Assembly (NCBI GenBank): GCA_965140585.1
Contig: OZ223264.1
Coordinates: 416,001-480,000 of the forward strand
Reading direction: 5' to 3'
Length of the DNA: 64,000 nt
Source of the DNA: Spirochaetia bacterium
GTDB taxonomy: Bacteria; Spirochaetota; Spirochaetia; UBA9216
The notes under the pieces were generated by a model. The model saw only the letters and a list, made by a program, of their open reading frames with translations. It made no database searches and was not told the DNA's origin. Below are positions 1-64,000 of this stretch, piece after piece. Each line of letters begins with the position of its first letter. Position 1 is the stretch's first letter. The position numbers and the translations under genes were made by a program.

Positions 1-2
1 AA

Positions 3-1346
3 CCCGACCGCTATGCTTTTTCTCCTAACGGAGACGGTCTTGGGGATATCGTGACTGTTAAGTACAGATCAAATGAAGCAGTTACCTGGGAAGGAAGTAT
101 CATAGATATGACCGGACAGGTTGTCCTTGAAACCGACTATACACAGACTACCTCACTGGTTAAATGGGACGGCTCCGGGGCTGATGGAACCGAGGTTCCT
201 GACGGAGAATACCTTGTTCTCGGCGTCTTTACCGACCTTGCAGGCAATACAACCTACGCCGAACCCTTTACTTTAAAAATTGACCGCAGACCGGTTTATA
301 CAGTTCTTGAAGTTCCAAGCGGCTTTTCTCCGAACGGAGACGGCCTTGAAGATAAACTGAAAGTCGGAATTAAATCAGACCTGATGGTTGATGTACGTGA
401 ATGGAAGATGACAATAATCGATGATACCGGTGAATCTCTTGTTACCTACCGTGGTGAAGATACCCTGCCCAGAACTGTTGAATGGGATGGAATGGTAATG
501 CAGGAAGGCAATACTGCCCCGGCTCTCGACGGTGTATATCAGGCGGTGATATACATCGATTATGAAAAGGGTGATTTTGTAAAAGTTGATTCCGACATGT
601 TCGTTCTCGATATAAATCCTCCCAGGATTGATATGGTTGTAAAGGCTAATCCTTTTGCTAAAACAGATACCGGTGTTGAAGGTTCTGTTTTCATCTCTGT
701 AAAGGTTGAAGACGACCGTGATGTCAAAGGCTGGGAGATGGATGTTTATGATGAAAACGGACGGCTTTTAAGGACCTATGCCGGTAAGGGCAACCCTACA
801 GGCGATATAACCTGGAATGCCGCTGACGGAAGTGTTCCTATTTATGATTCAGGAAATTACACCCTGAAGCTGGTGGTTACCGATAACGGCGGAAATACAA
901 CAATGCTGAAGGAATCACTGCCTCTTGATGTTCTTCTTGTAAAGAAAGACGGAAAATACTTTGTAATGGTTCCGAATATAATCTTCGGTGCCTATAAATA
1001 CTCGCTTGATTCAGCAGGTCCTGCGAGGTACAAGGACAATATGGATTCACTCAAGAGAATCATTGAGCTCTCTGAAAGGTATCCGCAGTACGGGCTCATC
1101 CTTGATGCTCATGCGCTTAATATCTATCTCGGAGGTTCAAGAGAAGCCAAGGAAGAAGATATTCTTTATCCTCTGACCGAGAAGAGAGCCGAAGAGGTTA
1201 AAAAGGCGCTTATTGAACTTGGTCTTGATCCTGAAAGAATCGCCACAGAAGCCTTCGGCGGAAAATATCCGATGGTTTCAGTTACAGACCGTAACGTCAG
1301 ATGGAAAAACAGAAGAGTGGAATTTGCGGTTTCCGGGCTTGAGTAG
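3..1346 (+). CDS. FlgD-Ig/CHU_C-like repeat protein with C-terminal OmpA-like domain (5' partial)
   Basis: The frame is open from the window edge (PDRYAFSPNGDGLGD). Repeated FSPNGDG and WDG motifs; C-terminal RAEEVK...NRRVEF OmpA-like motif. Confidence 0.8.
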   Translation, partial: PDRYAFSPNGDGLGDIVTVKYRSNEAVTWEGSIIDMTGQVVLETDYTQTTSLVKWDGSGADGTEVPDGEYLVLGVFTDLAGNTTYAEPFTLKIDRRPVYTVLEVPSGFSPNGDGLEDKLKVGIKSDLMVDVREWKMTIIDDTGESLVTYRGEDTLPRTVEWDGMVMQEGNTAPALDGVYQAVIYIDYEKGDFVKVDSDMFVLDINPPRIDMVVKANPFAKTDTGVEGSVFISVKVEDDRDVKGWEMDVYDENGRLLRTYAGKGNPTGDITWNAADGSVPIYDSGNYTLKLVVTDNGGNTTMLKESLPLDVLLVKKDGKYFVMVPNIIFGAYKYSLDSAGPARYKDNMDSLKRIIELSERYPQYGLILDAHALNIYLGGSREAKEEDILYPLTEKRAEEVKKALIELGLDPERIATEAFGGKYPMVSVTDRNVRWKNRRVEFAVSGLE

Positions 1347-1368
1347 GAACTTAATTTAATTGATACTT

Positions 1369-1404
1369 AAACCGGTTTCGGGCTTTCCCGGAACCGGTTT
1401 TTTT
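1369..1404 (+). terminator. Intrinsic terminator
   Basis: AAACCGGTTTCGGG-cttt-CCCGGAACCGGTTT stem followed by a T run. Confidence 0.75.
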
Positions 1405-1416
1405 AACAGGTGAATA

Positions 1417-2304
1417 ATGGACAAAAAAATTGTGGGCGGAGCTCTTTCCGCCTTTTCAGCGTATCTTATGTGGGGCTTCCTGCCGCTTTACTGGAAGTTG
1501 TTCTATGATGTTCCGTCTTTTGTGATTATGAGTCACAGAATAGTCTGGGCTTTTGTTTTCTCATTTATGGCTCTTGCTGTTAGCGGGAGGCTTTCCGAGT
1601 TTAAGGCTGCCTTCAGTTCCGGCAGGAGGATTATGGTGATTGTTCTCAGAGGTATTCTGCTGGCGATCAACTGGACAATCTTTATCTGGGGAATAGGCCA
1701 CGGGCATGTACTTGAGTCCAGCCTCGGATATTATATTAATCCTCTTGTTAGTGTCTCTCTAGGGCTCATTTTTCTAAAAGAGCGGCTGAATACCCTCCAG
1801 AAAGTTGCCGTCGGTTTTGCAATCGCCGGAGTCGGTGTAAAAACTGTTCTTGTGGGGCAGTTTCCAGTAATTGCGGTATCACTCGCCCTGTCTTTCGGTC
1901 TCTACGGTCTGCTTAAAAAGCGTTCAAGCGAATCGGCTGTTACAGGTGTTGCTCTGGAATGCATGGTTATTTTCCCAATTGCACTTGCCTATATGATCTA
2001 CTCGGAAATTGCAGGGTTTGGAGGATTTATGCCTGCAGGTGTGGGGATGAAAATTCTCTATTCACTGGCTGGAGTAGTAACGGTTGTTCCGCTGGTTCTC
2101 TTTTCAGCGGGTTCAAAACGTATTCCGCTCTTCGGTATAGGATTTCTGCAGTTTATTGCACCTACACTTATGATGATTATCGGTCTGGTCTTATATGGAG
2201 AGGTGATGAAACCCTTTGATCTTGCCGGATTCGTCATTGTATGGATCGGTGTTGTAATTTTTATGTTTTCATTCAAAAGAGTTCCTGAAAAAAGAAATAA
2301 TTGA
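1417..2304 (+). CDS. rarD: EamA/DMT family transporter RarD
   Basis: AYLMWGFLPLYWK, ESSLGYYINPL and GFLQFIAPT motifs; about 10 TM segments. Confidence 0.88.
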   Translation: MDKKIVGGALSAFSAYLMWGFLPLYWKLFYDVPSFVIMSHRIVWAFVFSFMALAVSGRLSEFKAAFSSGRRIMVIVLRGILLAINWTIFIWGIGHGHVLESSLGYYINPLVSVSLGLIFLKERLNTLQKVAVGFAIAGVGVKTVLVGQFPVIAVSLALSFGLYGLLKKRSSESAVTGVALECMVIFPIALAYMIYSEIAGFGGFMPAGVGMKILYSLAGVVTVVPLVLFSAGSKRIPLFGIGFLQFIAPTLMMIIGLVLYGEVMKPFDLAGFVIVWIGVVIFMFSFKRVPEKRNN

Positions 2305-2326
2305 TATTGTATTATAAAGGAATTTG

Positions 2327-3004
2327 ATGACTACTGAGAAAGAATGTACTGTAAAAGCCGTTGTCTTTGATATGGATGGAATCCTGTTTGATTCTGAGCG
2401 GATAATTGCCGAATGCCTTATTTCAATTGCCGCAGAAGAAGGATGGACTGTTACCTGGGATACTGTTCATGAGTGTGTAGGTACAACAAGGCAGGAAACC
2501 GGCCGGATAATAAGAGAAGAAGTCGGAATGGACTTTCCTTACCAGCAGATTGCTGATAAGACCGAGGCAAAATTCAGAAAGCTTATGGCAACAGGAGGGC
2601 TGCCCCTTAAAGCCGGTGTACTCAGGCTATTTGACTGCCTGGACAGCCGCGGCATACCCTTCGGCCTGGCGACCTCAACAGAACGCAGCCTGGTCGAGGA
2701 AATGCTCCGGATTGCTGATCTCTATGGTAGGTTTCAGAGTATCGTCTGCGGTGATGAAATACCTAATAGTAAGCCTGACCCGGCAATTTATGAAAAATCA
2801 GCTGAAGTGCTGAAAGTGAAGCCTTCAGAGCTTCTGATATTTGAAGATTCTTCAATGGGCATCAGCTCCGGGGCGGCAGCAGGTTCCAGAGTAGTCTGGG
2901 TTCCCGATCTGCAGGAGGTTCCTACTCAGATCAAAGAGCTGTGTTTCAGTGAGGTAGGATCACTGGATGCCGTATGTGATCGTATAGAGGAGCTTTTGTG
3001 TTAA
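2327..3004 (+). CDS. HAD-superfamily phosphatase (beta-PGM/CbbY-like)
   Basis: FDMDGILFDSE motif I, ATS, KPDP and IFEDS motifs; SD AAGGA before ATG 2327. Confidence 0.88.
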   Translation: MTTEKECTVKAVVFDMDGILFDSERIIAECLISIAAEEGWTVTWDTVHECVGTTRQETGRIIREEVGMDFPYQQIADKTEAKFRKLMATGGLPLKAGVLRLFDCLDSRGIPFGLATSTERSLVEEMLRIADLYGRFQSIVCGDEIPNSKPDPAIYEKSAEVLKVKPSELLIFEDSSMGISSGAAAGSRVVWVPDLQEVPTQIKELCFSEVGSLDAVCDRIEELLC

Positions 3005-4398
3005 CTGACGATCATTACCGGTCCCCTTCAAAACCTAAAACCCCGCTTTTCCCGCGTGATGTAATATTCGGTGCAGCCACGTCAGCCTTTCAGATTGAGG
3101 GTGCTGTTGCTGAAGATGGACGCGGACCATCAGTATGGGATGTTTTTACCGATAAAAAGGGTCGTATCAAAGACGGCGACCGTGCAGACGACGCATCCTT
3201 TCACTACAGCCGCTATGTTGAAGATGTTTCAATTATGGGCCGGCTGGGGCTTGATGCATACCGGTTTTCGGTCTCATGGCCCCGTATTCTTCCTGAAGGA
3301 ACCGGTCCTGTAAATCAGAAAGGGCTTGATTTTTATGACAGGCTGACTGATGAGCTGTGCAAGGCCGGAATAAGACCATTTGCAACACTTTTTCACTGGG
3401 ATTATCCTGCCTTTTTATTCAAACAGACAGGCGGCTTTTTAAGCAGAAAATCAGCTCACTATTTTGCCGATTACGCTGAGATTGTAGTGAAAAAACTGGG
3501 CGACAGGGTGAAAGACTGGATTACCCTCAACGAACCCTGGATAAACACAATTTTCGGATATATGTTCGGATACCACGCTCCCGGTCTGCACAGGCCGCTT
3601 AAGTTTGGACGTGTTGTGCATAATCAGCTGCTTGCTCATGCCTATGCAATGGAGAGAATCAAGTCAGTGTCATCATCTGCCCGGGTCGGAATTACTCTGG
3701 ATCTTGCCCCGGTGCATCCTGCTAGCAGGCATTCCTGTGACAGGAACGCGGCTCATTTTGCTGATGAATTTTTCAACGGTCTCTTTCTGGATCCGCTGCT
3801 GAAAGGGCACTATCCGCAATCGGTACTGAAAAAAATCGGATTCACCTTCCCTGAAGTAAAAGCTTCTGATATGGATATGATTTCCCGCCCGATGAACTTC
3901 ATTGGAGTTAATAATTATTCCAGGTTCAAGGCACGCTTCGCACCTTGGGTACCGCTTCTGAATACCTGGATTGATCTGCGCCCTGTGCCATATCGTGAAT
4001 TTGCAAAGAACGACAAACAGTACACCTCAATGGGCTGGGAAGTATATCCGGAGTCTCTATACGAAAGTCTGATGATGCTAAAAGACCGCTATGGGAATAT
4101 TCCGGTATACATAACTGAAAACGGTGCCGCTTTTACTGATACCTTGGCAGATTACCGAGTCAGGGATCGGCAGCGTATTGATTTTCTAAGCGATTACACC
4201 GCTCAGGCGGCAAGGGCTGCTGAGGAGGGCTGTGATTTGCGCGGATACTTTGTATGGTCGCTGCTTGATAACTATGAGTGGGCCGAAGGGTTTCGCAAAA
4301 GGTTCGGGATTGTTCACGTTGACTATAAGACCGGCCGGCGGACCATCAAGGACAGCGGATACTGGTACCGCGACCTCATTACTGCCAACCGGCGCTGA
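2998..4398 (+). CDS. Glycoside hydrolase family 1 beta-glucosidase
   Basis: FGAATSAFQIEG, TLNEP (acid/base), YITENG (nucleophile) and WSLLDNYEW motifs. Confidence 0.95.
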   Translation: MLTDDHYRSPSKPKTPLFPRDVIFGAATSAFQIEGAVAEDGRGPSVWDVFTDKKGRIKDGDRADDASFHYSRYVEDVSIMGRLGLDAYRFSVSWPRILPEGTGPVNQKGLDFYDRLTDELCKAGIRPFATLFHWDYPAFLFKQTGGFLSRKSAHYFADYAEIVVKKLGDRVKDWITLNEPWINTIFGYMFGYHAPGLHRPLKFGRVVHNQLLAHAYAMERIKSVSSSARVGITLDLAPVHPASRHSCDRNAAHFADEFFNGLFLDPLLKGHYPQSVLKKIGFTFPEVKASDMDMISRPMNFIGVNNYSRFKARFAPWVPLLNTWIDLRPVPYREFAKNDKQYTSMGWEVYPESLYESLMMLKDRYGNIPVYITENGAAFTDTLADYRVRDRQRIDFLSDYTAQAARAAEEGCDLRGYFVWSLLDNYEWAEGFRKRFGIVHVDYKTGRRTIKDSGYWYRDLITANRR

Positions 4399-4405
4399 AG
4401 CCTTC

Positions 4406-5695
4406 CTATATTAACGAAAGAAATATCTCCGCCGGAATGTATTCAGGAAACAGGTTTCCCGGTGTTTTGAAATTATTCAGAACAAGAGCATATTCGTAGG
4501 GTGTGAATTTTTCCTTCTCTCGCTCTGTAATAAAAAGACTTATTGCATTACCTATCTTTGTAAAAAACGATTCCGATTCCCCGTCTGTCGGCTTGCTGAC
4601 GCTCTGTTTTATTTCGGCATATTTAGCTTTGATGGTCTCAATCAGTTCCTTGAACGTATAGAGTCTGTTTCTCTCAATATCAAGCGATGCCGCAGCCGCG
4701 TCGATCAGGCAGTATATAAGATCCTTGTGAAATTTCTGTTCCGGCGGAAGGGTATTGCGGATAAGTATTTCGATGTTTTTTTCGCTGATTTTTTTTGTTT
4801 CATAATCCAGCAGATGTGAGTATTTCTGAACATTCTCCATGTCGAACAGTTTTCTGGTAAGATTTTCTTCAAGGTGACGATCAGGCTTAAAGAAGTAATT
4901 TATACCTTTGACTTTATCAAATACCTTAAGGGTATCCAGGTAGCCGATGTTTATATTTCTTTCAGCGGAATTGGGATCGAAGTCCAGTATTCCTCCCAGG
5001 TCCATGGAGTTTTTAATGTAGATTGTATCAGTGCCTGCAATGTCAGGTCTCCTGTTTACTCCGAGACCGGAGATGTCCACGACAATGATTTTTTTGTATC
5101 CTCGGTGCTTCATCATACGGTGCGGTATGTTATCCCAGATACCGCCGTCGGCGTATTTTTTACCATTGATCTCGGCGTTTTTGAAAACCGCTGGAATTGA
5201 TGCGCTTGCAAGCAGGTAGTCGGGCAGGGTTCCCGGCTCCATTGCATCGAGAAATATCTCTTTTGAAGAAAGGCTGTTGACCTCAACCGTGACTATGCCT
5301 AGGTCTCTGCCTGATTTTCTGATGTCGTCTTCTCTGATGGTTTCTTTTAGCATCCTGTAAAGCGGGGCTGTATCAAGTCCGAGGTTGCGGATATCCAGAT
5401 TGAGGTCCGATATTCGATTGAATGCTTTGAATGAGAATTTGAGTTTGCCGTTTTTAAGCATTCCCTCAGGTACTCTGATTATCCGTTCAAGGGTCATCTC
5501 TGTCCAGAGTTTTATTCCCAGCTCATATTCGTCCTGGGCTATTATTGCTGCATTGAGTGCTCCGACTGATGTCCCTGCAACTGCGTTTACTTCTATCTTA
5601 AGTTCTTTCAGAGCCTTCCATGCTCCAATTTCATATGCCCCTCTCGCGCCGCCGCCGGCAAGGACTAAACTGTATTCTGTTTTTTTATCAAACAT
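4406..5695 (-). CDS. Patatin-like phospholipase
   Basis: GGGARG, GTSVG and DGG motifs. Confidence 0.92.
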   Translation of the reverse strand: MFDKKTEYSLVLAGGGARGAYEIGAWKALKELKIEVNAVAGTSVGALNAAIIAQDEYELGIKLWTEMTLERIIRVPEGMLKNGKLKFSFKAFNRISDLNLDIRNLGLDTAPLYRMLKETIREDDIRKSGRDLGIVTVEVNSLSSKEIFLDAMEPGTLPDYLLASASIPAVFKNAEINGKKYADGGIWDNIPHRMMKHRGYKKIIVVDISGLGVNRRPDIAGTDTIYIKNSMDLGGILDFDPNSAERNINIGYLDTLKVFDKVKGINYFFKPDRHLEENLTRKLFDMENVQKYSHLLDYETKKISEKNIEILIRNTLPPEQKFHKDLIYCLIDAAAASLDIERNRLYTFKELIETIKAKYAEIKQSVSKPTDGESESFFTKIGNAISLFITEREKEKFTPYEYALVLNNFKTPGNLFPEYIPAEIFLSLI

Positions 5696-5712
5696 AGGCC
5701 ACCTTTTACAAA

Positions 5713-5742
5713 AATATAGGCTCCTGTGAAAGGATTGTCAAT
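5713..5742 (-). promoter_or_regulatory. Sigma-70-type promoter of the patatin gene
   Basis: Minus strand TTGACA-N17-TATATT. Confidence 0.6.
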
Positions 5743-5775
5743 CAAAGAAATTTGTTCGGCCGCCGGGTTGAGTTT

Positions 5776-5813
5776 TGGCCACGGATGTGTATAGGGTTTG
5801 CGCACAGCAGCGA
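5776..5813 (+). repeat. Left copy of a 38-bp imperfect inverted repeat (partner at 18540-18577)
   Basis: TGGCCACGGATGTGTATA is an exact 18-bp match to the reverse complement of 18560-18577; 33/38 identity over the full length. Confidence 0.85.
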
Positions 5814-5860
5814 ACTTGTATAGGGCTTGGGCAGGGCGGTGATTAGTGGGAGTAAGAAAG

Positions 5861-5986
5861 GCCTCCTTCAGTCCTTATATTTTACATCCCGTTTACAGGA
5901 ATTCAAGGGCAAGGTGAAAACGGCTTTGCCGTTCCCTTGAGTTCCTGTAAAGCGGGCCTGTGGTATAACTGAAAATTTCAGGAGGT
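5861..5986 (+). promoter_or_regulatory. Long imperfect hairpin enclosing the -35/-10/SD of the GxxExxY gene (Frpo-like ssDNA-promoter candidate)
   Basis: 5892-5909 pairs with 5934-5951 (18 bp, one G-T); CCCG/CGGG; TTATA/TATAA; TCAG/CTGA; GCCTCCT/AGGAGGT; inner AACGGC-ttt-GCCGTT hairpin. Confidence 0.65.
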
Positions 5987-5992
5987 ACGCAA

Positions 5993-6355
5993 ATGCTGTA
6001 CAAAGAATTAAGTTATCAAGTCATCGGCGGCTGCATGGCAGTTCACAAGGGTCTGGGGCCTGGGCTGCTTGAGCAGTGTTATCACAATGCATTGTTTTAT
6101 GAGCTCCGGGCTGCAGGCTTGGGTGTCGGGTATCATGTACCGTTTAATGTTCATTACCGTGGGCAGGTTGTGGGGGAGTATTTTGCAGACCTGGTTGTAA
6201 ATAATACTATTATTCTTGAATTAAAATCAGTAAAGGCAATTAATGACAGCCACAAGGCACAGTTAATTAACTATCTGCATATTAGCGACTGTCGTGTGGG
6301 TTACCTGCTTAACTTTCAGGGCTTGCAGCTTGAATGGCAGCGCCTGGTTATTTAG
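5993..6355 (+). CDS. GxxExxY protein (PD-(D/E)XK-like, PDDEXK_3)
   Basis: GPGLLEQCY, ADLVV...ELKSV and QLINYL motifs; strong SD. Confidence 0.92.
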   Translation: MLYKELSYQVIGGCMAVHKGLGPGLLEQCYHNALFYELRAAGLGVGYHVPFNVHYRGQVVGEYFADLVVNNTIILELKSVKAINDSHKAQLINYLHISDCRVGYLLNFQGLQLEWQRLVI

Positions 6356-6663
6356 AATCCGGTGAATAGAAGGTCAATCGCGGAAGTTACCTCGGTTCTG
6401 AGATGTGAGAGATTGATAATACAGTCACCTAAATAATGGATGGGAATGGCGGCCATTTCTGAAATGAAGGCAATATACGGCTGATTATTTATTTCAATTT
6501 CTATATGAATTTTGCTGATGTATTGACTTTTAGTATTTACGGCTTTTCGTAGAGGAGCAACGATACGTGTTGCAAGTTCGGAGATTTCATCCGCTTGCAG
6601 GATTATTAGATATTCTACATCTTTGGTATTGTTCTTATTAATAACTATATCAAATTGCCCCAT
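6352..6663 (-). CDS. ccdB: CcdB family toxin
   Basis: MxQFD start, LATRIVAPL and C-terminal AIDLLFTGF; lies downstream of ccdA with a 1-nt overlap. Confidence 0.8.
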   Translation of the reverse strand: MGQFDIVINKNNTKDVEYLIILQADEISELATRIVAPLRKAVNTKSQYISKIHIEIEINNQPYIAFISEMAAIPIHYLGDCIINLSHLRTEVTSAIDLLFTGF

Positions 6664-6881
6664 TAAAATGGTCTCATCCCGTCGCTGAATACACCATTTT
6701 TGTTTATCTGTTCATTGTATGCTTCTATGCTTTGACGGTTTTCTTCTTCCCATTCCTTTTTTTTGATTTTTGAAAGCTCCTTTTTTAAAGCCTCTTCAAG
6801 TATTTGAGAAAGAACAAGATTGTGCGCCTTTGCCGCCTCAAATATCTCATTCTGTATTGTAACGTTTGTTCTAGTTTTCAT
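6663..6881 (-). CDS. ccdA: CcdA family antitoxin
   Basis: KTRTNVTI ribbon-helix-helix start; WEEENRQSIEAYNE...GVFSDGMRPF is the typical CcdA C-terminus. Confidence 0.88.
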   Translation of the reverse strand: MKTRTNVTIQNEIFEAAKAHNLVLSQILEEALKKELSKIKKKEWEEENRQSIEAYNEQINKNGVFSDGMRPF

Positions 6882-6916
6882 GTGTATATAATAACACATT
6901 ATATGTGTGCATGCAA
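6882..6916 (-). promoter_or_regulatory. ccdAB promoter with palindromic operator
   Basis: Minus strand TTGCAT-N17-TATTAT-6 nt-ATG; ACACAT-tat-ATGTGT palindrome (6894-6908) in the spacer. Confidence 0.6.
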
Positions 6917-7061
6917 TTCCGGGGAAAAGATATGCTGCATGATCCTGCAGCTGAATTCATTAAAGGACCTTATGAAGGAGCACATGTACTGATAATGATA
7001 ACATCATCGACCCGATCGTTCGGATGAAAATTGAGTTATATTTATGAAAAATTGAGAACTT

Positions 7062-7805
7062 TTACTTCTGAGTATATTTACAATTGGGATAGTTAGAACA
7101 TCCATAAAATCTACCATATTTCCCATTTCGCTTAATTAAACGGCCACCACATCTGGGGCAGATGAGTAGTTGTTTCTTCTTTTCTCGGATATACAAGGTG
7201 TTATTAACGTTATAGATATGCTCAACATCTGCATGTTTTTCATGGATTCTGGCTTGATTGATTCGATTTACTACTTTCTCAAGATTATCAATACATATAT
7301 CATGTTGTTTACTTATAGATTTTATAACTGTTTCCAGTTGATGTTTGTATATGACAGGTGTTGCTGTAGTAACATTCTTTAATTCACCACTACCTACAAA
7401 GACTACGATAGGAAAAAAGGTAATGCCTTTAAAATCGCTTAGAACCTCTTTTAAGGCGTAGATGTGTGCCCAGTTCTGTTTGACAGGGTTAACTAACTGA
7501 TATTTACTCTTGTAGAAAGTTTGAGTCCAGTGCTCTGAGTTTTCATGACCATGAATCCAACCTCTATAATTTTTGGTTTCAATAACAAAAATGCCATATT
7601 TTGAGACTACTACATGGTCAATTTGGCTACTTCCTCTGCTTGTTTGAATAAGAACATCGTTTAGAATTGTATATTCATTCTGATTGAGTTTATACAGTTG
7701 GCTTGCTACTTGTGATTCCCCAGCCTTGCCTTTATAGTCAGCACTTTTAAATAGAAATGGAATAATCAGAATAATTAATAAAATGATTGCAATTAAGAAG
7801 ATCAC
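7062..7805 (-). CDS. NERD nuclease-related domain protein with N-terminal TM and C-terminal topoisomerase C4 zinc finger
   Basis: GKAGE, QIDHVVVSKYGIFVIETKN and NPVKQN motifs; CPRCG...RNGKYGRFYGCSNYPNC. Confidence 0.9.
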   Translation of the reverse strand: MIFLIAIILLIILIIPFLFKSADYKGKAGESQVASQLYKLNQNEYTILNDVLIQTSRGSSQIDHVVVSKYGIFVIETKNYRGWIHGHENSEHWTQTFYKSKYQLVNPVKQNWAHIYALKEVLSDFKGITFFPIVVFVGSGELKNVTTATPVIYKHQLETVIKSISKQHDICIDNLEKVVNRINQARIHEKHADVEHIYNVNNTLYIREKKKQLLICPRCGGRLIKRNGKYGRFYGCSNYPNCKYTQK

Positions 7806-8076
7806 CCAAATATTACCTCATTAAGTCTTTGGTAAACATTTTTAAAATTTCTTACCATATCTTAAATGTATCATTCGTAGTGTATGCAAGCAATTTTATC
7901 TGAAAAGAAAATAATAACGAATTATTGTTCTGAGATGAGATCAGATTAGATACCCGATTTCGGTGTGAAGTAGCTTATGAATTGGGACAGGTGACTCAGT
8001 TGAAAATGTTGATGTGAAGTTAATTTATTTGTGGTATTGTTTCATTATAAAAGTTATTTAAAAAGTGGAGATTAAC

Positions 8077-8961
8077 GTGAAAAAGTTGTTGCTTTTTGTT
8101 GTTTTTATATTTATGTCTACGATTTTTATTAACGCTCATCCATATACTAACCAATTAGAACAGGGGCAGCATAGAGGGAGCTTTTGGTTTCAGGCCATAC
8201 AGGGATATGAAGGTTATGTAGATCCGATTTTGTCATATTCTGAATCAGAATATATACTCGAGGGATATTCTTTACAGTCATTCTCCGCTTCATTCAATAC
8301 AGGATTCGCGGGTTCTTATATTTTCTACGAATATGGAATATATAATTTTCTTTCAGCAGGAATTAAGCTATCATTAGTAGATTTTATTGTACATGGATTA
8401 ACTGAGGATGTATGGTCGTTTGATGGCTCTGCGTTTATAAACATAAGTATTTTCCCGGATATTTACATACTCTTTTTTGATGAACCAAATTTTGACTTTT
8501 TTAATGTTTCGATGCAGGTAGAAGCTAATCGTGCACCTCTTTTTACCGATCAGAATTATAACTTTTATGGATATGGACTTTATAATATTTATTCTACTTT
8601 ATCGCTGGGGATAGATTTAATTAATACCTCAGATTTTTATATCTCAACCTGTTTTGATTTTAAACATATTTTATGTATTGCTGATGAGAATTATGGCGGG
8701 TATCTGTCCTTTGAAAGTGTGTTTGGAGAATATGATTCAGATTTGATTTATGAATATACAAATGGCAATAGATTTGCTTTTTGTCCCGGTATAGAGCTTG
8801 GTTGGAAGCATTTTTCAATGTTTGCTGGGTTTAATTTTAAATTATATGATGATTCTAAATATTCTGTACGTAATTATTTAAGTCAGGCGAATATTTCTGA
8901 ATATTTTACTTCTTCAAATGATATCACACAATTTGAATTGGAATATGTTTGGACGTTCTGA
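8077..8961 (+). CDS. Hypothetical exported protein, possible outer-membrane beta-barrel
   Basis: Signal-peptide-like start (GTG after GGAG), aromatic-rich sequence, C-terminal ELEYVWTF; very AT-rich DNA. Confidence 0.6.
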   Translation: MKKLLLFVVFIFMSTIFINAHPYTNQLEQGQHRGSFWFQAIQGYEGYVDPILSYSESEYILEGYSLQSFSASFNTGFAGSYIFYEYGIYNFLSAGIKLSLVDFIVHGLTEDVWSFDGSAFINISIFPDIYILFFDEPNFDFFNVSMQVEANRAPLFTDQNYNFYGYGLYNIYSTLSLGIDLINTSDFYISTCFDFKHILCIADENYGGYLSFESVFGEYDSDLIYEYTNGNRFAFCPGIELGWKHFSMFAGFNFKLYDDSKYSVRNYLSQANISEYFTSSNDITQFELEYVWTF

Positions 8962-9080
8962 TTTGTTCTGAGCTAAATGATTAAGGAATCATCCATACCA
9001 ATTCAATATAATTAGTAATGAATTCTGTTATCTTCTAATATCGTGATATAATCATGGGTAAAAAAGTAAGGATGTCTATT

Positions 9081-10109
9081 ATGAAAAAGTTATCGGCTAT
9101 AGTAATTTTAATTTTTCTGAATGTATTTCCGCTTTTGGCTACATGGTCAATAGTTGCAGTAGATCCGCAAACCGGGGAGGTCGGATCTGCAGGTGCTTCA
9201 TATACACCCTCAGTATGGCCTATTCTTGGAATTTATGGAGGGCATGGAGTTGTTGTAGCTCAGGCTGCAGGCAATGATGCTGCACGGATTAAGGCGGTTA
9301 AAATGCTTGGGAAGGATTATTCTGCAGCACAGATTCTGGATGTAATAACTGCTCCAGATTATAACAGCGGCAGGGTTAATCAGCAGTTCGGTATAGCCTC
9401 TTTGAGTGGAGGTACTGCAGCTTTCACTGGTGATAATTGTACTTCCTGGGCTGGAAGCCTTGGAAGTGATTTTGTAATGGTTCAGGGCAATATTCTTGTT
9501 AGTGAGAATGTGGTTGCGGACAGTCTTGCCGCCTATGAAAAAGCCCGAGCCGACGGTTTTATTCTGGCTGATGCTCTTGTTGAAGCTCTGGCAGCCGGGG
9601 CGTCTGCCGGAGGGGATCGTAGGGCGGGTGATCCGGAAATAGCCGCGATGTCTGCCTATCTGGCCGTAGCCTTGCCCGGAGATAAACCTAATCATGCTTC
9701 TTCAGGGATACTTGTACCGCCTCTTAAAGACGGAGGAAACCCGGTAACAGAGCTTAAACGCCTGTACGAAGCAGATGAAATTGGAAGAAATCTGTTTTTC
9801 CCCTCCATGAATCTGATGATTTTACTGCTTCTCGCCGTTCCTGCAGTTTTTGGATTATCAGGTTTTCTTCTGCTTGAAAGGATGCACAAAAAGAATACAG
9901 TATCAAAGCTCCTTGTGTGGCTGGGCGCCATATTCATTTCTGCTGTTATCCAGCAGATTCTTATTCTTCTGTTTAAATCACTCGGCTGGGCTCTTCCTGT
10001 ATACGGATTTTTTACCTGGATGCTTCCGGCAATGCTTGTAGTGTTTCTTGCTGTGCTGATTCTGCTGATAATATTAATACATGCTGTTTACCGAAAAATA
10101 ATGGGATAA
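9081..10109 (+). CDS. DUF1028 (Ntn-hydrolase-like) protein with signal peptide and C-terminal TM helices
   Basis: TWSIVAVDPQTGEVG, QQFG, AAFTG, VQGNIL and GGDRR motifs. Confidence 0.82.
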   Translation: MKKLSAIVILIFLNVFPLLATWSIVAVDPQTGEVGSAGASYTPSVWPILGIYGGHGVVVAQAAGNDAARIKAVKMLGKDYSAAQILDVITAPDYNSGRVNQQFGIASLSGGTAAFTGDNCTSWAGSLGSDFVMVQGNILVSENVVADSLAAYEKARADGFILADALVEALAAGASAGGDRRAGDPEIAAMSAYLAVALPGDKPNHASSGILVPPLKDGGNPVTELKRLYEADEIGRNLFFPSMNLMILLLLAVPAVFGLSGFLLLERMHKKNTVSKLLVWLGAIFISAVIQQILILLFKSLGWALPVYGFFTWMLPAMLVVFLAVLILLIILIHAVYRKIMG

Positions 10110-10249
10110 TTAATTTCGATTTTGTCTGCATGAGTTTTCTCAAGTGCTACTAATTTTCATGTTCACAGTGGTTAGGCATGAAATGAAATTGAGACAAGAC
10201 TCTTCTAAGTCCAATCAGGATTTTTGCGGTACCGACCGGCGTTCATGCC

Positions 10250-10966
10250 CTTCAGGGCGGGGCAGCTTTGGTTAATGTGCACGGCATGTTTGACCGGGAT
10301 AAATACGACGGGCAGCATATTGCCTGAGACGGGAATGTACTTCACAACCAGCATAATCTTTCACAAATGGCTGATGCAATTCATTTCTATGGCGAAAAGG
10401 TTTCCATGGAAATTCTCGGTGAAAACAGGGAAGGCTACTATGATGTTTTTGAGAGCCTCGCAGGTTTTGCATCTTCGACTCCTTCGAAAGAGATGACTCC
10501 TGAGATTATGAATGAAATTGCGGAAAGTTATGCCGATACCGCGGCTACTGCCCAGCGCTGCGGTTTTGATATATTTATGATTCATATGGCCTATTCTTCA
10601 CCGGGGCCGACACGATTTATTTCTCCACACTTTAATAAAAGAACAGACGAATAAGGTGGACCAATTGAGAACCGCCTTAAATTTCCTATAATGGTTTTCG
10701 ACTGTATCAAGGTTGAGGATACTATTGTGATGTCTAAAATCCTTGAAAGGCATATTGATATGCTGCATTTTCACGGCGGCGAGGTGTGGTCTGCCCCTCC
10801 GACATGTTTTGCCGGCTTCGCTTCCTTTGTTCTTGTTGCCGAGCAGATCAAGAAAGCAGGTTCGCCCATTCCGATTGTAGCAATAGGCTGAATTCAGGAC
10901 CTTGATGAAATAGAAGAAATTCTTTCTACCGGTAAGGTTGATATTGTCTCGATGGGTCGGGGATGA
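10250..10966 (+). pseudogene. Decayed NADH:flavin oxidoreductase (Old Yellow Enzyme-like)
   Basis: One frame reads GGAALV...IA*DG...LSQMADAIHFYG...AQRCGFD...IHMAY...FISPHFNKRTDE*GGPIENRLKF...PIVAIG*IQD...GKVDIVSMGRG*; several in-frame stops, no intact start. Confidence 0.8.
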
Positions 10967-11230
10967 ACTTCTACCAGACCGCGATAAAGGTTTTAATGAT
11001 CGGCGACTGTCAAAAGATTGGCAACGTATCCTCTGCAATCCGTTCAGCCGACGCGACAGCTTCGCAGATTTAGATTGGGCTTGATGGGTTTTTCAGCAAG
11101 CCCTACTTAAATAGTCAGTTAAATATTAAACAGCAGATTGGGAGAAGGTGGTACGTTTTGAGGCCTTGGTTTTTATACGGTATATGAATTCAGTGTATTA
11201 AATTAAACTTTACAGCATAGTGTAAGAAAT

Positions 11231-11265
11231 AAAAAGGGCTGCAGTTTAATTGCTGCAAGCCCTTT
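11231..11265 (-). terminator. Intrinsic terminator of the transporter-ridA-malY-DUF169 operon
   Basis: Minus strand AAAGGGCTTGCAG...CTGCAGCCCTTTTT just after the DUF169 stop. Confidence 0.65.
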
Positions 11266-11277
11266 CAGAGTTAATGA

Positions 11278-12048
11278 TTAGTGCAGATGACACTCGCAGT
11301 CCATTTCTGCTGCCATGGTCTGCCAGTTCTGCATTCTATTTTTTAATTCCATACGGCTTTCGCTGTCTTCTCTGAAAGCAATGGTTGTCCAGTTCATTTC
11401 TCCCAATGCGGTTGCAATTTCGTCGATTTTATTAAACGGAATTGAAATCATTCGTAATCCTTCAGGAAAGGCTTTTCTTCGCCTTAATCCATGATAAAAA
11501 CCGGTTGTCATATGATTGACTTTTCCTGATATCAGAGGATAGGCATACATCCAGCTGCAGCTGATTGCCGGAGTTGAGACTGATTCCCAGAGATCCCCTG
11601 AGATATAGCATGAAGCACGCATAATAATATCCGCTTTTTTGATATCTGCGAAAATGATTATCAAATCGGGATCAAAGCTGCAGTTTTTTACCTGAGAAAA
11701 AGCTACATAGTTTATTGCTCCGGGAACAAGAACCGGCAGATGCTGATACACCTTCATCATGGCAGAAGCGGTTTTGTAAAGTTCAAAATCAAGTCCTGCC
11801 TGACCGGAAGCAGTAACCGGCGGTTTAGGTATCATGCCGAGAGACATTTTTCCGTAGCATGCATCATTATCTTTATCAATATAAAAAGTCTCTTCAGAGG
11901 TTTGAGCTTCTTTTACATATTGGCAGAAAGCTAGATTTTCATTGTGCTTTTTTATTCCCTCTGGCTTTGTAGGCAGGTATTTAACAGCTACCGCAGGTAT
12001 GTTCAGCTCAAGCCGGGCAAAGATTTCTTTTGTGCGTTCGTTTAACAT
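11278..12048 (-). CDS. DUF169 domain protein
   Basis: AVAVKY, FCQYVKEA, ACYG, FDPDLIII and CSWMYAYP pattern typical of DUF169. Confidence 0.75.
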   Translation of the reverse strand: MLNERTKEIFARLELNIPAVAVKYLPTKPEGIKKHNENLAFCQYVKEAQTSEETFYIDKDNDACYGKMSLGMIPKPPVTASGQAGLDFELYKTASAMMKVYQHLPVLVPGAINYVAFSQVKNCSFDPDLIIIFADIKKADIIMRASCYISGDLWESVSTPAISCSWMYAYPLISGKVNHMTTGFYHGLRRRKAFPEGLRMISIPFNKIDEIATALGEMNWTTIAFREDSESRMELKNRMQNWQTMAAEMDCECHLH

Positions 12049-12052
12049 TATA

Positions 12053-13249
12053 TTATCCTGCCGATTTTATTTTAAGTAATGTTTTTCTAAGCCGTTCAAT
12101 TGCTGCATATATATATTTTGTCGGGCATGCCAGGTTCCATCTTTCGAATCTCTCACCCTGTTCACCAAATATAAAGCCGTCATCAAAAAAGAGATTTGCC
12201 TCCTCTTTCAACAGTCGGGCCAGTTTCCGTGATTCGATGCCGAGTGCCCTGAAGTCCATCCACAGAAGATAAGTTCCCTCGAGTTTGTATACTTTAATTT
12301 CGGGAAATTCCTGAGAAAAAAAGCTGCTTATTATTTCTCGATTAGTATCAATCAGCGTTAAAACCTGTTCAAGCCAATCTTCACAATTCTCATAGGCTAA
12401 ACGGCATGCTTCCATTCCCAGTGTAGTGCATTTGGGATTTCCTTCTGTTGTCATTACTTCCTGCCAGTAAGTATCACGAATCTTTTCATTCGGAATAATC
12501 AGATTGGCTGTCTGCAGTCCGGCAAGATTGAAGGTTTTACTAGGGGCCGTGCAGGTGATGGAATTCATTGCAAATTCCTCACAAATGGAAGCAAATACTG
12601 TGTGCCGGAAACCGGGCATGATTATATCGTTATGAACTTCATCGGCAACAACAATAACGTCGTTTTCCAGACAGATACGGCCAATTTTGGTTAATTCATC
12701 TATAGTCCAAACTCTACCTGTAGGATTATGCGGACTGCATAATATCAGTATTTTAGTATCAGGATCAGACGCCTTTTTTTCAAAATCGATGAAATCGATT
12801 TCATAGGTGTTCTCTTTTTGTATGAGTTTGGTATCCACAAGTCTGCGATTGTTCCGCTTAATTGCATAATACATCGGGTAGTATACTGGGGTCATAAGCA
12901 TTACCCCTTCACTTTCTTTTGAAAAGGCTTTAACAGCAGTGAAAAAGGCATTAATTACGCCGTGTGAATCTTTCAGCCATGCTGTATCTATTTCCCAGCC
13001 ATGTCTTCTATGCATCCAGTCTTTTACTGCATTCTTATACTCCCCGGTAGCATGTCCATAACCAAGTACAGTTGAATCGAGGTACTTTTTTAATCCAGAT
13101 ATAATTTCCGGTGGATTCAGAATTTCCATATCTGCAAGTGAAAAGGGGATGATATCATTCTGAAGAGTTTTAACGGTTTTCATTTCATCCCATTTTGAGC
13201 TTCCGGTATTAAATCGTTCAATTACAGTTTCAAAATCATATTGCTTCAT
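12053..13249 (-). CDS. MalY/PatB family PLP-dependent C-S (beta) lyase
   Basis: SSKWD, ADME, LCSPHNPTGRVW, DEVH, APSKTFNLAG and EGTYLLWMD motifs; TAATG coupling to ridA. Confidence 0.92.
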   Translation of the reverse strand: MKQYDFETVIERFNTGSSKWDEMKTVKTLQNDIIPFSLADMEILNPPEIISGLKKYLDSTVLGYGHATGEYKNAVKDWMHRRHGWEIDTAWLKDSHGVINAFFTAVKAFSKESEGVMLMTPVYYPMYYAIKRNNRRLVDTKLIQKENTYEIDFIDFEKKASDPDTKILILCSPHNPTGRVWTIDELTKIGRICLENDVIVVADEVHNDIIMPGFRHTVFASICEEFAMNSITCTAPSKTFNLAGLQTANLIIPNEKIRDTYWQEVMTTEGNPKCTTLGMEACRLAYENCEDWLEQVLTLIDTNREIISSFFSQEFPEIKVYKLEGTYLLWMDFRALGIESRKLARLLKEEANLFFDDGFIFGEQGERFERWNLACPTKYIYAAIERLRKTLLKIKSAG

Positions 13250-13629
13250 TAATTTTTCCATGCTATAGCTTCTATTTCTACAAGTACATCCTTCGGCAGA
13301 CGGGATACTTCCACTGCTGAGCGCGCCGGAAATATTGTGTTTTTAAAAAAATCCATATAAACGCTGTTCATTTCTGCAAAGTTCTTCATGTCACTTAAAA
13401 AGACAGTGGTTTTACAGATGTCGCTAATTTCGGCGCCTGCACTCTCAACGACGTTTTTTAAATTATTTAATGACAGCTTTGTCTGCCCGATAATACCTTC
13501 CGGTATTTCACTGCTTTCAGGATTTACAGGCAATGAGCCGGACACGAATATCAAATTCCCTATTCCGACAGCCTGTGAATAAGGACCAATTGCTGCTGGT
13601 GCCTTTTCTGTCTCAATTTTATACTTCAT
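13249..13629 (-). CDS. ridA: RidA family enamine/imine deaminase
   Basis: APAAIGPYSQA, KTTVFLSDM, FPARSAVEV and VEIEAIA motifs. Confidence 0.92.
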   Translation of the reverse strand: MKYKIETEKAPAAIGPYSQAVGIGNLIFVSGSLPVNPESSEIPEGIIGQTKLSLNNLKNVVESAGAEISDICKTTVFLSDMKNFAEMNSVYMDFFKNTIFPARSAVEVSRLPKDVLVEIEAIAWKN

Positions 13630-13694
13630 TTTCTGGCATCTCCATATTAAGATCAGGCGGATATTTAATTGAATCCGCCCTTTGTAGTTGATAT

Positions 13695-15107
13695 TTATTC
13701 TGCGACGATAATACCGTCGGCAGCTAGTTCTTCATCAGTTTCGTGTTTTCTTCCCCATCCTGACAGGATTGCAAACCAGTACACTACGACAAGAGCCATA
13801 CTGTAAAAATTAAAGTATACAAAGTCAAAAGGGCTGAATCCTTCCGCTACAGATCCGCTGGCGACAGCCAGAGATGCAAGAACCATACATCCCACATTTG
13901 TAGGAACCAGGTATCCGACACCGCATCCGAGACCGTCCAGGAAATTAGCTGCTCTTGCTCTGTCTATTCTGAATGGACGCATGAGGCTTCGGATGATTGG
14001 GCCGCAGAATGTTATTGCAGAGGTTCCACTGCTTATGGCTATACTCATTACGCTTACCATAGCTCCTGATGCAATTTCTGCGGTTTTCTCTGACTTCGCA
14101 TATTTGCGCATACCATTTAGAAGTGCATCTAATACTCCCGCATCTCTTATCAGACTGACTACAATAAAGATGAACAGAATAAATATGATGGAACCGGTCA
14201 TTCCGCTGAACCCTGAGGCTATCAGACCGTCTCTTGCAACAAGTTCTGAAAAGCTTGTGTATCCGAACGCAAAGAGCATAGCTACTCCGAGCAGTTCAGC
14301 TATTATCAATGCTGTAAAAAAGTTTGCTTTATTCAGCATCAACACAATAATCAGTACAGGAATAACTAAAAAGACAAGACTTGATGCATATGTAGAATCA
14401 GCAGTTATACTCTGTACAACTGAAGAATCGACGGTTTGCATTCCGACAAACAGGAAAATCAGGGCTGCAGCGGCTCCGCCGATGAGTGAATATTTTAATC
14501 TTGATTTTACAACTTTTATAACACTTACTTCCTGTGTCAGAGAGGAAGCTATTGTTGTATCCGAAACAGGGGCAAGGTTGTCTCCAAAAGCCGCTCCGGA
14601 CAGGATTGCTCCGCAGACTACGCCTGGGTGTCCTCCCATTGCGGTAGCCATGGGAACCATTATCGGTGTCAGAGTGCCTACTGAACTCGCCGCGCTTCCT
14701 GTTGAGGTTGACAGGAGTGCACTGATGAAAAAGCAAATCAAAGGTACGAGACCTGGTGAGAGATTGATCTTGGATGCGGCCCATAGCATTCCCTGTACTA
14801 CATGGGAAGCAGAGAGAATCTTTGAAAGCACACCTGCTAACAGGAATATTAAAAGCATTATCCCGAAAATCTTGTCCCTTACACCGGAGATGATGGCTTC
14901 CTGAAATTTCTTTTTATCTTTATATACAAAAAAGCCTACAATCATTGCAAGGAAACCCGCACTCCAGAAATTGCTTGTTGAGCGCATGCCGTTTACTGCA
15001 AGTATTATCATGGTCAGGATCATTACCAGAAGAGGCATTATTCCTCCAAACAGGCCTCCGTATGTTTCGGCAACCTTATGCTGAGGTTTTGTTTTCACAG
15101 CGGACAT
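13695..15107 (-). CDS. NhaC-family transporter (probable amino-acid carrier)
   Basis: STGSA and GAILSGAAFGDNLAPVSDTTIASS signature; about 12 TM segments. Confidence 0.88.
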   Translation of the reverse strand: MSAVKTKPQHKVAETYGGLFGGIMPLLVMILTMIILAVNGMRSTSNFWSAGFLAMIVGFFVYKDKKKFQEAIISGVRDKIFGIMLLIFLLAGVLSKILSASHVVQGMLWAASKINLSPGLVPLICFFISALLSTSTGSAASSVGTLTPIMVPMATAMGGHPGVVCGAILSGAAFGDNLAPVSDTTIASSLTQEVSVIKVVKSRLKYSLIGGAAAALIFLFVGMQTVDSSVVQSITADSTYASSLVFLVIPVLIIVLMLNKANFFTALIIAELLGVAMLFAFGYTSFSELVARDGLIASGFSGMTGSIIFILFIFIVVSLIRDAGVLDALLNGMRKYAKSEKTAEIASGAMVSVMSIAISSGTSAITFCGPIIRSLMRPFRIDRARAANFLDGLGCGVGYLVPTNVGCMVLASLAVASGSVAEGFSPFDFVYFNFYSMALVVVYWFAILSGWGRKHETDEELAADGIIVAE

Positions 15108-15186
15108 AATTTATATTTCTCCTTAGTTTATTTTAATCTAAAACACTGAAACTGCAGCTGTTAAATCGAGTACTCGGATTTATAAA

Positions 15187-15202
15187 TGCAAATTTCATGC
15201 CA
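15187..15202 (-). promoter_or_regulatory. Sigma-54 (-24/-12) promoter
   Basis: Minus strand TGGCAT-GAAAT-TTGCA, about 80 nt upstream of the transporter ATG, next to a divergent bEBP gene. Confidence 0.85.
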
Positions 15203-15314
15203 TACTTAAAAACTAAGAAAATCTGTCTTGTATTCTGTATTTTTCAGTATTTATGGGATTATTGGGATTATATGGATCCTGTAAATCCATTAAGATAATA
15301 GTTCGGAGAAGGTT

Positions 15315-17363
15315 ATGAAAGAGATTGCAATTCTAACATATTCGATTGATGCCGCTGATTTATATTTTAATATATTGACCGATGTCCTGCAGAATGTTGT
15401 AAAAATTAGAAAATACAGTGTTGAGGAAGATAATATAAACAATCCAATTAATGCTGATCTTGCCATATTATCTGCCTTTGAATTATTTGACTTAACTAAA
15501 AAATATATATCTAAAGATGTTCAGATCATGATTCCAAACCTTACAATAAAGAAAGCGAGTTTTACACAAATTCAGAAACTTCCTCAAGGGACACAGGCCT
15601 TGATTGTGAATGCAACTTTCGGGATGGCTGTTGAGTGTGTGGAACAGATCTACCGATTTGGAGCCCGGCATATAGAATTGGTGCCATATTCCCCATACCT
15701 TGATAATGTGAAAGACATTGATCTTGCGATCACCCCTGGCGAGAATCAGTACATTCCCAAATGGGTTGATAAGGTTATTGATATCGGAAAAAGAGTTTTT
15801 GATATCAGCACTATTGTAAATATATTGATTTACTTAAATAAAGAAGAACTTTTTATCACTGAAAAAATGAAAGAATATTGCAGCCAGATAATGCCTCAGA
15901 ACTATATGCCCCAGACTGATCACAGGCTTAACCCTTTCAGTATGAATGATTTTTTTATATCTAATTACAGATTCGGCATTATCGGGTTTAGTCCGGGCGG
16001 TATGATTCTTAACTTCAACAATGCTGCAGAGAAGATTCTCGGATATCGAAAAGAAGCTGTGATCGGAGAGAATATAATGACTTTATTTTCAGATCCCCAG
16101 CTGAAAGAAACCATAAGAGACCTTAAGCCGCAGAGAAAAAAGCAGATAAACCTCAATGGTCAGGATCTTCTTGTTGATATAAATATCGGGTATGTCAGTT
16201 CCACTAAAATATGTTATATGACTCTGGAACGCATGCATCAGAATGCTGTGGGTATTCCTTCCGCAAAAAATCAGATAGCAGGGAAGGGATATACTGCAAA
16301 GTATTTTTTCAGTGATATTGTTACGGGAAATGAAGAGATGCAGAAGCTGAAAAAAATCGGAGCTCAGAATGCAGCCTCGGATTCTTCTGTACTGCTGATA
16401 GGAGAAAGCGGAACAGGCAAGGAGCTCTTTGCACAGGCCATTCATAATGAATCTGCAAGAAGAAATGCACCCTTTGTTGCTATAAACTGTGCGGCTGTTG
16501 CTGAAAGCCTGCTTGAAAGTGAACTGTTCGGGTATGATGAAGGGGCATTTACTGGTGCAAAACGCGGAGGAAAAAAGGGTTTATTTGAACTTGCACATAC
16601 AGGAACTATCTTTTTAGATGAGATTGGAGAAATGCCTGCACATCTTCAAGCCAGACTGTTAAGGGTCCTGCAGGAGAAAGAGGTTACTCATGTAGGAGGT
16701 AATCAGGTAATCAGTATTGATATACGAGTAATTGCTGCTACAAACTGCAATGTTCTGGAACTGATAAAAGAAAATAAGTTTAGAAAAGATCTGTATTACC
16801 GGCTCAATGTCATTACCTTAAAACTGCCGGCTCTCAGAGCCAGGAGAAATGATATCTCTCTTCTAATTGAAGAGTTTAAAAAACAATTTAAAGTGGATTT
16901 TAAAATTGATCTCGATGCTTTTGAAAAGTTATACAACCATGAATGGGATGGAAATATAAGAGAACTTCACAACTATATAGAATATTTTAAAAATCTGAGA
17001 AAACCCCGTATTACGATTAATGATATTCCTTTTCTACAGATCAATAATCCGGATTCTTCCTTCAGTTATGATGAAAATGTTGAGAGTATAAAAAATGCTA
17101 AGAAAACAGATGAAAAAGCTCATACCGAGGTTTTATCCATACTTGAAATCCTTTATAAGTCAGCTGAAGAAAATAGGACCGCAGGCCGGCGTTATATAGC
17201 GGAAATGTCCAGGAAAAGAAACGAATTTTTATCTGAAATCAGGATACGATCTCTGCTTGAAAAGATGCAGGAGCAGGGGCTTGTGAAAATACTTAAAGGA
17301 CGGGGTGGAACTAAGCTCACATCACAGGGTCTTGAGTTTTTAAAGAAATATACAAACGTTTAA
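15315..17363 (+). CDS. Sigma-54-dependent transcriptional activator (PAS, AAA+, C-terminal winged HTH)
   Basis: [39 protein letters not shown] and WDGNIREL motifs. Confidence 0.95.
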
Positions 17364-17388
17364 ACAAATTCCGATCTGATACAAAATC

Positions 17389-17912
17389 CTAATCAGTAAA
17401 ACAGACAAAGAATTCTGCACCATCCTGTGTTTGTAAGGTTAGTGCAGACCATTTAATAGAAGTCCCGTCTTCTTCGGTAACAGGATCCATAGGAGCTATG
17501 TTAATTAGTGCTCCATACTGAGGGATTTGATTCTCAGAATCCCATCCGACAACAATATGGTAATCAGTTGCAGTTTTAATATGCCCTTTTCTTAATCATA
17601 CGGATCAGCCGATAAAATAACCTGAAGGCCTCCCTGTTCAGCAGGTAAGTAGTACCATCCTTCTTCTTCCGCATTATACTGAACAAAACGAAGGGCCAAT
17701 GCCTGTTTGTAACCGGCTTCGGAGGCTGTCGGGGCTCCTTCTCCCAATGAGGTCTCCAGAATATTGCTGCTGACATTTTCATCATAATTAAGTTCAATCA
17801 CTATATCTCCCCAGCTTCCGTACTGGTGTTGCTGGCGGGCGCTGATGGTTTCTGCGCAGGCTGATGAAGCTATAAGGATAAGAAGAAGTATGGCTATTAT
17901 TCGAATTTTCAT
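17389..17912 (-). pseudogene. Exported hypothetical protein, probably interrupted
   Basis: A signal-peptide ORF stops at 17592. A shifted frame stays open (IKTATDYHIVVGWD...FFVCFTD*) to 17389. Confidence 0.5.
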
Positions 17913-17981
17913 TGTAATTCCTTAATTTATTGTTTACAGAGCATTATTATATTTTTTTATTAATGCTGTTAAGCTGTTCAT

Positions 17982-18419
17982 CTATTCAATAATCCCATCA
18001 ACTATCCCTATTGCATCAGCAATATAGCCGTGACATTGTTCGACCATATTCTCAGATTTAAACCGCTGCTGGCCTTCATCGCTTAAGAGGTTGCAGCCGT
18101 CAAGAAGTTTCCTGCAGATTATGGTGTTGTTTTTTTCTTCAAAATTCGAAATCAGTTCTCTTATCTTCAGGTAGTTTACTTCCTGTTGTGGCTTTTCATC
18201 TTCGCAGCCTCTGCCGCAGATCATATTAAGCGCAAGTATCCCTCCGGATACCGCACCGCAGATATTCTGGGTCCTGCCCATACCTGATCCGAATCCGGTC
18301 GCTATTTTCAGGGACTGATCTTCGGTCAAGCCTGTATACTCACGAAGGCTGAACAGTACAGACTGCGCGCAGTTGTAACCTTCTTTAAACTTGTTTATTC
18401 CAATTTCTTTTAGATCCAC
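17982..18419 (-). CDS. C-GCAxxG-C-C family redox protein
   Basis: FKEGYNCAQSV, GFGSGMG, ICGAVSG, ICRKLL and a terminal Cys; GTG start after GGAG. Confidence 0.88.
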   Translation of the reverse strand: MDLKEIGINKFKEGYNCAQSVLFSLREYTGLTEDQSLKIATGFGSGMGRTQNICGAVSGGILALNMICGRGCEDEKPQQEVNYLKIRELISNFEEKNNTIICRKLLDGCNLLSDEGQQRFKSENMVEQCHGYIADAIGIVDGIIE

Positions 18420-18539
18420 TTCTTCATACTCCGTTTTTATAATATTAAAACCATAATAAGGCATAGTTAACACAAACGTCTACAATATACCTTCAAAGAC
18501 ACTCAGAGCTTGCTACCTCCAATCCCTAATCTGTGCAAA

Positions 18540-18577
18540 TCTCTGCCCTGCGCATACCATATACACATCCGTGGCCA
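18540..18577 (-). repeat. Right copy of the 38-bp inverted repeat (partner at 5776-5813)
   Basis: Reverse complement is TGGCCACGGATGTGTATATGGTATGCGCAGGGCAGAGA. Confidence 0.85.
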
Positions 18578-18624
18578 GCCCCTCCCATAGTAACCTTACT
18601 GTCCCGTGGTCAAAATTTTCTCTA

Positions 18625-18652
18625 TTGACTAAACTCCCGCCGCAGATATAAT
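18625..18652 (+). promoter_or_regulatory. Sigma-70 promoter of the pheST leader
   Basis: TTGACT-N16-TATAAT. Confidence 0.65.
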
Positions 18653-18662
18653 GGAGATAAAC

Positions 18663-18752
18663 ATGGATAATCGGAAAACCACTTACAGCTTTTTTTACTT
18701 TTTTAGCTTTAGCAACTCAGCCAATGAGGGGCACCGGTTATCTCTGCAATAG
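18663..18752 (+). CDS. Phe-rich leader peptide (PheM-like), 29 aa
   Basis: MDNRKTTYSFFYFFSFSNSANEGHRLSLQ*; GGAGA SD; five TTT codons within seven codons, directly upstream of a terminator and pheS. Confidence 0.82.
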   Translation: MDNRKTTYSFFYFFSFSNSANEGHRLSLQ

Positions 18753-18769
18753 AAACAACAGGGTATGAC

Positions 18770-18806
18770 AGCGGGTTCCTCGAACAGGGGAATCCGCTTT
18801 TTTTTT
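18770..18806 (+). terminator. Attenuator terminator in the pheST leader
   Basis: AGCGGGTTCCTC-gaaca-GGGGAATCCGCT stem followed by a T run. Confidence 0.88.
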
Positions 18807-18880
18807 ATTGATGCTGATGTTATTTCATGCACCGGTAAATGTTTAATGTCGATCATGCCCATAAAATAAGGAGACATGAA

Positions 18881-19924
18881 ATGCTTCAGAAACTGGAAGA
18901 AGTCAAGAAAGAGTTCGACTCACTGATAAATTCCGTTGCCACACTGCCCGATATCGCCCAGTTCAAGGCTGATTATCTGGGAAAGAAGGGGAAACTGAAT
19001 GGTCTGATGAGCGGAATGCGCGATCTTTCTGTTGAAGATAAGAAAACCTTCGGAGCAAAAGCCAACGAGGTAAAGCAGGAAATGCTTGATGCAATCGACA
19101 GGCGGACCCAGGCAGTTGAAATCGAAGAAATTAACCAGAAACTCGCAAAGCAGCGTCAGGATATCAGCTGGACAAACCGTATTAAAGACCTGGGCCAGCA
19201 GGCTGCGGGACTCCACCCGCTTACTCAGGTAACAAGGGAACTTGAAGATATCTTCCTTTCCATGGGCTTTGATATCCTCGACGGCCCGCATATAGAGAAC
19301 GAATACTACAACTTTGAGGCTCTGAATATTCCGGAATCACACCCTGCACGGGATATGCAGGACACTTTCTGGTTCAAGGATATGAAGCATCTTCTTAGAA
19401 CTCATACTTCCAATATCCAGATTCGCGGAATGGAACTGAAGGATCCTCCTTTCAAGTTTGTAGGTCCAGGAAAGGTTTTCCGCTGCGAAACCCTGGATGC
19501 AAGTCATGAGGCTGCATTTCATCAGCTTGAAGGTATGATGGTCGGAAAGGATATTTCGGTCCCTCACATGATTCACTTTCTTAGAACCCTTCTTTCCGAG
19601 ATTTTCAAGAAAGAAATCAAGGTAAGATTAAGGCCGGGTTTTTTCCCCTTCGTTGAGCCCGGGTTCGAGCTGGATTATGAGTGTCTTCTCTGCGGAGGCA
19701 AGGGCTGTTCCGTCTGCAAGCAGGTCGGCTGGGTTGAGGCTCTGGGCTGCGGAATGGTTCATCCGAACGTTCTTCGCACCGGCGGAATTGAGCCTGACAA
19801 GTGGAACGGTTTTGCCTTTGGTCTCGGAATAGATCGACTCACTATGATGCGCTATCACATCGATGATGTAAGGCATCTTCATTCCGGAAATCTGAAATTC
19901 TCAGAGCAGTTCAAGGCGTACTAG
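18881..19924 (+). CDS. pheS: Phenylalanine--tRNA ligase alpha subunit
   Basis: HPARDMQDTF, LLRTHTS, FHQLEG, FPFVEPG and GFAFGLGIDR motifs; AGGAG SD before 18881. Confidence 0.97.
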   Translation: MLQKLEEVKKEFDSLINSVATLPDIAQFKADYLGKKGKLNGLMSGMRDLSVEDKKTFGAKANEVKQEMLDAIDRRTQAVEIEEINQKLAKQRQDISWTNRIKDLGQQAAGLHPLTQVTRELEDIFLSMGFDILDGPHIENEYYNFEALNIPESHPARDMQDTFWFKDMKHLLRTHTSNIQIRGMELKDPPFKFVGPGKVFRCETLDASHEAAFHQLEGMMVGKDISVPHMIHFLRTLLSEIFKKEIKVRLRPGFFPFVEPGFELDYECLLCGGKGCSVCKQVGWVEALGCGMVHPNVLRTGGIEPDKWNGFAFGLGIDRLTMMRYHIDDVRHLHSGNLKFSEQFKAY

Positions 19925-19934
19925 GGGTAAGACT

Positions 19935-22358
19935 ATGAAGATAAGTTTAGACTGGATAAAAGATTTTGTTGAAATTCCATCCGACCTCACAGCACAGGAG
20001 CTGGGTATAAAGTTCACCCTGTCCACCTGCGAAGTTGAGGGCGTTGAAGAAACCAATTCACATATGAAGGATGTGAAGGTTGTAGAGATAACTGCAATCG
20101 AGGCTCATCCCGAGGCTGACAAGCTTAACCTTGTAACTTTCAACACCGGAAACGGAACCCACAAGGTTGTCTGCGGCGCTCCAAATGTAGCGGTAGGCCT
20201 GAAGGTGCCCTTTGCTCCTGTAGGCACAACCCTGCCCGGCGACTTTACTCTTGAACCCAAGAAAATCCGCGGTATTTTAAGCGAAGGAATGCTCTGTGCC
20301 GAGGATGAGCTGGGTCTGGGTGACGGACACGAGGGGCTGTTGGAGCTTCCCGCTGATGCGCCAGTAGGAAAAAGTCTTGAAGAGTATATGGATCTCAAGC
20401 GCGACGTCCTTCTTGATATAGACAATAAATCAATTACTCACCGGCCTGATCTATGGGGCCACTACGGCATGGCCAGAGAATTCTCTGCAGCATTCGGCAA
20501 GCCTTTTGCCAAACCCTTCTCTGACGAATGGATTGAGAAGATGCGCGGCTTTTACAATGACCAAAAGTCACCGGTAAGCATTACAGTTAAAAAGGATACT
20601 GCATGCCTCGGTTTCAGCGGCCTTAGCGTGGATAATGTAACTGTTAAATCAAGTCCGTCCTGGATGCAGCGCAGACTGCTTGCATGCGGGATGCGGCCAA
20701 TCAATAATATAGTTGATATCTCAAACTATGTAATGCTTGAGCTTGGTATGCCCAACCATATGTTTGATCGCGATACCATTAACGGCGGAAAGATTATCGT
20801 ACGCGAGAACGGTGAAGAATCAGTCTTCATCACCCTTGATGAGATGGAAAGAAAGATGATTCCTTCAGATACCATGGTATGTGATGAGGCTGGTCCCTCA
20901 TCAATCGGCGGTATCATGGGAGGGCTCACCAGCAGTGTTAAGCCGGAGACATCAAGGATTTTCATCGAGGTAGCCAACTGGAAACCTGAAAGAATCAGAC
21001 ATACATCCACAAGACTCGGACTTAGAACCGATGCCTCACAGCGCTATGAAAAGTCACTGGACAGTCATCAGATTGAAAAGACTGTTCTTCGTCTGCTTGA
21101 GCTGGTTCAGGAAAGCTGTCCTGAAGCAAAGGTTGTCGGCTCACTTGTAACCGACGGTCTTACTCTTGCTCCACCGCTTGTAATTGATCTTAGAATCGAG
21201 CGTGTTAACTCAATTCTCGGAACATCGCTTGGTAAAAAGGAAGTTACCGAAATTCTCACTTCACTTGAATATGTGGTTGAGGATTCCGGAGACTCACTGA
21301 AGGTCACTGTTCCTTCATTCCGGGCAACCAAGGATGTAGAGGTTGATGCCGACCTTATTGAAGATATCGGCCGAATTTACGGATACGACAGACTTGTACC
21401 GCTTGCCCCGCATAATGAGATTACAGCAGTAAGGCTCAGTAATGCCAAGACTCTTGAACGAAAAATTCAGGATTTCATGGTTTACCGCGGAAGGGCACTT
21501 GAGATTTTCACATATCCGCTTATCGGAGAAAAACTTCTTGAGCAGGCGGAATGGCACAATAAGAATGATAACCTTGTGCTCGCCAATGCCATCAGTCCCG
21601 AAACTGACCGTATGCGTCCTTCCATTATTCCTTCCTTTCTTGAGAAGGCAGCTCTTAACCAGAAAAACTACCCTGTTTTCAGGCTTTTTGAACTGGGCCG
21701 CAGCTACCTTGAAAATGAGAAGGATTTCAGCGAAGACCGGCATCAGTTCGGCGTTATGTTTTTCGACAAACAGGGCTCCCCTTTCATGGATGTCCTGAAT
21801 CTGATGGAGGATCTTCTTGAAAACCTCAGCCTGAATGCCCAGATTCAGCAGCCTAATCCCAAGTTCCGGAATCCTCTTCTTCCCGAAAACTGGACAGGTA
21901 TCCATCCCTATGAGCATCTTGATATCAGGGTTATGGGTAAGACCTGCGGATTTATCGGAACAGTTCATCCGCTGATGTGCCGGAAGTTTAAGATCAAGGG
22001 CAATCTGGTAATTGCACTTCTTGATATAACAGATTTTATGGGTGTTGAAGTAAAGGATAAGACAAAGTATAAGCCTTTACCGAAGTTCCCAGGCGCAACT
22101 TTTGACTGTACGGTTGTTACCGGTTATGAAACACCGGTTTCCGATATTCTCTCAGTCGTTAAAAAGATAAAGATTAAGGAGCTGGAAGATGCCAGAATCG
22201 CCGATGTTTATCAGCTCTCTGAAACAGAGAAAACTGTAACGCTTCGGACCTGGCTTATTGACCGTGAAAAAACCCTTACCCCGGAATTCCTGCGGGAGGC
22301 TGAAGATAAAATTGTTTCAGCACTGGAAAAGGGCGGTTATCCGCTGAAACAGGGTTAA
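19935..22358 (+). CDS. pheT: Phenylalanine--tRNA ligase beta subunit
   Basis: HPEADKL, VVCGAPN, SEGMLC, RPINNIVDISNYVMLE and DLIEDIGRIYGY motifs; FDX-ACB C-terminus. Confidence 0.96.
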   Translation: MKISLDWIKDFVEIPSDLTAQELGIKFTLSTCEVEGVEETNSHMKDVKVVEITAIEAHPEADKLNLVTFNTGNGTHKVVCGAPNVAVGLKVPFAPVGTTLPGDFTLEPKKIRGILSEGMLCAEDELGLGDGHEGLLELPADAPVGKSLEEYMDLKRDVLLDIDNKSITHRPDLWGHYGMAREFSAAFGKPFAKPFSDEWIEKMRGFYNDQKSPVSITVKKDTACLGFSGLSVDNVTVKSSPSWMQRRLLACGMRPINNIVDISNYVMLELGMPNHMFDRDTINGGKIIVRENGEESVFITLDEMERKMIPSDTMVCDEAGPSSIGGIMGGLTSSVKPETSRIFIEVANWKPERIRHTSTRLGLRTDASQRYEKSLDSHQIEKTVLRLLELVQESCPEAKVVGSLVTDGLTLAPPLVIDLRIERVNSILGTSLGKKEVTEILTSLEYVVEDSGDSLKVTVPSFRATKDVEVDADLIEDIGRIYGYDRLVPLAPHNEITAVRLSNAKTLERKIQDFMVYRGRALEIFTYPLIGEKLLEQAEWHNKNDNLVLANAISPETDRMRPSIIPSFLEKAALNQKNYPVFRLFELGRSYLENEKDFSEDRHQFGVMFFDKQGSPFMDVLNLMEDLLENLSLNAQIQQPNPKFRNPLLPENWTGIHPYEHLDIRVMGKTCGFIGTVHPLMCRKFKIKGNLVIALLDITDFMGVEVKDKTKYKPLPKFPGATFDCTVVTGYETPVSDILSVVKKIKIKELEDARIADVYQLSETEKTVTLRTWLIDREKTLTPEFLREAEDKIVSALEKGGYPLKQG

Positions 22359-22486
22359 ACGGCTTAATATAAAATTATGAGAAAATGACCCCTTAAATTG
22401 AATTATTAAAATTTTTTGTCGATAATAAAGTAAACCGGGAATAGAGAAAAAATAACTGTTCCCGGTTCTTTTCGATAGGGGTTAAT

Positions 22487-23743
22487 ATGAAAAAAATCCT
22501 GATAATTGATGAATCAAATCTATTCAGGGAATATCTTGCAAACAAACTTAGAGAAAACGGGTTTGATATAGTTGAAGCGAAAAACGGATTCGAAGGTAAT
22601 TTGAAACTTCGCAGTGAACTTCCGGACCTTGTTATCATGGAATACTACCTTTCCAGAAGATCCAGCCTCGAATTTCTCATGGACAAATCAAAAGACCCGA
22701 ATGTTAACGATGTTCCGGTTATTATGGTTTCTTCGAAAATTGATAGGCAGAAAATACTTACTGTAGCAAAATATAACGTAAAAAAATTCTTTTCAAAGCC
22801 GCTTAAACTTGATGCTCTGCTTCAGACTATTTCGGGGTTTTTGCAGGTGAAACTGGAAATAGACCGTACACCTTGTATCATAGAAGCTCATTTCAATGAT
22901 GATATTCTTTTTATTGAAATAGCGATGGGGCTTAATGCCGAAAAAATCGAGCTTTTGAAGTTCAAAATTACCGAACTGATGCAGTTATATGCCGTCAACA
23001 CTCCGAAAGTTCTTATGATGATGTCCAATATAGAACTTGGCGAAGGCGACAGCGACAAGCTTAAGCTTCTCATGGATACAATAATTCTTCAGACCGAAAG
23101 CCGTCCTAAATTTATTAAAATACTGGCAGGAAATGAATTCGTTAAGAATTTCATTAAAAAGAATGCCGATTACCGCGGAATTGAAGTGACTGACAGCCTT
23201 GAAAAAGCCATGGATGATCTACTCGGCCTTAAACCCGATCAGATAGCACATGATGAAGTAGCCCAGGACAGAATCCTGACCAGAACAGCCCCTGTGAAAG
23301 ATACCGAAGAGTCTATTGAGATGCGGTTCGAAGGCGAGCAGATGCAGCCTGAGGACGAAGATGAGCGGGTTGTCCCTGAAGCGAATATTGCTATTGTCGA
23401 CGATGATATAGTCATTCAGGAACTGGTTAAGACCGTGCTTTCGGGGACAGGCTGGAACATGGTCACCTTCAATAACGGTAAAGAGTTTGTTGATGGATTA
23501 AAGGATGCAAAGTTCGATCTTATCTTCCTGGATTTGATGATGCCTGAAATGAACGGGTTTCAGGTCCTTCAGTATCTTAAGCAGCTTGGAGTTAACATTC
23601 CGATAATTGTATTCTCTGCTCTTACAAGAAAAGAGACAGTAAGCAAGGCAATGAGTTTCGGCGTTAAGAGCTACATGATAAAACCTTTGAAACCCGAAAA
23701 TTTACAGAAGAAGGCCTTCGAAGTTCTTGTTTCAGATTTCTAA
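22487..23743 (+). CDS. Response regulator with two receiver domains
   Basis: N-terminal KKILIIDES...SKP and C-terminal AIVDDD...FLDLMMPEMNG...IKP. Confidence 0.88.
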   Translation: MKKILIIDESNLFREYLANKLRENGFDIVEAKNGFEGNLKLRSELPDLVIMEYYLSRRSSLEFLMDKSKDPNVNDVPVIMVSSKIDRQKILTVAKYNVKKFFSKPLKLDALLQTISGFLQVKLEIDRTPCIIEAHFNDDILFIEIAMGLNAEKIELLKFKITELMQLYAVNTPKVLMMMSNIELGEGDSDKLKLLMDTIILQTESRPKFIKILAGNEFVKNFIKKNADYRGIEVTDSLEKAMDDLLGLKPDQIAHDEVAQDRILTRTAPVKDTEESIEMRFEGEQMQPEDEDERVVPEANIAIVDDDIVIQELVKTVLSGTGWNMVTFNNGKEFVDGLKDAKFDLIFLDLMMPEMNGFQVLQYLKQLGVNIPIIVFSALTRKETVSKAMSFGVKSYMIKPLKPENLQKKAFEVLVSDF

Positions 23744-23752
23744 TCAGCAGCA

Positions 23753-26182
23753 GTGGCTATGGAAAAACTAGGACAGTTTACCAACGAAGTTTTTAAAGTC
23801 TCTCCGCTAGGAATGACTGTTACCGATTATGATGGAATAATCATGAGGATAAATCCCTCATCGGAAAGACTGTTTTTCAGGGCGGCCGAAGGTAAAAGTT
23901 TTTATACCAATATATTCAAAGAAGACGCGCAGACCCTTAGAAACAATATAATAAACCTCATTGAAGGAAATAAAGAAAGCATCAGATTTGATGCAAGGTT
24001 CTATAAAGACGGAAATAAATACGGCTGGTGCCGGCTTTTTGTTTCAGCAGTTTTTTCGGCGTATCTTAACTCAAATGTACTTCTTTTTATTTCCGAGGAT
24101 ATTACCGGTCAGATAGTCCTTGAAAAGCAGCTCAAAAAGGCAAAGTCGCTTGCCGAGCAGCAGAAAACCACAGCTCTTTCAGCCCAGCTGGAAGCTGAAA
24201 AAGCTACAAAAACAAAATCAGAATTCCTGGCGAATATGAGTCACGAAATCCGAACTCCAATTCATACTATCATCGGTATGTCCGAACTTCTTAATGAAAC
24301 AGCACTCGATGCCGAGCAGAAAGAATATACCGGCCAGATAATGTTTTCTGCTGAAGTTCTACTGAGTCTGATTAACGATATTCTGGATGTTGAAAAGATT
24401 GAATCAGGAAAATTGAAACTTGAAAATATTGAGATGGATCTGCTGGAGGTTGCCCACAGTGCGGTTGATCTGATTGCACTTGAAGCTCATAAAAAACACC
24501 TTGAAGCATCTTTGTATATTGAGCCAGATGTTCCCCATCTGGTGTTCGGAGATCCGACAAGGCTCAGGCAGATTGTTGTAAACCTTTTTAACAACGCCAT
24601 GAAGTTCACTGAATCAGGAGAGATCGAACTGAGAATCAGCCTGGCCGAAGATAGTGAGGATGATGCACTTATCCTTTTCAGGGTAAGAGACACCGGAATA
24701 GGAATCCCGGCTGATAAAATGAATGTTCTGTTCCGGGAGTTTTCACAGGTTGATTCTTCCACTACCAGAAAATACGGCGGAACCGGTCTGGGGCTTACAA
24801 TATCAAAAAACCTATCACGGATAATGGGAGGAGAGATAGGTGTCGAGTCGGAATCGGGACAGGGATCTGTTTTCTGGTTTACCGCAAGGTTTAAAAAACA
24901 GAAGGAAGAAAGTCTCTTTATTTCCTACAGGGATTCGCATTCCGGCGAGCTTGTTCTTGTTGTTGATGACAATGATACGGCCCGCCTGAATCTTTCAGCC
25001 TATCTCTCAGAACTCGGCTGTTCGGTCGAGCAGGCATCATCAGGTGCAAAGGCTCTTGAGATGCTTAAAGGTGCGGCAGCCTCGGAACATCCGTATTCAG
25101 CATGTTTTATCGATCAGATAATGCCGGGAATGGACGGCTGGTATATGGCCAGTGAGATAAATTCGCTGCGGAGCGATCCGGCTTTTTCCTCTCTGAATCA
25201 GCTGAAAATGTATCTTGTAAGTCCGTCCGGAAGAGGCGCTGAAGAGGCAAAAATGAAGCTGCTGCAGTGGTTCAGCGGATATTTGAATAAACCGGTCAAA
25301 AAAGAACAGCTGTTTTCAGTTTTCGCCGGAATGCAGACAGCAGCGGAAGAGGACGAAGCATGCGAACTTCTTCCTTTGGATGATGACATTGATACCGGCC
25401 GGCCTCTCGCAATTGTTGCCGAGGACCATGAAGTTAATCAGCAGCTTTTCAAGGCTATACTTGTGAATCTGGGCTGTGATGTAGTTGTTGCCTCGAACGG
25501 TCTTGAAGCTGTAGAGAGTGTAAAAGAAGCAGCGCCGGATATAATCTTTATGGACTGTCAGATGCCTGAAATGAACGGATATGAAGCTTCAACGGAAATT
25601 CGCCGGCTGGGATTTGATGCGCCCATAGTTGCTGTAACCGCAAGTGCCATCAAGGGAGAGCGTGAAAAATGTTTTGCATCCGGCATGTCGGATTTTCTGA
25701 CAAAACCGTTCAAGAAAAAGGATATAGATATTGTACTTTCAAAGTGGCGCGGGAAAAGACATGAAGCAGCGGTTGAAGAAGCCTCTGTCGAACCTGCACC
25801 GAATATTCAAAAGGAGCCGGAACCGGATATGAGTGATATTTTTGACTTCAAAGAAGCAGTAGATACATTTCTTGGCAATGAACAAACAGTAAGAAAGCTG
25901 ATCAACGATTATGTGAAAAAAGTAGATGGACAGATACCGGATCTTTCTTCCGCTCTTGCAGCTGATAAGCTTGAGACGGGGCGCGAGATTGCACATTCAA
26001 TCAAGGGCAGTGCTTTGAACCTTGAGATGAAGCAGCTCGGCGAAGCGGCAAAAGAGCTGGAATACTCGTGCCGTGACGGTCAGAGTGAACTTTCAGAAAG
26101 CAATTATAAAAGCCTGCTGGAAGCCTTTACAAATCTAAAAGATTATCTTTCTGAAAACGGATTTATTGGATCTGATCAGTAA
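23753..26182 (+). CDS. Hybrid histidine kinase (PAS-HisKA-HATPase-REC-REC-Hpt)
   Basis: EFLANMSHEIRTP, NAMKFT, DTGIG and GGTGLGL motifs; two receiver domains; AHSIKGSA Hpt. Confidence 0.95.
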   Translation: MAMEKLGQFTNEVFKVSPLGMTVTDYDGIIMRINPSSERLFFRAAEGKSFYTNIFKEDAQTLRNNIINLIEGNKESIRFDARFYKDGNKYGWCRLFVSAVFSAYLNSNVLLFISEDITGQIVLEKQLKKAKSLAEQQKTTALSAQLEAEKATKTKSEFLANMSHEIRTPIHTIIGMSELLNETALDAEQKEYTGQIMFSAEVLLSLINDILDVEKIESGKLKLENIEMDLLEVAHSAVDLIALEAHKKHLEASLYIEPDVPHLVFGDPTRLRQIVVNLFNNAMKFTESGEIELRISLAEDSEDDALILFRVRDTGIGIPADKMNVLFREFSQVDSSTTRKYGGTGLGLTISKNLSRIMGGEIGVESESGQGSVFWFTARFKKQKEESLFISYRDSHSGELVLVVDDNDTARLNLSAYLSELGCSVEQASSGAKALEMLKGAAASEHPYSACFIDQIMPGMDGWYMASEINSLRSDPAFSSLNQLKMYLVSPSGRGAEEAKMKLLQWFSGYLNKPVKKEQLFSVFAGMQTAAEEDEACELLPLDDDIDTGRPLAIVAEDHEVNQQLFKAILVNLGCDVVVASNGLEAVESVKEAAPDIIFMDCQMPEMNGYEASTEIRRLGFDAPIVAVTASAIKGEREKCFASGMSDFLTKPFKKKDIDIVLSKWRGKRHEAAVEEASVEPAPNIQKEPEPDMSDIFDFKEAVDTFLGNEQTVRKLINDYVKKVDGQIPDLSSALAADKLETGREIAHSIKGSALNLEMKQLGEAAKELEYSCRDGQSELSESNYKSLLEAFTNLKDYLSENGFIGSDQ

Positions 26183-26927
26183 AAATAATATTCTGGTAAC
26201 CTGAAGCACTGAACATTTTCTTTATCACAGATCTTCCTCTTTCTTCCGCCAGCTCTGTAAGTTTTCGTTTTCTGGCTTCAGATTTTGTGTGATCTGTAAT
26301 AATCCCGCTTAGGACCCTCCACTGTTCCGGTGAAATCTTCATATCAGGATATCCGTAGCTGTCGCTGTCTTCGTCGTCAACTTTAATTTCAGTAATTTTT
26401 GCCTCTGGAAGCCTTATATACAGACTGTCTGAGTCTTCATCAAAGCGGATGAAATTGGCTGTATTGTTACTGTCTTTTTCCGGATTCTCGAACGGCGTTC
26501 CCGAAAAATCAAAACCTGCTGAAAGTCTTGCAGTAATAACAGCGAACTGATGATCCGAATCGTTTAAATCGATCCCTGCATCTGCAGCTATTCCGAACAC
26601 TGCAAGCAGTTCCAGCTCTTCAGCGCTCAAACTGCCGTCGTTGCGGAATCGTTTAAATAGATCGGGCCAGTCTGTACCCTCCGGAACAAGGTCATATGGG
26701 AAAACTGTTTTATATACAAATTCAATAGTATTCAGCCTGGCCGTATCTCTTATGTCTTCAAGGATTGCCGTACTGCTCTGAACTCTGCTCACCCTGTAGA
26801 AGGGATTTGGAATTTCAAAATCAAATATCTTCCCAGCTGCAAAAAGAAGTACAACAAGGCCTATGATAATGAGCAGGACAAGAATCAGACGAAACGGGAT
26901 GTTGTTTGAGGAAGTCTTTCTGCTCAT
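26163..26927 (-). CDS. DUF4230-like membrane-anchored protein
   Basis: N-terminal TM; LNTIEF, AGFDF and IRLPEAKI motifs. Confidence 0.65.
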   Translation of the reverse strand: MSRKTSSNNIPFRLILVLLIIIGLVVLLFAAGKIFDFEIPNPFYRVSRVQSSTAILEDIRDTARLNTIEFVYKTVFPYDLVPEGTDWPDLFKRFRNDGSLSAEELELLAVFGIAADAGIDLNDSDHQFAVITARLSAGFDFSGTPFENPEKDSNNTANFIRFDEDSDSLYIRLPEAKITEIKVDDEDSDSYGYPDMKISPEQWRVLSGIITDHTKSEARKRKLTELAEERGRSVIKKMFSASGYQNIIFTDQIQ

Positions 26928-27511
26928 TCTTCTATTCTCCTGAAGCTTGCAACTTCAATTCCTGCCAGGCTCATCATATTGCTAATCAGATTTCTGATGT
27001 TTGCATCAGCCCTTTCTATAATTCCGTTTTTTACAGCATCCTCTACTATCTCTTCTTTCTTACGGTTAATCTCATCGTAGTATTCGAGCCTCGTTATATC
27101 CTTTCCGTATTCTTTAATGAAAAATTGTTTAATTGATGATTCATCGGCATCTACATCAAGAATTACCGGGTCCGGCAGGTTGATCACAACTGAAGGCCTG
27201 CCGTTATCGCTGTTTCCGTTGTACTCGATCTCTATCAGATCAGTATTTTCTATTCCCGCCTGTACTATGATATCGATTGAAAAAAGCAACTGCTTGTCGA
27301 CAGTTTTGAAGAACAGTAGGTTCTGTTCCTCCCCGATATAAACGATATCCCGGTAGATCTGCTCGCATGCCGGTACGGAGGAAATGCTTCGGACTGAGGC
27401 TTCAAGTCTTTCGACAGAATGGGGCTGCTCTTCTGAACAAGCGGCAGCCAGCAGTGATATTATTGCTGCAAAAAGCGGAAAAAGAAGTTTTATCCTGATT
27501 TTTTGACCCAT
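26924..27511 (-). CDS. DUF4230-like lipoprotein
   Basis: LAAAC lipobox; VQAGI, INLPDPVIL and GIIERA motifs. Confidence 0.7.
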   Translation of the reverse strand: MGQKIRIKLLFPLFAAIISLLAAACSEEQPHSVERLEASVRSISSVPACEQIYRDIVYIGEEQNLLFFKTVDKQLLFSIDIIVQAGIENTDLIEIEYNGNSDNGRPSVVINLPDPVILDVDADESSIKQFFIKEYGKDITRLEYYDEINRKKEEIVEDAVKNGIIERADANIRNLISNMMSLAGIEVASFRRIEE

Positions 27512-27587
27512 AAGCTATTCTAAGCAGGAGATGTTAAGCTGTAAAGCAGAAAAATTGATAAATTGTGCGATATGCCCTGATTAACCA

Positions 27588-27617
27588 TTGACAGATTAGG
27601 GTGAAAACAGTTATTCT
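27588..27617 (+). promoter_or_regulatory. Probable pyr operon promoter
   Basis: TTGACA-N18-TATTCT upstream of pyrD. Confidence 0.5.
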
Positions 27618-27641
27618 CGCAAAAATCTCAAGTGGAAGGAT

Positions 27642-28556
27642 ATGGATAAGATATTAAGGACAGAGTTTCTTGGGAAAGAGCTGAGTTCACCGCTGGTGCT
27701 GCCTGCAGGTGTCCTTGATATTTCATTCTCCAGTCTCAACTCTCTTTCCGGCGCAGGAGCCGGGATGGTAACTTCAAAATCACTTACAATTGAGCCCCGT
27801 AAAGGACATGAAGGTCCCGTAATAGCAGAAGTCGAAGGCGGAATGCTCAACTGCATGGGCTTATGCAATCCGGGCATCGATGAAGGAATCAGAGAACTTC
27901 AGAAATTTGAAAGTGCTGCCGGTGTTCTCAACCTAAGCATTTTTGCTACTGATGTTCACGGTTTCCGTGTTCTTGCTGAAAGAGCTAATTCCTCAAATGC
28001 TGATTTTCTTGAGCTGAACCTCTCATGTCCCAATGTTATGGATGAGTTCGGAGTTCCGCTGGCGGCATCTGCAGTGTCTGTAGCCGAGATTGTATCTGCA
28101 GTCAAGTCTGTCAGTAGACTTCCGGTTATAGCAAAGCTTTCTCCGAATGTTACAGGGTTTACAAAAATTGCTGCAGCAGCTGCCGAAGCAGGGGCTGATG
28201 CACTGTGTATGATTAATACTATAGGTCCCGGAATTGCTGTTGATATCGAAGCTGCACGTCCGGTTCTGTTCAATGTGACCGGCGGGCTCTCGGGGCCCTG
28301 TATCAAGCCTGTAGCGCTCCGGCTGGTTTATGAGTGCAGAAAAGCGGGACTCAGTCTTCCGATTATCGGAATGGGCGGAATTTCGAGCTGGCAGGATGTA
28401 GTCGAGATGATCATGGCGGGAGCGGATCTGGTAGGAGTCGGGACGGCTGTCTATTACAGCGGGCCTGAGGTTTTCAGAGAAATTAATGACGGCATCAGAA
28501 GTTTTCTTGAAAGAAAGCAGCTGACCGCAGTGACTGATATCAGTCGGATATATTGA
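27642..28556 (+). CDS. pyrD: Dihydroorotate dehydrogenase 1B catalytic subunit
   Basis: GMLNCMGLCNPG, ELNLSCPN, KLSPN, INT and GGLSGP motifs. Confidence 0.93.
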   Translation: MDKILRTEFLGKELSSPLVLPAGVLDISFSSLNSLSGAGAGMVTSKSLTIEPRKGHEGPVIAEVEGGMLNCMGLCNPGIDEGIRELQKFESAAGVLNLSIFATDVHGFRVLAERANSSNADFLELNLSCPNVMDEFGVPLAASAVSVAEIVSAVKSVSRLPVIAKLSPNVTGFTKIAAAAAEAGADALCMINTIGPGIAVDIEAARPVLFNVTGGLSGPCIKPVALRLVYECRKAGLSLPIIGMGGISSWQDVVEMIMAGADLVGVGTAVYYSGPEVFREINDGIRSFLERKQLTAVTDISRIY

Positions 28557-28588
28557 ACCGGATCATTTTTTATGATCCGGTTTTTTTT
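28556..28588 (+). terminator. Intercistronic terminator/attenuator between pyrD and pyrK
   Basis: AACCGGATCAT-ttttt-ATGATCCGGTT perfect stem with a T8 tail; begins in the pyrD stop codon. Confidence 0.75.
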
Positions 28589-28598
28589 GGAGTAAAAT

Positions 28599-29522
28599 AT
28601 GGTTAAAGACAGAAGAATTACAATACCGATTGCAGGAATAATTGAAGAAACTCCTGATGTAAGAACTTTCAGGTTTGATTTTAATCCCGGCGCAGCAGCC
28701 GGCCAGTTTGTAATGCTTACGGATTTCAACGGCGGAGAAAAGCCCTTTTCTATATCCGCCTGTGATGATTCAGGCCTTTCGGTAACCATTAAAAAAGTAG
28801 GTAATTTTACCGCCCGGCTGTTCAGTCTTCATGAGGGAGATATTATCAGTATCAGGGGACCTTACGGTTCCTCTTTTTTTATACCCGGCGAAGACCGCTC
28901 GGAAGCAGGTTCAGCAGCAGCCGGTGACAATGCGGACCTGAGCCGCCAATCAGCCGCCCGTGCAGGCATTGAACCCAAAAATTTTCGGCCGGTGCTCGCC
29001 GGAGGCGGATTCGGACTTCCGCCTCTTTACCTGCTTGCTGTAAAGCTTATCGAAAGCGGTGCAGCACCGTCGAATATCAGGGTTATATCAGCCGGAAGGA
29101 CAGCTGCAGACATTCTGTTTCGGGAAAGATTCGAGGCTCTCGGGGTTATTTTTACAGGAGTGGCCGAGGATGCATGCGGAGCTTCGGACGTCTTCGAAGG
29201 AACCGCTGCTGCGGCTCTTGAATCAATGAAGGGTGAGTACAACTTTGTATATTCTTCCGGCCCGGACCTGATGATGAAAAGCCTCATTCAGGTATTCGGT
29301 CCTGAGACGGATTACGATTTCCTTTTCGAGCGCTATATGAAATGTGCAATCGGTATTTGCGGTTCCTGTGTAATGGACCCCTCCGGAATCAGAGTCTGCA
29401 AGGAGGGACCGGCACTTAGCAGGGCTTTAGTGGAGCAGCTTGAAGATTTCGGAGTTTATAAAAGGACGGCAAGCGGCAGTGTTGAAAAGTTTAAAAACCG
29501 ATTTGCCGGGGAGTCTGTGTGA
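28599..29522 (+). CDS. pyrK: Dihydroorotate dehydrogenase electron-transfer subunit
   Basis: GQFVML, KPFSIS, RGPYG and GGGFG motifs; ERYMKCAIGICGSC...VCKEGP 2Fe-2S motif. Confidence 0.9.
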   Translation: MVKDRRITIPIAGIIEETPDVRTFRFDFNPGAAAGQFVMLTDFNGGEKPFSISACDDSGLSVTIKKVGNFTARLFSLHEGDIISIRGPYGSSFFIPGEDRSEAGSAAAGDNADLSRQSAARAGIEPKNFRPVLAGGGFGLPPLYLLAVKLIESGAAPSNIRVISAGRTAADILFRERFEALGVIFTGVAEDACGASDVFEGTAAAALESMKGEYNFVYSSGPDLMMKSLIQVFGPETDYDFLFERYMKCAIGICGSCVMDPSGIRVCKEGPALSRALVEQLEDFGVYKRTASGSVEKFKNRFAGESV

Positions 29523-30886
29523 TGAGTGCCTTACCGGATTCAGCTGATTTTAAAAGGCTCATTTTAAGAAACTGTTTAACTTCAGGCGGTTCTGTTGATA
29601 TGGAAATTGACTCTGTACAGATAATTTCTGTGTCTGCAGATGGTCAGAAGCTTAAGAACAGTACCGGCTGTGATGAGCTTGATCTTGCCGGAAAGACGGT
29701 AATTCCCGGAATGATAGACCCCCACGTGCATTTTCGCTGTCCCGGTGCATCCAATAAGGAAGACTGGATTTCCGGCGCTTCAGCAGCCCTTCACGGCGGC
29801 GTAACGGCAGTTTTTGACATGCCCAATAACAGTCCGGCCTTTGAATCAATGGATGTCCTTAATATGAAACGGGACGCCGCCTCTGAGGCCGATCTTTCCG
29901 GTCTGCCGTTGAAAAGATTTTTCTGGGCCGGCTGTTCAGAGGATTCAGTTGATGAGCTCCCGGTACTTCTGGCCGAAGCTGATGTTCCCGGTGTTAAGAT
30001 TTTTCTATCCGAATCAAGCGGAAACAGCAGCAGCTCTGCTGAGGATTTTCTAAAAAGAGTTTTCTCAATTGCTGCCGAGGCAGGCAAGCCTGTTGCAGTG
30101 CATTCCGAACTTGCCGCAAAGCTCAGGAAGCCGGGCAACTGGTCGGCTGAGTATAAGGGGCTTGAACTTCATAATATTCTGAGGCCTTCAGAGGCCGTGG
30201 CAGCAGGAACGGATCTGGTTCTGAAGATTGCCTCGGATACAGCGGCTAAAGTATATCTCTGCCATGTCTCAACTGCGGCGGAAATATACATGATACTGAA
30301 CCATAAAAAAAGGTATGGAGAAGATTCTGTTTATGGAGAACTCACTCCCCACCATCTTCTTTTGGATACAAATCATAAAGTAACAGGAGGGCCTCAGTCC
30401 TGGGCCAGGGTCAATCCTCCTGTCCGCGACGCCCTTGAACGGCAGATGATTGAAAAGGCATTCTGTGATGCTCTCAGTCTTTCAAGTACTGCCGCGATTG
30501 ACCTTTTCGGTACTGACCATGCTCCGCATATCCCGCAGGATAAATCAGATGATTTTATGGCATCACCTTCAGGATTTCCGGGGCTTGAAACGGTCCTTCC
30601 GCTTGCGGCCGGTTTTATTTTCGTTTTCAGCGGCGGGGTTAATCCGGAATCCATTGCAAGACTTCAGCATTTTACATCAGGACGGGCAGCAGAGATTTTC
30701 GGAATAAGTGAGGCGGGTAAAATCGAACATGGCGCTGCCGCATCTCTTGCAGTAATTGAGACTTGTCCGGAATACAGTGTTGATGCTGCATCATTCAGAA
30801 CAAAGGCAAAGTATTCGCCGTATAACGGAATGCGGCTTAAAACCAGAATATATAAAACCATAACCGGAGGAAAAATAATTGGATAA
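29519..30886 (+). CDS. pyrC: Dihydroorotase
   Basis: [29 protein letters not shown] and GTDHAPH motifs; operon context. Confidence 0.9.
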
Positions 30887-32276
30887 CAAAACAAAATTTA
30901 TCAAGGGTCTTTACAGCATCGGGGCTGTGAAGTTTGGAAAGTTTACCCTAAAAAGCGGATTGGAATCTCCCTTCTATCTGGATCTCAGGAAGGTGATCTC
31001 TCATCCGGAACTTCACGATTTGATGTGTACCATGCTCACAGAAAAGGCTGCTGAACTGGATTTTAAATGCATCACCGGAATACCGTACACTGCACTTCCT
31101 TCGGCTGTGATTATGGCTGAAAGGCTGAAGAAGCCCCTGTTCATGCTGCGAAAGGAAGAGAAGACATACGGAGCAGGCGGTCTGGTAGTCGGCGACCCCG
31201 ACCTTAAAGGAAAGTGCCTTGTTGTTGACGACCTGATTACAACCGGAAGCTCAAAGTTTGAAACCGCCGACAGTCTTAAGCAGGAAGGCTTCAGCGTAGA
31301 GGACATTCTGGTAGTGATTGACCGCAGTCTTAACGGAACTGCAGAACTTGCTGCTGAGGGTCTGAAACTTCACAGTCTTGTATCGTTGGATGAGGTCGTA
31401 AGTGTACTTCTGGAAGACGGAAGTCTTGAGCAGGCAAAGGCTGATGAAATAAAAGCATTTACATCAGGCATTGCTCCGTCCAAATCTGCCGCAGTCGAAA
31501 ACAGCGTAGAGGCCAACAGCTTTACTGACAGGCTTCTTGGCGTAATTGAGAGGAAGAAGACAAACCTTATTCTTTCACTTGATACCGAGGACCCCGATAA
31601 GTTTTTCAGCATACTGGAAACTACTGCACAGTACATCGCCATGGTTAAAACCCATGTTGATATCATCAGGGATTTTACACCGGACTTCATCACAAGGCTC
31701 AGAAAACTTGCTTCAGATAAGGACTTCCTTATTTTTGAAGACCGCAAGTTCGCAGACATCGGAAACACAGTAAGCCACCAGTTCAGAGGCGGGGTATACC
31801 GGATTGCCGAATGGACAGATTGTGTAACAAGCCACCTAATCGCAGGCGAGGGAACCCTGAAAGGCCTGTTCAGCGAGGGATATAAAAACTCTGACGGCAA
31901 CGGCCAGGCGGCTTTCCTACTTGCCAGAATGTCGAGCAAGGGCAATCTGATAACACCTGATTACACAGATAAAGTTATTTCAACCGGAAAGGCAAATCCG
32001 GAATACGTATCAGGCTATATCGGACATGGTAGTTCTGTTGATGATATCAAAACTTTCAGAAAGAAGATTCCGCAGAATCAGCTGCTGCTTATGCCGGGAG
32101 TACAGCTTCAGCAGGGCGGCGATAAGCTGGGGCAGCAGTACCTTTCAGTTGAGGACGCGATGGCAGGTGGAGCGGACTGCATCATAGTGGGCCGCGGAAT
32201 CATCGCGGCGGAAGATCCTGCGGCAACAGCGGAAATATACAGAGAAAGAGCCTGGAAGGCTTTTAAAGCAAAATAA
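30879..32276 (+). CDS. Bifunctional orotate phosphoribosyltransferase / OMP decarboxylase (UMP synthase, PyrE-PyrF fusion)
   Basis: N-terminal [16 protein letters not shown] and VVDDLITTG; C-terminal [23 protein letters not shown] and IIVGRGI; TTG start after GGAGG. Confidence 0.93.
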
Positions 32277-32295
32277 ATTATAGGGAGGAGAGCAC

Positions 32296-33228
32296 GTGAC
32301 TGATAAGTTTAGTCAGAGGCACATTATTTCAATGAAGGACCTCAGCAGAGAGGATCTGCTTTACCTTGTTGAAACTGCGGGGTTGATTGAGACAGGCCGG
32401 CTCAAGCCGGATATGGGCGGAAAGATAGCAGCACTGCTTTTCTTCGAGCCTTCAACAAGGACCTGCTTTTCATTTGAATCAGCGATGAAGAGACTCGGCG
32501 GGGAAACTCTGCTGATGAAGGGAACCGGCGGTACGTCGGTACAGAAGGGTGAAAGCTTTGCCGACACACTGAAAACCATCGAGCGCTACTGCGATATCAT
32601 GGTTATAAGATCCGCTATTGAAGGTGCGGCAAGATATGCGTCAGAGATTATAGGCCTGCCCATAGTCAATGCCGGTGACGGTGCAAATCAGCATCCTACC
32701 CAGGCCCTGCTTGATATGTATTCAATCAAGAAGACCCAGGGAACGCTCGAGGGGCTTAAAATAGGCCTGATGGGTGACCTGCGATTCGGCAGGACGGTTC
32801 ACTCGCTTGCCCAGGCACTGGTCCCTTTCAGGCCGGAGTTTTACTTTATATCACCGCCGCACCTTCATATGCCCGACCATATTAAAACCGGGCTGACCGA
32901 CCTCGGAATCGGATACACCGAACTTGCAACAGTCGATGAAGTTGTCCCGGAACTGGATATCATGTATGTAACAAGGATTCAGAAGGAAAGGTTTGCCGAC
33001 CCCGAGGAATATGAAAAACTCAAAGGCTCATATATAGTCAACAATAATACAATCCGGGGAGCAAAGGATAATATGAAGATTCTTCATCCGCTTCCAAGAG
33101 TTGATGAAATAGCGACCGAGGTTGACAGCTCGCCCCACGCCTACTACTTTCAGCAGGCCGAGAACGGCGTATATATGCGCCAGGCGATTCTCTCAACACT
33201 TACCGGAATGGCAGGAGGTGCGGCATGA
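32296..33228 (+). CDS. pyrB: Aspartate carbamoyltransferase catalytic subunit
   Basis: FFEPSTRT, HPTQALLD, RIQKER and HPLPR motifs. Confidence 0.96.
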   Translation: MTDKFSQRHIISMKDLSREDLLYLVETAGLIETGRLKPDMGGKIAALLFFEPSTRTCFSFESAMKRLGGETLLMKGTGGTSVQKGESFADTLKTIERYCDIMVIRSAIEGAARYASEIIGLPIVNAGDGANQHPTQALLDMYSIKKTQGTLEGLKIGLMGDLRFGRTVHSLAQALVPFRPEFYFISPPHLHMPDHIKTGLTDLGIGYTELATVDEVVPELDIMYVTRIQKERFADPEEYEKLKGSYIVNNNTIRGAKDNMKILHPLPRVDEIATEVDSSPHAYYFQQAENGVYMRQAILSTLTGMAGGAA

Positions 33229-33689
33229 AACAGATGAAAGTTGATGCCATCAAAGACGGAACTGTAATCGACCATATTCCCGGCGGAAAAGCTCTTCTTG
33301 TTCTCAAGATTCTCAACGGTGGAGGTAAAGATCTTGTCAGTGTGGGAATGAATCTTTCAAGTCCCAAGCTTGGCAGAAAGGATATCGTAAAGATTGAGAA
33401 TCATGAGCTTACAGCTGATGATGTAAATAGGATTGCCCTGGTTGCGCCCACAGCCACCATCACCATCATCAGGAATTACGAAACTCAGGACAAGTGGAAG
33501 GTTGAGCTTCCCGGGGTACTTGAAAATATTGCCCATTGTCCCAATTCCAACTGTATTACTAATGTTGAAAAGCTGAAGAGCCGGTTTGACAAAACAAAAA
33601 ACAATTCAGACTACATGTGTCATTATTGTGAGAAGATTTATGACGCAGACGAGCTAAGAATTAAAATATCGAAGGAATTCCCGCTTTAG
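33225..33689 (+). CDS. pyrI: Aspartate carbamoyltransferase regulatory subunit
   Basis: AIKDGTVIDHI and KDIVKIE motifs; CPNSNC...CHYCE zinc site. Confidence 0.95.
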   Translation: MKQMKVDAIKDGTVIDHIPGGKALLVLKILNGGGKDLVSVGMNLSSPKLGRKDIVKIENHELTADDVNRIALVAPTATITIIRNYETQDKWKVELPGVLENIAHCPNSNCITNVEKLKSRFDKTKNNSDYMCHYCEKIYDADELRIKISKEFPL

Positions 33690-33697
33690 GGCGGGAT

Positions 33698-34360
33698 CTA
33701 TTTAATAAAATATTCTTTCGGCACTTCCCATGCCCGGCCGAATACGCGCAGCAGATGGCTGGAGAGATACCGGCCTTCCGGGTCAGGGGGGGACCCCTTC
33801 ATCCGCATAGGAGAGTTAAGCCTTGTATTATCCGGTTTCTGAAGGTTCATACTCTCATAGACTATCCCTTTTCGGTAATTTTCGTGGATATATGTAATAT
33901 TTCCTTTGCTGTCGATATCGACAACCATGCCTACATGGGTGAAGTAATCATTGAATTTTCCGTCTTCATTACGATCGTAGGTATTATCCCAGAAAATCAG
34001 GTCGCCGGGAGAGGGCGTTTTGCTGGTGTGGATAAGACTGTTGTCGCGAAGAAACTGGTATATCCGTCTGACTCCGTTACCTTCATAGAGCGCATAGCTT
34101 TTTTCAAGATCAATTCCGGCATGGTAATAAATGGCGAGCACGGTTCCGGAGCAGTCCATGTTGAAATGTCTTCCGTCGATATCCAGGCTTTCTTTACCAA
34201 GCATATATTCAGCGGAAGCCTGAAGTTTTTTCTGGATTTCTGTTTCAGTCCGGACGGTTCCGGTTCCATTCAGGAAACCGCCCTCATTTGATGATGTTGT
34301 TGCACATGAAAAGGCGGCTGCTGTAAATATTAAAAGTATAAGTATATTAAGTCTTTGCAT
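33698..34360 (-). CDS. NlpC/P60 family lipoprotein
   Basis: AFSC lipobox; MDCSG, PGDLIFW and THVGMV motifs. Confidence 0.85.
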   Translation of the reverse strand: MQRLNILILLIFTAAAFSCATTSSNEGGFLNGTGTVRTETEIQKKLQASAEYMLGKESLDIDGRHFNMDCSGTVLAIYYHAGIDLEKSYALYEGNGVRRIYQFLRDNSLIHTSKTPSPGDLIFWDNTYDRNEDGKFNDYFTHVGMVVDIDSKGNITYIHENYRKGIVYESMNLQKPDNTRLNSPMRMKGSPPDPEGRYLSSHLLRVFGRAWEVPKEYFIK

Positions 34361-34929
34361 TACATCCAGTTGATCTGGATTTTTATGAAGACAAGCTCAA
34401 GTTCTTTTCTGATGTCGGCAGGAAAATCCAGATACAAAGCTTCCTCTATTATATCCCTTGCTTCTTCATATTTCTTCTGGTTGAGATAAGAATATGTAAG
34501 TGCATACAATGTCCGGTAATCATAGGGGTTGAGATCATATGATTTCATTATATAGTCATGCGATTCTTCAACCTTGTTCTGAATTCCGTAGAGAACACCA
34601 ATGTTTCTCATAATTGACGGACTTTCCGGTGAGAGACGTTCAGCCCTTTGAAGGTATTCTTCGGCTCTGAGCAGATCTCCCTTTTTAAACCAGGCACAGC
34701 CCAGTGCTTCCCAGGCTTCCGGGGTTTCAGTGTTCTTTTTGATGTAGTAATCAAGAGTTCTGATCGCTTCATCATTTTCACCGCTTTCCGTGAGGACTAT
34801 TCCCATGTAACATATGGCACGATCGTTATCCGGCTCTTCCAGCAGTATTGTTGACAGTATTTTTCTGGCTTCTCTCAGGTAGCCTGTAAGTATTAAGTTC
34901 TCAGCAATATCAATCGCGTTTGCATTCAT
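34360..34929 (-). CDS. Tetratricopeptide repeat protein
   Basis: Successive TPR-like helical repeats (AWEALGCAWFKKG, IMRNIGVLY). Confidence 0.8.
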   Translation of the reverse strand: MNANAIDIAENLILTGYLREARKILSTILLEEPDNDRAICYMGIVLTESGENDEAIRTLDYYIKKNTETPEAWEALGCAWFKKGDLLRAEEYLQRAERLSPESPSIMRNIGVLYGIQNKVEESHDYIMKSYDLNPYDYRTLYALTYSYLNQKKYEEARDIIEEALYLDFPADIRKELELVFIKIQINWM

Positions 34930-35035
34930 TGAAACCTCTCCAAAGATTGACCCCTCGGTTTAATTTCGGCTTCAACATTTATAATATTGATACTGAAAAT
35001 TTCAAAGAGATGAGAAAATGTGGGAATTTCAGCAT

Positions 35036-35644
35036 TCAGGCTTTGTGATAGTTGAGACCTGTGAGATATGTCTCAAAAGATTCCTTTCTGCAGGCTTTTG
35101 GTTTGAATATTTTAACTGTTTCAAAATCCGGGGACAGCATTTCTGCCAGGGCTTTTTCATCGCCGCCCTGGAATATTTTTATAGTAAAATTTCCGCCTTC
35201 GGTCAGAAATACCGGAATCATCCCTATTATCCCTTCGGCAAGGCTGTATGAACGGCCTGCGTCAACTGTACGGTTTCCTGTTGTTGACGGGGCTGCATCA
35301 CTTATCACCGCGTCATAGGGTCCCTTTTCGCCGATTTCAGCCTGAATTTTTTCATCAAAAAAGTCTCCCTGCCAGAAAAAAAGCCTCTTATCCGGTTTAA
35401 TTGTCAGTTCTTTTAAGTCCACCGCGGCAACTATTGAATCAGGTCCGGTTTTACGCAGGCAGTAAAGGCTCCAGCTTCCCGGAGCAGCACCAACATCGAG
35501 AATACGGCTGTTTTTTCTGAAGATTCCGAACTTCTGGTTCAGTTCTTCGAGCTTGAAGATTGACCGTGCGGGGTATCCGTCCTTCTTTGCCCTGATCGTG
35601 TAATGATCGGCTTCACTTCTTTTTCCGCCTTTCTGCTTTGACAT
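35036..35644 (-). CDS. rlmE: 23S rRNA Um2552 methyltransferase RlmE/FtsJ
   Basis: YPARSIFKLEE, DVGAAPGSW, SDAAP and RKESFETY motifs. Confidence 0.93.
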   Translation of the reverse strand: MSKQKGGKRSEADHYTIRAKKDGYPARSIFKLEELNQKFGIFRKNSRILDVGAAPGSWSLYCLRKTGPDSIVAAVDLKELTIKPDKRLFFWQGDFFDEKIQAEIGEKGPYDAVISDAAPSTTGNRTVDAGRSYSLAEGIIGMIPVFLTEGGNFTIKIFQGGDEKALAEMLSPDFETVKIFKPKACRKESFETYLTGLNYHKA

Positions 35645-35681
35645 ATTGACGTAACTCCCATGTTTGTGCTTTCTAGTATAT

Positions 35682-36725
35682 ATGGATAAACATTATATGG
35701 AATTACTGGAGAAGGTAGAAGGGGTGATCTCCCGATCTGTTCCTGCTGTGACAGATAAGGGCTGGTTATCACGGACTGCCGGACCGGTTAGAAATAAGAT
35801 AACTGAAACTTCTGTAGATAAAATTAATGAACCTGCACTTGAACTTCTTGGTCGCGGGGGCAAACGCTGGAGGCCTGTTCTGATGGTTCTCTGCTGCGAA
35901 CTTGCCGGCGGTGATGCCGAGAGCATAATGCCGCTCTGTCCCCTCGTAGAGTTTCCTCACAACGGCTCTCTTATCATAGATGATATCGAAGACAAGTCGG
36001 ATATGCGCAGAGGCGAGCCTGCCGTACATAAGATTTACGGTGAGGACATGTCTATAAACACAGGCAACCTTCTTTATTTTCTTCCGACCTACCTGATTGA
36101 CGAGAGCGATCTGGATGATGAAATGAAGCTGAGGTTGTACCGCTACTATACTCTTAACCTAAGAAGGCTTCATTTCGGCCAGGGGCTGGATATCCAGTGG
36201 CATAATAACCATGAATACTTCCCTAGTGTTGAAGAATATCTTCAGATGTGCCGCTTTAAAACCGGTGCACTCTCCAGAATGGCTGCCCAGATCGGCTTTG
36301 CCGTGGGAGGAACCGATCCCAATACCTGTGTAACCCTGGGCGATGTATTTGAAGATGCCGGTGTTGCCTTCCAGATTATCGATGATGTTACAAATCTTAC
36401 AACCGGCAACCCCGGAAAAGATCGGGGCGATGACATTGTAGAAGGTAAGAAGAGCCTTCCGGTCATCCTTCATGCGATGGCCTATCCAGATTCACTGCCC
36501 CAGCTTGTTTCTCTGTTTGATAAGGCCGCGGAGCTTGGTGCAGAAAACGGCCGCGAGGCAATTGAAGAGGCTATCGCGCTGATAGAATCATCAGGCAGCA
36601 TTGAAAGGGCCAGAAACCGGGCTTTTGAAATGATTAGAGGCACAAAGGGATTGATTGAAAAATCTTTTCAGAGTTCCGCAGCGCTTGATGCAGTTTCTGA
36701 TATGCTCAGTATGTTTTTACCATAA
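35682..36725 (+). CDS. Polyprenyl diphosphate synthase
   Basis: GGKRWRP, DDIED...RRG, GQGLD, KTG and FQIIDD motifs. Confidence 0.92.
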   Translation: MDKHYMELLEKVEGVISRSVPAVTDKGWLSRTAGPVRNKITETSVDKINEPALELLGRGGKRWRPVLMVLCCELAGGDAESIMPLCPLVEFPHNGSLIIDDIEDKSDMRRGEPAVHKIYGEDMSINTGNLLYFLPTYLIDESDLDDEMKLRLYRYYTLNLRRLHFGQGLDIQWHNNHEYFPSVEEYLQMCRFKTGALSRMAAQIGFAVGGTDPNTCVTLGDVFEDAGVAFQIIDDVTNLTTGNPGKDRGDDIVEGKKSLPVILHAMAYPDSLPQLVSLFDKAAELGAENGREAIEEAIALIESSGSIERARNRAFEMIRGTKGLIEKSFQSSAALDAVSDMLSMFLP

Positions 36726-37448
36726 TCCGAGTTCCTGCATCTGCCTGATTACAACGTCATCCCAGCCCCTGTTTGCGGCTGGGCTGGCAGGACTTGGATG
36801 CAGGATTGAGGCGTGTCTGTAGCGGCCCTCAGCGATTCCATCTTTCAGGGCCGCCATTATCCTTTTTTCAGCAAATTTACCGACGCCGATCACCCATTCC
36901 GGTTCAAGAATACCGCAGATAGCTTTCAGATGCTCATCACAGACTTCGAAGAGGCTGTCGCGCTCATTTGCTGGAAGTTTATCCGGTGTTATGTTTCTGC
37001 TGCTCTCAGCCATGAAGCTCAGGGGGCAGTAGTTTTCAACATAATGATCTTCAAAGAATTTTGCAGGAGTTTCGAACCTGTTTTTCATAAGCCCCCACAG
37101 CCGGCGGCCGCTTACTTCACTTTTGGCGCAGCTGAAGCCCTCGACCGGACGTTTGGGATGTTCAAGAGCTGGTTTTTTCACCTCTGATTCAAGTCCCAGC
37201 CAGTCGCGTGCAGCTTCAATTTCACCGAAGGGTATTCCTGTCTGGGCCATTCCCCATGGGCCGGGATTCATGCCTACAAAAATAACACTCTTTTTATTCC
37301 CTGCGTAGAGACTCAGGTATTTTTCATGCGGTACAGCCGCATATTCAAGCGGGTTGTAGGAGCAGTATACATCTCCTGCAAATCTCAGTTCTCCGGCATC
37401 GCGGCTTAGCTTTCTTGAGGCTTCTATCATTAATTTGCTTTTATTCAT
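36717..37448 (-). CDS. SMUG1-type uracil-DNA glycosylase
   Basis: GMNPGPWGMAQTGIPFG, EVSGRRLW, NYCPL and HPSPAS motifs. Confidence 0.92.
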   Translation of the reverse strand: MNKSKLMIEASRKLSRDAGELRFAGDVYCSYNPLEYAAVPHEKYLSLYAGNKKSVIFVGMNPGPWGMAQTGIPFGEIEAARDWLGLESEVKKPALEHPKRPVEGFSCAKSEVSGRRLWGLMKNRFETPAKFFEDHYVENYCPLSFMAESSRNITPDKLPANERDSLFEVCDEHLKAICGILEPEWVIGVGKFAEKRIMAALKDGIAEGRYRHASILHPSPASPAANRGWDDVVIRQMQELGLW

Positions 37449-37887
37449 TGATTATTTCTTTGAGTTCCCTTGTGAGTTCTTCGAGGCGTTCAAGGTTATG
37501 TGAAAATGTGCAGGAAAAAAGCTCCCTCATCAGTCTGTCATTACTGCTTCCGGGCCCTTTATCTGAACGGTAGAATCCGGATATTTTAAGTTCATCACGG
37601 ATTACAGGAAGAAGATACCTTTTGGAAGTAGTAATAATCTCTTCAAGCGCTTCAATTCCGTCCTGAAAGACTTCTTTTTCGGTGTTGAAAACAGACTGGA
37701 TACCAATCATATCATGTACATAGCGCAGGCGGTAGGGGTTGAATGCGTTTTTCTCAAGAAGAGAGGTAAACCAGTAGTTGTCAAAATGCCCCAGAAAAAG
37801 CTCTCTAAGCTCATCAATGGTCTGAGCACAGATATCTGTTTGTGAGGCTACTGCCGCTGTCCCTTCAGTCATATATCGCTGATACAT
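37441..37887 (-). CDS. Hypothetical protein
   Basis: 148-aa ORF with GAGG SD, overlapping the UDG start. Confidence 0.7.
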   Translation of the reverse strand: MYQRYMTEGTAAVASQTDICAQTIDELRELFLGHFDNYWFTSLLEKNAFNPYRLRYVHDMIGIQSVFNTEKEVFQDGIEALEEIITTSKRYLLPVIRDELKISGFYRSDKGPGSSNDRLMRELFSCTFSHNLERLEELTRELKEIINE

Positions 37888-37971
37888 TACTACCTCTATC
37901 GGCAGGGAGGGGCAGTTTGCAAAGTAATTCTTGTTGAATTGTCGGTTTTGTGATAAAAAATATAGTGATTG

Positions 37972-38050
37972 CTTCTCCGGAAAGTTTTTCTACCCATTAT
38001 TCCGGGATGAGGCTCCCGGAGGCATCGTTGATGCCCTCCGGTTTTTATTT
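37972..38050 (+). ncRNA. Candidate small RNA (stem-loop plus intrinsic terminator)
   Basis: TTGTCG-N16-TATAGT upstream; CCGGAGGCATC-gtt-GATGCCCTCCGG followed by TTTTTATTTT on the + strand, between two minus-strand genes. Confidence 0.35.
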
Positions 38051-38084
38051 TATTAAGTCAGCCTTCTGCAGCAGAGTGTATCAT

Positions 38085-39170
38085 CTACTCTGTCGGGTCT
38101 GTTTCCTGCCTTATTTTTGCATATCCGGGTTTAAGCACATCATAGATAACTTTAAGACGATCATCATAATGTGCAAATGCCGACTTCATGGCGTTAAGGG
38201 TAATTCTCTCAAAGTCCCGTATTGTGAGGTTGTAGTACTCCGAGGCAAGTGAAAACTCTTTTACCAGGTCTGTGTTGCTCATCAGCGGATTGTCGGTACA
38301 GAGGGTTACTCTGAAGTTATTCCGGTAATAAACATGAAATGGATGTTCATCTAGTGAGGGTGCAGCGCCTGTCTGAATATTTGAAGACAGACACATTTCA
38401 AGCGGAATTCTCTTGTCCCGTACAAAATCGGCTATTGAACCGAGCTTTTCAATTCTTGTTCCATGAACAACCATGTCTTCAAGAAGTTTGGTTGCGTGGC
38501 CAATGCGGTGGGCTCCGCATATCTGTAGTGCCTGCCAGATTGATTCTATTCCGAATGCCTCACCGGCATGAATTGTGATATTGAAGTTCTTATTGCGGAT
38601 ATACTGAAAGGCATCAAGATGCCTCTTGGGCGGATGGCCGAACTCATCTCCGGCTATATCAAATCCTACAACTCCCCTGTTTCTGTATGCAACTGCAAGC
38701 TCAGCCATTTCAAGTGATACCGGGGAGGGCTGATGTCTCATTGCACAGATTATCAGTCCGTATGCCGTACCTGTTGACTGCTTACCTTCCTCAAGCCCGA
38801 TCAGAACTGACTCTACAATCTCTTCCAGGTTGAGCCCCTGCTCAGTGTGAAGAATAGGGGCAAATCTGATCTCAGCATACTTAACGTTGATTGATGCTAA
38901 ATCTTCTATTGTTTCACGGGCAATTCTTATAAGGGCTTCTTTAGTCTGCATTACTGAGCAGCTGACTGCAAAACCCTCAAGGTAGAGAGCCAGACTTTTA
39001 CGGTCTGCTCCGCGGTGAAACCAGTCTGCAAGTTCATTTGTATCATGAGACGGAATTTCAATATTCTGTTTTTCAGCCAGGTCGATGATTGTCGCCGGCC
39101 GGACACCACCGTCAAGGTGGTGATGAAGCTCCACCTTCGGAAGCTTTTTTATCATTTCATTTGTAACCAT
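38085..39170 (-). CDS. add: Adenosine deaminase
   Basis: PKVELHHHLDG, YAEIRF, TIHAGE, RIGH and TDNP motifs. Confidence 0.93.
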   Translation of the reverse strand: MVTNEMIKKLPKVELHHHLDGGVRPATIIDLAEKQNIEIPSHDTNELADWFHRGADRKSLALYLEGFAVSCSVMQTKEALIRIARETIEDLASINVKYAEIRFAPILHTEQGLNLEEIVESVLIGLEEGKQSTGTAYGLIICAMRHQPSPVSLEMAELAVAYRNRGVVGFDIAGDEFGHPPKRHLDAFQYIRNKNFNITIHAGEAFGIESIWQALQICGAHRIGHATKLLEDMVVHGTRIEKLGSIADFVRDKRIPLEMCLSSNIQTGAAPSLDEHPFHVYYRNNFRVTLCTDNPLMSNTDLVKEFSLASEYYNLTIRDFERITLNAMKSAFAHYDDRLKVIYDVLKPGYAKIRQETDPTE

Positions 39171-39179
39171 ACATATATG

Positions 39180-40940
39180 TTACTGATGAGCGGCGGATAT
39201 TGCAAATGTGTTTTTGATCATTTGGATGAATTTATCACTAAGCATCGGATCAAAATCTTTTCCCCTGCGATCCTGAATGAAAACAAGAGCTTCTTCCTCA
39301 GTCATGTTGCTTCGGTACGGACGTTTGGATGTAAGCGCATCATATACATCGGCCAGCGCTATAATTCGTGCAAAAACGGGAATATTTATGTTTTTAAGGC
39401 CTTCAGGATAGCCGCTGCCGTCCCATCTTTCATGATGATATCTGACTCCCTCGCAAATGTCTGAAAAATGAGGAATGCTGCCGGTAATGCTGTATCCGAT
39501 CTCTGTATGTTTTTTTATTAGTCTGAATTCTGCGGCATCAAGTTTTGACGGTTTATCCAGGATCTCTTCGGGAATACCGATCTTTCCTATGTCATGCAGA
39601 ACGGCTGAAATAATCAGCCGTTCAAGCATTGATTCGTCGAAATTTAGCTTTTTAGCCAGCTGCTCACTCAATCTTGCAACTCGTTCGCTGTGTCCTGCAG
39701 TCCATTTTGACTTTGCGTCAATTGCCCGTGAAAGCGCCATTATCGATCCCATCTGCATCTGGTTTCTTTCTTCAATTTCTGTAACTCTCTGAAGCGCAAC
39801 AGCAGCCTGATCGCCAAGTTTTTTTAAGGTCAGCTTTTCTTCATCAGACAAACCTGAATTCTCTTTTCCGGTTACAAGAAGTGATCCATAATATTTCCCC
39901 TGCATGTACAGCTGGATCCGGTAGGGCTCTTCTGTGCCGAAAATATTTTCTGTCTCAGGAGACCTCAATCCTGACCTGCTGATTTTGCTGTGACCTGCTT
40001 CTGATTTTATTTTATAAGTCGAATCTTCATCATTATAAACTGCAATAGCGACTCTGCTTCCCGGAACATAATCTGAAATTATTTCTGTAACTCTCTGAAT
40101 CAGTTCATCTATGGTTACCGCTCCCAGTACTGCTTTGTCTATACTGTTCATAAGCTCCATGGCATGATGGCGGGATGATGATTCCCGGTAGGTTTCGTCC
40201 AGAATCCGGGATAATACGCCGATTTCGTCATTTCTTGACAGTTCACCGCTGATACGATTATTTCCGTTCTGAAATTCCAGAGCCTTTTCCGCCAGGGTGT
40301 ATATAGGTTTTGTAATTCTTCTGGCAAAAACTATACCCAGAATGTATGAAAAAATCAGGAGGCTTAAACCGAATATTATCAGGTCGGGACGTTTTTCAGA
40401 AAGGTAATGGATAATACTTTTTTTTTCTATTGTTACAGAGTAGATAGCATTTATCTCTGATTCAGGTGCATTTATATATGCCGTTACTGTATCTTTTCTT
40501 TTGAAAAACTGAAAATCCGTAATCTTTATTCCTTTATTCAGAACCTGATTAAGAAAACGGTCTGAAGCGATGAAACTGTCCATGATGCCCGAATTATAGA
40601 TATTATGCATCTGCCAGTGAGTATCAGTGAAATTTTTAAAATAAAGTCTGAAACTGAATGGCTCAGGAAAATCTATGTACTCGGAATTTAAGAGAACCTC
40701 CAGATCCTGCTTCAGTTTCAGTCTGGACTCTTCGGGATCTGAGTCGATGTAGTAAAGTTCTATCTTCACTGCGATGTGCCTGCTGATATCTGTAAGCTGC
40801 TGTCTTGTGGATATCATTGCTGAAAAATAAAATGAAATTATTCCTACAATTAGTCCGAATATTACAAAATTAATGGTAAATTTATATTTGAGAGAGAACT
40901 TGGGTTTGGTGAATAAGTTCTCATGTTTAGTAAATTTCAT
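39180..40940 (-). CDS. Membrane HAMP/GAF/HD-GYP phosphodiesterase
   Basis: Two TM segments and HAMP; HSERV, HDIGK, HHERWDGSGYP and ADVYDAL motifs. Confidence 0.92.
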   Translation of the reverse strand: MKFTKHENLFTKPKFSLKYKFTINFVIFGLIVGIISFYFSAMISTRQQLTDISRHIAVKIELYYIDSDPEESRLKLKQDLEVLLNSEYIDFPEPFSFRLYFKNFTDTHWQMHNIYNSGIMDSFIASDRFLNQVLNKGIKITDFQFFKRKDTVTAYINAPESEINAIYSVTIEKKSIIHYLSEKRPDLIIFGLSLLIFSYILGIVFARRITKPIYTLAEKALEFQNGNNRISGELSRNDEIGVLSRILDETYRESSSRHHAMELMNSIDKAVLGAVTIDELIQRVTEIISDYVPGSRVAIAVYNDEDSTYKIKSEAGHSKISRSGLRSPETENIFGTEEPYRIQLYMQGKYYGSLLVTGKENSGLSDEEKLTLKKLGDQAAVALQRVTEIEERNQMQMGSIMALSRAIDAKSKWTAGHSERVARLSEQLAKKLNFDESMLERLIISAVLHDIGKIGIPEEILDKPSKLDAAEFRLIKKHTEIGYSITGSIPHFSDICEGVRYHHERWDGSGYPEGLKNINIPVFARIIALADVYDALTSKRPYRSNMTEEEALVFIQDRRGKDFDPMLSDKFIQMIKNTFAISAAHQ

Positions 40941-40986
40941 AAAGATAAATTATTACTTTTTTACTTATCTATCAATCTGCTGAATG

Positions 40987-41415
40987 TTAATTATTGTTAA
41001 TTCTTGTTCTTCCCTTATAGCACTCGGTGCATCCAAGAACATGCACATGTGTTTTCCCGGGTTTCTCGAATACCCTGGCAATCAGGAAGCTGTCAGACGG
41101 CATTTTTTTACGGCATACGGGGCATGTGCGGCTTTTTTCTGAATCCGGGAAACGGCAGTGAGGACAGCCGAAGATTTCCATCAGGCTGTCAGGTTTTCCC
41201 GGATATAAAACAGAATGAACTTTTTCCGACTTAGTCAGCAGTTCTCCGCAGAGCGGGCAGGGTTTTACCCGTTTTTCTCCATCGTTTTTGCTGCCCGAAG
41301 CTTTTTTTTGAACAGTTTCGGTGTTTTTTAGGTTGGACAGAAACCAGATTAACAGGAGAAAAATAATAAAAAGTACGAGAAGCACTGCAATTGTAATCAG
41401 GTTGTCGTTATTCAT
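40987..41415 (-). CDS. Membrane-anchored protein with four CxxC motifs
   Basis: N-terminal TM; CPLC, CPHC, CPVC and CTEC. Confidence 0.75.
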   Translation of the reverse strand: MNNDNLITIAVLLVLFIIFLLLIWFLSNLKNTETVQKKASGSKNDGEKRVKPCPLCGELLTKSEKVHSVLYPGKPDSLMEIFGCPHCRFPDSEKSRTCPVCRKKMPSDSFLIARVFEKPGKTHVHVLGCTECYKGRTRINNN

Positions 41416-41498
41416 CCTTAACTTATCGGTATTGAATCGACTGCTGTTGACAATTGTTTAAAGCGATGTGAACATAGAAAAAAATACGAGGGGATAAA

Positions 41499-42191
41499 TT
41501 GAAAACCGGTTCGGGAACTTTATATATAATTGCCACACCTATAGGAAATCTCAAGGATATAACACTTAGAGCCCTTGATACATTAAAGGAAGTTGATGTT
41601 ATTGCCTGTGAAGATACCAGGCATACTCTTAAACTGCTCAATAACTATGGCATTAGCAAACAGCTGCTTAGCTGCAGGGCTGCCAATGAAGCAAAGGCTG
41701 CGGAGAAAATAGCGGGAATCCTTGAAGAAGGCAGGAACGTTGCATATGCATCGGATGCGGGTACTCCGGGTTTGAGCGATCCCGGAAGTATTCTTGTAAG
41801 ACATGTCAGGGACTGCGGATTTGATGTAGTTCCCATCCCCGGGGCATCCGCCTTTGCCACCCTCACCAGTGTCGGAGCTTTTCCAGACAAGGGGGTTACA
41901 TTTGAGGGGTTTTTATCACCGAAGCCGGGAAGAAGAAGAAAACGGCTTGCTGAACTCCTTGAAAGATCGGAAGCTTTCATTATTTATGAATCTCCGTTTA
42001 GAATTATAAAGCTTTTAACAGATATTGCCGATCTATCTTCTGACAGGCAGGTTCTTGTAGGCCGGGAAATGACTAAAATTCATGAAGAATTCCTGGAAGG
42101 TCCTGTTAATGAGGTTCTTTCAGTACTGGAAGAGCGGAGCAGCCAGAAAGGAGAATTTTCTGTACTTGTTTCTGGTAAGAAAAAGAGTTAA
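41499..42191 (+). CDS. rsmI: 16S rRNA C1402 2'-O-methyltransferase
   Basis: ATPIGNLKDITLRA, CEDTR, SDAGTPGLSDPG, YESP and REMTKIHEE motifs. Confidence 0.96.
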   Translation: MKTGSGTLYIIATPIGNLKDITLRALDTLKEVDVIACEDTRHTLKLLNNYGISKQLLSCRAANEAKAAEKIAGILEEGRNVAYASDAGTPGLSDPGSILVRHVRDCGFDVVPIPGASAFATLTSVGAFPDKGVTFEGFLSPKPGRRRKRLAELLERSEAFIIYESPFRIIKLLTDIADLSSDRQVLVGREMTKIHEEFLEGPVNEVLSVLEERSSQKGEFSVLVSGKKKS

Positions 42192-42215
42192 AATATAGTT
42201 AAGAATTGCCGATAA
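42189..42215 (+). promoter_or_regulatory. Sigma-28 (FliA) promoter of flgM
   Basis: TAAA-N15-GCCGATAA, perfect consensus. Confidence 0.85.
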
Positions 42216-42239
42216 TTATATCGGAAGGCAGGTTCAGAA

Positions 42240-42524
42240 ATGACAATAGATAGACTGGGACCATTAGATCCGTTATCGAAACTCAATAAGTCAGGAAAAA
42301 CAGGAAAACCGCAGCAGGTTGATTCCAAGGATACCGTCAGTGTTTCTTCTGAAGCAAAGAATATGGGCGAGATCTACAGGGCAACAGAGCTTGCTAAAGC
42401 TGCTCCGGACATCAGAATGGACAGAGTAAATGAAGTAAAGCAGAAGCTTCAGGATCCCAATTATCTCGACAGCAAGGTTGAAGAAGTTGCTGAACGTCTT
42501 ATGGATGCTTTCGGCCTGTCCTGA
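42240..42524 (+). CDS. flgM: Anti-sigma-28 factor FlgM
   Basis: DTVSVSSEA and PDIRMDRVNEVKQKL...Y motifs; sigma-28 promoter upstream. Confidence 0.88.
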   Translation: MTIDRLGPLDPLSKLNKSGKTGKPQQVDSKDTVSVSSEAKNMGEIYRATELAKAAPDIRMDRVNEVKQKLQDPNYLDSKVEEVAERLMDAFGLS

Positions 42525-42605
42525 TTAAACAATTGAGAGACTTACAGCAGAGAGTGTATCATTGCGCTTTCTGCTTTTTTTTTCACTTTTTAAAGGAGTG
42601 AGTGC

Positions 42606-43754
42606 ATGCAGCATCTTAATTTCAATGTTCCGGTAAATATCAATATGGGTGAGGGCGTAACCGGAAAAATCGGTATCACGGTTGAAAAGGCGGGCGGACG
42701 CACGCTCATTGTCACGGGTGCTGATGTTATTGAAACCGGTCTTCACAAGCGTATTGAAAAAATGCTTGCGGAACGCGGTGTGGACAGTATTATTTTCAGC
42801 GGGATCGGCCCCGATTCAACCTGCAGTGTTGTTGATTCAATAGTTAAACTTGCTTCAAGCAGCAAGGCAAGGACCGTTCTCGGTATTGGCGGAGTGCGTA
42901 CCATGTCGATTGCCAGAGCAGCGGCCATACTCTCGCCGGCAAAAATCAGGATAGATGATTACCTTGACGGAACCAGAGCCGGTGTTCCTGCACTCCCTTT
43001 TATAGGCATACCTTCAACATGTCGTGATCCTTTCATGTTTAAAGACTCCATGATGCTTACCGACAGCCGGAACAGAAGATGCATGATAGTAGATACTAAC
43101 GGCGTTCTACCCCATGCTGTATTCATTGACCCGACGAATGCGGAAACAATGCCCCCTGCAACTTTTATTTTCACCATTCTCGACACACTTATGTATGCGA
43201 TAGAAGGCTACATGTCGGTCAAAAGCAATTTTCTTTCAGAAAGCCTTTTTCTAAAGGCTGTATCGGCTGTTGTTTCCTCCGAAAAACGGCTAGATGAGAA
43301 TTCTGCTGATAAGGAAGCCTTTGAAAAGGCCGCCAAGGCCGGACTTGTTACTTCCATGGGCCTGTCCATGGCCGGGCCGGGGCTCGGGGCGGCTCTGTCG
43401 ATGATAATTTCAAGCCGTTTCAGAATACCCAGAGCGCTTGTTTCGGCAGTGCTCCTTCCTCATATTCTTGAATACGGGCTGCAGGTTTATCCTGAAAAGG
43501 TGGCTCGTCTTGCTCCGATTCTGAATGAACCTACAGAAGGCCTGAATGTTGTCGAAGCAGCTCAGCGAGTTATTGATACAATCCGTCACAGGGTAGGGCT
43601 CAGACGTGTACCCATGCGCTTCAGTGAATTCGGTGTTACGATGGATGATCTTGGGAATATTGCCGAAACCGTTAAGAGTTTTGACTTTATCACTCAGCTT
43701 CCCGCACCTCTTTCCTCTGACGATATTATCGGAATTCTGAAAAACGGACTCTGA
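42606..43754 (+). CDS. Iron-containing alcohol dehydrogenase-like protein (degenerate)
   Basis: Fe-ADH-like sequence (IPST, P.AVFIDP, D...AIEGY, LLPHILEY) without GGGS or the His ligands. Confidence 0.78.
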   Translation: MQHLNFNVPVNINMGEGVTGKIGITVEKAGGRTLIVTGADVIETGLHKRIEKMLAERGVDSIIFSGIGPDSTCSVVDSIVKLASSSKARTVLGIGGVRTMSIARAAAILSPAKIRIDDYLDGTRAGVPALPFIGIPSTCRDPFMFKDSMMLTDSRNRRCMIVDTNGVLPHAVFIDPTNAETMPPATFIFTILDTLMYAIEGYMSVKSNFLSESLFLKAVSAVVSSEKRLDENSADKEAFEKAAKAGLVTSMGLSMAGPGLGAALSMIISSRFRIPRALVSAVLLPHILEYGLQVYPEKVARLAPILNEPTEGLNVVEAAQRVIDTIRHRVGLRRVPMRFSEFGVTMDDLGNIAETVKSFDFITQLPAPLSSDDIIGILKNGL

Positions 43755-43759
43755 TATTT

Positions 43760-44614
43760 ATGATTACGCTTAGAAAACTAGCCTCATTAAAGCCAGGAAC
43801 ACGGCTGCGCAAGATTATTGTTCTTCTGCAGGGCTTTGAAAAAGAGCTTGGTGAAGGCAGTTTCTCTGATGTCCTGTATTTCCGGGGAATGCTTCAGCAG
43901 CTGCTGGGCACTGTAGACTCACCGGAAATCAGTTTTGAATCAGGCGGCCCTCGGCGGGTTAAAGCCGCCGTGGAGGCTCTGCTTTCCGATATTGACGATG
44001 CTGATCTTCCGGTTCTGCAGAGACGGATAAACAGCCTCAGGCATCAGCTGCTGCTTGAAACCGGCAATTCTGCTGCAGACTGGGACCTTTTAGTGCCCAA
44101 TATGCCGGACCCAATAAAACTTCTGCCTGTCGAAGGGGCGCAGAAGCCTTGTCCGCCATCTGCCGGCCCGGGAGTCGAAATATTTCTCGATGATATACGC
44201 TCCCCGTTTAACCTCGGAGCCATTTTCCGAACTGCCGAGGCTCTAGGTGCTTCATGCATTATCCTCTCTCCTGACTGTCCTGATCCGGCTCATCCCAGGG
44301 CCAGCCGGACATCAATGGGAACTGTAGACCGTATACCCTGGAAGCGCATGCCCATAGAGGAGGCGGCAGAGGGTAAAAACGTCTTTGCTCTCGAACTCGG
44401 CGGAACATCCATTGAAAGTTTCAACTTTCCTGATAAGGGACTTGCGATTATCGGTTCAGAGGAGTTGGGAATCAGTCCAGCCGCACGGGAACTTGCCGGT
44501 AAAAGTCTGGGGCTTGTAACAATTCCGATGTACGGAACAAAGGGCTCGCTTAATGCGGCTGTCTCATTCGGGATACTCATGCAGCGATGGTCTGAAAACC
44601 TCCATATCAGCTGA
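43760..44614 (+). CDS. TrmH/SpoU family RNA methyltransferase
   Basis: DIRSPFNLGAIFRTA, GSEELGI and IPMYG...SLNAAVS motifs. Confidence 0.9.
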   Translation: MITLRKLASLKPGTRLRKIIVLLQGFEKELGEGSFSDVLYFRGMLQQLLGTVDSPEISFESGGPRRVKAAVEALLSDIDDADLPVLQRRINSLRHQLLLETGNSAADWDLLVPNMPDPIKLLPVEGAQKPCPPSAGPGVEIFLDDIRSPFNLGAIFRTAEALGASCIILSPDCPDPAHPRASRTSMGTVDRIPWKRMPIEEAAEGKNVFALELGGTSIESFNFPDKGLAIIGSEELGISPAARELAGKSLGLVTIPMYGTKGSLNAAVSFGILMQRWSENLHIS

Positions 44615-44654
44615 GAAGAATTTTATTCTGTATTTAATTGTTTACCAGTCTTTA

Positions 44655-46139
44655 TCAGTCCGGACTGTTTGCCCTGTCGGCATTGAAGGCAGCCGAGAGC
44701 CGCTGCTGTATTGCAACAAGCTGATCTTCAGAATGAATGCCGAACTCAGACATGATCTGCGGGTCTATCTGTTCAAATGTGATTTCACCTGTTTCAAGAT
44801 TACTCATTGAATTTGCAAGATAAACCGTATTAACTACATCGTTGGTGGCCCGTGGTGCCTGATTAGGTTCGTGATGGTATTTGATTGCATCAACTAGCGA
44901 TTCGGGGAAATTCCATTTTTCAGCAATCATACCGCCGATTTTAGCGTGGTTGAGACCTGCAGAGAGCTCTTCCATGATATCGCTCTGGAATTCCTTCTCT
45001 GAGCAGAACCTTGAGATTTTCTCAAGCAGGTTCGGATGAACGCTTGAAAATATGATTTTACCGATGTCGTGAAGTATTCCTCCGACGTAGGCATCATCAA
45101 GCAGCTCCTTCTTTCTTTTGAAGTTCTTTGCAAGGTTGTAGGAGTAGAAGGCAACTCTGTATGAATGATCCCACAGGCTCTTCTGATCGGTTTTAAGTAC
45201 TTTCTGTGTTCCATATGAGAACAGCATGTTTCTTATACCCCGGAGTCCTACCAGTTTGACTGCTTCAACTATATTATCTACCTTTTTAGGAAGCATGAAC
45301 TGGGCTGAGTTTACCACCTTCAGAAGGTCGGCAGTAAGCGAGGGGTCCATACTTATCTGTCTTGCTATGTCTGTAAGTTCCGATTCAGGATCATTAATCA
45401 GCTTCTGTATGAAAACGACATTCTCGGGGAACTGAGGGAGATCTTCAATTTCATCAACAACTTCCTGTGCAAGCTGGTTGAGGTTTTCAAGATGCACGTT
45501 GGCAAAGGGGATGGTTATTCTTGCGACTGTTTCATCGCCTTCAACATCGATATCAAATGCATCCTCATCCAGTCCGATCTTTTTCAGCATCAGTACCAGA
45601 ATAACAATCCCGAGTCCGGCGCCTTCCGAGTCATCCAGTACCGAGGACAGGGCTTCTTCCATTGACTCGAATGCGCGTGAACGTGCTATGCGGTCGTAGA
45701 CTCTCATCTGTTCCTTCTGGGATATCAGCGCATTGTTTTTGATGGATATTGAAAATGAATCACCCTTTGAGTGAAAAACTATCTTGATATACAGGCCCGC
45801 ATCTTTCTGTTTTTCGAGCCAGTAGTTAATGTTGTCGAGTGTTTCCTGTTTGAAGGTTTTCATACCTACCGAGTAATCTTCGGAGTCATTGATGTCGAGA
45901 TTTTTTTCAGAGAAATAGACACGCTTGGTGTTTGCTTTCTTCGCATTTACGGCAAGCTCTCTTAGGCAGTATGATATTCTGTCTTTCAGGGCTCCCTGTC
46001 CGAATTTTTCAAGGTATACTCCAAGAATTTCTTCCATGTACATCTCGGTTTCATGGGGCAGGGTATAGCTTTTGATCGTGACTGGAATTGAAGAAACTAT
46101 TGCTCGATTAATCTGGGCTGCGTCTACTTTTTTCGGCAT
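44655..46139 (-). CDS. HATPase-like plus HDOD domain signalling protein
   Basis: ELAVNAKKAN and GAGLG; DPSLTADLLKVVNSA, LWDHS, LHDIGK, WNFP and YHH motifs. Confidence 0.88.
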   Translation of the reverse strand: MPKKVDAAQINRAIVSSIPVTIKSYTLPHETEMYMEEILGVYLEKFGQGALKDRISYCLRELAVNAKKANTKRVYFSEKNLDINDSEDYSVGMKTFKQETLDNINYWLEKQKDAGLYIKIVFHSKGDSFSISIKNNALISQKEQMRVYDRIARSRAFESMEEALSSVLDDSEGAGLGIVILVLMLKKIGLDEDAFDIDVEGDETVARITIPFANVHLENLNQLAQEVVDEIEDLPQFPENVVFIQKLINDPESELTDIARQISMDPSLTADLLKVVNSAQFMLPKKVDNIVEAVKLVGLRGIRNMLFSYGTQKVLKTDQKSLWDHSYRVAFYSYNLAKNFKRKKELLDDAYVGGILHDIGKIIFSSVHPNLLEKISRFCSEKEFQSDIMEELSAGLNHAKIGGMIAEKWNFPESLVDAIKYHHEPNQAPRATNDVVNTVYLANSMSNLETGEITFEQIDPQIMSEFGIHSEDQLVAIQQRLSAAFNADRANSPD

Positions 46140-46295
46140 TTGGACTCCAACAGGTAATTAGAAATTTATCACAGACAAGTATAGTTTTCGTTGCTGTTAT
46201 ATGTCAATACAAAAATCGGGCCTATCCTTTAGTAAAGTCCGGGTTTATAATTATTACTGTTGAAATAATATAATAACGTCATTCAGGGGATTTGT

Positions 46296-47825
46296 ATGGG
46301 GAAATACATTCTTGCGCATGATCTTGGAACTTCAGGAAACAAGGCTGCGCTTTTTGATGATGAGGGAAAGCTGGTATGCAGCCGGACTTCCGCCTATAAA
46401 ACGGTCTATCTCAGCGGCAACAGGGCCGAGCAGTCTCCTGATGACTGGTGGAATGCTGTCTGCAGTTCATCTGCAGAAGTCCTTTCGGAAATTGATTCAT
46501 CGGCACTTGCCGCAGTGTCATTCAGTGGACAGATGATGGCCTGTCTTTGTGTTGACAGGCAGGGAAGGCCGCTGCATGATGCACTTATATACAGTGATCA
46601 GCGGAGCACAAAACAGGAGCAGGAGCTGATTGATATTTTCGGGATGGATGGGATCTACCGGATTACCGGCAACCGTCCCAGTTCTACATATACTCTGCCT
46701 AAGCTTATATGGATAAGGGAAAACCGTCCTGAGATATATTCCGAAACCTTTAAGGTCCTACAGGCCAAGGATTATATAAACTACAGGCTTACAGGCACCT
46801 ATTTTACCGATTATAACGATGCATCGGGAACCAATGCCTTTGACCTGAATAAACTCTGCTGGTCGGAGGATATCTTTGAAAAAACGGGTATCCCGCTATC
46901 CCTGTTTCCCGAAGCTGTGTCTTCAACCCATGTTACGGGAACTGTGAGTGCCGCGGCCTCTGCTGCAACAGGGATTCCCGAAGGTGTTCCGGTAGTAATC
47001 GGAGCAGGTGACGGCGGCTGCGCTACACTGGGAGCAGGTTCTGTCTCTCCGGGCAGGCCGTACTGCAACATGGGATCCACTGCCTGGGTTTCAGCTACTA
47101 CTGAAAAGCCGCTGGATGATCCACAGATGAGGGCGTTCACTTTTGCCCATCCGGTTGAGGGCTTGTACCAGCCCTGTGCAACAATGCAGTCGGCCGGTAC
47201 GGCATTCAGCTGGTTCAGCAGCATTATCAGCGGTAAGGCAGATGCTGAATCTCTGAATAAGATTAACGGTGAAGTTCTCTCCTCTCCGCCCGGGGCAAAC
47301 GGGGTTATCTTCCTTCCGTATCTGATTGGTGAGCGTTCACCATGGTGGAATTCCTCTGCTAAGGGAGAGTTTCTGGGGATGAATCTGAATACAAGCCGCG
47401 GTGATATGGGCAGGGCTGTAGTTGAGGGTATAGCCATGAATCTGAACCTTTCGCTTTCACTGATGACTGCTGTTTTCGGAAAAGGATTATCTGCAGAAGG
47501 GGCGGAACCTGTAATGTTTATGGGCGGAGGAGCCAGGAGTGAGGTCTGGCGGAGGATTTTTGCCGATGTATTCGGACGGAATCTAACGATTCCAGAGCTG
47601 CTGCTTGAGGCAACCAGCATGGGGGCCGCACTTCTCGGCGGAGTGGGTACCGGGGTTTATGGTGATTTCAGTATGGCGGAAAAGATGAACCCGGTTGCAG
47701 AACTTGTAGAGACCGACAGCAGCCTTAGAATACTTTACACTGAACTCTCGGATATTCTGGTAAAATCATACAAGGCTGTTGAACCGCTGTTTCAGGACTT
47801 TGATAATTTCAGAGACCGGTTTTAG
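46296..47825 (+). CDS. FGGY carbohydrate kinase (xylulokinase-like)
   Basis: DLGTSG, SGQM, DASGT, GAGD, FLPYLIGERSP and GGGARS motifs. Confidence 0.9.
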   Translation: MGKYILAHDLGTSGNKAALFDDEGKLVCSRTSAYKTVYLSGNRAEQSPDDWWNAVCSSSAEVLSEIDSSALAAVSFSGQMMACLCVDRQGRPLHDALIYSDQRSTKQEQELIDIFGMDGIYRITGNRPSSTYTLPKLIWIRENRPEIYSETFKVLQAKDYINYRLTGTYFTDYNDASGTNAFDLNKLCWSEDIFEKTGIPLSLFPEAVSSTHVTGTVSAAASAATGIPEGVPVVIGAGDGGCATLGAGSVSPGRPYCNMGSTAWVSATTEKPLDDPQMRAFTFAHPVEGLYQPCATMQSAGTAFSWFSSIISGKADAESLNKINGEVLSSPPGANGVIFLPYLIGERSPWWNSSAKGEFLGMNLNTSRGDMGRAVVEGIAMNLNLSLSLMTAVFGKGLSAEGAEPVMFMGGGARSEVWRRIFADVFGRNLTIPELLLEATSMGAALLGGVGTGVYGDFSMAEKMNPVAELVETDSSLRILYTELSDILVKSYKAVEPLFQDFDNFRDRF

Positions 47826-49549
47826 TTGCCGAAGTTTTTTGCCTGCATTGCAATCTGCTTAAGTTTTTTCTCAACCAGAGAGTTGAATGTTCCGGCGGGA
47901 AAGATTCCTCTGGCGTTTCTCTTTCCTGCAGTCATCCCGGTAAGGATTTCAATACTGTCATCAACTGTCTCTACCGGGTAAATGTGAAACTTCTCATTTT
48001 CAATATCATCCAGTATTTCATCGGGTAGGATGATGTTCTTTATGTTCTTCTCGGGAACAATAACGCCCTGGTTTCCTGTAAAATTGATTGTGCGGCAGAC
48101 CTTGTAGAAGCCTTCAATTTTTTCGCGCAGGCCTCCGACCGCCTGGATTTCCCCGGTCTGGCTGAGGCTTCCGGTCACAGCAATATCCTGCCTAAGCGGT
48201 ACTCCTGTAATCGCGGAGAGCAGGGCATAGAGTTCGGATGACGAAGCAGAGTCTCCGTCAATTTCGCTGTAAGACTGTTCAAAACAGAGGCTTGCAAATA
48301 TTGAAATCGGAAAATCACGTGCAAAGCTGCCGCGTAGAAATCCTTCCAGTATAAGCACCCACTTGTCATGAATCTCACCCGAAAGTCCTGCCTCGTGCTC
48401 TATATTGACAAGACCGCTTTCGCCCGGGGCAATCCTTGCCGAAATCAGTCCGGGGATTCCGAACGAATAGGGACCCTTATCCAGAATCGCCAGACCGTTA
48501 ACCTTGCCGACTTCGCTGCCGTCGACTTTCAGGTTCAGCTCTCCGCATTTGATGTCTTCAAGAATTCTGCGTTCAAGGAGGTTGTACCTGCCGGAGACCG
48601 CCGAAAGTGTCTTCTTAATGCTGTCCGCGTCTATTTCCCCGGATCCGGAAAAACGTTCGGAAGCTTCGGTTATCACCGGCAGGATCTCATTTATAGATGT
48701 GCTGAGCTTGTCCCTGTTTTCTGCCAGTGAAATACTGTGTTTCACAAGTTCCAGTGCGGCGCTGTCTGAAAGGCTTTTACCGCAGATGTTTTCAGCGTGA
48801 TTTCTAAAAATATTTACCGACATTTCAAGGTTGACTTCGTTGAGCGGAATAATTGCGTCAGTCTCTACAAAAAACTGAAAACTGTCGCGGAAATCCTCAT
48901 CTGTAGCATAAAACAGGTCGAACTGATTTTCGGTACCGATTATGATAATTTTCAGATCTGCATAAAAAGGGATAACGTCAAAGGTCCCTGCTTCGGGAAA
49001 GCCCTCTGAGGTTTTAGGGCTGACCGGTTCAATCATTCCGGTTCTGAGAGTTCTTTTGAGAAGGTCCCAGCTTTCTTCTTCGGCAATAAGATCGTCAGCT
49101 CTAAGGATCAGAACCCCTCCGCTTGATTTATGCAGTGAACCGGGTCTGATGTCCTGGATATTCTTTGCTGTAGTGCCGAACAGCCTTGCAGGCGTCGGGT
49201 GGTTTTCGGTCACAGCCGGAAACGATTTACTGTCTGTCTTGTCGGCGATTATTTCAGCTTCAGTTTCGTTCATTTTATGTACACGATATACCGGTGCCTG
49301 CCTGCTGAAGTTTCCCTCTGCTTTGATACTGTTCACCACTTCTACAACTGATTCGTATTTCTGACTTCCGGGGGGGCCGCAGACGAATATATTATATTCC
49401 TTTCCCCTTATACGCAGACCTGCCTCAAGTTCGCTGCGATAGGATTCATCCATCATTACTCTGAGGTTTTTATCGGTCTTTACAGCTTTTATATTTTCTT
49501 CTGTAACTGATGTACAGATATCGGTTTTCAGTAGTTTTCGGGTTTTCAT
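47822..49549 (-). CDS. Lon-like (S16) protease with degenerate AAA region
   Basis: GKVNGL, FEQSY.EIDGDSAS (Ser) and VGGLREKIEGF (Lys) motifs. Confidence 0.88.
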   Translation of the reverse strand: MKTRKLLKTDICTSVTEENIKAVKTDKNLRVMMDESYRSELEAGLRIRGKEYNIFVCGPPGSQKYESVVEVVNSIKAEGNFSRQAPVYRVHKMNETEAEIIADKTDSKSFPAVTENHPTPARLFGTTAKNIQDIRPGSLHKSSGGVLILRADDLIAEEESWDLLKRTLRTGMIEPVSPKTSEGFPEAGTFDVIPFYADLKIIIIGTENQFDLFYATDEDFRDSFQFFVETDAIIPLNEVNLEMSVNIFRNHAENICGKSLSDSAALELVKHSISLAENRDKLSTSINEILPVITEASERFSGSGEIDADSIKKTLSAVSGRYNLLERRILEDIKCGELNLKVDGSEVGKVNGLAILDKGPYSFGIPGLISARIAPGESGLVNIEHEAGLSGEIHDKWVLILEGFLRGSFARDFPISIFASLCFEQSYSEIDGDSASSSELYALLSAITGVPLRQDIAVTGSLSQTGEIQAVGGLREKIEGFYKVCRTINFTGNQGVIVPEKNIKNIILPDEILDDIENEKFHIYPVETVDDSIEILTGMTAGKRNARGIFPAGTFNSLVEKKLKQIAMQAKNFGN

Positions 49550-49603
49550 CAGAGAAAGATACTACTATAATCTTGTGAAAGTATCTATACAGCAGAGGAT
49601 GGC

Positions 49604-50974
49604 ATGAACACAGCGGACAGATATATATCAGCATATATAAATAGGGCGAATACTGCCCGGAAACAAATAGAATCCTGGAGTCAGGAGAAGATAGATGAGG
49701 CGGTTATGGTCATCGGCAGGGTGGTCTACGATAACGCAGAAGATCTGGCGGTTATGGCTGTTGAAGAAACAGAAATGGGCAGAGTTGATCATAAAACTGC
49801 AAAAAACAGGGGCAAGGCCGGAATTATATGGAACAGCCTCAGAGGCGAGAAGTCACGCGGTATTATCAGCAGGGATGAGAAACGCGGTATTGTCGAGATA
49901 GCGAAACCGGTCGGGATTGTTGCGGCTGTTACACCTTGTACTAATCCTGTTGTAACGCCGATGTGCAATGCTATGTTTGCAGTAAAGGGCGGTAATGCGA
50001 TAATCTTTACTCCGCATCACAGGGCTATAAAGACCAGTACAAGAACAGTTGAACTGATAAATAGTGAACTGCAAAAACTCGGCGCACCCGACAACCTTAT
50101 TCAGATTCTCGATCAGCACTCCAGGGAAAATACCCGTGAATTGATGGCGTCGGCAGATGTTGTTGTTGCTACCGGAGGCTCCGGAATGGTCAAGGCCGCC
50201 TATTCAAGCGGTAAGCCTGCCTTTGGTGTCGGTGCCGGAAATGTTCAGTGTATAATTGACAGGGATATTGATTTTAAAGAGGCGGCGGTTAAAATCCGGG
50301 ACGGAAGAAGTTTTGATAACGGCATTATATGTTCAGGAGAGCAGTCCGTAATAGTACACCACGACGATCTTGATTCGGTAATTTCAGCATTCAGAAGTGC
50401 CGGCTGCTGGTATACTGATTCTGAAGCGGAGGTTGATGCCTTCAGAAAATCTGTTTTTCCTGCAGGTCATATGAATCCTGCGCTGGTTGGTAAACCGGCG
50501 GCGGCTGTTGCTGCTCATGCGGGAGTGGAAATTCCGGAAGGAACACAGGTTATTCTGCTGAAGGCTGACGGCAGTGGTGGGGCCGATAATCTTTCAAAGG
50601 AAAAAATGTGCCCTGTTCTGTCTGTATATACATATACCGATTCCAATGAAGCCCTGGATATCGCAGAAGCCAATCTCAATCTTGAAGGTGCGGGTCACTC
50701 GGTATGCATCCATTCTAAAAACAGGGAATTTATTGAGCTATCCGCGCTCAGACTTCCGGCGAGTAGATTTGTTATCAATCAGCCTTCATCAACAAGTGCC
50801 GGAGGCAGCTTTTTCAACGGGTTCACGCCCACTACAACACTGGGCTGCGGTTCATGGGGTAATAACAGCATTTCCGAGAATCTTTCATTCCGGCATTTGA
50901 TAAATATATCAAGAATCGGATATTTTATGAAAAATAAATCTGTACCTGATACAGAAGAATTGTGGAGGCAGTAG
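49604..50974 (+). CDS. CoA-acylating aldehyde dehydrogenase (succinate-semialdehyde dehydrogenase-like)
   Basis: PCTNP, ATGG, GVGAGN, FDNGIICSGEQ, EKMCP and TLGCGSWG motifs. Confidence 0.88.
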   Translation: MNTADRYISAYINRANTARKQIESWSQEKIDEAVMVIGRVVYDNAEDLAVMAVEETEMGRVDHKTAKNRGKAGIIWNSLRGEKSRGIISRDEKRGIVEIAKPVGIVAAVTPCTNPVVTPMCNAMFAVKGGNAIIFTPHHRAIKTSTRTVELINSELQKLGAPDNLIQILDQHSRENTRELMASADVVVATGGSGMVKAAYSSGKPAFGVGAGNVQCIIDRDIDFKEAAVKIRDGRSFDNGIICSGEQSVIVHHDDLDSVISAFRSAGCWYTDSEAEVDAFRKSVFPAGHMNPALVGKPAAAVAAHAGVEIPEGTQVILLKADGSGGADNLSKEKMCPVLSVYTYTDSNEALDIAEANLNLEGAGHSVCIHSKNREFIELSALRLPASRFVINQPSSTSAGGSFFNGFTPTTTLGCGSWGNNSISENLSFRHLINISRIGYFMKNKSVPDTEELWRQ

Positions 50975-51751
50975 ATGACGCTTGCTGAACTTGACCGGTA
51001 TTTTAGGGATAATCTGAAGATTGAAGAAGTAGGATCGAGGGATATTTCGCTCAACGGCATTCAGGTTACCTCCGGTACCGGAGAGCCGGAGAATGCTGAA
51101 ATTAAAAAGGCTGCATTTGCTGTCGATGCCTGTATGGAAAGCTTTGAACGCGCTGCCGCACAGGGCGCGGATATGCTTTTTGTTCACCACGGACTTTTCT
51201 GGGGAAGGCCGGAAGCTCTTACAGGTTCTCACTATAAAAGACTGAAATTTCTTATTGAAAATAATATGGCACTTTATGCGGCACATCTGCCTCTTGATAT
51301 GCATCCGGAGTTCGGCAACAATGCCGGAATCTGTGTGGCTCTGGGTGCAGCAAATGTCGAACCCTTCGGTGAGTACAAGGGCATGATGATCGGGTTTTCA
51401 GGTGAACTGAAGCAGGAGGCTGATCTTGATTCTGTACTATCAATGATGGGCCTTACCCGGGAAAGCTGTCTTTCAGTACTGCCCTTCGGTCCGGCAAAAA
51501 TTAAAACCTTCGCGGTGATTTCAGGCGGAGGCACAGATGATGTTTTTGAAGCAATGGATATGGGCGCTGATCTCTATATCACCGGTGATGCCTCACACAC
51601 TGTATATCACCCCTGTCTTGAACGCGGAATCAACCTCGTAAGCGGTGGCCATTACAATACAGAAACCTGGGGTGTTAGGCTTCTTGCCGAGCGCTGTGCG
51701 GCCGACACAGGAATTGAAACTTTCTTCATCGATGTTCCGACCGGACTCTAA
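50975..51751 (+). CDS. Nif3-like dinuclear metal centre protein
   Basis: NGIQV, VHHG, HLPLD.HPEFGNN and GHYNTE motifs. Confidence 0.92.
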   Translation: MTLAELDRYFRDNLKIEEVGSRDISLNGIQVTSGTGEPENAEIKKAAFAVDACMESFERAAAQGADMLFVHHGLFWGRPEALTGSHYKRLKFLIENNMALYAAHLPLDMHPEFGNNAGICVALGAANVEPFGEYKGMMIGFSGELKQEADLDSVLSMMGLTRESCLSVLPFGPAKIKTFAVISGGGTDDVFEAMDMGADLYITGDASHTVYHPCLERGINLVSGGHYNTETWGVRLLAERCAADTGIETFFIDVPTGL

Positions 51752-51856
51752 ACGAAGTTCAGAGTCCCTCTCTGCTCGCACATAAATTGATTTGTGTCCG
51801 GAAATATATATACTTAAATTCTATAAGTCTGTATTTGTATTTTCCGGAGGTCGGGT

Positions 51857-53683
51857 ATGAAAAGGATTTTATCATTCAGAAGCAAAATTATCTTCGGGTT
51901 CCTGTTGATTCTATTGCTTTTGGCAATCGGGTTTACTGCAATTCTTTTTAACTGCAGAGACCTTGTTTATAATTCTGAGAAAATTTATAAAATCAGACTT
52001 GTCAGTATGGATTTTCTGATAGAAGCCGACAGGGATGCCTACCAGAGTGAACTTGCCCTTCTTCAGGCTGTTACAGAATACCTTGAAGGCGACACTGAAA
52101 CCTCAATGGCTCTGTACAGCGATGTGGAGGAAAACAGGGATCAGGTTCGGGAACGGTTTGATAAATTTGTTGCTGCATATACTTCGGATACGGGCAATAA
52201 AGCACCGGAGTCTATAGAATCCTATATTGCCGATTTCAACAAATATTATGAAAGCTGGATTAAAGCCCTGTCATATACCATGGACCTCATTCCTGAAGAT
52301 GCTGCTGAAGCCCTTGAATTTACTCAAACTGATGAACATAAACAACCTTTTGGTGATATGCGGAATGTTTTGGATGAGCTTACCAACCTTTCTCTTAGCC
52401 TGGCTGAAACCGAGTTCGGCAACGTGCATAGCATCTCTGTACGATCTCATACAACGATCTATATCATAATTGCTGTACTTTTTGTCTCCCTGATTATGGT
52501 TTACTTTTTTATTGATTTCTCAATTGTTAAACCGATAAAACATGTTACTGATCTGACTACTGAATTTTCAGAGGGCGACGGGGATCTCACACGGCGTATT
52601 CCTGCGGGAAAGGGCGATGAAATAGGAGTGATGAGCGATAATCTGAATGTCTTTTTCGACAGTATTACGCTTATAGTCAGAAAGATGCAGGAAGCCGTAG
52701 AGCTTAATACGAATTATAAAAACGATCTCCTCCATAATTCTGAAGAGGCAAGCGTTGCTTCCGTTGAAATCTCCGAAAATATCGGAAATATGAAAAATAA
52801 AATCAGTCTTCTAAATGATAATATCGTTTCCTCAACAGAGCTGATAGCTGAAATAGACGCCAGCATTAATGATATGGAGGCGCAGATTCTTGAGCAGAAC
52901 GGGATGATTGATGATTCCACTGCTGCTGTTACCCAGATGATAGCCTCGATAGCCAGTGTAGCGGATATTACACGTGAAAAAGCAAAGGCAATGACCGAGC
53001 TTGAGAATACCGTGAAAACCGGCGGAGAAAAGGTTGAGCAGGCGCTTTCTTCGGTGGAGCAGGTAAATAACAATTTAGGTTCTATAGGAGAAATTACCGA
53101 GATGATTAACTCCATTGCATCACAGACGAACCTGCTTGCCATGAATGCCGCTATCGAGGCTGCTCATGCAGGGGATGCCGGTAAGGGGTTCGCGGTTGTT
53201 GCAGATGAAATAAGGAAACTGTCAGAAACGACCGGTGAGCAGTCTAAAAGAATCAGTTCAATCCTTGAACTTGTTCTCCGCGAAATTACAACTGCCTATG
53301 ATGCGAATAAGAGCAGCAACGAGTCTTTTAATCAGATGATCAGCGATGTGAATATGGTTGCCGATGCATTGAGAGAGATTTCAGCCAGCACTGTTGAACT
53401 CAAGCAGGGGAGCGATCAGATTCTCTCAGCAGTAACCGGCCTTCAGGGTGTCTCCGGAGCGGTAATTGATTCATCAAGAAATATTCAGTCTTCCTCAATG
53501 AGGATTAAGGGCGGCATGGAACAGCTGAATGATATTTCAAGAGATGTTGTTGTGGCGATGGATGAAAGTTCTGAGGGCATGCGGGAAATTACAAGGGTCA
53601 TTATTTATCTTAAGGATGTTGCAGAAGATATCGGCAGCCAGGCAGAAATAATCCACAGCCAGGTGAACCGGTTTAAGGTATAG
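51857..53683 (+). CDS. Methyl-accepting chemotaxis protein
   Basis: Two TM segments, HAMP (GDLTRR), and [20 protein letters not shown]...[12 protein letters not shown]. Confidence 0.96.
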
Positions 53684-53685
53684 GT

Positions 53686-55326
53686 CTAATAGCCGTCCGA
53701 CATTGAGCGGTTAATGTCTTTTTTATAGAGCTCATTGTAGACGAAGCCCCGGTTTTTCAGTTTGTCTCTAATCTCATCAGGGAAGGGCATGTCTCTCCAG
53801 AATATTCCTCTGACCTCGCGCTCGAGCTTCTGGGTTCCTTCACTTTCTCTGGTTATCCAGAGTATATAATCGTTGATGAAGCGTTCCCTGACATCGCCCT
53901 TCATCCTCTTTTCAGAGAACCACTGGTAATAATGACCGGTCAGGCCTTCTTCCATCCAGTAGTGCTGGGCTTTCTCCTTGGCAACCTGCCATCTCAAATC
54001 AGCCATAGCGGCAATAATTGCTGTGTTCAGGTCCTTTGAGTACATAGGGATGGCAATTCTGCCGCGGCTTGTTGCCCTGTTGTATTTTTCAAAGGGCTCC
54101 CAGCATATTCCTCTTTCCCCATAGCAGGGCACCAGAATAATATAGGGAACAATCCTGGTTGTTTCACGCTTGAATGTTCTCATGAACAGGCCCGGATCAA
54201 GTGATTCAACCTTGGCCATTTCGCATATTACGTTTTCCCTTGTTCCAAGGTTATACTGATCGGCATTGAAATACTGTTTCATCAGGATTGGAATATGATT
54301 GCCCTGCCGTCCAACACACATTTTCGCCATCTGTCTGATGGAACCGAACTCCTTGATTATTATAGAGGTATCGACATGCATTACCTCGCCAAGGCGTTCA
54401 GCCTTTTCTTCAAGAGATTTAAGCAGCTTGTCGTTTTTTTCAAGATCAAAAAACAGCCCGGAAATTTCCTTGTCCTGTTTCTGCAGATATTTCAGAATCT
54501 GGCTTATGTCGTAATGAGCACGTCTCTGTTCTGAATTATATGTGTTGTAAAGGTCCGGATAATTGAGGTTTCTTTCCTTGCAGCTGGCAAGTTTTATCTT
54601 TTCAAGCAGGAGGTTCTCATTGTCGGCAAGAATTTCCTGTTTTCGCTTGATAATTCCCATTATTGAACGGCTCTGGCCCTGCAGCTTGTCTATCTGCGGC
54701 CTGAGGTTTTCAGAGCTCTTCAGTTTTGTGGTCTTGACCTCATCAGTAATCGAGGCGTTTACTACACCGGTGGATATTTTATACAGCCATTCATCAAGGT
54801 AGTGAACAGGCTCCGGTGTGCTGTTTTCGACTATAACTTTGGCCAGCAGGTCTCTGGTTTCGGCTGAGATGATATTGGGAAGTACAGACCCGTATCGCAA
54901 TGTAAATTTTTTAGGATCAGGCAGACCGGAATGGATCTTCTTTGCTATGCTTTCAGCAAGATCCCAGTAGGCGGAAATCAGTTTACCTCTGATCATTGAG
55001 CGGTCTTTGGGGTTTTCGGTATTCATGTATTCGGTAAGGTTCTTATGAAAGCGCTGAGCTTCTTCACCCTCACCTGATAAAGCCTGTTTATAGTATTCCT
55101 TGTTCCGAAAAATCTGGCTTGGAGTATCTTCAAGAAATTTTGTTATTTTTTCAAATTCTGTGCTTGAAAAGCCGGGTTCTTCAGGCGGAAGCTCACTGCC
55201 CTTGCCGTCGTCGAAGAGGAGATCAAAAGAAGGACCCTCTTCATTGTCAAAGCCCATTAAATCGGCTATGTCAGGGTCCATCTCTCCTGAGAAAAGATTA
55301 TCGTTTTTATTATTTTCGATATCCAT
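53686..55326 (-). CDS. Hypothetical protein (coiled-coil centre)
   Basis: Long ORF; start moved to MDIENN because the 5' extension in the ORF track overlaps the tRNA. Confidence 0.8.
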   Translation of the reverse strand: MDIENNKNDNLFSGEMDPDIADLMGFDNEEGPSFDLLFDDGKGSELPPEEPGFSSTEFEKITKFLEDTPSQIFRNKEYYKQALSGEGEEAQRFHKNLTEYMNTENPKDRSMIRGKLISAYWDLAESIAKKIHSGLPDPKKFTLRYGSVLPNIISAETRDLLAKVIVENSTPEPVHYLDEWLYKISTGVVNASITDEVKTTKLKSSENLRPQIDKLQGQSRSIMGIIKRKQEILADNENLLLEKIKLASCKERNLNYPDLYNTYNSEQRRAHYDISQILKYLQKQDKEISGLFFDLEKNDKLLKSLEEKAERLGEVMHVDTSIIIKEFGSIRQMAKMCVGRQGNHIPILMKQYFNADQYNLGTRENVICEMAKVESLDPGLFMRTFKRETTRIVPYIILVPCYGERGICWEPFEKYNRATSRGRIAIPMYSKDLNTAIIAAMADLRWQVAKEKAQHYWMEEGLTGHYYQWFSEKRMKGDVRERFINDYILWITRESEGTQKLEREVRGIFWRDMPFPDEIRDKLKNRGFVYNELYKKDINRSMSDGY

Positions 55327-55334
55327 TTTTGTTC

Positions 55335-55408
55335 TGGAGGTGAGGGGAATCGAACCCCTGACCTCGTGAATGCCATTCACGCGCTCTAGCCAACTGAGCT
55401 ACACCCCC
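55335..55408 (-). tRNA. tRNA-Ala(GGC), CCA not encoded
   Basis: GGGGGTGTAGCTCAGTTGGCTAGAGCGCGTGAATGGCATTCACGAGGTCAGGGGTTCGATTCCCCTCACCTCCA; G3:U70 pair, GGC anticodon. Confidence 0.97.
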
Positions 55409-55419
55409 GACTGTTCGGA

Positions 55420-55448
55420 AATATACCAGAACATCTTTCTGCTGTCAA
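55420..55448 (-). promoter_or_regulatory. Sigma-70 promoter of tRNA-Ala
   Basis: Minus strand TTGACA-N17-TATATT. Confidence 0.75.
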
Positions 55449-55457
55449 TACAGTCGA

Positions 55458-56453
55458 TCAGCCGGGTCTTCTAAAGTCTTTAAAAAGATAAATCCGTCTG
55501 TCTTCAAATTCCCCGTTCTTTTTAAACAGGTTAGCCATCCTGTCCGTCAGAACAGAATAGACTTCTTCGGTGATAGATAATGAATCGGGATCTGTGTATT
55601 TAGCCCCGAGATGATATATAGAGTTTATGGAATCAGAAATAATTGTTCCTGTTTTACCGCGGCTTTTGTAGGTAGTCTTCCCAAGATGCATAGCCGCTCT
55701 GAAACTTACAGCATCATGCATTCCGAACTCTTCAATACTCATTGTAAATCTGTTTACAAAGAGTTTTACTGCTGCGAGTACCGGGGCAGTTGTGTCTCCG
55801 TTATAGGGGAAAAGGGCAAGTCCGCCGTAATCGTTCCAGATCCATATCCTTCCGCCGTAGTCGGTTACGGTTCGCTCAACTGTTGTCTGAAATACCTGAA
55901 TCATCCGGGTGAGAAACTCGGTACCGGATTTCTTTTTCATTTCAGAGGTGATTCTTATTTCAGTATAAAGCATGAAGAATGTGTATTCCCGGCCGCTTCT
56001 AATGTTTTTCCAGTCAACACCGCTGTATGAAGGCTCTGAACATCCCTGCGGAGCCGGAGAGGGTTCTTTGTCTATAAATTCAGGATCCTGTGCCCTGAAC
56101 TCAAGATACTGTTTAAGTCTTGCCGCTTTATATCCGCTGCGGTACATATCTGAACTGATGTAATCAAAACCTTTAAAGATGATTCCTGCCGGATCTTCAA
56201 TCTGATTTTTCCGGTCTACTACCAGCAGGGGGAAGCCTTCTTTTTTAAGAATGTATTTAAGATCTTTTAACGCCGACGTATCGCTGCCCGAGGCGTAATC
56301 GTATACATAAATATTATCTGATGATGGAGCTTTCAGAATTTTACGCATCTCATTAAGCATGCAGTAGGTGAGAGTATATTCTTTTTTCTTTTCAAAGCTC
56401 TCAAAACATTTGAGTTTGCCTTTTATATCTGAAAAAATAATGATTTCCGGCAT
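55458..56453 (-). CDS. Degenerate class III nucleotidyl cyclase-like protein
   Basis: YGGRIWIWNDYGG, FRAAMHLG and IISDSINSIYHL motifs; paralogous in layout to the upstream gene. Confidence 0.65.
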   Translation of the reverse strand: MPEIIIFSDIKGKLKCFESFEKKKEYTLTYCMLNEMRKILKAPSSDNIYVYDYASGSDTSALKDLKYILKKEGFPLLVVDRKNQIEDPAGIIFKGFDYISSDMYRSGYKAARLKQYLEFRAQDPEFIDKEPSPAPQGCSEPSYSGVDWKNIRSGREYTFFMLYTEIRITSEMKKKSGTEFLTRMIQVFQTTVERTVTDYGGRIWIWNDYGGLALFPYNGDTTAPVLAAVKLFVNRFTMSIEEFGMHDAVSFRAAMHLGKTTYKSRGKTGTIISDSINSIYHLGAKYTDPDSLSITEEVYSVLTDRMANLFKKNGEFEDRRIYLFKDFRRPG

Positions 56454-57382
56454 CAGTCTGCTAACTCCAGTTTATAGCGGTAATATACCCTGTTATCCTT
56501 TGCCTTGAAGCTGTTGAACTGTTTGGCTGTAAGCGGTTCAAGCATTACGTTGACGGCCTGGCTGATTGTGACAGAGTCTGTTTCCGCCTGGTTTTTCTCT
56601 ATGGAATTAACCTTTTTAACCGTTTCCGCCTGCTGTATCTCCTCGCTGCCGGATGTGTATTCAAAGGGTCCGCTGTGCACTGCTATTCTCACATGGATGC
56701 CGTCATCTACCGGACAGTCGGTGTGGTTATAAAGAAAAAGTTCATGGATTACTTCAAGAGCGGCCAGTACAGCTGTTTCATTCATATTCCCGAAACAGAA
56801 GGCGGCAAGTCCGCCGTCACCGTCCCAACCCCAGACACGGCCGTTTCTTTTATCAACAGCACGGGTTACAATGCCGCGGAGTGTCCGGTAGGATTCCTTG
56901 ATCTGTTCGGCTCCGTGTTTTCTTACAAGCTTTGTATTGCCGGCAATGTCTATCCGCAGAAATGCGATTGTATACTCAACATTGTTTTTAAGAGTTCCCC
57001 AGTTTCTGGTTTTTCTGACTGCAGGGTTTTCCAGAAACATTCTGCTGCTGGGGTCATATATATATCCCAGCTGGTATACGGAGTTAAGTATCTGCCTGAG
57101 ATAGGGGATAGCGATCTTTCTGCCGGCGATGCCCTTTCCCTGGTCACTGAAATTTATCAGCAGCAGTACGAAATCAAGAAAGAGGTTGCAGGCTATGATG
57201 TCTTTTACTACCTGACGTGCCGCGTTCTGGTTCGGTATGGCTACGCTTGATGGGATTCCTGTTCTCTGGTGAAGATCATAACCGGGAATTAATCTTCTGG
57301 TGAGCGTCGACATAGTCCTGTTGTCCATGGACTGCGATAACGCCTTAACGCAAAATGTGATAGTACTGTTGGGGATACGCAT
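56453..57382 (-). CDS. Class III adenylate/guanylate cyclase domain protein
   Basis: RIDIAGNT, GRVWGWDGDG and VRIAVHSG motifs. Confidence 0.8.
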   Translation of the reverse strand: MRIPNSTITFCVKALSQSMDNRTMSTLTRRLIPGYDLHQRTGIPSSVAIPNQNAARQVVKDIIACNLFLDFVLLLINFSDQGKGIAGRKIAIPYLRQILNSVYQLGYIYDPSSRMFLENPAVRKTRNWGTLKNNVEYTIAFLRIDIAGNTKLVRKHGAEQIKESYRTLRGIVTRAVDKRNGRVWGWDGDGGLAAFCFGNMNETAVLAALEVIHELFLYNHTDCPVDDGIHVRIAVHSGPFEYTSGSEEIQQAETVKKVNSIEKNQAETDSVTISQAVNVMLEPLTAKQFNSFKAKDNRVYYRYKLELAD

Positions 57383-57445
57383 CATCATTATTAAAACGAT
57401 AATCAATAGTATAGTCAAGAACCTGTTTTATGTTAAAATGTTGCA

Positions 57446-60184
57446 ATGAAAAAAATCGAAGAATTGCTGATTCGCGAAGGTATAGCCGCCGGGGCTGTTT
57501 ATGTTTTTCCTTCAGAGGCTGCTGTTGTCAGCTGGAGGATGAAGGTTCTGAAGCTTCTCCAGGCTGATGCTGTACGCAACGATGTGTTTTTATCATGGGA
57601 CAGTTTTAAGGAATCGGTTACCCTGCATGACCGGATTGAAAGACCTGTAAACTCTATTCACCGCAAGCTTTTCTGTTCAGATCTGCTTGCCCGTAATATC
57701 TCACAAGCCCCGGTCTACAGATATATTCTGCCCTCGGGATTCGACGAGGTCGCTTCCGGATTTGCCGACCAGCTTGTCAGGGTTCTTCCGGGGCTTAAGC
57801 GTTTTGCGGAAGCCTTTCATGAGAATGAGTCTCTGTTTCGTGAAGCAGCCGGTGACGGTCTATCCGATGACTACATGAGGCTGTATGAGGAATATTCTTC
57901 GGTTCTTGAGAAAAACAGCCTATTTGAGCCCGGCTGGGATATGCCGGATATCAGTACACCGGATAAAAAATACTACATAATATTCCCAGAACTTATCGAA
58001 GACTTTGAAGAATACCGGGCAGTTTTGTCCGCATCCGGATGCAGCTTTATTTCGGATGTCGGAGACGTAGATTGCCCCTACCATTTTTATGACAACTCGG
58101 TAATTGAAGGCGACGAAGTGATTGCCGGAATTTCCAGCCTGCTGCAGCAGGGGCTGCGATACCAGGACATAGCTGTGACATGTCCGGATGAGGAGCTTGC
58201 TGCCTACATGATTTCCAAAGCCGGACGTTACGGGATTCCGCTGAGTGTAAGAAGCGGTACACCGGTCGGTGAGCTGCCCGGAGGCCGTCTGCCCGAACTT
58301 ATCCGTTCCTGCTATTCAGGCAGCTTTGATATAGCATCAATGAAAGTGCTTCTGCTGTTCCGGGCCTTTCTCTGGAAGGAAAAAGAAACCGCAGATGCTC
58401 TTATCCGTTTCGGAATTGAGAACCGCTGTCTGCGCAACTTCGGCCCGGGAAGTGATGGTGATGTATGGGAGCAGCGGCTTACAATCATGAAGAGGTGGGA
58501 TCTGAAGGATTTTTACCTCAAACTTAAAAAGAGAATTACAGCAGTTGTAAAAGCCGGCAGCCTGAAAAAACTAAGCGATGAGATCCAGATATTCATCAGC
58601 ACTTTCCTTGAAACGGATGAAGAGCTCTGGGATTTTGAAACCCTTAAGGTTTTTCAGAGAACAAGAGAGATTCTTTCCTCGCTCCAGGATGCCGAAAACG
58701 CCCTTGAGGGAATAAGTATCAGGGATCCGCTGGGGCTGTGGATCGAGGTGCTGAAGGAAAAAATCTATGTATGCCAGGCTGATTCAGAAGCCATTCCGCT
58801 GTACAGGTACAGGGTGTCTGCGGGTATCAGGCCGAAGCATCACTTCATTGCCGGGCTCAACCATGAGAACTCGGCCGTTGTTTCGGTACCGCTGCCATTT
58901 TTAGGTGATCAGATAAGAAGGGGATTGAAGCTCCAGGAAAATAATATGACCGAAGCCTTTCTTCGAGTCTATTCAAAAAGTGGAAATTCTCCGGTAATTT
59001 CAGGGTCGGCTGAGACCTTCTCCGGTGTTGCCCTTGCCCCGGCATATTTTATTTCAGCCGGTTCTGTTGAGAAAATGAATTTTTCAGAAGGTTCCGGTAA
59101 TATAGGGCAGGCCGGTGCCGGGGTTTCAGATCCGGAACAGCTTGAATCCTCATGGTGGTACGGAGACTCTGAGGTTGACTGGCCGCTTACGAAGTCACAG
59201 GCCGACGGTTTTGATTACTCGGCAGCAACAGGACTGCTTCCGGCTTCCGATGATTTTACCTTCACCCCTCTGAAGGATTCTGAACTTTCCGAAGCCTGTA
59301 TAGCAAGGCGCTACGGTGAAGAGCTGAATCTGAAAATATCGGCCACAACACTCAACCGCTGGACGAACTGTCCCTACAGTTATCTGCTTGCTGATTTACT
59401 CGGAGTCCGTGCGGATGAGTATGTCCTGCAGGTTGAAGACCCCTTCACCGACGGAGAGCTTCTTCATGAAATTCTGGGTCATTTCTTTAGTCTGCTGAAA
59501 GAGTCGGGGCAGGCTTTTTCGCTTGAAAAGCGGGATGAATACCGCGAAATGATAAGGGGCTCAGCCCGGAAGGTCTTTGCGGACTGGGAAAAGAGGGAGA
59601 ATTACTTCTTTGGCCCGGCCTGGGATACAGCCTGCAGAAAGGCTCTTGAATACATGTCCCGGATGCCTGAAGCTGAAGGTGCCCTTTATGACGGCTATAC
59701 TCCGGCACTGATCGAAGACTGGCTTGAGTACGAGATTCCGGGTGAGAACATAAAAGCTGCGGGCCGTACGGACCGGATATCTGTAAAAGCGGGCAGGGCT
59801 GCGGTTATCGACTACAAGCGGAACTGGAAAAAGAAGAAGACCGCAGACTATTTCAGCCTTGATGAGTCGGGAGCGCTGATGAAGCCTTCGATAGGATACC
59901 AGATACCATTTTACATTATCCTTGCCAGGCAGGCCGGCTTTGAGGTTGATTCAACATCCTATTACAGCGTGACCTCTGCCGAACATTTTCAGGTTTCAGG
60001 TGAGGCTGGAATTCTTGATGCCGAACAGGTAGAAGCGCTCTGCCGCCTGACGATGAATGAAATAATCAGGATGGGCAAATCGGTAAGAGAGGGCATTTTC
60101 ACTGCACCCGAACGCTGCGGCGGCTGTGATTTTTACCCCGTCTGCCGCAGAAAATATGCAGTTAAGTTTGGAGGCCGTAAATAA
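57446..60184 (+). CDS. AddB/RexB-like PD-(D/E)XK nuclease subunit
   Basis: SATTL...CPY, GRTDRI, IDYK and Q.P.Y motifs; CGGC...C Fe-S-type Cys; coupled to the helicase gene. Confidence 0.85.
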   Translation: MKKIEELLIREGIAAGAVYVFPSEAAVVSWRMKVLKLLQADAVRNDVFLSWDSFKESVTLHDRIERPVNSIHRKLFCSDLLARNISQAPVYRYILPSGFDEVASGFADQLVRVLPGLKRFAEAFHENESLFREAAGDGLSDDYMRLYEEYSSVLEKNSLFEPGWDMPDISTPDKKYYIIFPELIEDFEEYRAVLSASGCSFISDVGDVDCPYHFYDNSVIEGDEVIAGISSLLQQGLRYQDIAVTCPDEELAAYMISKAGRYGIPLSVRSGTPVGELPGGRLPELIRSCYSGSFDIASMKVLLLFRAFLWKEKETADALIRFGIENRCLRNFGPGSDGDVWEQRLTIMKRWDLKDFYLKLKKRITAVVKAGSLKKLSDEIQIFISTFLETDEELWDFETLKVFQRTREILSSLQDAENALEGISIRDPLGLWIEVLKEKIYVCQADSEAIPLYRYRVSAGIRPKHHFIAGLNHENSAVVSVPLPFLGDQIRRGLKLQENNMTEAFLRVYSKSGNSPVISGSAETFSGVALAPAYFISAGSVEKMNFSEGSGNIGQAGAGVSDPEQLESSWWYGDSEVDWPLTKSQADGFDYSAATGLLPASDDFTFTPLKDSELSEACIARRYGEELNLKISATTLNRWTNCPYSYLLADLLGVRADEYVLQVEDPFTDGELLHEILGHFFSLLKESGQAFSLEKRDEYREMIRGSARKVFADWEKRENYFFGPAWDTACRKALEYMSRMPEAEGALYDGYTPALIEDWLEYEIPGENIKAAGRTDRISVKAGRAAVIDYKRNWKKKKTADYFSLDESGALMKPSIGYQIPFYIILARQAGFEVDSTSYYSVTSAEHFQVSGEAGILDAEQVEALCRLTMNEIIRMGKSVREGIFTAPERCGGCDFYPVCRRKYAVKFGGRK

Positions 60185-63100
60185 TGAAACCCGATATTTA
60201 CCAGCAGGCTGTAATAGATTCCAACACTAACTCGGTTGTCTCTGCAGGCGCCGGTTCAGGCAAGACAACAGTTCTTGCCCTGCGGTTCCTCCGGCTTGTG
60301 GCTGAAGGCCGTGCAGATGTCTCGGAGATTCTTACGCTGACTTTTACCCGCAAGGCTGCGGCTGAAATGTATGAAAGAATATACAGGCTGATGTCCTCGG
60401 AGCCTTCAAATCAAAGGGTAGCCGATGCCGCAGCCTCATTTGACAAGGCCGTTATCTCAACACTGGACAGCTTCTGCTCGAGGATTGCACGCGACTGCTG
60501 CGGCATGTTCGGGATAGCACCGGGCTTTGTTACAGATGAGAGCCTTGCTTCCGAACTTTCCGGGGCCGCAGGGCTTGAGTTTATTCTGAGTCACAGGGAA
60601 GACAGGGCCCTTACTGAGTTCATCTATATCAACGGATTTGAAAAGGTATGGCACGAATATTTTGAATGGCTTTCTTCGGCATGTTTTTCAATAGGAAACC
60701 CGCTGGATTTTTCAGATATCTTTCAGAAGCAGATGCATACCGCCGAAAACGATCTGAAAACAGCTGTCCGAAGGCTTTCGGAATTTACCGCAAATGCCGC
60801 GGCGCTTGAGCCTGTAACAGAAAGTATGAAAACCGCTGCTGCAAGCCTTCCCGACATGGAAATAATTGCAGAACTTACTGCAAATGCTGATTTCTCAGGG
60901 CTGCTAAAATATCTGGCCACGGTTAAAACTGAAAAGCCGCGCGGAGCCTCAAAAAAGGAAGAGTTCGTTAGCTTCAAGGAATATGTAGATGAAATAAGGG
61001 ACTTCCTGTCTGTAATTAGTGAAATTACCGGTATGCTGGACAGCCGGGAGCTTATTGAGAAACTATTCGCTCTTACTCAGGAATTTCAGACTCAGCTGTT
61101 TAGAAAAAAACGACTCAGCGGGATTTTAAGTTTCGGAGATGTTCAGAGTATTGCGGTAGAAGGCCTCAAGCAGGATAAGAATCTGCGCCGCTACTATAAA
61201 AGCCTCTTCCGGTTCATCATGATCGATGAGTTTCAGGATAACAACAGCGTTCAGAAAGATCTGCTCTATCTGCTTGCAGAAAAGGAAGGGCAGGAAGCCG
61301 ACGGAATCCCCGGAACCGCTGATCTTGATCCGGGAAAACTCTTCTTTGTAGGTGATGAAAAGCAGTCAATCTACATGTTCCGGGGAGCTGATGTCAGCGT
61401 GTTTAAACAGCTGAGCAGCGAACTGGCTGAAGCCGGCGGACAGGCCCTCTCTCTTAAACGGAACTATCGAAGCGATCCGGGCCTTATCGGGTTTTTCAAC
61501 AAGGTTTTCAGCAATGCCATGAGCGAAAGTTCCGAGGACTATCAGGCCGCTTTCGAAGCACTCGAACCGGGGCTTTCGCCTCTGGATAAAGCTCCTGATA
61601 TCAGGCTCCTGTATAAGAGCTGGAATCAGAGCCCCGAAGAGGATGATGTTCATCACGATGAGGCCGAGGCCTGGAGTATTGCAGAGTACATAAAAAAGAC
61701 TCTCGGCGTTCTTGATGTATCTGAAAAGGGGGAGCTCAGAAAGGCTGCCTACCGTGATTACGCTGTGCTTTTCAGATCCGGAGCCAACCAGAAAACCTAC
61801 GAGAAAGTTTTCAGGGCAATGTCTATTCCATACGATGTCCATTCAACCAGAACCTTATTCCAGGAGGCTCCGGTTAACGATATCTACAGCTTTCTGCAGA
61901 TCTGCCTTTACCCGCAGGATCGGGCAGCCTCTGCTGCGGTAATCCGCTCGCCCTTCATGAATCTTTCAGATAAAAGCTTTATAAGCCTGATGCTTTCTGA
62001 AAATCCTCTTTTCACTGAGGGAAACGAGGACCTCTGCAGCAGCGGGGATGACCTTTTGAAATACAGGACGGCAGCCCCTCTTTATTCTGAAATCTCATCA
62101 TCCCTGGACCGTGTTCCGCTTGCAGATATAGTATCCTCGCTGTGGTTCAAGTCGGGCTACAGGTACATCCTTCTTGCAAATCCGGAATACAGCGGTTATC
62201 TGGAATATTTTGACTATCTGCGGACACTTGCTGCCCAGGCAGATGAACGTTCAGAGACAGCTGCAGTCTTTCTTGATTATCTGCGTGAGAACCTCGGTGA
62301 ATACCGCAAGGTTAACGATCTCAATATTCTGAAATATTCTACCGGCGGTGTAAGGATGATGCCGGTTCACCAGTCAAAGGGGCTGGAGTTTCCGATTGTG
62401 ATAATTGCCAACTCCGGCAATACAGGGATGAATGATACCGGAAGTTCGATGCCTGCCTGTATCTCCGATAAATACGGGCTGTCATTCAACCTTGTTGCTC
62501 CCGATACCTCCGGAAAGGGACGAGCCCGCTGTAATTATTTCTACACCCTTGGAAAAAATGAACGTAAGGCCCGTGAGGAAGCAGAACTACGCAGGCTTTT
62601 CTATGTTGCACTCACAAGGGCCGGAAACCATCTTGTGATTTCAGGCTGTCACGGCAGGCAGAACAGGAATTCTCCCGCCTCGATGCTTAATATCTTTCTT
62701 GCTTCGGCCGGAATGAGCTATGAGACGGTTTTTGATGCTGATCAGGATCTTTTCACAGTTGAGGAAATTAGGGACCGCAAATGGTTCGAGAGAACTGAGG
62801 CCGGAGCGGCTAAATCACCAGATGATGCAATGGTTATCAGTCAGTACAGGCAGAAGGCACCGCTTGATTTCAGCCGGCCGAAGTATCAGTATTCAGCCAC
62901 CGGTCTTAATGCTGAATTAAATACTCAAGCAGCGTATTCTGATGAGAATATGCTTTCAGAGCTTGGTGAACCCGCCTCGTCAATTATTGCAGAATCGGGA
63001 CTTGAGGCCGCTTTCGGAACACTATGCCACCGGATTATCGAGTACCGGATTAAGAAGGCCGATTACGGTTCGACTGAACTGCAGCCTCAGTTTGCAGGGA

Positions 63101-63459
63101 TTGATGAAAAAGGCTGGCCGGCAGTCTATGCCGAAGCACTGCGAATATCCGACGGTTTTTTTGTCTCTGATGTATGGGGGGCCGCAGGGACAGCTTTAAA
63201 TATTGAGTCGGAACTTGCCTTTACCCTGCTGACTGAGCACGAGGGCAGGGAGATAACGGTAAACGGAATTATGGACCTTGTAATTGAGCTTGCCGACAGG
63301 GTTATTATTGTTGATTTCAAGACGGACCGCTACTGTCTGCCGGAGGAATACAGTACCCAGATGAAGCTTTACGTCAGGGCTGCCCGGAGTATTTATTCCA
63401 AACCGGCTGAATGCAGGCTTTTCTACCTGCGTGATGCGGTTGAAATTGTATCAGCCTGA
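60184..63459 (+). CDS. AddA/RexA-like UvrD helicase-nuclease
   Basis: AGAGSGKT, TFTRKAA, DEFQD, VGDEKQSIY.FRGA, HQSKGLEF, YVALTRA and DFKTD motifs. Confidence 0.92.
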   Translation: MKPDIYQQAVIDSNTNSVVSAGAGSGKTTVLALRFLRLVAEGRADVSEILTLTFTRKAAAEMYERIYRLMSSEPSNQRVADAAASFDKAVISTLDSFCSRIARDCCGMFGIAPGFVTDESLASELSGAAGLEFILSHREDRALTEFIYINGFEKVWHEYFEWLSSACFSIGNPLDFSDIFQKQMHTAENDLKTAVRRLSEFTANAAALEPVTESMKTAAASLPDMEIIAELTANADFSGLLKYLATVKTEKPRGASKKEEFVSFKEYVDEIRDFLSVISEITGMLDSRELIEKLFALTQEFQTQLFRKKRLSGILSFGDVQSIAVEGLKQDKNLRRYYKSLFRFIMIDEFQDNNSVQKDLLYLLAEKEGQEADGIPGTADLDPGKLFFVGDEKQSIYMFRGADVSVFKQLSSELAEAGGQALSLKRNYRSDPGLIGFFNKVFSNAMSESSEDYQAAFEALEPGLSPLDKAPDIRLLYKSWNQSPEEDDVHHDEAEAWSIAEYIKKTLGVLDVSEKGELRKAAYRDYAVLFRSGANQKTYEKVFRAMSIPYDVHSTRTLFQEAPVNDIYSFLQICLYPQDRAASAAVIRSPFMNLSDKSFISLMLSENPLFTEGNEDLCSSGDDLLKYRTAAPLYSEISSSLDRVPLADIVSSLWFKSGYRYILLANPEYSGYLEYFDYLRTLAAQADERSETAAVFLDYLRENLGEYRKVNDLNILKYSTGGVRMMPVHQSKGLEFPIVIIANSGNTGMNDTGSSMPACISDKYGLSFNLVAPDTSGKGRARCNYFYTLGKNERKAREEAELRRLFYVALTRAGNHLVISGCHGRQNRNSPASMLNIFLASAGMSYETVFDADQDLFTVEEIRDRKWFERTEAGAAKSPDDAMVISQYRQKAPLDFSRPKYQYSATGLNAELNTQAAYSDENMLSELGEPASSIIAESGLEAAFGTLCHRIIEYRIKKADYGSTELQPQFAGIDEKGWPAVYAEALRISDGFFVSDVWGAAGTALNIESELAFTLLTEHEGREITVNGIMDLVIELADRVIIVDFKTDRYCLPEEYSTQMKLYVRAARSIYSKPAECRLFYLRDAVEIVSA

Positions 63460-63482
63460 AAATTATGTTAGAATCCATATCA

Positions 63483-64000
63483 ATGAGTGAAGAGAGCGGA
63501 TTAACATTTAGTGAAGCTTCTGAAGTCCTTAACCGTCTGGTTGAGGAGGCATCAAGGGTAATCAAGGGAAAGAGAGAGTTTCTTGAGTATCTTGTAACGG
63601 CTGCCGCCTCCGGCGGACATGTCCTTGTTGAGGATATGCCGGGACTGGGGAAAACAACCGCCGCGAAGACCCTTGCCTCTCTGATAGATACATCGGAGAG
63701 TGATTTCCCGGGCTTCAGCAGGATTCAGTTTACGCCCGACCTGCTTCCCTATGATATAACCGGTGTTGATGTTTTTCACCCCGAGTCGGGCAGCTTCAAT
63801 TTCGCGCACGGACCGGTGTTCACCTCCATCCTGCTTGCTGATGAAATAAACCGTACAACTCCGAAGGTTCAGTCTGCCCTGCTTGAGGTTATGGCCGAGC
63901 ATCAGGTTACAGTAGGCGGAAAAACACACAGCCTGGGTGAATTCTTTTTCGTAATGGCAACTCAGAACCCCGTTGAAATAGAAGGAACATATACCCTTCC
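63483..64000 (+). CDS. MoxR family AAA+ ATPase (3' partial)
   Basis: Translated by hand: GHVLVEDMPGLGKT, RIQFTPDLLP, ADEINR, QSALLE and ATQNP; runs off the window. Confidence 0.93.
   Translation, partial: MSEESGLTFSEASEVLNRLVEEASRVIKGKREFLEYLVTAAASGGHVLVEDMPGLGKTTAAKTLASLIDTSESDFPGFSRIQFTPDLLPYDITGVDVFHPESGSFNFAHGPVFTSILLADEINRTTPKVQSALLEVMAEHQVTVGGKTHSLGEFFFVMATQNPVEIEGTYTL

What the first reader, a model, noticed from the sequence alone, without database searches (positions are those of the whole stretch)
5776..18577. Integrase/transposase-free ~12.8-kb accessory island bracketed by 38-bp inverted repeats, headed by a GxxExxY nuclease-fold gene
Seen: 5776-5813 and the reverse complement of 18540-18577 match at 33/38, including an exact 18-mer (TGGCCACGGATGTGTATA). 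Both copies point inward. Each lies just upstream of an outward-facing TTGAC promoter of a flanking gene (patatin; pheST). The interval is visibly AT-richer and holds accessory-type cargo: GxxExxY, ccdAB, NERD, an orphan OMP-like gene, two decayed genes and a catabolic operon. No recombinase or transposase and no target duplication is evident. Known: GxxExxY proteins are PD-(D/E)XK-like proteins of unknown function. Inference: the repeats may be ends or recognition sites of an uncharacterised GxxExxY-linked element or gene-capture hotspot, stabilised by ccdAB.
Basis: partly seen in the sequence, partly recalled or inferred. Interest (0 to 1): 0.72.

Follow-up and report, generated by a model that had tools for sequence, protein, structure and literature searches.

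The report
GxxExxY-linked repeat brackets variable gene slot
The two inverted repeats are real and belong to a small repeat family that sits in front of GxxExxY nuclease genes in this group of spirochaetes and tends to mark the edges of stretches where defence and toxin-antitoxin genes are swapped, but nothing shows that the 12.8-kb interval itself still moves.

Summary
The inverted repeat is confirmed: 33 of 38 bases match, and the exact 18-mer occurs only at these two places in the 4.85-Mb genome. A third, partial copy (T) lies 20 kb upstream of arm L. The arms are not transposon ends or integron attC sites. They belong to an "A-box" family with 10 copies in this genome, 7 of them within 250 nt of a GxxExxY (PDDEXK_3) gene. 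Across the family, the core box lies upstream of 19 of 28 GxxExxY genes, against 0 of 28 for a reversed-pattern control. The A-box is followed by a conserved leader that hides the ribosome-binding site.

Patatin directly abuts pheS in three other genera (172-564 bp spacers without the motif). The interval is therefore an insertion, but an old one: the sister species carries it collinearly. Only the slot just behind the GxxExxY gene differs, with ccdAB+NERD here and HigB-HTH there.

A second locus (C5) repeats the geometry, and there the break points between the two species coincide with the inverted A-boxes. No inversion or excision joint was seen.

Best reading: L is the A-box of an intact cassette and R is an orphan A-box, and together they delimit a swap-prone slot. 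Whether the nuclease acts on A-boxes is untested.

The parts
5713..5741 (-). Outward-facing promoter-like site of the patatin gene (4406-5695, minus strand)
   Evidence: TTGACA-17-TATATT, 11 of 12 matches; Patatin domain
5776..5813 (+). Arm L: the A-box of the resident GxxExxY cassette. The profile match runs 5773-5827, and a tandem half-repeat follows at 5817-5842.
   Evidence: It lies about 175-220 nt upstream of the gene, the same offset as at the C9 cassette.
5861..5992 (+). Structured leader. A CCTCC anti-SD pairs with the AGGAGG ribosome-binding site around a long hairpin (core 5892-5951).
   Evidence: MFE -62 kcal/mol, z -6.0, 0 of 200 shuffles fold as well. In a 19-sequence alignment, 8 of 12 predicted pairs show compensatory double changes. 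No Rfam family matches.
5993..6355 (+). GxxExxY / PDDEXK_3 gene (120 aa), a minimal PD-(D/E)XK nuclease
   Evidence: PF13366 133 bits; TIGR04256 137 bits against a cut-off of 35; E27, D66 and K78 invariant and E76 kept in at least 90% of 24 relatives; AF2 pLDDT 95; nearest folds are Cas4 SSO0001, lambda exonuclease and Hjc
6368..8010 (.). Variable slot: ccdB (6352-6663, minus), ccdA (6663-6899, minus) and a NERD + Zn-ribbon gene (7062-7805, minus). In G001 and X4 it is replaced by 1451 nt holding HigB, an HTH gene and two unknown ORFs.
8065..10109 (+). Orphan gene with no family match (8065-8961; partly deleted in G001) and a DUF1028 gene (9054-10109)
10110..11277 (.). Decayed region with an OYE-type oxidoreductase fragment (10367-10654). 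G001 and X4 hold extra DNA here; X4 has 1736 nt in place of 303.
11278..15107 (-). Operon of DUF169, aminotransferase, RidA and an NhaC-type transporter
   Evidence: The aminotransferase has a true orthologue (98% aa) only in G001 among the 11 family genomes; the other matches are 35-41%.
15315..17363 (+). Sigma-54-dependent activator (PAS-AAA-HTH), divergent from the operon
   Evidence: A true orthologue (97%) exists only in G001; other matches are 53% or less and cover only part of the protein.
17592..18473 (-). Unknown ORF (17592-17912) and a C_GCAxxG_C_C gene (17982-18473)
18540..18577 (-). Arm R: an orphan A-box (profile match 18516-18577). Its inner half is of the T type (29 of 31 identical to T). 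Its outer half is identical to L in G000 only.
   Evidence: No GxxExxY remnant lies beside it.
18625..18838 (+). pheST promoter-like site, Phe-rich leader peptide (18663-18752) and attenuator terminator (18770-18798), all outside the island

Best explanation
The two arms are copies of an 'A-box'. This is a 55-65-nt array of two or three CAC(G/T)GAT boxes, mostly about whole helical turns apart. In this spirochaete family it forms the 5' module of GxxExxY gene cassettes, which run A-box, then an SD-sequestering leader hairpin, then a 120-aa PD-(D/E)XK nuclease gene. Arm L belongs to the intact cassette at 5776-6355. Arm R is an orphan A-box facing it. The 12.8-kb interval entered the ancestral patatin-pheS spacer before the two known species of the genus split, and it is now fixed. 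What still turns over is the slot directly behind the GxxExxY gene (ccdAB+NERD here, HigB-HTH in the sister species). Facing A-boxes or cassettes delimit such swap-prone slots at more than one locus. Shown: the family membership of the arms, the cassette architecture, the insertion relative to other genera, and the slot turnover. Inferred: replacement happens by recombination anchored in the conserved cassette and A-box sequences, perhaps helped by the nuclease, and R is what remains of a second inward-facing cassette.
For: (1) Only 10 A-box copies exist in the 4.85-Mb genome at E<=1. Seven lie within 250 nt of a PF13366 match, and the solo copies are R, T and the far arm at C5 (the profile includes G000's own copies). 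A first profile built only from L, R, T and the two G001 arms already ranked sites beside the C9 and C7 GxxExxY genes as its best weak hits. (2) The core box lies upstream, on the gene strand, of 19 of 28 GxxExxY genes from 9 genomes of the family. The same pattern read backwards hits 0 of 28. (3) The order A-box, CCTCC, hairpin, AGGAGG, gene is shared by all six G000 loci, and the hairpin covaries. (4) At C5, an A-box at 109001 (+) heads a GxxExxY gene and an inverted A-box lies at 111922 (-). Homology between G000 and G001 breaks at 109051 and resumes at 111935. G000 holds 2.9 kb between these points and G001 holds 10.5 kb of different, defence-type genes, with a GxxExxY copy at each end in opposite orientation. 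(5) Patatin abuts pheS in G006, G018 and G016, with spacers of 564, 341 and 172 bp and no motif. The cargo operon has true orthologues only in G001. (6) The inner halves of L and R are orthologous between G000 and G001, but the outer 17-18 nt are identical between the arms only in G000. This implies a short non-reciprocal exchange between arms. (7) At C9 a GxxExxY cassette heads a 9.85-kb island carrying type I R-M, RES and RadC genes that is absent from G001. In G007 four cassettes lie inside a 20-kb defence island flanked by a 300-nt direct repeat that contains an A-box.
Against: Only two species of the genus, plus two partial strains seen in run contigs, could be compared, so slot turnover rests on few events. 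At C9 the island junction is about 65 nt outside the A-box and the other end has none, so A-boxes are not precise break points everywhere. No GxxExxY remnant lies beside R, T or the right arm at C5, so the idea that R is a relic of a second cassette rests only on analogy with G001's C5 locus. A-box, leader and gene are inherited together, so their co-occurrence does not show that the protein recognises the A-box. L, R and T each lie upstream of an outward-facing promoter, which could instead point to a regulatory role. Outside family f1 the forward box was found upstream of 0 of 15 GxxExxY genes, so the link is lineage-specific. T has drifted at the regional average rate of 86%.
Confidence: 0.55

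Rival explanations
1. Neutral relics. The arms, T and the other solo copies are leftovers of duplicated cassette upstream regions with no present function, and the inverted arrangement and slot variability are coincidental.
For: There are only 10 copies. T evolves at the regional average rate. The central part of both arms differs freely between G000 and G001. The interval is fixed and collinear in G001 and X4.
Against: The same inverted geometry, with break points at the A-boxes, recurs at C5. The CACGGAT boxes of T are kept while the stretch between them drifts. The outer halves of L and R were homogenised in G000.
Confidence: 0.2
2. Regulatory array. The A-box is an operator or upstream activating array for a DNA-binding protein that controls the adjacent promoters (the GxxExxY cassette, and at L, R and T also patatin, pheST and arsR).
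For: The boxes are spaced about 11, 21, 33, 38 and 44 nt apart, mostly near whole helical turns. L, R and T each lie 20-45 nt upstream of the -35 of an outward-facing strong promoter-like site. The A-box always sits just 5' of the cassette leader.
Against: The flanking genes (phospholipase, tRNA synthetase, metal resistance) share no obvious regulatory logic. Empty-site relatives express patatin and pheS from spacers without the motif. A second A-box directly behind some cassette genes (C9, G007) does not fit a promoter element. The distance to the flanking promoter varies.
Confidence: 0.12
3. Terminal inverted repeats of a non-autonomous transposon or composite element that carried the 12.8 kb in, with the transposase supplied in trans or since lost.
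For: A 38-nt inverted repeat lies exactly at the borders of an insertion that other genera lack. The left arm has a tandem sub-repeat like a multi-site transposon end. In run X3 homology breaks exactly at the outer edge of arm L, 5775|5776 (a single low-depth contig).
Against: There is no target duplication and no transposase in the interval or in the 20 kb between T and L. Only three copies of this subtype exist. The family also occurs as direct repeats and upstream of genes. At the C9 empty site the A-box is not at the junction.
Confidence: 0.07
4. Invertible segment. The arms are crossover sites for a site-specific or homology-driven inversion of the 12.7 kb.
For: The repeats are inverted and sequence was exchanged between the arms in G000.
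Against: The orientation is the same in G000, G001 and X4. No contig shows the inverted joint; the one 'opposite strands' joint in X1 is copy T on the same contig matching R. No invertase gene is present. Reciprocal inversion would swap the inner halves, not homogenise the outer halves.
Confidence: 0.04

Closest known systems
REP / REPIN sequences with their RAYT genes (recalled from memory, not read here)
   Same: A lineage-specific short repeat family is physically tied to, and flanks, a small nuclease-type gene present in a few copies per genome. The repeats occur as inverted pairs.
   Different: The gene here is a PD-(D/E)XK nuclease, not a Y1 (IS200/IS605-like) transposase. There are about 10 repeat copies per genome rather than tens to hundreds. 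The repeats are box arrays, not short palindromes. They sit at the edges of variable defence slots.
pdif modules of Acinetobacter plasmids (gene modules, often toxin-antitoxin or resistance, bracketed by inverted XerC/D sites; recalled from memory)
   Same: Recombinase-free modules are bracketed by inverted short sites. Toxin-antitoxin cargo is present. Modules are swapped between relatives.
   Different: The arms lack the 11-6-11 Xer site architecture and their two halves are not inverted copies of each other (read). The setting is chromosomal. The sites are tied to a nuclease gene.
Integron gene cassettes and attC sites (this genome has its own integron at C6:916649-966300)
   Same: Small promoterless-looking units with conserved non-coding ends, toxin-antitoxin and orphan cargo, and no recombinase inside the unit.
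   Different: The resident attC sites (about 135 nt, about 30 copies) are unrelated in sequence to the A-box. None of the GxxExxY matches in the 5 genomes checked lies on the same contig within 100 kb of its intI gene.
Defence-island or 'hotspot' loci between conserved core genes
   Same: Different defence and toxin-antitoxin genes occupy the same site in close relatives (C1 slot, C5, C9, G007 island).
   Different: The slot borders here are marked by a dedicated repeat plus a small nuclease cassette rather than only by core genes, tRNA genes or integrases.

Membership tests
GxxExxY / PDDEXK_3 protein family (gene 5993-6355) | Match to the PF13366 and TIGR04256 models above their curated cut-offs | tested here: met
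   133.1 bits against a cut-off of 22; 137 bits against a cut-off of 35
GxxExxY / PDDEXK_3 protein family (gene 5993-6355) | PD-(D/E)XK catalytic residues and the restriction-endonuclease-like fold | tested here: met
   E27, D66 and K78 are invariant and E76 is kept in at least 90% of 24 sequences. The model has pLDDT 95. Foldseek hits are Cas4, lambda exonuclease and Hjc. Catalysis itself was not tested.
TIR-bounded transposon (for example the Tn3 family with 38-bp ends) | A transposase gene inside or nearby | tested here: not met
   None among the 20 ORFs of the interval and flanks or the 18 ORFs of the T-L region
TIR-bounded transposon (for example the Tn3 family with 38-bp ends) | A target-site duplication flanking the ends | tested here: not met
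   The flanks read ...GAGTTT|arm L and arm R|GCCCCT.... There is also no duplication at the C9 island.
Integron cassette / attC | Ends resemble the attC sites of the resident integron, and the unit lies in the array next to intI | tested here: not met
   The attC consensus is unrelated, and the array is confined to C6:919.9-966.3 kb
REP/RAYT (REPIN) system | An associated Y1 (HuH) tyrosine transposase | tested here: not met
   The associated gene is PF13366, a PD-(D/E)XK nuclease
REP/RAYT (REPIN) system | Repeats dispersed in tens to hundreds of copies | tested here: not met
   10 copies at E<=1 in 4.85 Mb
Site-specific invertible segment | An adjacent invertase, and both orientations present in a population or in relatives | tested here: not met
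   No recombinase. The orientation is the same in G000, G001 and X4, and no contig shows an inverted joint. Contigs can miss rare forms.
Xer-dependent module (dif / pdif) | A 28-bp site with two 11-bp arms in inverted symmetry around a 6-bp centre | tested here: inconclusive
   The sequence was only inspected by eye. No inverted symmetry was seen between the conserved halves. The organism's own dif site was not identified.
Genomic island (acquired insertion) | Absent from the orthologous site in relatives | tested here: met
   Patatin and pheS are 172-564 bp apart in 3 genomes of 3 other genera. The interval is present in the one same-genus genome.
Genomic island (acquired insertion) | An integrase, a tRNA target and flanking direct repeats | tested here: not met
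   no tRNA-like feature was seen in the arms by eye and Rfam found none
ccdAB type II toxin-antitoxin pair | Adjacent CcdA and CcdB domain genes | tested here: met
   PF07362 81 bits and PF01845 74 bits; the two genes abut

The most novel reading that the evidence does not exclude
A-boxes are the recognition sites of the GxxExxY nuclease. The nuclease would break or nick at an A-box, and repair from another A-box-bearing copy would convert sequence between arms (as seen in the outer halves of L and R) and swap or capture whatever lies between facing cassettes. That would make it a recombinase-free, nuclease-driven gene-capture and exchange system for defence and toxin-antitoxin genes, kept in check by a leader that hides the nuclease gene's ribosome-binding site.
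Probability: 0.15. Interest if true: 0.85.

Novelty: new variant of a known kind. Interest (0 to 1): 0.55.

Why it matters
GxxExxY (PDDEXK_3) proteins are widespread, multi-copy and functionally unassigned. The library searches here found only passing mentions: 3 papers hold 'GxxExxY', of which 2 were listed and 1 passage read, and 2 papers hold the Pfam or TIGR names, of which one table row was read. A dedicated repeat, a conserved translation-blocking leader and a position at the borders of swap-prone defence and toxin-antitoxin slots together give this family a concrete, testable context. It also suggests one way defence hotspots could be delimited without integrases. If the nuclease acts on the repeat, this would be a new kind of gene-exchange device. 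If it does not, the A-box is still a useful marker of variable slots in these genomes.

Tried and rejected
(1) Dispersed REP-like repeat: rejected. The 18-mer and the profiles find only a handful of copies, and the bare 8-mer is not enriched genome-wide (39 seen against about 98 expected).

(2) Integron attC: rejected.

(3) Known RNA family: none. The only hit is a sub-threshold miRNA model on the hairpin.

(4) Inversion or excision joints: none in the contigs of 4 runs. These are contigs only, so rare forms would be missed.

(5) RNA evidence: no RNA holder was listed.

(6) A remnant of a lost GxxExxY gene beside R, T or the right arm at C5: tblastn found nothing meaningful; best E-values were 3.9-21.

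(7) Motif in empty-site spacers, or next to patatin or pheS in G007, G005 and G004: none.

(8) An empty site for the G007 island in 5 sister species: the left flank is conserved but the right flank was not found, so this is undecided.

(9) Public genome scan with a degenerate arm pattern: it found only the two G001 arms. The pattern is exact-match, so diverged copies are missed.

(10) Carriage on phages or plasmids: 0 phage records and 8 plasmid records, all typed non-mobilizable. Two were inspected and neither has the A-box or leader architecture.

(11) Solved structure by sequence: none.

(12) Resemblance of part of the arm to a dif half-site and to a tRNA 3' end: considered by eye only and dropped for lack of symmetry or a T-loop.

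(13) Matching of A-box subtype to protein clade as evidence of recognition: not used, because the gene and the repeat are inherited together.

Full report
**Observation**

The two arms exist as described. 5776-5813 and the reverse complement of 18540-18577 match at 33 of 38 positions, which is the longest of the 72 inverted pairs found in 5000-19500 (sequences read). The shared 18-mer occurs twice in the window, where 0.02 matches are expected and 0 of 100 shuffles gave two or more. It also occurs twice in the whole 4,851,726-base assembly. At up to three mismatches the backwards-read control also gave one match on each strand, so the weight lies in both real matches being exact.

Both arms point inward, and each lies just upstream of an outward-facing strong promoter-like site. 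None of the 20 ORFs scanned carries a recombinase or transposase domain, and the arms have no flanking direct repeat.

Three corrections apply:
- A third copy, T, lies at G000:C1:401636-401701. It is 20 kb upstream of L, in the same orientation, between a lacI-family gene and the promoter of an arsR-permease operon.
- The inner half of R is 29 of 31 identical to T, whereas its outer half is identical to L.
- AT-richness is uneven. The interval is 39.5% GC against 45% in the flanks, driven by ccdAB, NERD, the orphan gene and the sigma-54 activator.

**Is the interval an insertion?**

Patatin and pheS were sought in 41 genomes of the class, G000 included. The results were:
- G006, G018 and G016 (three other genera): the two genes are divergent neighbours with spacers of 564, 341 and 172 bp, and none of the spacers holds the motif.
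- G001, the only other species of the same genus (its record title reads "MAG: Spirochaetia bacterium"): the gap is about 14 kb.
- G007: the two genes are 186 kb apart.
- Most other genomes: the genes lie on different contigs or lack a clear orthologue.

The aminotransferase and the sigma-54 activator of the interval have true orthologues (98% and 97% aa) only in G001 among the 11 family genomes; the best other matches are paralogue-level. The interval is therefore an acquisition of the genus lineage into an ancestral patatin-pheS spacer.

It is old, though. G001 carries it collinearly at 84-94% nucleotide identity, as does a G001-like strain in run X4. The differences are confined to:
- the segment 6368-8010, where ccdB, ccdA and NERD are replaced by 1451 nt holding HigB, an HTH gene and two unknown ORFs;
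- a 643-nt deletion in the orphan gene;
- extra DNA where G000 has decayed genes.

**What the arms are**

A profile built from L, R, T and the two G001 arms finds only those three strong copies in G000. Its best weak hits, however, fall beside other GxxExxY (PF13366) genes.

All six PF13366 loci of G000 share one architecture. It runs in this order:
1. an A-box (a CCAC(G/T)GAT box, a G-rich stretch, then one or two further CAC(G/T)GAT boxes);
2. about 175-300 nt upstream of the start codon, a CCTCC element;
3. a TTTTAC-type element;
4. a long interrupted hairpin around TCAAGG...CCTTGA;
5. AGGAGG and the gene.

With a broader profile, which includes G000's own copies, the genome holds exactly 10 copies at E<=1. 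Seven lie within 250 nt of a PF13366 match. The three solo copies are R, T and one at C5:111925-111875.

Across nine genomes of the family, the core box lies on the gene strand upstream of 19 of 28 GxxExxY genes. The same pattern read backwards hits 0 of 28, and the reverse complement hits 5 of 28. Several of the nine misses carry one-letter variants. The bare 8-mer is not enriched genome-wide, so only the extended motif counts. In other families of the class, the forward box was found upstream of 0 of 15 GxxExxY genes examined, although the leader recurs in at least three of them.

**The leader and the protein**

The leader of the window's gene folds into one long rod: -62 kcal/mol, z -6.0, with 0 of 200 shuffles folding as well. 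In that fold the CCTCC element pairs with the ribosome-binding site. In a 19-sequence alignment, 8 of 12 predicted pairs show compensatory double changes. No Rfam family matches. An earlier first-reader note (e1-6828827) saw the same fold-back and proposed a single-stranded-DNA promoter. I confirmed the structure but did not test that reading.

The protein keeps the E...D...ExK residues. It models with pLDDT 95. Its closest folds are Cas4 SSO0001, lambda exonuclease and the similarly sized Hjc resolvases, at TM-scores of 0.45-0.63. No solved relative was found by sequence.

**A-boxes and variable DNA**

Four loci bear on this.

- **C5.** An A-box at 109001 (+) heads a GxxExxY gene, and an inverted A-box sits at 111922 (-). 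Homology between G000 and G001 ends at 109051 and resumes at 111935. Between those points G000 has 2.9 kb (an unknown gene, DUF5677 and an HTH gene). G001 has 10.5 kb holding a methyltransferase, HNH, helicase-DUF2726, DUF3427, a PLD-helicase and Fic, with a GxxExxY fragment at one end and a GxxExxY pseudogene in the opposite orientation near the other. This is the same geometry as L...R, with the break points at the A-boxes.
- **C9.** A 9.85-kb island (GxxExxY, hsdR, hsdM, hsdS, two unknown genes, RES-HEPN and RadC) replaces 46 nt of G001's spacer. The cassette heads one end, but its A-box lies about 65 nt inside the junction. The other end has no A-box, and there is no target duplication.
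- **G007.** Four cassettes are scattered through a 20-kb defence island holding a split type I R-M system, SMODS/SLATT, PIN-DUF433, DUF4411-ImmA and HicB. The island is flanked by a 300-nt, 86%-identical direct repeat that contains an A-box. No empty site could be found in five sister species.
- **Direct repeats.** At C9 and in G007, A-boxes also flank single cassette genes as direct repeats.

**Exchange between the arms**

The inner halves of L and R are orthologously conserved between G000 and G001. The outer 17-18 nt are identical between L and R only in G000; in G001 the two arms differ from each other and from G000. Reciprocal inversion would swap the inner halves and leave the outer halves in place. 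The pattern therefore implies a short non-reciprocal conversion in the G000 lineage. With only two genomes the direction of the change cannot be fixed.

**Rejected readings**

- *Integron.* The genome has a true integron: intI at C6:916649-917575 scores 375 bits against a cut-off of 265, and about 30 attC sites of about 135 nt span 919.9-966.3 kb. Those attC sites are unrelated to the A-box, and no GxxExxY gene lies in or near the arrays of the five genomes checked. Earlier notes had already recorded this array (e1-6741733, e1-6741725).
- *Inversion or excision.* No such joint appears in the contigs of four runs. The single "opposite strands" joint in X1 is copy T on the same contig matching R.
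- *Phage or plasmid carriage.* The gene is not phage-borne (0 records) and is rare on plasmids (8 records).

**Mechanism**

Shown:
- the arms are A-boxes of the GxxExxY cassette family;
- the interval is an old insertion;
- the slot behind the nuclease gene turns over, and a second locus repeats this with break points at inverted A-boxes.

Inferred, at about 0.55 for the overall reading:
- facing A-boxes or cassettes act as conserved anchors between which incoming DNA replaces resident DNA;
- R is the remnant of a second cassette.

Speculative, at about 0.15: the nuclease itself binds or cuts A-boxes and so drives conversion and exchange.

Rivals are neutral relics (0.2), a regulatory box array (0.12), transposon ends (0.07) and an invertible segment (0.04).

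**Literature**

A search for 'GxxExxY' found 3 papers and listed 2. I read one passage, which mentions the domain only as a neighbour of a reverse transcriptase. A search for 'PDDEXK_3', 'PF13366' or 'TIGR04256' found 2 papers. I read one table row of PMC3424549, which lists the family's function as unknown. I found nothing in this library on a repeat or leader tied to this family. Subscription journals are not covered. The comparisons with REP/RAYT and pdif modules are recalled from memory, not read.

Noticed in passing
window 18663-18798: The pheST operon is preceded by a 29-codon leader peptide with five Phe in eight residues (SFFYFFSF) and a 12-pair terminator with a T-run. This is a classical Phe attenuator. 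A similar A-run and hairpin is visible in the G006 spacer.
   Followed up: partly
G000:C6:916649-966300 (outside the window): A chromosomal integron: a true intI (375 bits against a cut-off of 265) and about 30 attC sites of about 135 nt spread over 46 kb. All 5 family genomes checked have an intI above the cut-off. Earlier notes of this scan had already recorded it.
   Followed up: partly
window 6365-6662: In a more distant strain (run X3, one 964-nt contig at depth 5.5) ccdB is missing (296 nt replaced by 9 letters) while ccdA and the GxxExxY gene remain. The same contig breaks homology exactly at the outer edge of arm L (5775|5776).
   Followed up: no
window 5353-5371 and 5943-5961: A 19-nt stretch of the right arm of the leader hairpin recurs at 95% identity inside the patatin coding region. 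This is unexplained and may be chance.
   Followed up: no
window 18578-18612: Next to arm R, G000 has about 24 extra nt relative to G001 and X4. They contain another CCACGG-like box on the minus strand.
   Followed up: no
G000:C7:465961-467461 (outside the window): Two GxxExxY cassettes lie in tandem about 1 kb apart, each with its own A-box. The second is truncated, missing half the hairpin and most of the gene.
   Followed up: partly
L050/L051 (G007:C1:9301-29822): A 20-kb defence island with four GxxExxY copies is flanked by a 300-nt direct repeat (86% identity) made of the terminator region behind a pyruvate:ferredoxin oxidoreductase gene plus an A-box.
   Followed up: partly
L003 5557-5600 (G000:C1:401557-401600): A 22-nt AT-rich palindrome lies between the -10 element and the ribosome-binding site of the arsR-permease operon. 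It is a likely ArsR-type operator.
   Followed up: no
L084 and L085 (plasmid records CP102406.1 and NZ_AP025289.1): In two unrelated plasmids or chromids the GxxExxY gene has a 300-500-nt non-coding gap upstream and a co-oriented gene 40-65 nt downstream (a metal-dependent hydrolase; Fic). At C9 it similarly heads hsdR.
   Followed up: no

Follow-up and report, generated by a model that had tools for sequence, protein, structure and literature searches.

The fold-back directly upstream of the GxxExxY nuclease gene represents a conserved module of about 140 nt (125-140 nt), found in Spirochaetia directly upstream of GxxExxY (PF13366) genes. The module holds one conserved sigma-70 promoter. This lies on the minus strand, in the sequence complementary to the 5' arm, and is directed away from the GxxExxY gene as long as the DNA is duplex. 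Our best reading, to which we give a probability of about 0.4, is a single-strand promoter of the Frpo type together with burial of the Shine-Dalgarno (SD) sequence in read-through RNA. The module would hold the nuclease gene off in duplex DNA and turn it on from single-stranded DNA. The window is the whole 64,000-nt stretch of DNA analysed.

The hairpin is built in layers (Table 1). An outer stem pairs an anti-SD with the SD, a core stem of 4 + 18 pairs carries one bulged G (5952), and a 6-bp hairpin forms the apex. The arms pair over about 55 nt each, and non-conserved sequence covaries too. An initial annotation had described this hairpin by its motifs. TTGAGT (5937-5942), TGGTATAAC (5961-5969) and AGGAGGT (5980-5986), their partners in the 5' arm and the 21-nt spacer between TTGAGT and TATAAC are all as it gave them. 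It had also suggested folding the element as DNA and as RNA, and the fold is significant both ways. For positions 5855-5995, the + strand folds as DNA at -33.1 kcal/mol (z -7.28, equalled by none of 200 shuffles) and as RNA at -60.3 kcal/mol (z -7.57). The minus strand reaches -31.7 kcal/mol as DNA (z -6.26) and -52.0 kcal/mol as RNA (z -5.39). The fold-back is real and well beyond chance. The same architecture stands 5' of the other PF13366 genes, in its own genome and in relatives, with covariation.

Table 1. Features of the fold-back module and its surroundings in the window
Feature	Position	Strand	Remarks
Patatin gene	4406-5695	-	divergent
Promoter of the patatin gene, TTGACA-17-TATATT	5713..5741	-	outside module
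Upstream block starting GGCCACGGAT	5777..5853	+	then G-rich
Fold-back hairpin	5861-5986		directly 5' of GxxExxY gene
Anti-SD GCCTCCT	5861-5867	+	outer stem with SD 5980-5986, in folds
5'-arm partner TTATA	5875-5879	+	motif check
-10 TAAAAT, conserved	5879..5884	-	TAnnnT at same column in 41/43 distinct modules
16-nt spacer of minus-strand promoter	5885..5900		also 5' arm of covarying stem P2
-35 TTGAAT, conserved	5901..5906	-	in P3 5' arm (TCAAGG)
5'-arm partner TTCAAG	5902-5907	+	motif check
Unpaired bulge on 5' side, CAAGG-type repeat, conserved	5910..5918	+	alignments, folds
Apical 6-bp hairpin, 3-nt loop	5919..5933		length and sequence variable between modules
P3 3' arm CCCTTGAGT	5934..5942	+	TTGA invariant columns
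P2 3' arm	5943..5963	+	includes conserved bulged G 5952
Shine-Dalgarno AGGAGGT	5980..5986	+	AGGAG invariant in module alignment A1
Start codon ATG	5993	+
GxxExxY / PDDEXK_3 gene, 120 aa	5993..6355	+	PF13366 E 7.6e-39; TIGR04256 E 3.4e-40

We found 51 modules overall; depending on the test, counts refer to 50, 49 or 48 loci or to 43 distinct modules. A PDDEXK_3-like frame lies 3' of the module in 46 of the 51. All five covariance-model matches in the module's own genome adjoin PF13366 matches, and none of the 31 in the family is more than about 100 nt from one. At the thresholds used, the model found no gene-less copies in the genome or the family. Covarying hairpins upstream of GxxExxY homologues, which the initial annotation had proposed looking for, are present: 17 of 22 stem pairs are changed on both sides. 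Paired cells make up 84.9% of the stem alignment versus 67.5% in shuffles (reached by 0 of 500), and double-change cells number 73 versus 27.3. Slid controls of the alignment gave 35-53% paired cells.

The module appears confined to spirochaetes in our sample. Among 80 loci from many phyla the model matched only six, all spirochaete. In loci of other phyla the repeat arrays themselves form the hairpin, and inspection by eye found no independent wrong-strand promoter there. Neither Rfam nor the literature searched yielded a description of the module; the best-scoring Rfam family, mir-3718, matches only as a generic hairpin, at 29.5 bits where 78 is the gathering score. A dispersed REP/MITE-like repeat was considered and rejected: BLAST finds the hairpin sequence nowhere else in its own genome, and the covariance model found copies only beside genes.

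GxxExxY/PDDEXK_3 proteins form a very large family, with multiple copies and members in many phyla. The gene in the window is a clear member by both profiles (PF13366, 133.1 bits against a cut-off of 22; TIGR04256, 137 bits against 35). Of the residues in its GxxExxY and D...ExK motifs, E27, Y30, E76 and K78 do not vary and D66 hardly does. With dN/dS of 0.08-0.40, the gene is under purifying selection. Its AF2 model (pLDDT 95.8) has Cas4, lambda exonuclease and the Hjc resolvases as nearest folds, and no solved relatives were found by sequence. The one survey found gives the function of GxxExxY/PDDEXK_3 as 'Unknown' (PMC3424549).

The setting is an ordinary, non-conjugative chromosome. Neighbouring genes encode phenylalanyl-tRNA synthetase, transporters, the patatin protein, a CcdAB pair and a NERD protein, and no relaxase or type IV secretion domains occur within the first 26 kb of the window. 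Nothing points to recent movement: dS between GxxExxY paralogues of one genome is saturated, which makes them old. Read-through cannot account for transcription in general: in 23 of 48 loci the gene upstream is divergently oriented, and in nine of 48 a terminator-like site lies upstream of the module.

In the window, the conserved minus-strand promoter reads TTGAAT-16-TAAAAT (5906..5879). The pattern TT[GT]Ann-N15/16-TAnnnT fits 41 of 43 distinct modules, with a spacer of 16 nt in 27 of these and 15 nt in 14. Positions T1, A2 and T6 of the -10 are invariant columns in the alignment, and nine of 12 sigma-70 matches are reached at the identical position in 28 of 50 modules. The -35 is loop-proximal and the -10 base-proximal on the arm of the minus strand that would become non-template, the complement of the + strand 5' arm. 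In the single-strand fold, mean pairing probability is 0.83 for the -35, 0.77 for the spacer, 0.38 for the -10 and 0.64 for +1..+12. No conserved ORF or terminator is served by the promoter in its outward direction. A terminator-like site lies at most 260 nt downstream in just four of 48 loci, and the SD-like motif is followed by a start codon in 13 of 50, with a frame of at least 30 codons in six of 50.

The + strand was searched for a promoter of the gene's own. There is no + strand sigma-70 match at 5600-5992 of the window. Across the modules and up to 150 nt upstream of them, no + strand sigma-70 boxes are conserved; matches of any kind occur in only 10 of 50 modules, at scattered positions. 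Extended -10, sigma-54-like and ECF-like motifs were not seen on this strand by eye. A + strand TAnnnT that shares its TA with the minus-strand box recurs at a single alignment column (28 of 43 modules), without a -35, and is absent from the window and its orthologue (TACATC).

These results bear on the earlier assignment of the boxes. The initial annotation had placed the promoter in the 3' arm, with TTGAGT as the -35 and TATAAC (5964..5969) as the -10. In the closest orthologue TATAAC reads TGTGCC and no -10 is conserved there, and TTGAGT serves only to pair with the conserved minus-strand box. The general idea of a single-strand promoter rebuilt by folding is still the best fit; the boxes and the strand originally chosen are contradicted by conservation and topology.

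RNA polymerase moves along its template in the 3' to 5' direction. A folded + strand would therefore send polymerase leftward through the 5' arm, off the gene. On the folded minus strand the promoter would face into the gene, a direction that we argue from first principles. In the pathway we propose, the minus strand, which is the gene's template, would fold once it is single (step 1). The 3' arm of the folded strand would present the non-template -35, paired and adjacent to the loop, and the -10, in a half-open internal loop. The 5' arm would be the template and continue into the SD, the ATG and the gene (step 2). From the fold pairing, the gene's mRNA is predicted to start at about 5968, 7 nt past the -10, with a 5' untranslated region of about 25 nt in which the SD is free (step 3). 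Back in duplex DNA, the same minus-strand promoter would direct transcription outward (step 4). Any RNA reading through from outside would form the whole hairpin, with its SD buried. Single-strand promotion and SD burial in RNA may thus coexist in one module.

Strand preference in folding was compared across the modules. DNA parameters favour the minus strand in 34 of 43, by a small margin (1.26 kcal/mol) and among modules that are related in sequence. With RNA parameters there is no bias: of 49 modules the + strand folds better in 21 and the minus strand in 27. The lack of strand preference in the RNA-parameter folds, the chromosomal setting and the absence of a lagging-strand bias all speak against the single-strand reading. 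Exposure coupled to replication was itself rejected, as three of the five copies in the own genome lie on the leading strand by GC skew.

The main rival to the single-strand promoter is a leader that works in RNA only, a possible but rather unlikely account. Here the hairpin would act in + sense RNA by fold-back inhibition, as in IS10, IS50 and IS200. Transcripts from outside would fold into a rod that buries the SD and that RNase III may cut. The gene's own transcripts would start within the module, for example at the weak, -35-less TAnnnT, and so lack the anti-SD. The outward promoter would serve some other end, for instance antisense RNA or insulation. The outer stem speaks for this account. 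Module 5' ends pair better with their cognate SD region than with non-cognate ones (-14.25 versus -11.98 kcal/mol; n = 40, matched by 0 of 5000 permutations). Anti-SD:SD pairing thus covaries, which is most simply explained at the RNA level. It supports the alternative offered in the initial annotation, that the mRNA folds so as to keep read-through transcripts from being translated. The great stability of the RNA fold, the recurrence of the + strand TAnnnT at one column and a chromosome on which single-stranded DNA is rare also favour an RNA-only leader, as does the insertion-sequence precedent. In + sense, 60 G-T cells (24 at one ambiguous column) stand against 24 A-C cells, an excess that would lean slightly toward structure in the + sense; the G of the P3 3' arm is retained even in modules with A in the 5' arm (GTAAAGG variants). 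However, no conserved + strand promoter was found, and the one recurrent + strand box has no -35 and is missing in both the window and its orthologue. RNA parameters do not favour the + strand. An RNA-only leader also leaves unexplained a near-consensus outward promoter that is the best-conserved sequence of the module and has no conserved product.

The remaining explanations are less probable. The hairpin or a cruciform could be a recognition or mobility site at the DNA level, either the substrate or dock of the PD-(D/E)XK nuclease or a recombination site, with the promoter incidental. The strict linkage of module and gene, the conserved extrahelical G and one-sided bulge, a fold that either strand forms equally well, the repeat blocks at the flanks of some cassettes and the nuclease and resolvase folds nearest to the protein all fit such a site. 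Yet the model found no gene-less copies at the thresholds used, the old paralogues show no recent movement, and the invariant TAnnnT and TTGAC at promoter spacing and the SD pairing would go unexplained; we consider it improbable. More doubtful still is an operator palindrome, with the inverted TCAAGG/CCTTGA boxes as binding sites of a regulator that governs two divergent promoters in duplex DNA. Both boxes are near-invariant and a conserved CAAGG-type repeat lies alongside. An operator does not need arms paired over such a length or covariation in non-conserved sequence, however; the distance between the boxes varies with the apical hairpin, and there is no + strand promoter to control. Last is the original proposal taken literally, in which the + strand folds and TTGAGT with TGgTATAAC in the 3' arm forms the gene's promoter. 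The boxes are present in the window and paired in the fold, but the -10 is lost in the closest orthologue, the spacer is long, and from first principles a folded + strand can template only leftward, minus-sense RNA. We regard this version as very nearly untenable.

Fold-back inhibition of transposase translation in IS10 and IS50, and the RBS-occluding stem-loop of IS200, are well-known arrangements, with a resident + strand promoter between two repeats. The module resembles them in that an inverted repeat 5' of a selfish-element gene pairs with the ribosome-binding site and would leave outside transcripts untranslated. It differs in lacking a conserved + strand promoter between the repeats, its only conserved promoter pointing outward. 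To our knowledge, every proven single-strand promoter lies in a conjugative leading region. Three papers describe Frpo-type hairpins as rebuilding -35 and -10 on the transferred template strand and driving early genes (PMC9849209, PMC11541004, PMC12672017). Frpo1/Frpo2 and the ssi elements of IncF and IncI1 plasmids make up classes 1-3 of single-strand promoters (Masai and Arai 1997, cited in PMC9849209; also PMC11541004, PMC12672017). The module shares with these a long imperfect hairpin directly 5' of a gene, formable on the gene's template strand, and boxes on an arm that becomes non-template only once folded. By analogy, expression from the single strand and a gene silent after conversion to duplex would be expected.

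The module also departs from the plasmid elements in several ways. It spans about 125-140 nt versus at least about 300 nt for the Frpo2 region of F. It is chromosomal and belongs to Spirochaetia, whereas Frpo lies in the leading region next to oriT. The gene it is predicted to drive is that of a small nuclease, in place of ssb, psiB or ardA. Both its boxes lie uninterrupted on one strand, normally spaced, which makes the duplex itself a good outward promoter, and the base of its hairpin includes the SD. Neither plasmids in general nor known Frpo/ssi elements resemble it in sequence: blastn gave no match in 72,556 plasmid records (E 0.01). As a control, the transferred strand of plasmid F 5' of ssb (NC_002483, our locus L101) folds well (z -5.95). 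Our scan for contiguous boxes found nothing in the true Frpo2 region of plasmid F and thus does not detect true Frpo elements; any likeness to Frpo in box layout is therefore only putative.

Taken whole, the claim would be of the first single-strand promoter family outside conjugative plasmids, chromosomal and spirochaete-wide, with a nuclease made only while its own DNA is single-stranded and silenced by the module once that DNA turns duplex. We hold this joint claim tentatively and think it somewhat unlikely. If it were true, the single-stranded occasions could be uptake or transfer of the cassette, or resection after a break. GxxExxY proteins would then be nucleases of an 'entry-only' or 'damage-only' kind; they could, for example, be homing-type enzymes that assist the cassette in settling. 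Single-strand promoters would reach beyond the leading regions of enterobacterial plasmids to chromosomal selfish cassettes in another phylum. A gene silent in duplex DNA and possibly on from a single strand offers a testable clue to when the nuclease acts. More cases could then be sought by a simple sequence signature: a covarying hairpin ending in an SD, with a consensus promoter on the 'wrong' strand of its 5' arm. Should only the RNA-level reading hold, the module is still a structured element of about 140 nt, strongly covarying and so far undescribed.

The module can also be set beside other known systems. It shares with integron attC sites an imperfect hairpin, extrahelical bases and a variable apex, and would likewise act as a folded single strand. 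It stands 5' of its ORF, whereas attC stands 3', and its copies are dispersed in the genome, outside cassette arrays. An attC identity was rejected: the ends are anti-SD and SD, and no R-box (GTTRRRY) occurs in the alignments read. ORF-bearing intervening sequences of 23S rRNA carry the same gene family (PF13366 / TIGR04256). With the repeat-array GxxExxY cassettes, the spirochaete loci have in common CACGGAT-type arrays beside the gene; the promoter-bearing fold-back between arrays and gene was found only in the spirochaete loci, six of the 80. Most modules have blocks of such short repeats to their left, at times repeated directly to the right of the gene; at one locus (L021) the cassette sits between two equally oriented copies of a block of about 52 nt.

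The gene that follows the fold-back encodes a GxxExxY, or PDDEXK_3, protein (PF13366, E 7.6e-39; TIGR04256, E 3.4e-40). The predicted structure is a minimal PD-(D/E)XK fold (pLDDT 95.8). Its nearest folds are Cas4 SSO0001 (E 1e-4, TM 0.59), lambda exonuclease and the Hjc resolvases, and a sequence search returned no relative with a solved structure. One survey, in its accessible sections, gives the function of the family as unknown (PMC3424549). In the accessible text of the literature on GxxExxY, PDDEXK_3, PF13366 and TIGR04256, mentions were incidental and no paper about the family was found. The orthologous locus in the same genus (L039) has the patatin left flank in common with the window, and the sequences diverge about 15 nt past the stop codon. 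The two genomes therefore differ by an insertion or deletion of the toxin-antitoxin/NERD islet.

Features around the GxxExxY gene in the window
Feature	Positions	Strand	Remark
Patatin gene	4406-5695	minus	divergent neighbour
Patatin promoter	5741..5713		TTGACA-17-TATATT, strong
Anti-SD	5861-5867		GCCTCCT, 5' arm
-10 partner	5875-5879		TTATA, 5' arm
-35 partner	5902-5907		TTCAAG, 5' arm
Outward promoter	5906..5879	minus	TTGAAT-16-TAAAAT
Claimed -35	5937-5942		TTGAGT, 3' arm
Claimed -10 region	5961-5969		TGGTATAAC, 3' arm
Shine-Dalgarno (SD)	5980-5986		AGGAGGT, 3' arm
Start codon	5993		ATG
GxxExxY gene	5993-6355		
CcdB/CcdA pair	6352-6899		convergent neighbour; starts at GxxExxY stop codon
NERD-zinc-ribbon gene	7062-7805		after CcdB/CcdA pair

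The initial annotation had read TTGAGT (-35) and TATAAC (-10) in the 3' arm as a candidate single-stranded-DNA promoter of this gene. All of its motifs were found in the window sequence at the coordinates it gave. Folded as DNA and as RNA, 5855-5995 is stable in all four forms, and none of 200 shuffles was as good in any of them. The plus strand reaches -33.1 kcal/mol as DNA (z-score -7.28) and -60.3 kcal/mol as RNA (z-score -7.57); the minus strand reaches -31.7 (z-score -6.26) and -52.0 kcal/mol (z-score -5.39), respectively.

The window hairpin sequence is unique in its own genome by BLAST, and a hairpin of the same build precedes all four full-length PF13366 paralogues there (4/4). Most PF13366 paralogues of related genomes also carry one upstream. 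The fold-back is one instance of a conserved module and no peculiarity of this locus. Along the gene strand from its 5' end, the module opens with a CCTCC-like anti-SD and a T-run, then CATT(T/G)TAC, a variable arm of the stem and GT(C/A)AAGG. Next come an unpaired, conserved stretch of CAAGG type, the apical hairpin, which is variable, and CCTTGAC. The second arm of the stem has a single bulged G and leads through a variable stretch and an A-run to the SD, with the ATG 5-7 nt beyond. The unpaired stretch (5910-5918 and homologous columns) repeats the stem box (TCAAGG GCAAGG; TCAAGG TCAAGG at locus L024). Because of this repeat, CCTTGA in the 3' arm could pair in two registers, a possible conformational switch.

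Covariation among the homologues' upstream regions supports the stem. In a MAFFT alignment of 17 modules (A1), RNAalifold predicted 22 pairs, 17 of which have changed on both sides. Paired cells make up 84.9% against 67.5% in column shuffles (0/500 as high), double-change cells number 73 against 27.3, and with partners slid by 1-3 columns only 35-53% of cells paired. A covariance model built from A1 gave 5 matches in the window's own genome, all abutting PF13366 matches (5/5). Across the family it gave 31 matches in 9/11 genomes, each by its coordinates about 100 nt or less from a PF13366 match (31/31), and across the class it found matches in 17/151 genomes from several families. Over the collected loci the model gave 55 matches, which, less 4 opposite-strand echoes of the palindrome, leave 51 modules. 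A PDDEXK_3-like frame lies within 420 nt downstream in 46 of these; among the other five, two are identical and precede an IS21-like gene, one precedes another small ORF and two have little downstream sequence. In a search of 80 gene-family loci drawn from many phyla, the model matched only the 6 that are spirochaete. In other phyla, CACGAAT- or CACAGAT-type repeat arrays sit upstream of the gene or themselves fold into the hairpin there. No description of the module was found in Rfam or in the accessible text of papers on GxxExxY, PDDEXK_3, PF13366 and TIGR04256.

Of the promoter boxes first assigned, the -10 is not conserved. The place of TATAAC is taken by TGTGCC in the same-genus orthologue, and no TAnnnT recurs there. 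TTGAGT contains the invariant TTGA of the 3' arm. The best-conserved sequence of the module is located in the 5' arm, and on the minus strand it reads as a promoter. Invariant columns of A1 include a T, an A and an A five bases before, corresponding to T1, A2 and T6 of a minus-strand -10. We counted boxes in 43 distinct modules, after removing the 4 echoes, duplicates and 6 modules with large indels (L081, L048, L066, L079, L054:190-386 and L045). Minus-strand TAnnnT occurs at one column in 41/43, and TT[GT]Ann-N15/16-TAnnnT likewise in 41/43, the spacer being 16 nt long in 27 of them and 15 nt in 14. By a stricter 9-of-12 promoter scan, 28/50 modules score at exactly the same position. On the plus strand, the scan found no promoter-like site in window positions 5600-5992, and in the stretch that begins 150 nt before the module and ends at the ATG, only 10/50 modules have any such site, at scattered positions. 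A -35-less plus-strand TAnnnT sharing the same TA is present in 28/43 modules; the window has TACATC instead.

In duplex DNA this conserved minus-strand promoter would direct transcription leftward and not into the gene. In 4/48 loci its path meets a terminator-like site within 260 nt. At its 5' end the predicted leftward RNA would carry the complement of the anti-SD, which resembles an SD; only 13/50 modules have a start codon after it, and 6 have an open frame of at least 30 codons. As predicted from sequence, the promoter leads nowhere in duplex DNA. The patatin gene has a strong promoter of its own. A crude ORF call placed a divergent ORF nearest upstream in 23/48 loci and a co-oriented one in 25/48, and a terminator-like site lies upstream on the gene's strand in 9/48. 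Given these divergent ORFs and terminators, the gene cannot in general rely on read-through. All 20 paralogues compared keep its catalytic and GxxExxY residues unchanged, and the 4 of 10 pairs with unsaturated dS give dN/dS values of 0.08-0.40. The module of the orthologous locus departs from that of the window at about 10% of positions, and dS for this pair is 0.25. By these measures the gene is maintained despite having no predicted conserved promoter of its own in the duplex.

Since RNA polymerase moves along its template 3' to 5', the only way out of a hairpin folded from a single strand is along the 5' arm. The 3' arm then serves as the non-template strand, in which the -35 must be loop-proximal and the -10 base-proximal. 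The plus-strand fold proposed as the gene's promoter would thus yield minus-sense RNA that extends into the left flank, and not the gene. Transcription of the gene uses the minus strand as template, and the 3' arm of this strand is the complement of the plus-strand 5' arm. The conserved TTGAC-16-TAnnnT sits in this minus-strand 3' arm in the required order, and the minus-strand 5' arm is continuous with the strand complementary to SD, ATG and gene. By the DNA fold pairing, a start 7 nt past the -10 (non-template ~5872) would fall opposite plus-strand ~5968, and an mRNA from there would carry about 25 nt of 5' UTR, in which the SD is free. Mean pairing probabilities in DNA-parameter minus-strand folds are 0.83 for the -35, 0.77 for the spacer, 0.38 for the -10, 0.59 for the next 6 nt and 0.64 for +1 to +12. 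The -35 and spacer are thus paired, the -10 half open and the DNA downstream duplex; the low -10 value is partly trivial, since this box is A+T-rich. With DNA parameters the minus strand folds better in 34/43 modules (mean difference 1.26 kcal/mol), a test that overstates because the sequences are related.

The reading we favour, with a probability of about 0.4, combines a single-strand promoter and SD burial, which are not mutually exclusive and would together make one design. In duplex DNA the gene would have no promoter of its own, and any read-through RNA would have its SD buried. On a single folded template strand, the outward promoter would turn into the gene's promoter, giving a transcript without the anti-SD. 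The single-strand idea thus survives on the minus strand; its literal form, a plus-strand fold with TTGAGT and TATAAC, keeps almost no weight, as TATAAC is unconserved and the fold would transcribe away from the gene.

An RNA-only leader is the nearest rival and somewhat less probable. In every module the SD forms the base of the hairpin, a feature that fits most simply with a role in RNA. Cognate anti-SD/SD pairs fit better than non-cognate ones (-14.25 vs -11.98 kcal/mol, 0/5000 permutations; n=40 after removal of 8 modules without an adjacent SD). The 22 pairs in 43 modules (946 cells) comprise 715 Watson-Crick, 60 G-T, 24 A-C, 124 others and 23 gaps. The excess of G-T over A-C leans slightly to the plus sense, with 24 of the 60 G-T at one column equally readable as a bulged G. 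RNA parameters favour neither strand (plus better in 21/49, minus in 27/49). Readings as a DNA site or operator are less probable again. Against the single-strand promoter, 3/5 module copies in the window's own genome lie on the leading strand, so replication-fork exposure is not a general trigger and uptake, transfer or resection would be required. The locus is ordinary chromosome, whereas all proven single-strand promoters, to our knowledge, adjoin oriT.

The proposed mechanism follows the same logic as Frpo/ssi, the hairpin single-strand promoters of F-like plasmids. According to the accessible text of two papers, Frpo hairpins restore the two promoter boxes, -10 and -35, on the strand that is transferred and drive early genes, with conversion to duplex as the switch-off (PMC9849209, PMC11541004). 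A third, in its accessible part, confirmed start sites for three classes of single-strand promoters by 5' RACE (PMC12672017). The same box scan found no contiguous boxes in the true Frpo2 region of plasmid F, so a Frpo-like box layout cannot be asserted for the module, and no sequence similarity between module and plasmids was found.

Several loci show further structure around the module. In the window, a terminator-like plus-strand hairpin with a T-rich tail (GTTCGGCCGCCGGGT, 5754-5778) separates the patatin promoter from the GGCCACGGAT block, although the patatin gene to the left is divergent. At seven other loci (L087, L088, L100, L077, L086, L060, L062), CACGGAT/CACTGA-type arrays, forward and then inverted, make a complete palindrome immediately left of the module, which a leftward transcript from the module promoter would cross. 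At L021 (G000 contig 9), a block of about 52 nt starting GGCCACGAATT stands on both sides of the module and gene, in direct orientation with about 3 mismatches. L040 and L036, from two related genomes, have the same kind of direct blocks, which may be cassette boundaries or a recombination footprint. In these two, the gene with its module lies directly upstream of another ORF, whose N-terminus, translated by eye from the DNA, looks Cas3-like. L087 and L097 (G102) carry identical module copies with 1.5 kb of identical left flank, followed by an IS21-like transposase ORF and not the nuclease gene; the cassette probably took up an IS before the composite was duplicated. At L022 (G000 contig 5), whose gene has no obvious start codon, three near-perfect small hairpins in a row have been inserted between module and gene; L046 keeps the three hairpins and lacks the module.
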